The notes: generated from the letters alone by a model not told the origin. A stretch of 33,493 nt of DNA from Cellvibrio sp. (GCA_021323495.1 JAJQJO010000006.1:1-33493); one strand, 5' to 3'; positions 1 through 33,493 are shown, counted from the first letter of the stretch. Translations and numbers: made by a program.

Positions 1-1
1 A

Positions 2-196
2 TATAACGGCCCGGTTCCCATGGATAAAAAAGGCCAAAGCGGAGCCCATGGGAGGGAAATATTACCCAGGGTTCCGGATGAGGTGAAAGCCCGGAGTGCA
101 GATATTTTTTTTAAGGTATGGCAAAAAGCCAAAAATAATAAACAGTATCAGGCATTACTAGCCGCACATAAAAGTATATGGAAGACCACCAACTAA
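2..196 (+). CDS. 3' end of a gene truncated by the window edge; probably a DUF4385-family protein
   Basis: Not in the ORF track. The frame from nt 2 reads YNGPVPMDKKGQSGAHGREILPRVPDEVKARSADIFFKVWQKAK...TTN* (TAA 194-196). YxGPVPxDKKGQSGAHGRE matches my recollection of DUF4385 C-termini. It converges on the aminotransferase gene. Confidence 0.65.
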   Translation, partial: YNGPVPMDKKGQSGAHGREILPRVPDEVKARSADIFFKVWQKAKNNKQYQALLAAHKSIWKTTN

Positions 197-215
197 TAAC
201 GAGGCCGATTGGCAG

Positions 216-1370
216 TTACAGCGCAACCGGAAAATTCAAAATTTGTTCGCTTAAGTAATTCTTTAAATTGCGCAGCAATAATTCATTTTGGTACTGGTGG
301 CCGATGCTCACCCGGATAAATGATTCATACCCTACTCCCCGCCAGGCCTTGACCATCACATTTTGGGATAACAGATAATTAGCGACTTTAATTGAAGGCG
401 CTTCTATATCGATAAACAGAAAGTTGGTTGATGAAGGTGCTACTGCAATACCCCAGGACAAAATCTCATCGCGCATCCGGTCCTTTTCGCTGACGGTGAA
501 TTGAACGGTTTTTGCCAGATGTTGCTGGTCGTCCAGGGATTGTATCGCAGCAATCTGGGCCAACCTGTTTACGTTGTAAGGTGTCCTCACGCGATTTAAT
601 AAATTCGTTATGGTGCTATGGGAACAAATACCGTAGCCAACGCGCATTCCAGCGAGGCCATAGGCTTTGGAAAAAGTCCTGAGTACTATCCAGGGACGCT
701 CCTGGTTTTGCAGGATCTCGAACACGCGCGGGAATTCAGGTTCATGCGCTGCATATTCAACATAGGCTTCGTCGATCACAAGCAAGGTGTCGGATGGACA
801 AGCATTTACCATTAACGATAGTTCGGTGTGCGTTAAACTACAGCCTACCGGATTAGATGGATTTGCGAGCATCAGTATTTTTAACTGGTGCAGTGACCTG
901 AGTGTCTCCAACCAGCGGGTTGCGTTGAAATTTAATGCAGAATCGATAGGCACTTCGATCACTTCGGCATCCATCATTGCGGCATAAATATGGTGCAAAC
1001 TAAAAGTCGGTTTCGGAATCAATACCTTATCCCCGACATTGATAAATACTTTGCAGATGAGTGAGAGGATATCTTCCGATCCGTTGCCGGCAATAATCCG
1101 CTCCGGCGCTACACCGAGTTTTTCGCCCAACTTTTCGCGCAAATAAAAACAATCACCATCGGGATAGATGGCGCCCGTCTGGACAGCCACCTGCAAAGCG
1201 GCGAGCGCCCTGGGGCTCATACCAAAAGGATTTTCATTCACCGATAGATTATGGATTACACGCGGATTATCACTGCTACTAAATCTATCGATGCTAATAC
1301 CGGCATCGTAGGTAGGCAAATTGCGGACGCTCCGGCGCGCCTTTGATAACAAATCGAGATCGAGATCCAT
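216..1370 (-). CDS. HisC-like (histidinol-phosphate aminotransferase family) PLP aminotransferase; last gene of the biosynthetic operon
   Basis: Motifs NENPFG, YPD, GNGSEDIL, NPSNPVG, VIDEAY and RTFSKAYGLAGMRVGY (PLP Lys). No other his genes are nearby. Confidence 0.9.
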   Translation of the reverse strand: MDLDLDLLSKARRSVRNLPTYDAGISIDRFSSSDNPRVIHNLSVNENPFGMSPRALAALQVAVQTGAIYPDGDCFYLREKLGEKLGVAPERIIAGNGSEDILSLICKVFINVGDKVLIPKPTFSLHHIYAAMMDAEVIEVPIDSALNFNATRWLETLRSLHQLKILMLANPSNPVGCSLTHTELSLMVNACPSDTLLVIDEAYVEYAAHEPEFPRVFEILQNQERPWIVLRTFSKAYGLAGMRVGYGICSHSTITNLLNRVRTPYNVNRLAQIAAIQSLDDQQHLAKTVQFTVSEKDRMRDEILSWGIAVAPSSTNFLFIDIEAPSIKVANYLLSQNVMVKAWRGVGYESFIRVSIGHQYQNELLLRNLKNYLSEQILNFPVAL

Positions 1371-1410
1371 GCTTAACCCTTTTATCTATTTATGTTGTGG
1401 TCGGTCGCTG

Positions 1411-2796
1411 TTAAATATTTTGTTCCGGTACCAATGCGGCAGACGGAGCAGGTTTGGGCGGGCTTGCTTTAACCAGAAATAAAATAAGTTGTAACAGCGC
1501 GGTAACAGCCAGGCCGAGCATTAACCCGTACCACACTCCCTGGATAGAAAGGTCCAATAGATAACATGCGCCCCATGCAGCGGGTAAACCAATTATCCAA
1601 TAACCCAAAATGGAAAGTTGCAACGGACTTTTTACATCGCCAATACCGCGTAAAATACCCAAACCAATATTTTGTCCGGCATCAAACACTTGCAGAAATG
1701 CGGCAATCGCCAGCAGGCTGATTGCCAGGTTGAGGATGGAACTGTTTTGCATTTCCTCTGCGCTCATAAACGGGAACAATACCCAGTGCGGCACAAGCAG
1801 GTAAGGCACAGCAATAATTGCCGTAGCAATGGTGCCCAACCACATGCCTGCAATTCCCAGCTCGCGCGCGCGCAAAAATTTCTGTTGCGCATACGCTTCA
1901 CTGATACAGATAGATGCTGCGGAGGAAATGCCGGCAGAGATCATAAAGGTGATATAGACCAATTGATTGACGACGGTATGCGCGGCTAATTCATGCACAC
2001 CCAGGCTACCGACCAGTAACATCAGCAGGGTAAAAAAACCGGCCTCGGAACCGTAAGTGGCGGCTATAGGTAAACCCATTTTCCAGGTCGCCATTATTGA
2101 TTCGCGGTCAGTCTCCCACCACTTCCAATGAATGTAGGGGCCAAGCACCGGGTGCCTGAGTGCAATAAAAATAAACGCGATAAACGAAAAAATTAATACG
2201 CACAATGTCGTCACCGCGACGCCGATAAAACCGAGTGCGGGCAAGCCCCAGGCACCAAAAATTAATCCGTAGTTCAACAGGATCGTCATGGTTACTGCCA
2301 TCAGGGTGATCATTAATAAAGGGCCGGGCGCTTTTAATCCCACCGAAAAATGGCGGACACTTTGAAACCAGAGGCAAGGCAACATCCCGAGTGCAACTAT
2401 GGTCAGATAGTCCACAGTTTTTGCCGCGACTTCCGGGTCTTGCCCAAGCAACACCAGCGGCGTTTCAAGCAACCCCATTACTACAATAAATACCAATGCG
2501 ACTACGCTCGCCCAGATAAAACTGGCGTTCAACAATTTTGGAATGGCTGCGTAATCCTTGCGCCCTGCTGCGCCCGCCACCAGATTACCGGTGGCCGTCA
2601 CTAATCCGGTGCCCATAGTGCGCAGCTGGTTAAATAGCGCAATGGCAAGGCCACCGGCGGCCAGGTCAAGTGCGCTCAATGTGCCGAGCATAACCAGGTC
2701 AACAGTCGCGATGGCGACATAAGCAAAATTGGTTAATATCAACGGCACTGCAAGTTTGCCGATCGTGCGGGAGTGCGTTACATATATTGCTGGCAT
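1411..2796 (-). CDS. MATE family efflux transporter (461 aa)
   Basis: About 12 hydrophobic segments; motifs KLAVPLIL, DLVMLGTL, GLPIA..SEAGFF, FDAGQ..GILRGIGD. Start moved from 2940 to ATG 2796, which follows an AGGA RBS and avoids overlap with the upstream gene. Confidence 0.92.
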   Translation of the reverse strand: MPAIYVTHSRTIGKLAVPLILTNFAYVAIATVDLVMLGTLSALDLAAGGLAIALFNQLRTMGTGLVTATGNLVAGAAGRKDYAAIPKLLNASFIWASVVALVFIVVMGLLETPLVLLGQDPEVAAKTVDYLTIVALGMLPCLWFQSVRHFSVGLKAPGPLLMITLMAVTMTILLNYGLIFGAWGLPALGFIGVAVTTLCVLIFSFIAFIFIALRHPVLGPYIHWKWWETDRESIMATWKMGLPIAATYGSEAGFFTLLMLLVGSLGVHELAAHTVVNQLVYITFMISAGISSAASICISEAYAQQKFLRARELGIAGMWLGTIATAIIAVPYLLVPHWVLFPFMSAEEMQNSSILNLAISLLAIAAFLQVFDAGQNIGLGILRGIGDVKSPLQLSILGYWIIGLPAAWGACYLLDLSIQGVWYGLMLGLAVTALLQLILFLVKASPPKPAPSAALVPEQNI

Positions 2797-2842
2797 GATT
2801 GAAATTCCTGCGTAATTTTCCGCTTGTTCTTGATACATATGA

Positions 2843-2888
2843 GGATAGAAAAACTTTTGGATAGAAAAACATCTGGATAAAAAATTCA
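2843..2888. repeat. Degenerate 16-bp tandem repeat, about 3 copies (GGATAGAAAAAC...)
   Basis: ggatagaaaaactttt / ggatagaaaaacatct / ggataaaaaattca in the spacer between the OCD-like and MATE genes. Confidence 0.75.
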
Positions 2889-2896
2889 CCAATGAT

Positions 2897-3883
2897 TTAC
2901 CAAAGCTGTACCTCTTGCCCGATCCCAGCGCGCCGGGCATGTTCAGCCGTTATCCGGCCGAGCGCGACGTCGGTAATTATCATTCCACTGTTGTACGCGA
3001 ACACAATTTGCGCATCGTTGATGCGCCCTGGTTTTTCGCCGTTAAGGATTTGCGCCAGCTCCGCATTGACGGCGGGAATATTGCCGTTCCCATCCACCAT
3101 ATCGGCGCTGGTGACTTTCATTTGCTGTTCATCGGTAGCGACAATGTAGTCCGCTTTATGCAGCACCTCTGGCTCAACGCCGTAGCCCACCAGGATGATA
3201 AGTGCACCGGGTTTTAACCAGTGGTGCGGAATAGATTCGCGCGCAGAACGGCCGGTGACCGCAATAATAATGTCAGCTTCGGCAACACTTTGTTGGAGAT
3301 TGGCCGAGCGGACAATATGGCGCTCGGGATAATAACGACGCAGGTTTTCTTGCGCGCTGTTAATACCTGCTTCATGGCTGCCATGCATGATTAATTTTTC
3401 CAGCGATGGCATGGCAGTAACCAGCATTGGCAATGCAATTTGCCCTTGCGCACCGGTGCCGACCACCAGCGCAGTTGTTGCACCTTTTCTCGCTGACATT
3501 TTCGCAATCAATGCCGAGGTCGCCGAGGTGCGCAGCGGCCCCAGTTGTTGCACATCCATCAACGCCAGTGGCTGCCCCGTTGCATCATCAAGAATAAAAA
3601 TAAATGAATAAAACTGATAGCGGTTGCGCGAGCGATCTGAATCGTACTCGTACACTACTTTGAACCCGACACTTCTGGAGGCGGCATCGCGCCCCGCCAT
3701 ACTGTAGGCAATGGAATGTTTATCCACCGGCTCCAGGATAACTTTCAGCGGGTTTGCTGAATCCGGGTCAGCGAGCGACAGGAAGGCTTGCTGCACAATG
3801 TCCAGGATTCCTGGCAAAGGAATATCCAGCTGCGATAACGCCTGCTGGTTCAAAATCAATAAAGAATGTTGTTGCGCGGTCAT
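2897..3883 (-). CDS. Ornithine cyclodeaminase/mu-crystallin family protein (SbnB-like NAD(P)-dependent enzyme)
   Basis: GFKVV, LDDATGQPLALMD, LRTSATSA, Rossmann motif VVGTGAQG and C-terminal NSGMIITDVALG. Confidence 0.9.
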   Translation of the reverse strand: MTAQQHSLLILNQQALSQLDIPLPGILDIVQQAFLSLADPDSANPLKVILEPVDKHSIAYSMAGRDAASRSVGFKVVYEYDSDRSRNRYQFYSFIFILDDATGQPLALMDVQQLGPLRTSATSALIAKMSARKGATTALVVGTGAQGQIALPMLVTAMPSLEKLIMHGSHEAGINSAQENLRRYYPERHIVRSANLQQSVAEADIIIAVTGRSARESIPHHWLKPGALIILVGYGVEPEVLHKADYIVATDEQQMKVTSADMVDGNGNIPAVNAELAQILNGEKPGRINDAQIVFAYNSGMIITDVALGRITAEHARRAGIGQEVQLW

Positions 3884-3904
3884 ACATCGTGTCCTTGTTG
3901 CGTA

Positions 3905-5158
3905 TCAGGCTTTTGCCAAAGGGAATATTGGTATCGCAGACAATTCGGGATAATGGATTTCAGCCGCGCACTCTTGGTCGGGGCGTTCCAGGGCATCGAG
4001 TAGTGATTCAATTTCAGCCGTCACACTGTCATCGAGCAGGGAATGTTTTTTCATCCATTCATCGTTATAAACGGTGTCCAGATATTTTTCGCCCGCATCG
4101 CAAATCACTACCACAATGTTGCTGTTTGCCGGTGCACGGCTCAGCTCCAGCAAGGCCTGGTAAATTACGCCGCCGGCGGAACCGCCCACCATTAGCCCTT
4201 TTCGTTTTGCCAAAATCCGCGCGGTGAGAAACGCGTATTGGTCAGTGACTTTCAGGCCCTTGTCGATCAGGTCGTACTCAATTAATTGGCCGATCTCGGC
4301 GCCCTCCGGGGTTCCGGTGCCGGATTGCAAATAGGCTTTGCCCGGCCCACCAAAAATAATTGAGCCTTCGGGTTCAACGCCGATTATTTGTGGCCGCGCA
4401 CCTTTGTGTTTCAGCGCTTTAGCGGTACCGCAGAGCGAACCGCCCGTGCCCACCGCACCGACCAGGTGAGTAAGGCCATCGCCGAGTGTTGCGTAAATTT
4501 CTTCAGCCATCGGGTAATAGCCACGGCTATTGGCAGGGTTGTGATGTTGGGCAGTCCAGACTGCACCGTAATTTTTTGCAAGTTCTGCGGCGGTTTCATC
4601 GCGTGCGGCGGTGGCAAGTTCTTCGTCGCCGGCAGCGCTAATACAAATAACCTCTGCGCCGAGGGCACGCATCATCCTGATTTTGTCTTGCGCTGCATGA
4701 TTGTCGACCACGGCGGTAAAGCGGTAGCCACGTTCGGCAGCAATTAATGCCAGGGCCACGCCGGTATTACCCGAGGTGGACTCTACAATCCAGCCGCCCG
4801 GTTTTAGCAATCCCGATGATTCGGCTTCATCAACCATTTGTTTTGCCATGCGGATTTTTACGCTGCCGGTCGGATTGTTCTGTTCCAGTTTGACCAGCAG
4901 TCGGCAATGATTTGCGGTGGTAACCAATTCAAAAAATGCGCAGCCTCCAATATCATCGGAGACACGCGTAATAACCGGTACCTTTTGTGCATTTGTATGT
5001 AATGAATTTGTGTGTAGTGAATTCGTTTGTAGTGAATTGGTGTGTAGTGAATTGGTGTGTAACGCATTTGACGGCGCAGTTGATGTTGCACTGGATAATG
5101 TATTGGATAACGTATTGGATGATGTATTGGATAACATATTAGATAGCACAGTAGTCAT
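3905..5158 (-). CDS. Cysteine synthase family PLP beta-replacement enzyme (SbnA/AesA-like) with a low-complexity N-terminal extension
   Basis: KLEQNNPTGSVKIR (PLP Lys), ESTSGNTG, QHHNPAN, GAVGTGGS, GGSAG, DAGEKYLDT. GGAG RBS upstream of ATG 5158. Confidence 0.92.
   Translation of the reverse strand: MTTVLSNMLSNTSSNTLSNTLSSATSTAPSNALHTNSLHTNSLQTNSLHTNSLHTNAQKVPVITRVSDDIGGCAFFELVTTANHCRLLVKLEQNNPTGSVKIRMAKQMVDEAESSGLLKPGGWIVESTSGNTGVALALIAAERGYRFTAVVDNHAAQDKIRMMRALGAEVICISAAGDEELATAARDETAAELAKNYGAVWTAQHHNPANSRGYYPMAEEIYATLGDGLTHLVGAVGTGGSLCGTAKALKHKGARPQIIGVEPEGSIIFGGPGKAYLQSGTGTPEGAEIGQLIEYDLIDKGLKVTDQYAFLTARILAKRKGLMVGGSAGGVIYQALLELSRAPANSNIVVVICDAGEKYLDTVYNDEWMKKHSLLDDSVTAEIESLLDALERPDQECAAEIHYPELSAIPIFPLAKA
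4988..5062 (-). repeat. 15-bp in-frame tandem repeat, 5 copies, encoding L(H/Q)TN(S/A)
   Basis: Protein reads LHTNS-LHTNS-LQTNS-LHTNS-LHTNA; DNA unit is approximately tgtagtgaattggtg on the + strand. Confidence 0.9.
5093..5146 (-). repeat. 12-bp in-frame tandem repeat, about 4.5 copies, encoding LSNT-like units
   Basis: Protein reads LSNM-LSNT-SSNT-LSNT-LS; DNA unit is approximately ttggataacgta on the + strand. Confidence 0.85.
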
Positions 5159-5191
5159 GACTAACTTTTCTCCTACCGATTGAGTTGTTAT

Positions 5192-6637
5192 TTATAAGTT
5201 GGAATCCAATTGCCAATGGACTTCATGGTCGTCAAACCACATGGCAACCTTGGGAATAATGGGAAGGCTATGAAAACAGGATTCATTGGAATCCATCTGG
5301 TAACCCGCCGTGTTGGGATACACCAGGACATCGTTAATGGCAGGCCTGGCGGTGAAGGGAATTTTTCGCCAGCTCACCATATCGCACTCAAGGCAACTAC
5401 TGCCCGCGATTGCCGTGGGGAAAATATGTGGCGATGCAAGGTCATCACCATTATTTTTTAGCAGCGACGGCGAAGGCAAAAATTCACTTCCAAACCATTG
5501 CTCTGATAATGAAAAACTCATGCCCGCAACAGTGGCAATCCAATAGTGATGCCCGGTATCAATCAGCTTTACGCCCTGGATATTAAATATCGACACTCCG
5601 GCCTGGTCTAATAAAGCGCGGCCGGGTTCCAGTGCTAATTGAATTTGGTTTTCGCGCAGCTGTTGCGCAAGTGAATAATGCGAGGAGGTCGGTGTCGATA
5701 AGAATAAATCCAGCGCAGCGGACGGATGCAGTTCATTGCCGTAGGGATAAAAACCATCCCTGAAAATTTGTGCGCGATGAAAATGTTCCGCCGCCAACGA
5801 ATTCTGGAATTGCATCCAGTTATCGGTAGATGTGTACTTGACTGGCAACCCACCGCCAATATTGATTTGGTTACAACTGGAAAAACCGCGTTCGCGCGCA
5901 GCGATAATCCATGTCACTAATTCATGGGTTACGGCGGAGCGCCGGGGTATATCGTATCCGGACAAATGGAAACTGAAGCCCACCAGGGTTATGCGCTGTT
6001 GATAAGCTTGCAGGAGGTTCAAGGCAGCGGATAACTGCGCACCGGTAAGCCCAAAACGGCTATTGGTTTCGCACGCAGGTTGAAAGCGTAAGCTAATTTT
6101 TGGCTTGGGCAATCGGGCGTGCGGCAGGTCAACATTGGAACCCTCGTCCATCCCTGCCAGGCTGATTATGTTGTGCAACTCTTCGATGCTATCAATCGCA
6201 ATCTGCGCGCCCTGGAAAATAGCCAATTGCAACAATGCCATTTCCTTTTGAGGGCCGGACACACCGATGCAATCCCCGCGGATACCGGCGGCCAGGGCTA
6301 ATTCCAACTCTTGTTTGCTGGCGACATCAATACCAATGCGGGCCTCCCTGCATGCCCGGGCAAACGAGTGCGCCTTGTTGGCTTTTTTAGCGAAGAAAAT
6401 ATTCGCGTTTAATTGATGCTTATTGAGCACTGCCTGGATACCCGCAATATTTTCGGAAAATTGTTGGGGAAATACGCAATGCAGCGGCGACCCGATGCCC
6501 TTGACCAATTCAAAAATTTTTCCCGGATGGCGCAACTTCAACAGGCGGGTATATTTACCTTCCAGCGCCGGCAAATCCGGATATGCAAGCGAGGGAGAAA
6601 GAGATTGCTGCGCGCGCGGTTCTTGCTGGGCCGTCAT
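5192..6637 (-). CDS. Type III PLP-dependent decarboxylase (diaminopimelate/ornithine decarboxylase superfamily; Y4yA/SbnH/AesB-like)
   Basis: FFAKKANK (PLP Lys), IDVAS, SRFG, FHLSG, INIGGGL, EPGRAL, SCLECD, NTAGYQMD. Start overlaps the upstream permease stop (ATGA). Confidence 0.9.
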   Translation of the reverse strand: MTAQQEPRAQQSLSPSLAYPDLPALEGKYTRLLKLRHPGKIFELVKGIGSPLHCVFPQQFSENIAGIQAVLNKHQLNANIFFAKKANKAHSFARACREARIGIDVASKQELELALAAGIRGDCIGVSGPQKEMALLQLAIFQGAQIAIDSIEELHNIISLAGMDEGSNVDLPHARLPKPKISLRFQPACETNSRFGLTGAQLSAALNLLQAYQQRITLVGFSFHLSGYDIPRRSAVTHELVTWIIAARERGFSSCNQINIGGGLPVKYTSTDNWMQFQNSLAAEHFHRAQIFRDGFYPYGNELHPSAALDLFLSTPTSSHYSLAQQLRENQIQLALEPGRALLDQAGVSIFNIQGVKLIDTGHHYWIATVAGMSFSLSEQWFGSEFLPSPSLLKNNGDDLASPHIFPTAIAGSSCLECDMVSWRKIPFTARPAINDVLVYPNTAGYQMDSNESCFHSLPIIPKVAMWFDDHEVHWQLDSNL

Positions 6638-8133
6638 TGGCGTGATACCTCGATACTGTTATTCAGCCTGAATCCTGCCATCAACACTAGCGCGGCCATC
6701 AATACATTAATAAACAGCACGCCCAACAGGAACAAGCCTGAATTGACGACGCCGGATTGCGCATCCTTATGCTCGGCCAAAGCAAAGCGTGGCTGTGTGT
6801 CGAAATCAGCAAAGGTAACCGGGGTTTGGCAGGTAGCGCACACATTGAAATCACCCCGCTCGTTTGCGGCAATTATCTTTTGTTGGAAGTAATGCCTGAG
6901 TGCCCGATGATGCGCTTCAACGCGCTGCAAAAAATCTCGCTGCTGTGCCAACCCATTGCCAGAAACCGTGATCAACGATTGATAAAAAAGGCTCGCAGGT
7001 GACAACCATTTCAGTCGGTTGCCGATACGGTATTGCGCATCCAATTGCGTGGAAAATTCTTGTTCCAACCCGCGCATGGATTTTTCTATTGCATCAATTT
7101 TGGCGATTTTTACCAGCGCATAATCCTGGCTCGAGGCTTGGTGTTGCGCTAATTCCGGATGGTCCTGGAAGAAACCGGCCAGGGTTTTTTCAGAATTACG
7201 CTCAACCTGGTCAGTAGCGGTGCGCAGGTCATTAATGTAGGTTATGCGCGATGGAAGCGGTGCGAGGAAATTGACCAATGTATTGCTGACCATTGGTATC
7301 GCCACTGCAAGCAGCAGCCAACAGGCAACCAATACCGTTGCGTTGTGCGCGGGTGATTTTCCTTTTGCTATGCACCAGGCCGACAGCAGGATCCAGAACA
7401 GGCTGTAAGCGCCGATCATCAAGAGCACGCCAGCCACTTGCAGCAGGAAACCAATATCCACATCTTTATGCATCAGTGCCGGACTGCCAATCAACCACAA
7501 CCCGGTGATCAATAAAACAGGAAGAAGTACCAGCCCGGTGCGGGTGGCCAATTGCAACAGCAATAAACGCGTGGGCGATAACCCCTGGACTATCAGCAAT
7601 TTTAATTGGTCACGCTCACGCTCTTGTGCAACAGCATTAAAATTTATCGTGATCAATAACAGCGGTAAAATAAATACCAGGAAATAACAAAGGTCAAATT
7701 GGCCCACTGCGCGCACTAATGGATGTTCAGTATTTTTCTCTTGCAGCACCGCTTGTTTGGTATCAACTTGCATGCGAAAAAAATACGGGTATAAATCGCT
7801 TTGCCCGATAGCGAGCGGAGCCAATAGCGAAGGCGGTTTCACCGCGTAATCCACCATTAAATAAAATGCATAACCGCGCACATCGGCAACATCATCCCAC
7901 CAATTGCGCGGGGTTTTATGCGCGCCGCGTTGCTGTAGTTCCGCCCTCGCCTTTTCAATAGCTTGCTGTTGCTCATTGGCAATTTTATTAATGGTGCGCT
8001 GCTGTTCATTTACCCGCTCCTGCCCATTAAACAGCCCCAACAACGTCAGCCCACTGGCAACCAGCACTAGCAGTAGTGCCATACGTTCGCGGTAGAGATT
8101 AAGGAACTCGTGGTAAATAATTGTTTTTATCAT
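6634..8133 (-). CDS. ABC-2 type transporter permease with a large extracytoplasmic domain (DUF3526-like)
   Basis: N-terminal TM helix, soluble loop, then FDLCYFLVFILPLLLI..FNAVAQERERDQLKLL (ABC-2 signature), further TM helices and LSPASL. ATGA coupling at both ends. Confidence 0.85.
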   Translation of the reverse strand: MIKTIIYHEFLNLYRERMALLLVLVASGLTLLGLFNGQERVNEQQRTINKIANEQQQAIEKARAELQQRGAHKTPRNWWDDVADVRGYAFYLMVDYAVKPPSLLAPLAIGQSDLYPYFFRMQVDTKQAVLQEKNTEHPLVRAVGQFDLCYFLVFILPLLLITINFNAVAQERERDQLKLLIVQGLSPTRLLLLQLATRTGLVLLPVLLITGLWLIGSPALMHKDVDIGFLLQVAGVLLMIGAYSLFWILLSAWCIAKGKSPAHNATVLVACWLLLAVAIPMVSNTLVNFLAPLPSRITYINDLRTATDQVERNSEKTLAGFFQDHPELAQHQASSQDYALVKIAKIDAIEKSMRGLEQEFSTQLDAQYRIGNRLKWLSPASLFYQSLITVSGNGLAQQRDFLQRVEAHHRALRHYFQQKIIAANERGDFNVCATCQTPVTFADFDTQPRFALAEHKDAQSGVVNSGLFLLGVLFINVLMAALVLMAGFRLNNSIEVSRQ

Positions 8134-9558
8134 GCTGTTCCCTCACTGGATAATTGGCGAATTGCCACACCACTTGCCACCAGCATAAATACCGCCCAGA
8201 TGCCAATACTGCGCAGCGCACTGGTGTAACTGTCAATCACTTGCGGCAGCGCAGGTGGTTGGTAAGAAAATTCGGGGATGGTGTCCCACAGCTGTTTATC
8301 ACCCAAGTGATTCGCGTCTTTATGGTCGCGCACGTCTGCGTTTAATGTTTGCATCAAGCCACGGCGATATTGTTCAGCGGCCGAGGTAAACAATTGGTGG
8401 TGGCGCCAATCAGTGGTAGCCAAGGCCGATGAAATCACCTGGAGCGCAATTAAGGGCGATAGCACTGCGAGTTGCTGATAGGTTTCATCTTGTAACTTCA
8501 GCTGTTGGGTGTGCTGTGAAAAAAGTTTGTCAAACACTTTATCGCTGTAACTTTCGCCGAAGAGTAATTCAGCACCGGCCCAGTTAAATGGCAGGTCGCT
8601 GATGTTGGTCACCCGGTATTGGTTGAGCGTGTCTTGTTTGTATTGCTCGATTGCGGCTAACCGATCCGGCGTGTAGAGATCGGATTCCATGCGTGAATAA
8701 AATTCCTGGGTGGATATACCGGGATAAGTATTTGCAGCTATATCAATTGCCAGCTTGGGAATTATCAATGAGGTGACGGCCCAGAAAATGAGCAGCACCG
8801 TCAAGGATTGCCGCGCTGTTTTGGTAACCATGGAAACTGCCAGGGTGAGCAATATCCAAAAAATAACGTAGCCAAGATAGGGTGAGCAATATCCAAAAAA
8901 TGACGTAGCCAAAATAAAGCAGCCCCATACCGATTAACCGATAGGAATCCAGATCGCCGTTGGTAAATAACATCAAGCCACAATAGGCAGTGACCGGGAG
9001 CAGGAATAACAAGGAGAACGACAAGAGCGCGGCCGCTTTTTGCAAAAATAATTGCCGCGGTGTTTTGCCGGACAATAACAACATGCGTAAGGTGCCCTGC
9101 TCGCGCTCAGCGGCAAAAAAACCAAAACCGCAGAGGATGACAAACAGCGGCAACAACAATTGCAATATAGCGGCCGGATTCAAAGTGCCCAGCCGCTGTA
9201 ATTCAATGGAATCCTGGCTATTGGCAAAAACCGGGGTATTGCGTTTGTGGGCTTCAAGGAAAAGTACATCGCCCAGATAACCGCTGGCACCCGGATCTAT
9301 TACCGCAAGTGGTGTTTCCGGTTTAAAAAGATAAACACCGTAGTGTGCCGCCGAATGTGGATTTTTTTCGCCCTGGTTAAGCCAGCGGTCGCGCTCTGCA
9401 ACCTGGGTCTGGGTTTTTAATAATTGCGCTTGCTGGTATTGGTAACTACTGGACGCGATGCCCAACAGCATCATGGTAAACAAGGTGAGCAGTAGCCATA
9501 CCAGCCGGCCATCGCGCCGGAACAGCAACCACTCTTTTTGAAAGGATGCCATCAACAT
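8130..9558 (-). pseudogene. Second ABC-2/DUF3526-type permease, split by a frameshift (ORF-track pieces 8743-9558 and 8130-8912)
   Basis: The N-half (NPHSAAHYG, AEREQGTLRMLL) and C-half share the duplicated peptide GYVIFWILLTL. Removing one 37-bp copy gives 1429-37=1392 nt, an intact 463-aa ORF. Confidence 0.88.
8842..8915. repeat. 37-bp direct tandem duplication (2 mismatches) causing the frameshift
   Basis: 8842-8878 agggtgagcaatatccaaaaaataacgtagccaagat versus 8879-8915 agggtgagcaatatccaaaaaatgacgtagccaaaat. Confidence 0.95.
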
Positions 9559-10304
9559 ACTTCAGCTTCCCGGCATTGTTGCAAATAGGTTTGTTCAAGA
9601 TCGATTTCATTTATTAATTCACTGCCGATCGAGCGCACGATTTTTCCGCTGTTATAAATCGAGATGCGGTGTGCGTCTTCCTGGGCGCGGAACAGGTCAT
9701 GGGTGGCCATCAGGATCGCGCTGCCCTGGGCTGCTAATTCCTTGATCAGTTGGCTGAATTCGTAGCTGGCGGAAGGATCAAGCCCCGATGTGGGTTCATC
9801 GAGGATCAACGCTTTGGCATTTTTTGCGAGCGCCACGGCGATACCAACTTTTTGCCGCATCCCCTTTGAATAGGTGTTGACGCGGCGATGGATAGCACCC
9901 GGTTGCAACTGGACGCGCTCGAGGATTCCGGTGAGCTCACCTGCGCTGCGGACATGGCCCGCTAGCCTGGACAAGTAATCCAGGTTTTCATAACCCGTCA
10001 GCTGCGGATAGAGCGCCACCTGCTCGGGAATATAGGCGAGTTGCGCGCGGGCATCCGGCTTGTGCGTAACCGTATCGAACCCGGCTACCTCAATCCGCCC
10101 CGCGTCCGGATGCAAAAAACCGAGCACACAATTCAGGGTCGTGGATTTACCGGCACCATTCGGCCCCAGCAATGCATGTATCTCGCCTGCATTAACCGTG
10201 AGATCTATCTGGTCCACAGCAGTCACTGCCCCGAATCGTTTACTGACTCGAGTGACCGAGATAACCGGTCGATCCAGGTTTTTCATGGTGCCCAAGCTAT
10301 TCAT
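9552..10304 (-). CDS. ABC transporter ATP-binding protein
   Basis: Walker A GPNGAGKST, signature YSKGMRQK, Walker B LILDEPTSGLD, H-loop ATHD. AAGGA RBS. Confidence 0.95.
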   Translation of the reverse strand: MNSLGTMKNLDRPVISVTRVSKRFGAVTAVDQIDLTVNAGEIHALLGPNGAGKSTTLNCVLGFLHPDAGRIEVAGFDTVTHKPDARAQLAYIPEQVALYPQLTGYENLDYLSRLAGHVRSAGELTGILERVQLQPGAIHRRVNTYSKGMRQKVGIAVALAKNAKALILDEPTSGLDPSASYEFSQLIKELAAQGSAILMATHDLFRAQEDAHRISIYNSGKIVRSIGSELINEIDLEQTYLQQCREAEVC

Positions 10305-10367
10305 AGGGAAATCCTTGTTGAAGCTTTATCAAAACGAATGAATTAACAGCTGAAACGTTTTACTTGG

Positions 10368-10390
10368 AAGACGTTATAACATATCATTTT
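10368..10390. promoter_or_regulatory. Putative Zur (zinc uptake regulator) box in the divergent promoter
   Basis: AAGACGTTATAACATATCATTTT matches 16 of 22 positions of the proteobacterial Zur consensus GAAATGTTATA-N-TATAACATTTC (core GTTATAACATAtC). Confidence 0.7.
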
Positions 10391-10402
10391 GTCCTTACAA
10401 GT

Positions 10403-10421
10403 GATATTCGGTCTCATTTGC
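10403..10421. promoter_or_regulatory. Possible Fur box
   Basis: Minus strand GCAAATGAGACCGAATATC matches 12 of 19 positions of GATAATGATAATCATTATC. Confidence 0.35.
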
Positions 10422-10506
10422 AATCTGAAGTGACATTATTTGACGTTGCCCGGATTGGTTCACCGCGCTTGAAAAATTAACCAATCGGAAGGGATAGATA
10501 AAAAGC

Positions 10507-12699
10507 ATGCAACAAATTTATTCAAAGCCCCCGGCAAAAAACGCGGCCATAACGTTTTTACCAGTTTCGTTTTTACCAGTTTCGTTTTTAATCGGGGCGA
10601 TTTTTGTTACGGCCGGGTCAGCCATGGCTGCTGAAAAAAATCAAAACGACCAGGTGATTGAAACACTGCTGGTAATCGGCCAACCCCTGAATAAATCATT
10701 TGAAGCCAATGCCGGCGCATTTGGAGCAAAGGACCTTCTGGAAATACCGATCGTTATCCAAAGTATTAGCGCTGACACTATTGCCAACACCTCCGCGCGC
10801 ACGGCAATCGATGTACTCTCTTTTGATTCTTCGATTTTAAGCGCGTCCTATGGCGGCAGTTTTGATAACTACCGCTTGCGCGGATTTCCGATGGATAACT
10901 TTAATACGGTCCGCAGGGATGGATTAAGCCTCGCACCGCACCATGATTTTGGCTTGGAAAATATTGAACGTATTGATGTGCTTAAAGGCCCCTCAGGATT
11001 TTTATACGGTTTCAATTCACCCGGCGGCACAATCAATTATCTAGTCAAGCGCCCCACCAACGATCCATTTCTCAACCTTAGCCTGCAAGGCACTTCATTG
11101 GAGGGACGTTATGCCGCTGCAGATGCAAGCGCGTCCCTCGCTGATGAAAAATTTGGTTATCGCGTAAATCTGGCTTATGAAAAAAACGGGGATTTTAACC
11201 ATGCACGGGATATGGAACGAAACCTTGCCAGTATCGCAACCGATTTCCGCTTAAGTGAGCGCGCATTGCTGCAGGTCAATGCCGATTGGTCATCCAAATC
11301 GGCCACCGCAGACCCATTGCTGCGCGCCGACCAATCTGCGCGCACCGATCCATTAAATCCTGACTCCTACATCCTTCCGCCAACAATTGATCGACGCGAT
11401 TTATTGACCGGCTCCTGGTATCGCCATGACACCAGGGGCGCAAACATTGAAATGAAATTGGAACTGACATTGGATGACGGTTGGATGTGGATAAGCCAGG
11501 GAAATTATTCCCGGGTAACACGCCATGGCGGCTACACAGATTTATTTTATATCCAGCCCAATGGCGACATTGGATATGCTGACCTGTATAACTCACGCGG
11601 TGAAATTTTTAGCGTAGCCTCATTGCAAACTTATCTTGCCGGCACGTTTTCGACAGGTAGTTTGCACCACGATGTGTTTGTCGGTGCATCCACCAAGGAA
11701 TTTGAAGATGAAAGTCCGTTCTGGGATTTTGTGGAGAGCGCAGGAGACATTGGCATCGAACGTATTTCGGTGGTCAATGTGCTTAACCCTGTCCAGCCAC
11801 CACGCTGGGATTTCGGTCCAAAGCAACCGATAGAATATCGCGCAACTATAAAAGAGCACTCCATTTTTGCGAGCGATTTGTTATCCATTACTGATGAAAT
11901 TCAATTATTACTCGGTGGGCGGTTTATCGCGTATCGGGCCAAAGAATTATCCGCAGTCGCCCTGCCACAAGAAAAAGATGTGTTCGTACCGACCGGCGCA
12001 TTTATGTTTCATCCAACTGACAAGACTATGGCTTATGTAAGTTATTCGCGTGGATTTGAAAAAGGAGACTACGCTCCGTTTTATGCCAACAATGCCAATC
12101 AACCCACTGATACGATTGAATCGGAGCAATATGAAACGGGTTTTAAAATCAAAATAAGTAATGACGTAAGCGCGGGAATAGCCATTTTTGATATTCGCCG
12201 CAACGCCAGTTACGTCAATTTAAACAATGATTTTGTTAGCGACGGCGAATATAACCATCGCGGGATTGAAGTGAACCTGACCGGGGAAATTGCGCAAGGA
12301 TTTTCATTGGCTGCCAACGCGGCTTATCTATCAACCGAGCTCAATGATGTGGTTGATCCATCGACCCTGGGTAAACGCAGTGAGGGAGTTCCCGCATGGA
12401 ACGCGGGAATCAGGGCCGGCTATACGCTGACATCCCTGCCCGGCTTATCCATTGATGGAACCATCAGTTATGTTGGCAGCCGTCCCATTGATGCACAAAA
12501 TAGCGGTTTTATTCCCGGCTATACCTTGTTTAACGCAGGCATTAGTTACCAATGGAAATGGGACGACACGCCAGTCAAACTTCGCCTGTACGGAAATAAC
12601 CTTACCGACAAATATTATTACGCGAGCACTTTTTACCAGGGCGGCCTGGAGGTAGGTAAAACACGCGAGCTATTCCTGTCGGCCCATATTGAATTTTAA
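10507..12699 (+). CDS. TonB-dependent outer-membrane (metallophore) receptor
   Basis: Signal peptide ending SAMA, TonB-box-like ETLLVIG, plug motifs YRLRGF and ENIERIDVLKGPSGFLYG..PGGTIN, NLTDKYY, and C-terminal Phe (SAHIEF). Confidence 0.95.
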   Translation: MQQIYSKPPAKNAAITFLPVSFLPVSFLIGAIFVTAGSAMAAEKNQNDQVIETLLVIGQPLNKSFEANAGAFGAKDLLEIPIVIQSISADTIANTSARTAIDVLSFDSSILSASYGGSFDNYRLRGFPMDNFNTVRRDGLSLAPHHDFGLENIERIDVLKGPSGFLYGFNSPGGTINYLVKRPTNDPFLNLSLQGTSLEGRYAAADASASLADEKFGYRVNLAYEKNGDFNHARDMERNLASIATDFRLSERALLQVNADWSSKSATADPLLRADQSARTDPLNPDSYILPPTIDRRDLLTGSWYRHDTRGANIEMKLELTLDDGWMWISQGNYSRVTRHGGYTDLFYIQPNGDIGYADLYNSRGEIFSVASLQTYLAGTFSTGSLHHDVFVGASTKEFEDESPFWDFVESAGDIGIERISVVNVLNPVQPPRWDFGPKQPIEYRATIKEHSIFASDLLSITDEIQLLLGGRFIAYRAKELSAVALPQEKDVFVPTGAFMFHPTDKTMAYVSYSRGFEKGDYAPFYANNANQPTDTIESEQYETGFKIKISNDVSAGIAIFDIRRNASYVNLNNDFVSDGEYNHRGIEVNLTGEIAQGFSLAANAAYLSTELNDVVDPSTLGKRSEGVPAWNAGIRAGYTLTSLPGLSIDGTISYVGSRPIDAQNSGFIPGYTLFNAGISYQWKWDDTPVKLRLYGNNLTDKYYYASTFYQGGLEVGKTRELFLSAHIEF
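10553..10590 (+). repeat. 15-bp in-frame duplication, about 2.5 copies, in the receptor signal peptide (FLPVS-FLPVS-FL)
   Basis: cgtttttaccagttt twice, followed by cgttttta. Confidence 0.85.
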
Positions 12700-12728
12700 A
12701 TCGATGCAGTATGGAATTTAATGCACGC

Positions 12729-13523
12729 TTAATCCGGATTTGGAAGTTCAAGATAAATGCGCTCGATTAATTCCTTACCGTGTTTCCTTTCCAGTTTCCG
12801 TACGATGAAATGGCCCCTGGCCATATCCTGGAAATGGTCGATAAAGATGGTATTAATAATTGCTCCGCCGGCAGCGCCGATGGCGGGTATTGCCTGGGCT
12901 GCGGCTTTTTCAGTTACCTGGATTCCAAATCGCTGCGCAATAGTGGCAATGAATTTAATTAACAGTGGAGCGCCGTCGCTCGCCAGGGTATTGCTCGCAA
13001 TAAATTCTGACGCCGCCGCTATCGATTTTGCCAATGTTGCCCTGACCGCGTAATAGCCGCTGTCGGTACCATCGTCCGAGTTGCTATTGCCACCAAGGGC
13101 AAACACTTCCAGGCAAGCCAACTTGGTTTCCAACGCCGAGATGGATTCACCTTCACTCCTGGCGATATCGGCAATTGAGCGGAGCATGATTGAAGTCGAT
13201 ATAGGCAATTCAATTGATATCGCCGCGATGCCGAAAAAACCTCCGACCCCGCCGCTGACCGCCACACCCAGTTTGTGCCAAATATTGGACGATGCTTCGC
13301 CCGGAATATCCTTCATAGTGAAAACCGCAGCCTCCGAGGCTTTCAGTAGCGCCGCCTGGGTAATTTCACCAATATTTTTACTCCAGCTATCGGGCAATAA
13401 CGCGAGCCCCCGCTCTATCGGCGTGCCGATAAAATTGGTTACCTTTGCAGCGACACCAGGGTTTTCCAACAACCTTTTTGCAACTTGAAGTTCTTGCCTA
13501 TCCTGCTCCGGAAAATGATGCAT
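12729..13523 (-). CDS. EcsC family protein (264 aa)
   Basis: LLENPG..AK, GGVGGFFG, ELPIST.IMLRSIADIARSEGE, CLEVFALGG, GAAGGAIIN..F.DHFQDMARGHF. Start moved to ATG 13523 (MHHFPEQ), which follows an AGGGGG RBS. Confidence 0.8.
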   Translation of the reverse strand: MHHFPEQDRQELQVAKRLLENPGVAAKVTNFIGTPIERGLALLPDSWSKNIGEITQAALLKASEAAVFTMKDIPGEASSNIWHKLGVAVSGGVGGFFGIAAISIELPISTSIMLRSIADIARSEGESISALETKLACLEVFALGGNSNSDDGTDSGYYAVRATLAKSIAAASEFIASNTLASDGAPLLIKFIATIAQRFGIQVTEKAAAQAIPAIGAAGGAIINTIFIDHFQDMARGHFIVRKLERKHGKELIERIYLELPNPD

Positions 13524-13675
13524 ATAAATTTCCCCCTGAACTGTAACCATGCTGACATAGTGCTGTTTGATACGATTGCTGTTGAAATAGTGCCCGGCTG
13601 AGAGCACCCATTCTTTGACCACATAAACCAATTATAGTATCGCCGCCCTGGTCCCTATGAACCCACGGGCGATAC

Positions 13676-13693
13676 ATGACAGGTTTATGACAG
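13676..13693 (-). promoter_or_regulatory. Pho box-like direct repeat (PhoB/OmpR-family site)
   Basis: Minus strand CTGTCAT-AAAC-CTGTCAT with 11-bp period. It points toward the EcsC-family gene, and a TATAAT lies downstream at 13631-13636 (minus). Confidence 0.65.
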
Positions 13694-14381
13694 TCCGCTG
13701 ACGCCTTAATCATCAACAAAAAATATTTAAAAGTTATTTAAACTATTTTTTTTATTGTTTTCCATCAAGAAAAGAAAATCAAAATAATTAAGAATTAAAA
13801 AATCCTTCAATTAATTTATAAAAATTTTTGTTCCGGATTTTCATCAAACTGTTTTCTGTCTGTTATTACGCACGTCGTGTAAATTTTTGTCAAAATTTAT
13901 CCTGTTTTGAAATCGTCTACTAGGCTTTCATAAGTTTCTGCATAACACCACGTCAGGCAATGAGAATAAAAAATCTACCGTGACGACACAAACAGTTTGC
14001 GTAACTGTTTGGACATTGTTTCAGCAGAACTGTAATAAAATACCGGCATGCTCACGCCGAGCCCCTCTAATTACATCGCTCCTGAAATATTGTTTCGGGA
14101 GGTGATACCACTTTTCGCCACGCATCAAGATCGACCCGATCGGGTGCGCGTTCACTATGGTTACTACTTTCACTACCTTCTCTACGCTCACTACTGTAGT
14201 CCCTGCATACATTATTTTTAACAATGGAAATTTGTGGAAGGCGAATCAGCACCCTGGACGTGACTGATCGCTCGCTACGAAAACGCAGGCAGCCGGATAA
14301 ACGTCCGGCTGTAATCTCAATATTGCCTGTGCTGCGGAGGTTGTCTGGCAAATAATTGTCAATGAATGAAGGAGTAGTTTC

Positions 14382-16049
14382 ATGAAGTTATACCTACGAT
14401 TAATACTCGCACTGCTTGGATCGATGCTCGCACTCAACGCCGCACAGGCGCAAACGGCCAAACCCAACATTGTCGTAATCTTTGGCGATGATATCGGGAT
14501 CGCTAACGTCAGCGCCTACAGTGGCGGACTCATGGGCTATGAAACACCTAATATTGACCGGCTAGCCAATGAGGGCCTCCGCTTCCTTCACTATTATGGA
14601 GAGCAGTCATGCACTGCCGGACGCTCCGCATTCCTCACCGGGCAACATACCATCCGCACCGGACTGAGTAAGGTTGGTTTTCCGGGTGCGCCTATGGGCA
14701 TGAGCCAGGAGGACCCCTCCATCGGCGGCCTGCTGCGCAGCCTTGGTTATGCCACCGGGCAATTCGGTAAAAATCACGTTGGCGACCGCAACCCGTCACT
14801 GCCGACCGTAAACGGTTTTGATGAGTTCTTTGGCAATCTCTACCACCTCAACGCCGAGGAAGAACCAGAGCTGCCTGATTATCCGAAAGATCCTGCATAC
14901 GCAGCCAAATTCGGTCCGCGCGGTGTGCTTAAAACCAAGGCCACCGGTAAAGACGATTCAACTAACGATGCCCGTTTCGGCATAGTCGGTAAGCAAACCA
15001 TTGAAGATAGCGGCCCACTCACCAAGAAACGTATGGAGACCATTGATGACGAAACTTCAGCGGCGGCAATCGACTTTATCAAGCGGCAGAAGGCTGATGG
15101 GAAACCTTTTTTTGTCTGGTATAACGCAACGCGCATGCATTTGCGCACCCACGTACGCGACAGCCACCGTGGGCAGTACAAATATGGCGACAGCGAATAT
15201 CTTGATGGCATGATCGAACATGACGCCACCATTGGCTCGATCCTGAAAGCATTGGATGATGAGGGAGTCGCAAACAACACTATCGTCGTCTACACCAGTG
15301 ACAATGGGCCACACATGAATACCTGGCCAGATGGTGCGATGACACCGTTCCGGTCCGAGAAAAATACCAACTGGGAGGGCGCCTTCCGGGTTCCCGCACT
15401 CGTGCGTTGGCCCGGCCATATCAAAGCGGGCACAGTGACAAACGAACTGATGAGCCACAACGATTGGGTTCCGACCCTGATGGCATTGGCGGGTGAGCCA
15501 GACATTATTGGAAAACTCAAAAAAGGCTACACGACCTCGGGTATCCAGGGGCGCAACTACAAAGTGCATCTGGATGGTTTTGATCAATCGAAATTCCTGA
15601 CCAGCGTGAGTGGCACACCAGGTAAAAACAACGGTGTTAAAAGTGCGCGCAACGAATTCTTTTATGCAGATGATGACGGCCTGTTAGTGGCGTTGCGCCA
15701 AGGTCCCTATAAGTATGTATTTTCCGAACAGCGTAAGGAGGGCACTATGGGGGTATGGGCCGAACCTTTCACCACCCTGCGCCTGCAAAAAATCTTTAAC
15801 CTGATGCAAGACCCTTATGAACGCGCCGATATCACGTCCAACACCTACTGGGATTGGAACCTCAACCATGTGGGCTCGGCCTACGGCATGATGGATGATG
15901 TATTCAAGTTTGTAGCAACGTTTGATGAGTACCCGCCACGCTCCTTCCCTCCTTCTTTCAACCCTGCAAATCTTTTGGAAGCGAAAATGCGTGAAATAAA
16001 AGCGCGCAAAAAACTTGAAGATGCATTCCCCATGCTGAACAAGAAATAG
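14382..16049 (+). CDS. Exported arylsulfatase (Cys-type, formylglycine-dependent sulfatase family)
   Basis: Signal peptide (AQA), KPNIVVIFGDDIG, TPNIDRLA, SCTAGRSAFLTG (CxAxR), FGKNHVG, SDNG. AAGGAG RBS. Confidence 0.93.
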   Translation: MKLYLRLILALLGSMLALNAAQAQTAKPNIVVIFGDDIGIANVSAYSGGLMGYETPNIDRLANEGLRFLHYYGEQSCTAGRSAFLTGQHTIRTGLSKVGFPGAPMGMSQEDPSIGGLLRSLGYATGQFGKNHVGDRNPSLPTVNGFDEFFGNLYHLNAEEEPELPDYPKDPAYAAKFGPRGVLKTKATGKDDSTNDARFGIVGKQTIEDSGPLTKKRMETIDDETSAAAIDFIKRQKADGKPFFVWYNATRMHLRTHVRDSHRGQYKYGDSEYLDGMIEHDATIGSILKALDDEGVANNTIVVYTSDNGPHMNTWPDGAMTPFRSEKNTNWEGAFRVPALVRWPGHIKAGTVTNELMSHNDWVPTLMALAGEPDIIGKLKKGYTTSGIQGRNYKVHLDGFDQSKFLTSVSGTPGKNNGVKSARNEFFYADDDGLLVALRQGPYKYVFSEQRKEGTMGVWAEPFTTLRLQKIFNLMQDPYERADITSNTYWDWNLNHVGSAYGMMDDVFKFVATFDEYPPRSFPPSFNPANLLEAKMREIKARKKLEDAFPMLNKK

Positions 16050-16060
16050 CAAAAGAGTCA

Positions 16061-16099
16061 CCTGCCAGGGTTTGGATGCAAGACCATTCCCGGGGCAGG
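16061..16099. terminator. Possible hairpin between the convergent sulfatase and chrA genes
   Basis: cctgcc...ggcagg outer stem with imperfect inner pairing; no clear U tract. Confidence 0.3.
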
Positions 16100-16146
16100 C
16101 TCTTCAACGGATTTATAAATTGGATCAACTGATAAACCAAAATTTA

Positions 16147-17517
16147 TCAGTTGATCCCTGCCAGTGAAACCACCAGCCCCAACAGCGCACTACCGGCAAT
16201 CACTTTGATAACGCCCACCTTGTAGCGAAACAAGGCGATGCCAGCACCCAATGCAATCAATGCAGAGGGCCATTCAAATGTTCCAGCAAAACCTTCTGGC
16301 CACAACACGTGATAACCAAAGAATACGGCGAGATTTAAAATGACACCTACCACGGCGGCAGTAATTGCCGAAAGCGGTGCGGTAAATTTCAAATCGTTGT
16401 GGGTGGTTTCAATAAACGGTGCACCTGCGAAAATAAAAATAAAGGATGGCAAAAAGGTAAACCAGGTAACGATGGTTGCAGCAACCGCGCCCGCGACAAA
16501 AACCATATCGGGACCAAACACCGCTTTAACATAACCACCCACAAATCCCACAAACGCCACCACCATGATAAGCGGGCCCGGTGTAGTTTCGCCAAGGGCA
16601 AGGCCGTCGATCATTTGGGTGGGCGTTAACCAACCGTAGTGACCTACCGAGCCCTGGTATACATAAGGCAATACTGCGTAAGCACCACCAAAGGTAAGCA
16701 ATGCCGCTTTGGTAAAGAACCAGGCCATTTGCGTGAGGGTGTGGTCCCAACCGAAATAGCTCCACAGGGCTGCGAGCGGAATTGCCCATAATAAAATTCC
16801 GCACAGCAGAATCAGGCTAAAACGTGACCATTTGAATAGTGCGTGCGCCGGTGTCGGGGTGTGGTCATCAATTAATGCTGCACCAAATGATTTGTTGGTT
16901 TTGCCATGGCCACCGCCACTTTTAAAATATTCCGGTGCGAAACGCCCGCCCAAATAACCAATCAATGCTGCTGCAACAACAATGTAAGGAAAGGGAATGT
17001 TCAATGCAAAAATCGCCACAAAAGCAGCAGCGGCTATCGCCCACATCACATTATTTTTTAACGCGCGCGAACCAATACGGTGTGCCGCCTGGACCACGAT
17101 GGCCGTCACCGCCGGTTTGATTCCGTAAAATAAACCCGCTACCCAACTTACATCGCCGTAAGCGATATAAATCCAGGAAAGCGCGATTAAAATAAAAAGC
17201 GAAGGCAACACAAACAATACACCAGCGACAACACCGCCCCAGGTGCGATGCATCAACCAGCCGATATAGGTTGCTAATTGCTGCGCTTCCGGGCCGGGTA
17301 ATACCATGCAGTAATTCAATGCATGCAGGAACCGGGTCTCGCTGATCCAGCGGCGGCGCTCGACCAATTCCTGATGCATTATCGAGATCTGGCCGGCGGG
17401 CCCGCCAAAACTGATAAAACCTAATTTGAGCCAGAAACGGAACGCTTCCCAAAAATTTACCGGTGCCGGTGTTTCCAGTTTTTGCTCCGGCGTTAATTCA
17501 GATGTAGTGGTATTCAT
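16147..17517 (-). CDS. chrA: Chromate efflux transporter ChrA (long-chain, two-domain)
   Basis: LGFISFGGPAGQI, LPGPEAQQ, TFGGAYAVL, GETTPGP. Overlaps the chrB stop (ATGA). Confidence 0.96.
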   Translation of the reverse strand: MNTTTSELTPEQKLETPAPVNFWEAFRFWLKLGFISFGGPAGQISIMHQELVERRRWISETRFLHALNYCMVLPGPEAQQLATYIGWLMHRTWGGVVAGVLFVLPSLFILIALSWIYIAYGDVSWVAGLFYGIKPAVTAIVVQAAHRIGSRALKNNVMWAIAAAAFVAIFALNIPFPYIVVAAALIGYLGGRFAPEYFKSGGGHGKTNKSFGAALIDDHTPTPAHALFKWSRFSLILLCGILLWAIPLAALWSYFGWDHTLTQMAWFFTKAALLTFGGAYAVLPYVYQGSVGHYGWLTPTQMIDGLALGETTPGPLIMVVAFVGFVGGYVKAVFGPDMVFVAGAVAATIVTWFTFLPSFIFIFAGAPFIETTHNDLKFTAPLSAITAAVVGVILNLAVFFGYHVLWPEGFAGTFEWPSALIALGAGIALFRYKVGVIKVIAGSALLGLVVSLAGIN

Positions 17518-18449
17518 GCTTTTTCCTTATGGGTAAACGCAGCGAGCAATGCATCAAAAACACTCCCGGCCGCGGCAATTAATTGATCGTCTTCAGTGAT
17601 GCTGTTACGCAAGCCCCACAGGATTTGCTCCAACCCACTGGCCTCCATCGGTTGCACACCGCCAACATCCAGGTAATGGACCAGTGTGCCCATGCGCGTC
17701 AATTCCGGTTGGTTCAAACCGAAGCTGGCGAGCAGCACTTCAAACGAAACGCGATCGCCAACATGGGTGAAATCCGCATCGTCGAAATCAAATCCCAACG
17801 CATCGGGTGGACATTGGTCCGGTGCATCCAGCCACAAAAAACGTGCGTTGGGATCAATAAATTTTTTAATTAGCCAGGCGCTCGCAAGGCGATCTACCCA
17901 AGGGCGTTTACGCGTTGCCCAGGTGCGGTTTTGATATTGCAGAAGATCGCGCCGGGCAATATCGCCATCAATCGATTTGGGCTCATCGGGAGAAAGGAGG
18001 CGATTAATGTGGACCTCAAGCGCTTGCAAAGCCTGTCGGATTTCAGCTTGTGAAGCGCCGGGGAAAAAATCAATGGCGGTGATCGCGGTAAAATTTTTGC
18101 GCAATTTACGCAGCTGTTTGAACGCCTCCTGCAAACTATTACCGGTGAGTTGGGCCGATAGCTGCTGCAACTCATTTTGTAGCGCCAGATAATCTTCGCG
18201 CCGGTCAAACAGCTGGCTCAAGTCACCCGCTTCAACGGTATCCGTCGCGAAGATATAGGCGGAACCCCCATTGGCAACAACGTCACGGCTGGCCTCATCG
18301 AACACCGCCTGGCTGGTTGGATTTGCCGGAATCAGGTAAACCCCATCGCGTAAAACCGCTGCACCGGAACCTTTCAATCCCCGCCATACCCGCATACGGG
18401 CAGTGGTATTGCTGGTTGGCAAGGTCAAAACAAGTAAAAGCCAGTTCAT
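17514..18449 (-). CDS. chrB: Chromate resistance regulator ChrB
   Basis: RMRVWRGLK..GA..LRDGVY, IDFFPG, WATRKRPWVDRLASAWLIKKFID, FTHVGDRVSFE. Directly upstream of chrA. Confidence 0.93.
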   Translation of the reverse strand: MNWLLLVLTLPTSNTTARMRVWRGLKGSGAAVLRDGVYLIPANPTSQAVFDEASRDVVANGGSAYIFATDTVEAGDLSQLFDRREDYLALQNELQQLSAQLTGNSLQEAFKQLRKLRKNFTAITAIDFFPGASQAEIRQALQALEVHINRLLSPDEPKSIDGDIARRDLLQYQNRTWATRKRPWVDRLASAWLIKKFIDPNARFLWLDAPDQCPPDALGFDFDDADFTHVGDRVSFEVLLASFGLNQPELTRMGTLVHYLDVGGVQPMEASGLEQILWGLRNSITEDDQLIAAAGSVFDALLAAFTHKEKA

Positions 18450-18452
18450 ATT

Positions 18453-18490
18453 TGTAGATTACGCTATGAATATTAGTTGCGTATTCTACA
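18453..18490. promoter_or_regulatory. Inverted repeat immediately upstream of chrB; candidate ChrB operator
   Basis: TGTAGATTACGC-N14-GCGTATTCTACA (11 of 12 positions symmetric), 3 bp from the chrB ATG. GTAGA...TCTAC ends resemble the ChrB operator as I recall it from Ochrobactrum. Confidence 0.6.
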
Positions 18491-18544
18491 TATAAATAAC
18501 AATTAGCCTAGTCCCTGATTGGAGCTTTACAGCTCACCAACCAG

Positions 18545-18567
18545 AAAACCGATTGATAATCGGTTTT
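18545..18567. promoter_or_regulatory. Palindrome copy 1, upstream of the BlaI-like gene; candidate operator
   Basis: AAAACCGAT-TGATA-ATCGGTTTT. Confidence 0.6.
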
Positions 18568-18620
18568 TTACACCTTAAGCTCCCGACTCCAACAATGGCG
18601 CAAGCACTTCCGAGAGTTTT

Positions 18621-19004
18621 ATGGTGAATCTGGGTGATTTGGAAAAACTGGTTCTTAACTATTTGTGGGCGCACGGCATTGCCGATGCAAAGCAAGTGCA
18701 TGATCATTTTAAAAAGTCGCGCGGTGGCAGCCTCAACACCATCCAAAGCACACTGGACCGTTTGCACAAAAAGGGCTTACTCGCACGGGAAAAACAGGGC
18801 CACGCCTATCAATATCGCGCCGCTACTGACAAGAAAGCCTTTATCGGCGCCCTGATCCGTAAAGTGACCCAGGACTTTTCCCCTGACAATGACCAACTAC
18901 TTGCCGCATTTGTCAGCATGTCAGCGGATATGGATGAAGCCCACCTGGATCGCCTTGAACAACTGATCCAGGATTCCCGTCAACGCAGGGACAACGAAAC
19001 ATGA
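18621..19004 (+). CDS. BlaI/MecI/CopY family transcriptional repressor
   Basis: LGDLEKLVLNYLW, SLNTIQSTLDRLHKKGLLAREKQGHAYQY winged HTH, and LLAAFV dimerisation region. Confidence 0.92.
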   Translation: MVNLGDLEKLVLNYLWAHGIADAKQVHDHFKKSRGGSLNTIQSTLDRLHKKGLLAREKQGHAYQYRAATDKKAFIGALIRKVTQDFSPDNDQLLAAFVSMSADMDEAHLDRLEQLIQDSRQRRDNET

Positions 19005-19993
19005 TCGGGGGCTGGGGTGGATTGCTGCTGAACCTTTGGGTTGTTGCGGGAATCGCGACGATCCTGGGCGCAGTGTTGATAGCGCTTGTTCAGTCGCATT
19101 TGCTCGTTGCCCTCGCCCGTTTTAATGCGGCTGCCAAACAACATTTTCTCTGGGCAATTGCTGCCTCTCCGATGTTGATCGGAACTTTTGCCGTCTTGTT
19201 AACCATGACCCCTTCGCTCAGCCATGAATTGGGCTTGTCAGCCGACCATTGTCATTTCCACGGTGATGGCCACGATCACCTGTGCTGGAACCATCCACCT
19301 ATATTTGAATGGCTGGGCTGGAAAGGATTTTGCGCGCTTGGTTTTGCAGCTTTTATTGTCTGGAATTACGCCAGGGAAATTATTCGCCGTCGCGCACAAC
19401 AATCCCATTTGGATACCTTATTGCTACTGTCCGAAACCGCTGACGGCAACCTGTATGTTTACGAAAGCGATCAACCACATGCCTTTACGATGGGGATGCG
19501 CTCGCCCAAAGTTTTGATCAGTTCCGGGTTGGTAAAAGCGCTTGAAACCCGGGAGTTGGCAATTGTTTGCCAGCATGAATATGCGCACCGGGAGCGCCGC
19601 GACCCGCTGCGGTTATGGTGGTTTGGTTTATTGCTTTGCGTATTTATTCCCGCTGCTCGCCGCCAACTGCGCGACGCAATGGAATTAGCCATTGAACAAT
19701 TGGCTGATGCGAAAGTTGCTGCGTCCGCTCACGATTCGTCGTTGGTTGCGCGCACGCTCATCAAGGTAAATCGTTTGGGACTTCGGTATCTCAAACAATC
19801 ACCACAGTTAATGTCCTGTGCTTTCTGTACCACGGCGATTGAAGCACGGATTCACCAGTTGCTCGCGCACCACCAGGGCCGCCAATTTCCATTACCCGGT
19901 TTTATTTTCTCCGCACTCGTCATTTTTGCCATTGGCCTTTATCACGCCGACCTACTCCACCATCTGATCGAAGACCTCCTTCATCACCACTAA
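19001..19993 (+). CDS. M56 (BlaR1/MecR1-like) membrane zinc metallopeptidase, His-rich, without a penicillin-binding sensor domain
   Basis: TM helices, HAFTMG..PKVLISSGL, HEYAH zinc motif, RDPL, EQLAD. Loop DHCHFHGDGHDHLC and C-terminus HADLLHHLIEDLLHHH. ATGA overlap with the repressor gene. Confidence 0.9.
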   Translation: MIGGWGGLLLNLWVVAGIATILGAVLIALVQSHLLVALARFNAAAKQHFLWAIAASPMLIGTFAVLLTMTPSLSHELGLSADHCHFHGDGHDHLCWNHPPIFEWLGWKGFCALGFAAFIVWNYAREIIRRRAQQSHLDTLLLLSETADGNLYVYESDQPHAFTMGMRSPKVLISSGLVKALETRELAIVCQHEYAHRERRDPLRLWWFGLLLCVFIPAARRQLRDAMELAIEQLADAKVAASAHDSSLVARTLIKVNRLGLRYLKQSPQLMSCAFCTTAIEARIHQLLAHHQGRQFPLPGFIFSALVIFAIGLYHADLLHHLIEDLLHHH

Positions 19994-20040
19994 TTTTTGA
20001 GCTTGCAGGCTATGGATAACATTGTATTTCTGGCACTTAA

Positions 20041-20063
20041 AAAACCGATCCTGAATCGGTTTT
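20041..20063. promoter_or_regulatory. Palindrome copy 2, at the 5' end of czcC; candidate operator
   Basis: AAAACCGAT-CCTGA-ATCGGTTTT, with arms identical to copy 1. Confidence 0.55.
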
Positions 20064-20098
20064 TAAAACGAAAGTTAACCGGGCTGGGGCGAATTGCC

Positions 20099-21355
20099 AT
20101 GCGCCTGGGTTTGCTGGCGAGCTTATTCACATACGCATCCGCGCACGCGCAATCAGCCAACCTGAGCTGGCAAGAGGCTGCTCGATTAACCCTGGAACAA
20201 AGCCCGTCATTAACGGCATTTGGTTATGAATTGGATGCGCAAGCAGGACGAATCCAACAAGCCGGTTTAAAACCCAACCCGGAATTGTCGCTCACCGTGG
20301 AAGACGCGGCGGGCAGCGGTGATTTCAAATCCATGGATAGTGCCGAAACAACATTGGCAATTAGCTGGATACTCGAGGGCACCCAACGGCGCGAGCGCGT
20401 AAAGGCAGCTGAAGCGGCAAATGCGGTATTAACGGCCGAGCGGGACATCAAACGCCTCGATGCACTGGCCAGCACTGCGCGCTGGTATGCACAGGCAATG
20501 GCATTGCAGGCGCAAGCTAAACAAGCGCAATCTGCCTTGGCCACCGCTGAGGAAGCGGTGAAATTTATTGGCCAGCGCGTGCGGGTGGGCAATTCACCGG
20601 CAGCCGAACTGGCGCGTGCCGAAGTTGAATTGGCAAATCGACGGTTGGAGCGCGAAGACATTTCCCATGAACAAGCCATTGCACACCGCCAGCTCGCCGC
20701 ACAATGGGGTGAGACCCGGGTTCCATTCACGGCAGTCGCGGCCGACATCAACCAGATTCCGGCCAGCCTGAGTTTTGCAGAATTACAGGCCCGGCTTCAA
20801 CAACATCCGCGGCTCCAGTTCCTTGTTACGCGTGAGCGCCTGGAGGAGTCCCGAATCGCATTAGCCCAATCACAGGGCAAGGCGCAGTGGCATGTATCCG
20901 CAGGTATCAAACAGTTGGCAGCAACCGATGACCAGGCATTGGTGGCTGGTGTGTCGGTGCCGCTCACCGTTTTTGACCGCCAACAAGGCCGGGTAATCGA
21001 GGCACGGGCATTGGCTGCATTGAGTCGCGCCGAGCGCGAAGCCGAACAAATCGCGTTGGATACAGCCGTATTTTCCTTGCACCAGGAATTCACCCACAGC
21101 CTCCATCGATTACAGAGCTATCGCACGCAAATAATTCCCGCCCTGGAAAATGCATTAAAAGAAACCCGTCGCGCTTACGACAGCGGGCGCTACAGCTATC
21201 AGGAATGGGTTGGCGTGCAGCGTGAATTATCAAGCGCGCAGCAGCAGTATCTCGACACCGCACTCGCTGCCCATTTGCAATCCATTGAAATCGAACGTCT
21301 CACTGGCATTTCTATCAATGCTATTGCTGCAACCCGTTCTGCAATTTCCGAGTAA
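20099..21355 (+). CDS. czcC: Heavy-metal RND outer membrane factor (TolC/CzcC family); start uncertain (ATG 20099 or ATG 20012)
   Basis: Signal peptide MRLGLLASLFTYASAHA, QAGLKPNPEL, GVSVPL.VFDRQQG, YDSGRYSY, EIERLTG. First gene of the CBA triplet. Confidence 0.88.
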   Translation: MRLGLLASLFTYASAHAQSANLSWQEAARLTLEQSPSLTAFGYELDAQAGRIQQAGLKPNPELSLTVEDAAGSGDFKSMDSAETTLAISWILEGTQRRERVKAAEAANAVLTAERDIKRLDALASTARWYAQAMALQAQAKQAQSALATAEEAVKFIGQRVRVGNSPAAELARAEVELANRRLEREDISHEQAIAHRQLAAQWGETRVPFTAVAADINQIPASLSFAELQARLQQHPRLQFLVTRERLEESRIALAQSQGKAQWHVSAGIKQLAATDDQALVAGVSVPLTVFDRQQGRVIEARALAALSRAEREAEQIALDTAVFSLHQEFTHSLHRLQSYRTQIIPALENALKETRRAYDSGRYSYQEWVGVQRELSSAQQQYLDTALAAHLQSIEIERLTGISINAIAATRSAISE

Positions 21356-21364
21356 GAGGCATCT

Positions 21365-22669
21365 ATGCAAGTAACGACGCAAATAACAACTCACATAACA
21401 ACGCACATAACAACGCACATAACAACGCACATAACAACGCGAGCAACAATCAAACATTGGATCAGGACATGGGGCTTGATTATCGGCTGTCTCGCCATTA
21501 CCGCCTGCAGCGATGGTGGCAATCATCAAGCCTCCGGGCATGGAGAGACGGCACCCGCCATTGAAAAAGGTGAACACAACGGCCGGCTACTCCACGACAA
21601 AGGCTTCACCCTGGAGCTGGCGATTTTCGAAACCGGCGTACCACCCGAGTATCGCGCCTGGGCATTTGTCGATAAAAAACCGGTAGCCCCGCAAGATGTA
21701 ACACTCACGGTTTCTTTGACGCGGCTCGGCGATAAAGTGGATACCATTCGTTTTGCACCGCAAGGAGAATTCCTGCGCGGTGATTCCGTAATTTACGAAC
21801 CGCATTCGTTTATTGTTTCCATCGAAGCTGTTCATAACGGCCAAACCCATCGCTGGAAGTATGAGAGTTTTGAAGGCCGTACGCGCATTGAACCTGCGGT
21901 TGCCGATGCATTAGGTATCCAGGTCGAAACCGCCGGCCCCGCACGCTTGCAAGAAACCATTGATGTGTTTGGAAAAGTTACTGTTGCACCCGGCTTTGAG
22001 CGCGCGGTGGAAGCGCGGTTTCCCGGCCAAATCTCCGCCGTGCATGTTGCGCTTGGCGATAATGTAAAAGCAGGACAAGCATTATTAACCGTGGAAAGTA
22101 ATGAGAGCCTCAAAGCCTACACCGTATCCGCTCCCATCTCCGGAGTGGTTGCCAGCCTCTCCGCAAAAGTGGGTGAGCAAAGCCAGAATAAAACGTTACT
22201 GCGCATTATCGATCACAGCCAGGTAGCTATCGAACTGGCAGTATTTCCAGAACAACTCGAACGCGTAAAACGCGCTGCACCGGTTTCGATTTTATACCGC
22301 GATCAAACCTTCGCGGGCCAGATAGAACAAATCGCTCCCGAACTTAATGACAACCAGGCAGCCACTGTGCGTGTCAACCTTGCGCAATCATTGCCTATTG
22401 GCGCGACTGTCACCGGCCGCATCCAGGTCGATGAATACGATGTACCGCTCGCCGTAAAACGCACAGGCCTGCAAGCCTTCCGCGATTTCACCGTGGTATA
22501 CGCGCAGGTTGGGGATGAGTATGAAGTACGTATGTTGGAGCTGGGCCGTGAAGCTGGCGACCGGGTGGAAATTCTGGGCGGGTTGGAACCCGGCACCCGC
22601 TATGTGACGGAAAACAGTTATGTCATTAAAGCCGACGTCGAAAAATCCGGCGCGTCCCATGATCACTGA
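21365..22669 (+). CDS. czcB: Heavy-metal RND membrane fusion protein (CzcB family), probable lipoprotein
   Basis: Lipobox-like LAITAC, lipoyl-hybrid motifs VALGDNVKAGQALL and VSAPISGVV, EILGGLEPG, C-terminal ASHDH. Confidence 0.88.
   Translation: MQVTTQITTHITTHITTHITTHITTRATIKHWIRTWGLIIGCLAITACSDGGNHQASGHGETAPAIEKGEHNGRLLHDKGFTLELAIFETGVPPEYRAWAFVDKKPVAPQDVTLTVSLTRLGDKVDTIRFAPQGEFLRGDSVIYEPHSFIVSIEAVHNGQTHRWKYESFEGRTRIEPAVADALGIQVETAGPARLQETIDVFGKVTVAPGFERAVEARFPGQISAVHVALGDNVKAGQALLTVESNESLKAYTVSAPISGVVASLSAKVGEQSQNKTLLRIIDHSQVAIELAVFPEQLERVKRAAPVSILYRDQTFAGQIEQIAPELNDNQAATVRVNLAQSLPIGATVTGRIQVDEYDVPLAVKRTGLQAFRDFTVVYAQVGDEYEVRMLELGREAGDRVEILGGLEPGTRYVTENSYVIKADVEKSGASHDH
21371..21442 (+). 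repeat. 12-bp in-frame tandem repeat, 6 copies (ataacaacgcac), encoding ITTH-like units
   Basis: Protein reads VTTQ-ITTH-ITTH-ITTH-ITTH-ITTR. Confidence 0.92.
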
Positions 22670-22702
22670 TCTGCTGTCACAGACTGGCTATAGGAATTTC
22701 CC

Positions 22703-25700
22703 ATGTTGGAATCGCTGATTAAATTTTCGCTGCATCGACGCACATTCATTGTGAGCCTGGTGTTACTGGTATGCGCCTTGGGTTTATGGAATTTCAATCG
22801 CCTGCCGATTGATGCCGTCCCGGATATCACCAACGTACAAGTTGTCATTAATACCGAAGCGCCGGGTTTCACCCCCTTGGAAGTTGAACAGCGCATCACC
22901 TTTGCGCTGGAAAATGCAATGACGGGTTTAAAAGGATTGAGTTACACCCGCTCATTATCGCGTTACGGTTTATCGCAAATCACGCTGATTTTTGATGATG
23001 GAACTGATATCTATTTTGCTCGCCAGCAAGTCACTGAACGTTTGCTCTCGGCTGCCGATGAATTGCCATCCGATCTGACTCCAAAACTCGGGCCAGTCGC
23101 TACCGGTTTGGGTGAAATATTTATGTTTACGGTGGATGCCGAACCAGGGGCCACCCGTGACGATGGAAAAGAATTTACCCCAACTGATTTGCGCTCCATT
23201 CACGACTGGATTATTCGTCCGCAACTATTACGTGTGCCTGGTGTTGTCGAGGTTAACCCGATTGGTGGCCACAAGCGGGAGATTCTGGTCGCACTTGATC
23301 CTGCCAAAATGCTCGCGCGAAAAGTTACCCAGGAACAGGTCATTAACGCGCTGGGACGCAGCGGGCAAAACCGGGGCGCCGGTTATGTTGAACACAGCGG
23401 CGCGCAATGGTTAATCCGGGTACCCGGCCAGGCACAAACACTTGCCGATATCGAACATACCTTGTTGTTTGAACAGGGTGGCATTCCGGTTCGTGTTAAA
23501 GATGTTGCCAACGTTGAAGAAGGTTTGGAATTGCGCTCAGGCGCTGCCTCGCAAAATGGCCGCGAAGTGGTAATGAGTACAGTGTTTATGTTGATCGGCG
23601 AAAACAGCCGCAAAGTCGCTACCGATGTCGGTGCAAAACTTGACACTATTAAAGCCAGTTTGCCCGACGGAATTACGCTCACTGCTGTCTATGACCGCAC
23701 TAGCCTGGTCAATAAAACCCTCGATACCGTGCAAAAAAACCTGCTGGAAGGTGCCCTGCTCGTTATCGTCGTGTTGTTTGTATTGTTGGGAAATTTGCGC
23801 GCAGCGCTGATCACCGCCACCGTGATTCCGGTCACCATGCTAATGACCATTACCGGAATGGTGCAAAGCAAAGTCAGTGCAAATTTAATGAGCCTTGGTG
23901 CCCTGGACTTTGGTTTGATTGTGGACGGCGCTGTCATCATTGTGGAAAACTGTTTGCGTCGTTTGGGTGAGGCCCAGCGCTCGCGCACATTGGATTTGGA
24001 TGAACGCCTTGCACTGGTTTTTGAAGCGACCCGCGAAGTTATCCGCCCTGCGTTATTCGGTGTATTTATTATCACCGCTGTGTACCTTCCAATATTTGCA
24101 TTGACCGGTGTGGAAGAAAAAATGTTTCACCCGATGGCATTGACTGTGATCATCGCGTTAGTGAGCGCCATTATTCTCTCGGTCACTTTTGTTCCGGCAG
24201 CAGTGGCATTTTTATTTAACAAACCAGTCGTTGAACGACATAATCCGATTATCGAACGCAGCCGGGTTCGCTACCAATCACTGTTAAAAAAAGTATTGCA
24301 ATGGCGGCTATGGATCGTCACAAGCGCCGCACTTTTAGTGCTCGTGAGCGGCCTTGCTGCAACCCGCCTTGGCAGTGAATTTATTCCCAACCTGGATGAA
24401 GGCGATATCGCCATGCATGCGCTGCGTATCCCCGGCACATCATTAACGCAAGCGCTGGAGTTCCAACAACAATTGGAAGCCAAAATCAAAACCATGCCGG
24501 AAGTTGAACGAGTCTTCGCAAAAATTGGTACTGCCGAAGTAGCGACCGATCCTATGCCACCCAGTGTGGCCGATAACTTCATTATTTTAAAACCGCGCGA
24601 CCTATGGCCTGATCCATCCAAACCTAAAACGCAGATCGTTACCGAGTTAGAAACATTGGTTACGCCTATACCCGGCAACCGGTATGAATTTTTGCAACCG
24701 ATCCAGATGCGTTTCAATGAATTGCTTGCCGGGGTCCGCGCCGAATTAGCCATCAAAGTGTTTGGTGACGATTTCGACGAGCTGATAAAAGCCGGTGAAG
24801 CGATAGAACACCTGGTGATGGCCATTCCCGGCGCTGCGGACGTTTCCCTGGAACAGGCCACTGGTTTACCAGTGCTGACATTACAACCCGATCTGGAAAA
24901 AATGGCGCGCTACGGAATAACGCTGGAGCATTTACAGAATACAGTTGCAACCGCATTTGGTGGTCAGGTTGCGGCACAATTTTATGAAGGCGATCGCCGC
25001 AGCGATATCGTGGTGCGGTTACCGGAATCCTTGCGCAGCAACATGGATGCAATGGGAAATCTTCCGGTGAGCCTTGCCAATAATGATTATGTACCATTAA
25101 GCGAGTTAGTGACGTTCGAAAAAACCACCGGCTACAACCAGGTGTATCGTGAAAATGGCAAACGCCGTATGGTCATCACTGCCAATGTGCGCGGTACCGA
25201 CCTCGGTTCATTTGTACAATCAGCGCGCGCGGCAATCGAAGCGCAAATCGAATTGCCTGCCGGGTATTGGATTGAGTACGGTGGAACTTACCAGCAACTA
25301 CAATCAGCTTCCAAACGCTTATCCTGGGTTGTGCCATTGACGCTTGCATTAATTCTGGTGTTGCTGGTGATAGCATTGGGCTCATGGAAAGATGCCGGTA
25401 TTATTTTTACCGGAGTGCCACTGGCATTAACCGGGGGCTTATTGGCGCTGCTGCTGCGCGACATTCCATTTTCAATATCGGCAGCCGTGGGATTTATTGC
25501 ACTATCCGGTATCGCCGTACTCAATGGTTTGGTAATGGTATCGTTCATCCGGGATTTGCGTCAGCAAGGTCAATTACTGGAAGACGCGATCATTCAGGGA
25601 GCGATCACCCGTTTGCGCCCGGTACTGACCACGGCGTTGGTTGCCGGACTGGGATTTGTGCCCATGGCATTTAATACGGGCGTAGGCTCGGAAGTTCAAC

Positions 25701-25834
25701 GGCCATTAGCGACTGTCGTGATTGGAGGAATTATTTCGTCAACCTTGTTAACATTGGTTGTGCTGCCAGCGCTCTATCGCTTACTCCATAAAGAACCATC
25801 AAAACATAAATCAATACCGCAAGCGGCCTATTAA
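22703..25834 (+). CDS. czcA: CzcA-type divalent cation RND efflux permease
   Basis: LPIDAVPDITNVQV, NLMSLGALDFGLIVDGAVIIVEN (DFG..DG..EN divalent-type TM4), RLRPVLTTA, GSEVQRPLATVVIGG. Confidence 0.95.
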   Translation: MLESLIKFSLHRRTFIVSLVLLVCALGLWNFNRLPIDAVPDITNVQVVINTEAPGFTPLEVEQRITFALENAMTGLKGLSYTRSLSRYGLSQITLIFDDGTDIYFARQQVTERLLSAADELPSDLTPKLGPVATGLGEIFMFTVDAEPGATRDDGKEFTPTDLRSIHDWIIRPQLLRVPGVVEVNPIGGHKREILVALDPAKMLARKVTQEQVINALGRSGQNRGAGYVEHSGAQWLIRVPGQAQTLADIEHTLLFEQGGIPVRVKDVANVEEGLELRSGAASQNGREVVMSTVFMLIGENSRKVATDVGAKLDTIKASLPDGITLTAVYDRTSLVNKTLDTVQKNLLEGALLVIVVLFVLLGNLRAALITATVIPVTMLMTITGMVQSKVSANLMSLGALDFGLIVDGAVIIVENCLRRLGEAQRSRTLDLDERLALVFEATREVIRPALFGVFIITAVYLPIFALTGVEEKMFHPMALTVIIALVSAIILSVTFVPAAVAFLFNKPVVERHNPIIERSRVRYQSLLKKVLQWRLWIVTSAALLVLVSGLAATRLGSEFIPNLDEGDIAMHALRIPGTSLTQALEFQQQLEAKIKTMPEVERVFAKIGTAEVATDPMPPSVADNFIILKPRDLWPDPSKPKTQIVTELETLVTPIPGNRYEFLQPIQMRFNELLAGVRAELAIKVFGDDFDELIKAGEAIEHLVMAIPGAADVSLEQATGLPVLTLQPDLEKMARYGITLEHLQNTVATAFGGQVAAQFYEGDRRSDIVVRLPESLRSNMDAMGNLPVSLANNDYVPLSELVTFEKTTGYNQVYRENGKRRMVITANVRGTDLGSFVQSARAAIEAQIELPAGYWIEYGGTYQQLQSASKRLSWVVPLTLALILVLLVIALGSWKDAGIIFTGVPLALTGGLLALLLRDIPFSISAAVGFIALSGIAVLNGLVMVSFIRDLRQQGQLLEDAIIQGAITRLRPVLTTALVAGLGFVPMAFNTGVGSEVQRPLATVVIGGIISSTLLTLVVLPALYRLLHKEPSKHKSIPQAAY

Positions 25835-25853
25835 TCCCCCGTAAGGACTTACC

Positions 25854-26702
25854 GTGAAATGTTTGTTGTTGTTTTGTTTAACCTTGCTGGGCAATTTCGC
25901 GCTGGCTCATGGCATGTCTGCCGAAGACCAGGCACGCATCCTTAACGCGGGCCCGCTGGAGTATATGCGCCTGGGTGCAACCCACATGCTGGGCGGTTAT
26001 GACCATTTATTGTTTTTATTCGGGGTGATGTTTTTCCTGACTCGCTTTAAAGACATCATTATCCTGATTACCGCGTTTACCCTTGGCCATTCCATTACGC
26101 TGGTAAGTGCAACACTGGCGGGAATCCAGGCTAATTATTATTTAATTGACGCCGTCATTGCGCTAACCGTTTGCTACAAGGCATTTGAAAACCTGGATGG
26201 ATTTAAAAAATACCTTGAAGTTAATCCACCCAGCCTGGCGTGGATGGTCTTTATCTTTGGGTTGATCCATGGATTCGGATTATCAACGCGCTTGCAGCAA
26301 CTGCCGTTAGGCGACGATGGATTGATACTTAACATATTGTCATTCAACGTCGGGGTTGAACTGGGACAGATTATTGCGCTCGGTATTATTTTTGTATTGC
26401 TGGCGGGTTGGCGCAAAACCGAATCTTTCCGCAAATTCAGCAGAGCCGCGAACGTATTGCTGATGTTCGTTGGCGTCCTGTTATTGCTAATGCAATTACA
26501 TGGGTACCAACACACACAATATCCTGATGACTTTCCACTCAATGCAGATGACCACCACCATATCCATCAGGACATGGCCAAAGAAGGATCAGCCTTATCC
26601 AGGTATCCGAAACGTCTCAACCTGAACGAAGATTCCGGCGCGGAAGCGGAAGACGAATCCGAGATGCATACCCATGACGGTGAAAATTTTCACGACCATT
26701 AA
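25854..26702 (+). CDS. HupE/UreJ family membrane protein with a His/acidic C-terminal tail
   Basis: GTG start after AAGGA. Motifs LAHG, GATHMLGGYDHLLF, TAFTLGHSITL, FGLIHGFG, FNVGVELGQ. Tail DDHHHIH...MHTHDGENFHDH. Confidence 0.88.
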   Translation: MKCLLLFCLTLLGNFALAHGMSAEDQARILNAGPLEYMRLGATHMLGGYDHLLFLFGVMFFLTRFKDIIILITAFTLGHSITLVSATLAGIQANYYLIDAVIALTVCYKAFENLDGFKKYLEVNPPSLAWMVFIFGLIHGFGLSTRLQQLPLGDDGLILNILSFNVGVELGQIIALGIIFVLLAGWRKTESFRKFSRAANVLLMFVGVLLLLMQLHGYQHTQYPDDFPLNADDHHHIHQDMAKEGSALSRYPKRLNLNEDSGAEAEDESEMHTHDGENFHDH

Positions 26703-26711
26703 CTTTTAACA

Positions 26712-26762
26712 TTTTTTTACTTACTTTTTTTACATACTTTTTTTACATACTTTCTTACTCAC
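26712..26762. repeat. 13-bp tandem repeat, about 4 copies (tttttttacatac)
   Basis: tttttttacttac / tttttttacatac / tttttttacatac / tttcttactcac. Confidence 0.8.
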
Positions 26763-26795
26763 TTTTTGATTTTATTTTAATAAGGGAAAAACACC

Positions 26796-27152
26796 ATGAA
26801 AAAAATTGCACCATTTGTACTGGCAGGTTTGCTGGGATGTACCCAATACACCCTGGCCCATGAAGATCACGAACACACCTTCATCACCGAGACTGATGCT
26901 GTTGTTGTAGCACAAAAAACGGTAACCACCCTGACCCAAAAAGACGCAGGACTGGGGTTTGGAAAGTTACCCGCCAGTTGGGCTGCATTACCTGCCGGGA
27001 AAGTAAAACTGCATAAAAATGGAATGGGCTATTACATAGTCGCAGCTCAGAATGATGCGGCGGGAAAGACTTTGTATGTGCTGATGTCATCTGAGGATGG
27101 TGAAGTTTACGACGCAAACTTCACTGGCGAATTTAAAGATCTTGAGCAATAA
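26796..27152 (+). CDS. Small exported protein with a His-rich mature N-terminus (possibly DUF6488-like)
   Basis: AAGGGA RBS, signal peptide ending TLA followed by HEDHEH, and KTLYVLMS..GEVYDANFTGEF. Confidence 0.75.
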   Translation: MKKIAPFVLAGLLGCTQYTLAHEDHEHTFITETDAVVVAQKTVTTLTQKDAGLGFGKLPASWAALPAGKVKLHKNGMGYYIVAAQNDAAGKTLYVLMSSEDGEVYDANFTGEFKDLEQ

Positions 27153-27162
27153 CCCGGCATCA

Positions 27163-27198
27163 CTATGGCAACCAGAACGACTGCTTTGGTTGCCGTAG
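27163..27198 (+). terminator. Stem-loop after the czc/hupE operon
   Basis: ctatggcaacca ... tggttgccgtag 12-bp stem (one G-U pair); no strong U tract. Confidence 0.45.
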
Positions 27199-27661
27199 CA
27201 TCAGTTACGGGTTAACGAAGGATGAAATTAACAATAATAATGAAATTTAATTTTTACCTTTTTATCTCCTGGACATAATTAACAAGCGCAACAAAAACGG
27301 TACGAAGGTCTTTATCAAACTGGTCAATTAAAAGTTGGGCGGTATGTGGTTAGGCCTTTTTATCGAAACTGTTCAACTATAACTGTTCACCTAAAATTCG
27401 GTCAATCAAAACGGTACGGATATAAAGAGTAATTACCATAGTTCGCTGCACAAATACCAGCAACATTGTCAAATGCATAACGGTGGTAATCGTGGAGAAC
27501 TTGCCGCATATCTATGTTGATTGGGGTCCCACTTATAAGAAGCAATATGACGCTGCATTTCCTGGAAAACGGCGCGCTTGTCTTTCAATGGATTTCGGAT
27601 TATTAGCGCTGGCGCTAACCGTTAACGCAGACGTTAATGACTCGCTGTTAATGACTCTTCA

Positions 27662-30600
27662 TCAATGAAAGTCGCGCGACTTCAACGCAAGCTCATGCAA
27701 CCGGTGAGTAACATTTTGAATATGGCCCGCAATCACATGGACAATTGGCGTCCCTACCCCTTCGGCCAAAATTTCCACGGTCCCTTTAATAATTAGTAAT
27801 TTTCCCGTTAGTATTTCTGTCCTGAACCGCTCTTGTGTTGCGTTCCAGATAATTACATTGCTAGTGCCGGTTTCATCTTCCAGTGACATAAATATCACAC
27901 CACTTGCAGTGCCGGGGCGCTGCTTCCCGGTGACAACTCCCGCTATGCGCACAAACCCTTTATGCCTTAAATGGACAAGATCTGCAAAACGCTTGCATTT
28001 GTTGAAGGGAAATTCTGACCTGAGTATCTGCATAGGATGGGTGCGCAGTGTAAGGCCAATAGAGGCGTAATCATCCATCACGTTTTGTTCGAGCGTTGGG
28101 CCAGGCATTAGCAGTTCGTCGTTATCCACGTCGCTTGCTTCCAACAATGCAGAGTGCGGCATTAATGCGGATGCTTGCCAGCGAGCCTGGAAACGATTGC
28201 CGGTGATTTCACGGAAAGCGTCAGCGGATGCAAGGCATTCCAAAGCGGTATCGCTTAGCGATGTACGCCGTGCAACGTCTTTTAAGGATGTAAACGGAAT
28301 ATCTCCCCGCGCGCTTTCAATCAATTGCGCTTCCCCGACATTAAGTGACCGCACCGAAATAAAACCCAGGCGAATTCCACGCTGGCCGCTTTCATCGGAC
28401 TCTAACCTATTCTCATAATTGCTGCGGTTAATATTGACCGGCTTTACCACAACACCATGACGGCGTGCATCCTGGATTAATTGTGAGGGGCTGTAAAAAC
28501 CCATCGGCTGGCTATTTAACAGGGAGCAATAAAACGCGGCCGGATGATGCCGTTTGATCCAGCTCGATACATAACACAAAATTGCAAAACTGGCAGAATG
28601 GCTTTCTGGAAATCCATAACCGCCAAAACCTTTTACTTGCTCAAACAAACGATCGGCAAAATCCTGTGTGTAACCATTCGCCAGTAAACCGTTTTTGAAT
28701 TTAGTTTCAAATAACAGCAGTTTGGAATTCTTGCCCCAATTGGTAATTGCCCGCCGCAACTCATCCGCTTCACCACCGGTAAAGCCCGCAGCGACCATCG
28801 ATAATTTCATTACCTGTTCCTGGAATATGGGCACACCCATGGTTGGCTCTAATACCTCCCTGATCGCTTCACTCGGGAAAGTAACCGGCTCCGTTCCTGC
28901 GCGCCGACGAAGGTAGGGATGGACCATGCCGCCCTGGATGGGACCGGGCCTGACAATCGCAATCTGGATGACCAGATCGTAAAAACGTTTGGGTTGCAGA
29001 CGCGGTAACATTGCCATTTGTGCCCGCGATTCAACCTGGAAAACGCCAACGCTTTCGCCCCGGCATAACATCTTGTAAGTCTCGTCATCTTCGCCGGGAA
29101 TATCCTGCAATGAACGAATGGTTGGATCGTAGCTTCCAATCAATTCCAGTGCCCGGCGCAATGCCGACAACATACCTAACGCCAGCACATCCACTTTTAA
29201 TAAACGCATTGCTTCAAGGTCTTCCTTGTCCCACTGGATGATGGTGCGGTCCGGCATGCTCGCATTTTCCAGTGGGACCAGGTCGCTGATCCGGGTTTCT
29301 GATATAACAAAACCGCCAGTGTGTTGGCTCAGGTGGCGAGGGAAACCTTTTATTTGTTGCACCAGGTTAAAAAAATGGGTGAGCAAATCACTGCCGATGT
29401 TTACTCCCAACGATTCAATGCGTTTTTGCAAATCGCTACTGTGGTCCCACCAGGCAAGATTTTTGGTCAAATGATTTACCAATGACTCGTCCATGCCCAG
29501 CGCTTTACCCACGTCGCGCACTGCACTTTTGCTGCGATAAGTAATAACGACCGCGGCGATAGCAGCGCGCTCACGGCCATATTTCTGGTAAATATATTGG
29601 ATAACTTCTTCGCGCCGCTGGTGTTCAAAATCCACATCAATATCGGGCGGTTCGTCACGCTCACGTGAAATAAACCGCTCGAACAGGACGCCAATCAGCC
29701 CCGGTGCAATTTCAGTGATAAACAGGCAATAACATACCACTGAGTTGGCAGCAGAGCCGCGCCCCTGGCAAAGGATGCGCTGCTCGCGCGCAAAACGCAC
29801 AATGTCGTGTACCGTGAGGAAATAATATTCATATTCCAATTCTTCAATTAAGCCGAGCTCTTTTTCCAACAGCTCTTCAACCTCTTGCGGCACACCTGTT
29901 GGCCAGCGTTGCTGCTTACCCAGCGCAACCAAATTGCGCAGGTGATTAATCGGTGTTAATGCATCGGGCACCAATTCCCTGGGGTATTGGTAGCGGAGTT
30001 CAAGCATGGAGAACTGGCATAGGTCGGCAATTACGCAGGTCTCATCCAATAATTCCTGCGGATATAACCGCGCTAATTGATGCATGGATTTCAGATAGGC
30101 TTCGCCATTGAGTTCAAGCCTGGTACCCATCTCCTGGATTGGGGTACTGTGCCGGATCGCGGTCACGATATCTTGCAAAGGTTTGCGCTCGGCGCTGTGC
30201 ATCAAGGCTTCGCCACATGCAACCAAAGGGATATGTTGCGCAAGACCCAATGACTGCCAGCGTTCAAAATCCTGTTGCTCACCGCCGTGGAGTTGATGGT
30301 TAATACCAATCCATAAGCGTCCGTTGAATGCATTGTTTAATTCAGTTGCCACCGCATCTGAAATCGTCTCATTGAGCTTGGCAATCCAGATAATCAAACA
30401 GTGGCGCAACCGAAAACGCAGGTCTTCAAAATGCGCTTCGTAAGAACCTTTTTCTGCACGTCGCCGCGCAAGCGTAATAAAGCCCGAGAGTTCGGCATAG
30501 GCAACCCGTGAGGGTGCGATAGCAATTAAATCCATACCGTTGGATAAGCGGAACCGGCTGCCAATAATTAATTTAAAATTGAGTTCTTCGGCGGCTACAA

Positions 30601-30751
30601 AGGCTTTTACCGCGCCGGCAAGAGAACACTCATCTGTAATTGCCAGCGCGTCGTAACCCAGCTCGCATGCGCGATACACATATTCCGGCGGATGCGATGC
30701 ACCGGTAAGGAAAGTGAAATTGGTGGTGGTGTGTAATTGGGCGTAGCGCAT
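27662..30751 (-). CDS. dnaE2: Error-prone DNA polymerase DnaE2 (ImuC)
   Basis: PHP domain (YAQLH, AITDE), QGRGSAANS, PPDIDVDFE, FPRHLSQH, YGFPESH, QRPGTASG OB fold. Start moved to ATG 30751 (TGATG overlap with imuB). Confidence 0.96.
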   Translation of the reverse strand: MRYAQLHTTTNFTFLTGASHPPEYVYRACELGYDALAITDECSLAGAVKAFVAAEELNFKLIIGSRFRLSNGMDLIAIAPSRVAYAELSGFITLARRRAEKGSYEAHFEDLRFRLRHCLIIWIAKLNETISDAVATELNNAFNGRLWIGINHQLHGGEQQDFERWQSLGLAQHIPLVACGEALMHSAERKPLQDIVTAIRHSTPIQEMGTRLELNGEAYLKSMHQLARLYPQELLDETCVIADLCQFSMLELRYQYPRELVPDALTPINHLRNLVALGKQQRWPTGVPQEVEELLEKELGLIEELEYEYYFLTVHDIVRFAREQRILCQGRGSAANSVVCYCLFITEIAPGLIGVLFERFISRERDEPPDIDVDFEHQRREEVIQYIYQKYGRERAAIAAVVITYRSKSAVRDVGKALGMDESLVNHLTKNLAWWDHSSDLQKRIESLGVNIGSDLLTHFFNLVQQIKGFPRHLSQHTGGFVISETRISDLVPLENASMPDRTIIQWDKEDLEAMRLLKVDVLALGMLSALRRALELIGSYDPTIRSLQDIPGEDDETYKMLCRGESVGVFQVESRAQMAMLPRLQPKRFYDLVIQIAIVRPGPIQGGMVHPYLRRRAGTEPVTFPSEAIREVLEPTMGVPIFQEQVMKLSMVAAGFTGGEADELRRAITNWGKNSKLLLFETKFKNGLLANGYTQDFADRLFEQVKGFGGYGFPESHSASFAILCYVSSWIKRHHPAAFYCSLLNSQPMGFYSPSQLIQDARRHGVVVKPVNINRSNYENRLESDESGQRGIRLGFISVRSLNVGEAQLIESARGDIPFTSLKDVARRTSLSDTALECLASADAFREITGNRFQARWQASALMPHSALLEASDVDNDELLMPGPTLEQNVMDDYASIGLTLRTHPMQILRSEFPFNKCKRFADLVHLRHKGFVRIAGVVTGKQRPGTASGVIFMSLEDETGTSNVIIWNATQERFRTEILTGKLLIIKGTVEILAEGVGTPIVHVIAGHIQNVTHRLHELALKSRDFH

Positions 30752-32283
30752 CAGGCAAATACTCCATGCACGTACCACTGCTTGTCGTACAAATTAAAAA
30801 AAATCCACACTGGTAAATGATCCTGGCGTTTTGCCAGGAAATAATCCCTGGCGACGGGCTCCTGCCACCAATCACCGATTATTCGTTCAGGGCCAACCAG
30901 GGTTGATAAATAACCATGCCAGTAGAGCCGGTTGCGCCGCGCTTCTATCAACTCAGGTTTCGACAACAACCATGTTGGCCGCAAACTGTTCAGGTGAACC
31001 TCCGGCAATTCCTGGTTACATTTTTCTGCCAATGCCAGCATCACGTTAGTGAATTCCGGAACACGGCTATCGCGATAACCCAATTTATACACCGCACTAT
31101 CACCCAGCCTTGCTTTGAGTTTTGCGATAGTGATTGTGAAATCCTGCAGTGAACTTTTGCGGCGGCGATTTTGGTCAAAATCCAGGAGTTGGCTGCGGCG
31201 CTGGAGTGGCATTGAGTGATGGCAGATGAGTTTTATCGTGTCCACTTCAAAGGGCAACTCCCGGTTATCGAACTGGATCAGGGTTAAATCGTAAAGCAAT
31301 TGCCAGTGGCTTTGCGGTTCATCACTGTTTACCTTAAGCCATTCTTTTTTGCGGTAAATATCGGCAATGCACCACTCGATGTATTGGCATTGTTGCTGGC
31401 GTTTACGCAGATAATCGCTGAGCTGTTGCAACAGGTTTTCAATCGCCGGTTCCAATTGTTCGACGATGGTGACGGGATATTCAAATTGGATTTCCTGCTC
31501 AAACCATTCATCCGGCCGATAAATATCGCGTGGCTTTTCAAACAAAGAGTTTTGCAGGAGATTTTGGTCAATAGCGTAAATATCGCACAACAGATCGGTA
31601 AAATCCTGTCCCAGGCGTTTTCTGAAACTACTGATCGATTTGCCATTGATTTGTAATGCAAGGTCACCCAACGTTTTAAAACCGGTTTTGGCCAAGGCTT
31701 CAACTGCGCGGGGATAATCAATTAACACATCAATGGAAAGTTTATTCAATCGTTCGATAAAAAGTGGCTTCGCTTTATTGCCAACCACTTCATCCCCAAC
31801 AATGTCGTAATCCGCGAAAGAAAGATACCAGGCCGCCTGGGCGGAATGGGCAAGGCCATATTCGAAGCCATAAGGAGTAGCGGCAAGATGGGCAAATATT
31901 TTTTTGGATAACGATGCGAGCCCGCCAAATAATGCCAGGCAACTGGAAAGCTCCAGTAACAATCCCGATTGGACCAATCCATCACTGTAATAACGATCAA
32001 TGTAGGGACTGAATTGATAAAGCTGTTCCGACAATTGATGTAGTGCCGATTGTTCTTTTACTGCATCGCGCTCCACTATTTCACAGCCGCTGAGTAGCTG
32101 CGCGGTAGTGGTATCCATAGTCACTGTCACGCCTGCTGCTGCAGCCATCGCATTGGCAAAAATGACCCGCTTTTTTTCGATAACGACTATGGGCTTGGTG
32201 GTGGGGCCATCGGGTTTCAGGGCGGTCAGTGCGAGGTCGGAAAAGCGGATGGCTAGCCAGAGTCGTGAGCCCGGGGCATTCAC
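30751..32283 (-). CDS. imuB: ImuB, inactive Y-family polymerase scaffold
   Basis: Y-family N-terminus lacking obvious catalytic carboxylates, clamp-motif-like QLLDF, KLKARLG, RPTWLL, GPERIIGDWW, RDYF. Confidence 0.9.
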   Translation of the reverse strand: MNAPGSRLWLAIRFSDLALTALKPDGPTTKPIVVIEKKRVIFANAMAAAAGVTVTMDTTTAQLLSGCEIVERDAVKEQSALHQLSEQLYQFSPYIDRYYSDGLVQSGLLLELSSCLALFGGLASLSKKIFAHLAATPYGFEYGLAHSAQAAWYLSFADYDIVGDEVVGNKAKPLFIERLNKLSIDVLIDYPRAVEALAKTGFKTLGDLALQINGKSISSFRKRLGQDFTDLLCDIYAIDQNLLQNSLFEKPRDIYRPDEWFEQEIQFEYPVTIVEQLEPAIENLLQQLSDYLRKRQQQCQYIEWCIADIYRKKEWLKVNSDEPQSHWQLLYDLTLIQFDNRELPFEVDTIKLICHHSMPLQRRSQLLDFDQNRRRKSSLQDFTITIAKLKARLGDSAVYKLGYRDSRVPEFTNVMLALAEKCNQELPEVHLNSLRPTWLLSKPELIEARRNRLYWHGYLSTLVGPERIIGDWWQEPVARDYFLAKRQDHLPVWIFFNLYDKQWYVHGVFA

Positions 32284-33044
32284 GGTTTACCCCGGAGCGG
32301 GATAACGCGGGCAAGGCGCCGGGGTTTTGCATCCTGCTTGAGCCTGGCCGATTGTTGGTTGAGCGCGTGATACGGCAAGGCCGGCGCCCACTGCTCCGGC
32401 AACGCCAGCACTATAGGTTTGGTTTGGGTTTGCAGGTGCCCTTTTTGTTTGAAAACAGTAATTTCCAAACCGGTTGGGGCAATCCGGCTGTACAAACGCA
32501 AAGCGGCGGGTGAGCTTTGCTGCTGTGCTGATGCAGGCCGGAACAGGATCGCCAGGCCAGTACCTTCGGCGGCAGCCAGCTGGCACTTGCGCAGCTCGGT
32601 ATAAGTCAGAGCTTCCGCAGGCTGCCATGCGAGCACCGCTCCGATACTGGCGCGGGACAATTCAATAAAGCAGGCGATGAAATGGTTTTTTTCAGCTGCG
32701 CTCAGCACAATCATCCGTTCAAGGTCTATCCCTGCCTGGATAAACGCCTGGCTAAAAGGAATGGCAGGTGGATTCAACAAGGCCACCAAACCCGGCGTTG
32801 CAAGCAGCGCGGGAGTAAATAACTGCCACTCCCCTTGCATCCCCTGTTGGCACACCTCAACCAGGCAGCTTAAAGGCCAACCCCGGTTGAGCAACCCGAG
32901 ATCCAACTCCCCATACCCCGTCCCCACCGCTGCGCGAGCGGTAAAACGCCGGGAATGGCCCATCCACATATCGTCCCTGAGCAATAATTGCTCAAGCGAA
33001 GCAGGGGCTGGAGTTTCAGGGGGGATGTTAGTCATATTCATCAT
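32280..33044 (-). CDS. imuA: ImuA, RecA/SulA-like translesion synthesis accessory protein (start 33044, 33041 or 33035)
   Basis: TGYGELD..L..RGWP, GEWQL..PAL, LNPP, AVLAW, LRKCQLAA, SSPAALRL. First gene of the imuABC cassette. Confidence 0.88.
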   Translation of the reverse strand: MMNMTNIPPETPAPASLEQLLLRDDMWMGHSRRFTARAAVGTGYGELDLGLLNRGWPLSCLVEVCQQGMQGEWQLFTPALLATPGLVALLNPPAIPFSQAFIQAGIDLERMIVLSAAEKNHFIACFIELSRASIGAVLAWQPAEALTYTELRKCQLAAAEGTGLAILFRPASAQQQSSPAALRLYSRIAPTGLEITVFKQKGHLQTQTKPIVLALPEQWAPALPYHALNQQSARLKQDAKPRRLARVIPLRGKP

Positions 33045-33048
33045 TGCA

Positions 33049-33064
33049 CTGTAGTTATATACAG
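33049..33064. promoter_or_regulatory. LexA (SOS) box
   Basis: CTGTAGTTATATACAG fits CTG-N10-CAG. It overlaps a minus-strand TATACT (33063-33068), with TTGACG at 33088-33093 (19-bp spacer). Confidence 0.9.
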
Positions 33065-33493
33065 TATAGTGCACTGAACCAGTGACACGTCAATAAACCT
33101 GGTTAGAACATTTTCGACCTGCCCCACCGGGAATCAGCTGCCGGGTGGTTATTTACAATGGCGCATCAAGTTCTTTGGTCCAAAAGAGTTTATGGAGTTG
33201 TTACTTTACTCACAGCTCCTGGGTTGTATACCGTACCAAGCCCATTAAAAAAGTGTGGTATAAAAAAAATCATCAAGATTCTTCAAATAATTTTAACCTG
33301 GATGTACAACATGAAAACCGCAATCATCGTGTTAGCCTGTTTATGTTTTTTACCTTACGTTATGGCTTTTGTAGCGAGTTATTTCCGGAAAAAACAATTA
33401 GGCAAATTTGATAATCAAAATCCGCGCGCGCAATATGCGCAATTGCAAGGGCCTGGTGCACGCGCCGTTGCGGCGCAACAAAATGCCTGGGAG

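What the first reader, a model, noticed from the sequence alone, without database searches (positions are those of the whole stretch)
216..12699. Candidate Gram-negative aminopolycarboxylate (EDDS/EDHA-like) zincophore system: synthesis, export and TonB-dependent re-uptake
Seen: one tightly packed minus-strand operon with ABC ATPase, two permeases, type III PLP decarboxylase, cysteine-synthase-like enzyme, OCD/mu-crystallin enzyme, MATE and HisC-like aminotransferase. It is divergent from a TonB-dependent receptor, with a Zur-like box between. There is no NRPS, IucA/IucC synthetase or nicotianamine synthase, and convergent unrelated genes close the cluster on both sides. Known: SbnA/SbnB/SbnH-type enzymes act in staphyloferrin B synthesis. 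As I recall, the Zur-regulated aesA-D genes for [S,S]-EDDS in Amycolatopsis japonicum, and the related Streptomyces EDHA cluster, use this synthase + decarboxylase + OCD-like + MATE set without an amide ligase. Inference: beta-replacement on O-phospho/O-acetyl-serine by an amino acid, then decarboxylation to an ethylenediamine unit, then reductive condensation with a keto acid would give an EDTA-like chelator. I know of no characterised proteobacterial version with its own outer-membrane receptor.
Basis: partly seen in the sequence, partly recalled or inferred. Interest (0 to 1): 0.9.

Follow-up and report, generated by a model that had tools for sequence, protein, structure and literature searches.

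The report
Zinc-scavenger gene cluster, likely histargin
A soil bacterium carries a complete gene set related to the EDDS/EDHA chelator clusters of actinobacteria, plus an extra aminotransferase and a zinc-repressor-like switch; it likely makes, exports and takes back a zinc-binding molecule built from arginine and histidine, probably histargin, a compound described in 1984 for which I found no reported genes.

Summary
The cluster is real. Its synthase, decarboxylase, reductase and MATE match the cluster of the EDHA producer Streptomyces sp. MA5143a at 54, 41, 41 and 43% identity. It is neither an EDDS nor an EDHA cluster but a third subtype, where a HisC-like aminotransferase replaces the TauD hydroxylase (80 loci: 66 TauD, 10 HisC, none both). 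Against EDHA-type enzymes, conserved columns barely change in synthase (2 of 138) and decarboxylase (0 of 106), but 9 of 89 change in the reductase, most in its predicted substrate pocket. The arginine arm is therefore likely kept and oxaloacetate likely replaced by a keto acid from the aminotransferase. If that is imidazole-pyruvate, the product is C14H25N7O4, the formula of histargin. Zur-like boxes follow this subtype and Fur/IdeR boxes follow the TauD subtype. The receptor and ABC genes copy the layout of Caulobacter znuK/znuGHI. Corrections: permease 1 is split by a 37-nt duplication that five other sequencing runs lack, and Gram-negative aes homologues were already noted in silico in Burkholderia. 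The product, direction of transport and regulation are untested.

The parts
216..1370 (-). HisC-like (subfamily I-beta) aminotransferase, 384 aa; likely supplies the 2-oxo acid (predicted imidazole-pyruvate) for the last step; marker of the subtype
   Evidence: Pfam PF00155; TIGR01141 283.9 bits vs cut-off 276.55; E99, K341 and W343 in 237 of 237 aligned homologues, F123 and H126 in 236 of 237; K341 aligns with the Arg that holds the phosphate in true HisC
1411..2940 (-). MATE transporter, likely exporter of the product (true start probably downstream of 2940)
   Evidence: PF01554; 43% to the MATE of the EDHA producer's cluster, 52-60% to the ten HisC-type loci
2897..3883 (-). OCD/mu-crystallin-family NAD(P)H imine reductase, 328 aa; likely reductive condensation; pocket differs from EDDS/EDHA types (V77, E79, Y89, F91, S93, S120, T122)
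   Evidence: PF02423; model pLDDT 94, best folds Pro-imine reductase 6t3e and SbnB; class-specific columns
3905..5158 (-). PLP beta-replacement enzyme (cysteine-synthase/SbnA fold), 417 aa with a repetitive N-terminal extension; likely joins O-phosphoserine to arginine
   Evidence: PF00291; below SbnA, CysK and CysM cut-offs; 54% to the EDHA producer's synthase; D187 where TauD types have E and EDDS-like types R
5192..6637 (-). Fold-type III PLP decarboxylase (Y4yA family), 481 aa; likely removes the serine-derived carboxyl to give the ethylenediamine unit
   Evidence: PF02784; homologues named Y4yA family; F382 and S450 shared with TauD types, K and K in EDDS-like types
6634..8133 (-). DUF3526 ABC-2-type permease 2
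   Evidence: PF12040, PF12679
8130..9558 (-). DUF3526 ABC-2-type permease 1, split into two ORFs in this assembly (8743-9558, 8130-8912)
   Evidence: one gene of 466-476 aa in relatives
8842..8915 (.). 37-nt tandem duplication that shifts the frame of permease 1; likely an assembly artefact or private to one strain
   Evidence: D5; contigs of runs X2, X3, X5, X6 and X9 (4 studies) bridge the place with one copy
9552..10304 (-). ABC ATPase, first gene of the operon
   Evidence: PF00005
10371..10387 (.). Zur-like operator ACGTTATAACATATCAT, overlapping the predicted -10 hexamer (10382-10387) of the receptor promoter
   Evidence: 10370-10388 matches the tested Caulobacter znuK site at 15 of 19 (hand comparison)
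10400..10418 (.). Weaker Fur-like site; uncertain
   Evidence: 13 of 18 to a recalled consensus; 35 of 1000 shuffles reach it
10507..12699 (+). TonB-dependent receptor of siderophore-receptor type, likely for the zinc complex of the product
   Evidence: TIGR01783 above cut-off; 57-62% to receptors of six HisC-type or broken HisC-type loci, 37-39% to those of TauD-type loci; closest solved structures FemA and BauA

Best explanation
This is an Aes-type cluster of a third subtype that likely makes an ethylenediamine-bridged zinc chelator with one arginine arm and one histidine arm (histargin or a close analogue), likely under Zur repression, and is predicted to export it and recover the zinc complex. 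Inferred steps: (1) the PALP enzyme replaces the phosphate of O-phospho-L-serine with the alpha-amine of L-arginine; (2) the decarboxylase removes the serine carboxyl, leaving N-(2-aminoethyl)arginine; (3) the HisC-like enzyme turns L-histidine into imidazole-pyruvate; (4) the OCD-like enzyme reductively joins the two with NAD(P)H; (5) MATE exports the product, the TonB receptor brings the zinc complex into the periplasm, and the DUF3526 ABC module likely handles the inner-membrane step. Shown: gene content, homology, subtype sorting, residue patterns, operator-like sites. Inferred: every reaction, the metal and the direction of transport. My odds: Aes-type chelator 0.88, zinc-regulated 0.8, arginine-type first arm 0.7, histidine second arm 0.55.
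For: Homology to the EDHA producer's only such cluster. HisC and TauD never co-occur in 80 loci (66 TauD, 10 HisC, 4 neither). HisC types form one clade for reductase (1.00), MATE (1.00) and synthase (0.87), nested among Gram-negative TauD types. Columns conserved in both groups that differ: synthase 2 of 138 (E>D, I>V), decarboxylase 0 of 106, reductase 9 of 89; five lie on strands 71-80 and 90-99 or at their edge, beside invariant K75, and two beside invariant R118. TauD and EDDS-like reductases share S77, a basic residue at 79, Y91, T93 and P120, as expected if both use oxaloacetate; HisC types have V, E, F, S, S. EDDS-like synthases have R187 and decarboxylases K382/K450, fitting an aspartate arm; TauD and HisC types have E or D and F/S. 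The aminotransferase has Phe/Leu as in the aromatic aminotransferase, Glu at the position that contacts the imidazole in HisC, and Lys for the phosphate-binding Arg. The predicted formula C14H25N7O4, 355.1968, equals the listed formula of histargin. Operators sort with subtype: Zur-like 11-14 of 16 in 8 of 8 Gram-negative HisC loci against 9-10 in 9 of 9 Gram-negative TauD loci; IdeR-like 13-17 of 19 in 55 of 55 actinobacterial TauD loci against 9-11 in 5 of 5 actinobacterial HisC loci. In this genome, equal or better Zur scores lie between zur and znuA and before a ZnuD-like receptor. The receptor/ABC layout matches the Zur-repressed znuK/znuGHI.
Against: No product, enzyme assay or expression data. 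Histargin's producer Streptomyces roseoviridis did not appear among the names shown (120 hits, ten clusters), so the link is circumstantial, and histargin's structure is recalled; only its formula and producer were read. The aminotransferase's Phe/Leu pair fits Phe, Tyr or Trp equally, and the window has H127 where 217 of 237 homologues have E. D187 is weak alone: the genome's CysM-like paralogue also has an R-D pair there, and 2 of 14 HisC types have Y. Shared columns between HisC and TauD types partly reflect descent. In the decarboxylase tree the window's subclade (with Thalassomonas and Pseudoalteromonas) does not join the other HisC types, so products may differ within the subtype. The EDDS-like reference loci are unnamed and were assigned by a recalled gene layout. 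A Fur-like site is also present. DUF3526 modules mostly occur without these enzymes (19 of 400 genomes have DUF3526, 3 have the decarboxylase, none both).
Confidence: 0.55

Rival explanations
1. Same pathway and zinc role, but a different product: the aminotransferase supplies an aromatic keto acid (from Phe, Tyr or Trp), or the first arm is lysine or ornithine, giving an undescribed chelator.
For: F123 and L125 match the aromatic aminotransferase tetrad; the reductase pocket gains Tyr and Phe; E187 becomes D, or Y in two loci; the window's subclade is distinct.
Against: Invariant E99 at the imidazole-contacting position and invariant E79 in the reductase suit a polar ring; an imidazole gives a zinc ligand, which fits the Zur boxes; the His/Arg product matches a known natural compound.
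Confidence: 0.27
2. An Aes-type chelator that serves mainly iron or several metals, under Fur or joint Fur and Zur control.
For: Fur-like site at 10400-10418; scores of 13-15 of 18 in 4 of 8 Gram-negative HisC loci; the receptor resembles siderophore receptors; the subtype descends from iron-regulated EDHA types; some actinobacterial HisC loci lie beside FecCD-type importers.
Against: The Zur-like site is stronger against shuffles (4 vs 35 of 1000), overlaps the predicted -10 and is conserved across the subtype; one HisC locus is next to znuA; the genome has a separate hydroxamate siderophore cluster.
Confidence: 0.1
3. The synthase and OCD-like enzyme work as SbnA/SbnB to release diaminopropionate for a ligase encoded elsewhere, or the genes make a non-chelating metabolite, with the aminotransferase acting as a spare HisC.
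For: SbnA and SbnB are the best NCBIfam hits and SbnB a top fold match; an IucA/IucC gene exists on contig C259; the window gene is the only HisC above cut-off in this assembly.
Against: Scores are far below the SbnA and SbnB cut-offs (242 vs 350, 105 vs 327); the IucA gene has its own N-hydroxylase and receptor; IucA-linked relatives form a separate clade and use an octopine dehydrogenase; hisD is also missing from this 79% complete assembly, and 3 of 3 other genomes with the cluster have a separate HisC.
Confidence: 0.08

Closest known systems
EDHA cluster (aesA-D plus TauD-type hydroxylase) of Streptomyces sp. MA5143a and S. scabiei; iron-regulated
   Same: Same four core genes at 41-54% identity; synthase and decarboxylase conserved columns nearly unchanged; no amide ligase.
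   Different: No TauD; added HisC-like aminotransferase; remodelled reductase pocket; Zur-like rather than IdeR/Fur operator; TonB receptor and DUF3526 ABC instead of a family-5 binding-protein importer.
[S,S]-EDDS cluster (aesA-D) of Amycolatopsis japonicum; Zur-regulated
   Same: Same four-gene core and zinc control (PMC9252823); 35-47% mean identity to unnamed Pseudonocardiaceae loci with the bare four-gene layout.
   Different: Those loci have R187 in the synthase, K382/K450 in the decarboxylase, S77/R79/Y91/T93 in the reductase, no aminotransferase, and often a divergent amidase.
Histargin (C14H25N7O4, Streptomyces roseoviridis MF118-A5, carboxypeptidase B inhibitor)
   Same: Formula equals the predicted product; ethylenediamine bridging Arg and His (structure recalled); the HisC subtype occurs in Streptomyces.
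   Different: No gene cluster found in print by my search (one paper, a dereplication table); not described there as a zincophore; producer genome not seen.
Caulobacter crescentus znuK / znuGHI
   Same: TonB receptor divergent from ABC-2 ATPase and two permeases, with a Zur operator over the -10 (PMC4176598); DUF3526 is present in Caulobacter (control).
   Different: No biosynthetic genes were seen beside 20 other DUF3526 modules, and their receptors are at most 22-29% identical to the window's.
Staphyloferrin B (SbnA, SbnB, SbnH) and the IucA-linked Y4xP/Y4yA clusters
   Same: Same enzyme folds; O-phosphoserine chemistry (PMC12414870).
   Different: They need NIS synthetases; the IucA-linked clade is separate in both trees and has an octopine dehydrogenase.
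Staphylopine and pseudopaline (opine-type zincophores)
   Same: Works like them if the prediction holds: histidine-containing aminocarboxylate finished by reductive condensation, Zur control, TonB uptake in Pseudomonas (recalled).
   Different: No nicotianamine synthase above cut-off in the genome; linker would come from serine, not SAM; reductase is of the OCD fold.

Membership tests
Aes-type aminopolycarboxylate clusters | PALP synthase, fold-III decarboxylase, OCD-like enzyme and MATE in one operon | tested here: met
Aes-type aminopolycarboxylate clusters | Core genes homologous to, and grouping with, those of a proven producer | tested here: met
   41-54% to MA5143a locus L041; inside the Aes clade, support 1.00, apart from IucA-linked relatives in the decarboxylase tree and 0.86 in the synthase tree
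Aes-type aminopolycarboxylate clusters | No NRPS or NIS ligase in the cluster | tested here: met
   the genome's IucA/IucC is in another cluster
Aes-type aminopolycarboxylate clusters | Product is an ethylenediamine-bridged metal chelator | not testable with these tools
   needs LC-MS and metal binding
EDHA cluster | TauD-type arginine hydroxylase next to the core | tested here: not met
   absent from the window; present in L041 and 65 other loci
EDHA cluster | Reductase pocket S77, K79, Y91, T93, P120 | tested here: not met
   V, E, F, S, S
EDHA cluster | Iron-repressor operator | tested here: inconclusive
   Fur-like 13 of 18, below the 14-16 of Gram-negative TauD loci
EDDS cluster | Bare four-gene core with synthase R187 and decarboxylase K382/K450 | tested here: not met
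   D187, F382, S450 and an extra aminotransferase; reference loci unnamed, assigned by recalled layout
EDDS cluster | Zur-type operator | tested here: met
   sequence match only
Staphyloferrin B / IucA-linked Y4xP-Y4yA clusters | NIS synthetase in the cluster; SbnA and SbnB family cut-offs | tested here: not met
Opine-type zincophores (Cnt) | Nicotianamine synthase and opine dehydrogenase | tested here: not met
   no PF03059 match above cut-off in the 79% complete genome; neither domain in the window
znuK/znuGHI zinc uptake module | TonB receptor divergent from ABC-2 ATPase and two permeases with a Zur operator between | tested here: met
znuK/znuGHI zinc uptake module | Receptor orthologous to ZnuK; permeases orthologous to ZnuH/ZnuI | not tested
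Housekeeping histidinol-phosphate aminotransferase | TIGR01141 cut-off | tested here: met
   283.9 vs 276.55
Housekeeping histidinol-phosphate aminotransferase | Phosphate-binding Arg (Arg337 in M. tuberculosis) and pocket Tyr (Tyr127) | tested here: not met
   K341 in 237 of 237 and F123 in 236 of 237; mapped through the alignment to 4r2n; several solved HisC-named proteins also have Phe there
Histargin biosynthetic cluster | Present in the producer and yields C14H25N7O4 | not testable with these tools
   producer not among names; formula match only

The most novel reading that the evidence does not exclude
The HisC subtype is the missing biosynthetic cluster of histargin, and histargin is a zincophore shared by actinobacteria and proteobacteria. 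It is a second, independent route to a histidine-containing zinc chelator beside staphylopine and pseudopaline, and arose from an iron-regulated EDHA cluster by swapping the tailoring enzyme, the reductase pocket and the operator. The window would be a version with its own receptor and a ZnuGHI-type ABC module, giving that uncharacterised transporter a candidate substrate.
Probability: 0.45. Interest if true: 0.8.

Novelty: new variant of a known kind. Interest (0 to 1): 0.66.

Why it matters
Few bacterial zincophores have known genes. This finding gives a single mass to look for (m/z 356.204) and named culturable strains that carry the subtype, so a compound from 1984 and an unassigned family of clusters could be linked in one experiment. 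The three-way residue code (synthase 187, decarboxylase 382/450, reductase 77-93) offers a rule to predict products of aminopolycarboxylate clusters that are now all labelled EDDS or EDHA. It also proposes the order of steps in the Aes pathway, and a substrate for DUF3526 ABC transporters. Biodegradable chelators and zinc-protease inhibitors are of applied interest.

Tried and rejected
1) My recollection that EDDS synthesis needs a fumarate-adding lyase: rejected, since the EDHA producer's synthase is a stand-alone 350-aa protein and the lyase is a degradation enzyme (PMC7586795). 2) Link to the IucA/IucC gene on C259: rejected. 3) Spare housekeeping HisC: disfavoured. 4) Permease frameshift as real decay: five runs bridge the place without the duplicate; the best holder X1 has no contig across it and X4 does not cover it, so the source strain itself is undecided. 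5) Expression: RNA run X20 has short contigs on several cluster genes and also at 12655-12828 reaching the neighbouring gene, with a word share of 0.05; this is not evidence of transcription. 6) Finding the histargin producer among homologues: not found. 7) Foreign origin by composition: the cluster is ordinary for its genome (51st percentile of tetranucleotide distance among 82 chunks), although the decarboxylase and receptor were not found in 63 genomes of the genus. 8) Primary papers on EDDS and EDHA (PMID 26636770, 29667664) are not held, so the letter-to-function assignment of aesA-D is not used. 9) PMC13559783 matched only a species name. 10) DUF3526 gave no paper. 11) Earlier findings of this scan: nothing shown. 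12) The structure model confirmed the fold, but I could not measure distances, so pocket membership of residues 77-93 rests on alignment, secondary structure and recalled mu-crystallin and OCD structures. 13) No complex prediction was run, since the open questions concern small-molecule substrates.
Full report
Observation. The window is a whole contig of a 79% complete genome. The nearest named homologues, at 66-71% identity, come from a Cellvibrio metagenome bin, and runs holding the stretch are mostly soil metagenomes. Permease 1 is split by a 37-nt tandem duplication. Of eight runs laid, five from four studies bridge the place with a single copy and none is listed as bridging it with two; the other three do not bridge it. 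The single-copy span would be 463 codons, close to 466-476 in relatives, so the system is probably intact in the population.

Family. A genome scan with a decarboxylase alignment confirmed 531 relatives and kept the best 80. One is Streptomyces sp. MA5143a, which PMC10702961 (passages) names as the EDHA reference with aesA-D; its genome has one match. The window's synthase, decarboxylase, reductase and MATE match that locus at 54, 41, 41 and 43%. IucA-linked relatives carry an octopine dehydrogenase and branch outside the Aes clade in both trees. The genome's own IucA/IucC gene lies with an N-monooxygenase and a FauA/FhuE-like receptor on another contig. No nicotianamine synthase passes its cut-off.

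Three subtypes. Among the 80 loci, 66 have a TauD-type gene only, 10 a HisC-like gene only, none both and 4 neither; three of those four are interrupted or cut by a contig end. The HisC subtype occurs in Pseudomonas, Thalassomonas, Pseudoalteromonas, Microbulbifer, Pollutimonas, Actinoplanes and Streptomyces; three loci repeat the window's gene order with the DUF3526 ABC genes. From 401 Pseudonocardiaceae genomes, 24 matched; I fetched 20 of the 27 places: 16 have the bare four-gene core, 3 are HisC type and 1 is unrelated. Three of three divergent genes tested beside the bare core are amidases, which fits my recollection of the EDDS locus; these loci are unnamed, so 'EDDS-like' is an assignment by layout. 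The subtype is rare: it was not found in 63 genomes of the window's genus, its aminotransferase matched 2 of 250 further genomes of the Streptomyces genus sample at a strict cut-off, and the three decarboxylase matches in 400 sampled Pseudomonadota were 35-37% relatives without an OCD-like gene, two with IucA/IucC confirmed.

What changed between subtypes. I aligned a hand-picked set: 14 HisC (with the window), 18 of the 66 TauD and 18 bare loci; two TauD synthases and three MATEs were dropped by the script's filters or absent. HisC types form one clade for reductase (1.00), MATE (1.00) and synthase (0.87), nested among Gram-negative TauD types. They do not in the decarboxylase tree, where the window groups only with Thalassomonas and Pseudoalteromonas. 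Among columns conserved in both groups, HisC and TauD types differ at 2 of 138 in the synthase, 0 of 106 in the decarboxylase, 4 of 108 in MATE and 9 of 89 in the reductase. Kin are not independent, so this is a description and not a test. The reductase changes S77V, K79E, Q89Y, Y91F and T93S lie on or at the edge of two strands next to invariant K75, and P120S and V122T follow invariant R118. K75 and R118 correspond to carboxylate-binding residues of this fold (recalled). The model has pLDDT 94 and matches imine reductases and SbnB. TauD and EDDS-like reductases share S77, a basic 79, Y91, T93 and P120, as expected if both take oxaloacetate. EDDS-like synthases have R187 (13 of 13) where TauD types have E (16 of 16) and HisC types D (12 of 14), and EDDS-like decarboxylases have K382 and K450 where the other two have F and mostly S. 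The simplest reading is that synthase and decarboxylase build the first arm (aspartate in EDDS, arginine-type in the other two) and the reductase adds the second. L-aspartate as an EDDS precursor and Zur control are stated in PMC9252823 (passages). O-phosphoserine as substrate rests on SbnA (PMC12414870, passages) and on recall for the Aes enzymes.

The aminotransferase. It passes the HisC cut-off narrowly. PMC4703992 (passages) gives the specificity residues of the M. tuberculosis HisC and aromatic aminotransferase. Mapped through the alignment of the Streptomyces homologue to 4r2n, this family has Glu at Asn103/Val86, Phe at Tyr127/Phe110, Leu at Met129/Leu112 and Lys at the phosphate-binding Arg337. 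E99, L125 and K341 are invariant in the 237 aligned top homologues, which were chosen by similarity and not all checked for context. This suits a free amino acid with a polar ring, such as histidine, but does not exclude Phe, Tyr or Trp. Three of three other genomes with the cluster have a separate HisC; here hisD is also unassembled.

Predicted product. Ethylenediamine joined to the keto acids of arginine and histidine gives C14H25N7O4, 355.1968. PMC8825997 (table row and reference) lists histargin with that formula from Streptomyces roseoviridis MF118-A5 and cites the 1984 paper on a carboxypeptidase B inhibitor, which I did not see. The Arg-ethylenediamine-His structure is recalled. The producer's name was not among the homologues shown.

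Regulation and transport. The spacer holds a Zur-like site at 10371-10387. Nine sites in the genome score 13 of 16 or more; they include the zur/znuA spacer and the site before a ZnuD-like receptor, while most of the other six have no evident zinc link. Four of 1000 shuffles reach the score, and the site overlaps a predicted -10. Over 99 of 102 loci (3 dropped for short upstream DNA), Zur-like scores were 11-14 in 8 of 8 Gram-negative HisC loci and 9-10 in 9 of 9 Gram-negative TauD loci, which have Fur-like scores of 14-16 of 18. All 55 actinobacterial TauD loci have IdeR-like sites (13-17 of 19), in line with EDHA being iron-responsive, and 4 of 5 actinobacterial HisC loci have Zur-like sites of 13-16 of 17. 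The consensus motifs are recalled. A weaker Fur-like site also lies in the window. PMC4176598 (passages) shows that Caulobacter znuK and znuGHI have the same divergent layout, are bound and repressed by Zur, and have an operator matching the window's at 15 of 19. DUF3526 modules are general: 19 of 400 sampled genomes have one, none with the decarboxylase; of 20 fetched, 9 have a Zur-like site of 13 or more within about 13 kb, and receptor matches to the window's protein are only 22-29%. The window's receptor instead tracks the biosynthetic subtype, at 57-62% to Pseudomonas, Microbulbifer and Pollutimonas loci, although only 33% to those of Thalassomonas and Pseudoalteromonas, whose enzymes are closest. 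No periplasmic binding protein is in the cluster and ABC-2 folds usually export, so the role of the ABC module is the least certain step.

What is in print. Ten searches were allowed and run; the top listings showed no paper on an aminotransferase-bearing aes cluster, a histargin cluster or a tested proteobacterial member. Burkholderia aes homologues were reported in silico and called EDHA, untested (its Supplementary Figure 1 was not viewed). PMC11387468 (passages) shows such clusters being labelled EDDS by similarity. PMC7586795, PMC8914351, PMC11356490 and PMC13559783 were read as passages. The primary EDDS and EDHA papers are not held and may already list some of these clusters; most subscription journals are outside the library.

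Verdict. A real, coherent member of the Aes-type chelator clusters by gene content and descent, but neither EDDS nor EDHA type: a new variant, likely zinc-regulated, with histargin as the best product guess (0.55 for the full account, 0.88 for an Aes-type chelator).

Noticed in passing
window 4987-5151: The synthase has an N-terminal extension of 12- and 15-nt tandem repeats, partly histidine-containing; a related strain has in-frame deletions of 12 and 93 nt there.
   Followed up: partly
window 10550-10590: The receptor's signal-peptide region holds a short five-residue repeat; run X5 lacks 15 nt there.
   Followed up: no
window 16147-27152: Metal-resistance block: chrB-chrA chromate efflux, a BlaI/BlaR-type regulator pair before a CusCBA-like RND pump, a HupE/UreJ gene and DUF6488.
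   Followed up: no
window 27662-33074: DNA polymerase III alpha, an ImpB/MucB-family gene and an unannotated 264-aa gene, likely an imuA-imuB-dnaE2 cassette.
   Followed up: no
L093 (G000:C259) 5346-17006: Separate hydroxamate-type NIS siderophore cluster with N-monooxygenase, IucA/IucC, ferric reductase and FauA/FhuE-like receptor.
   Followed up: partly
L012 7853-12777 and L011 8012-11414: Agrobacterium/Rhizobium plasmids carry bare aes clusters that group with the EDDS-like clade; L012 has R187, K382 and K450, so it may be a Gram-negative EDDS producer. L011 lacks MATE and follows phosphonate genes.
   Followed up: partly
L110 and L111: HisC-type clusters without MATE and with Tyr at synthase position 187; possibly a fourth product.
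   Followed up: partly
L016, L017, L024, L029, L048, L083: Gram-negative TauD-type clusters with a TonB receptor and Fur-like boxes: candidate EDHA producers; several match a ParB-domain gene that may be an SbnI-like serine kinase (label recalled).
   Followed up: partly
L013 9875-12337 and L064 11310-12059: Broken clusters: L013 stops within the reductase and lacks the later genes in the fetched stretch; L064 has a truncated synthase frame.
   Followed up: no
L096 (G000:C10) 6787: A 14 of 16 Zur-like site near a contig end with no long ORF beside it.
   Followed up: no
L135 (G024:C22) 3296-8931: A genome of the same genus has a Zur-like site (15 of 16), an unrelated TonB receptor and a DUF3526 ABC module without the biosynthetic genes.
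   Followed up: partly
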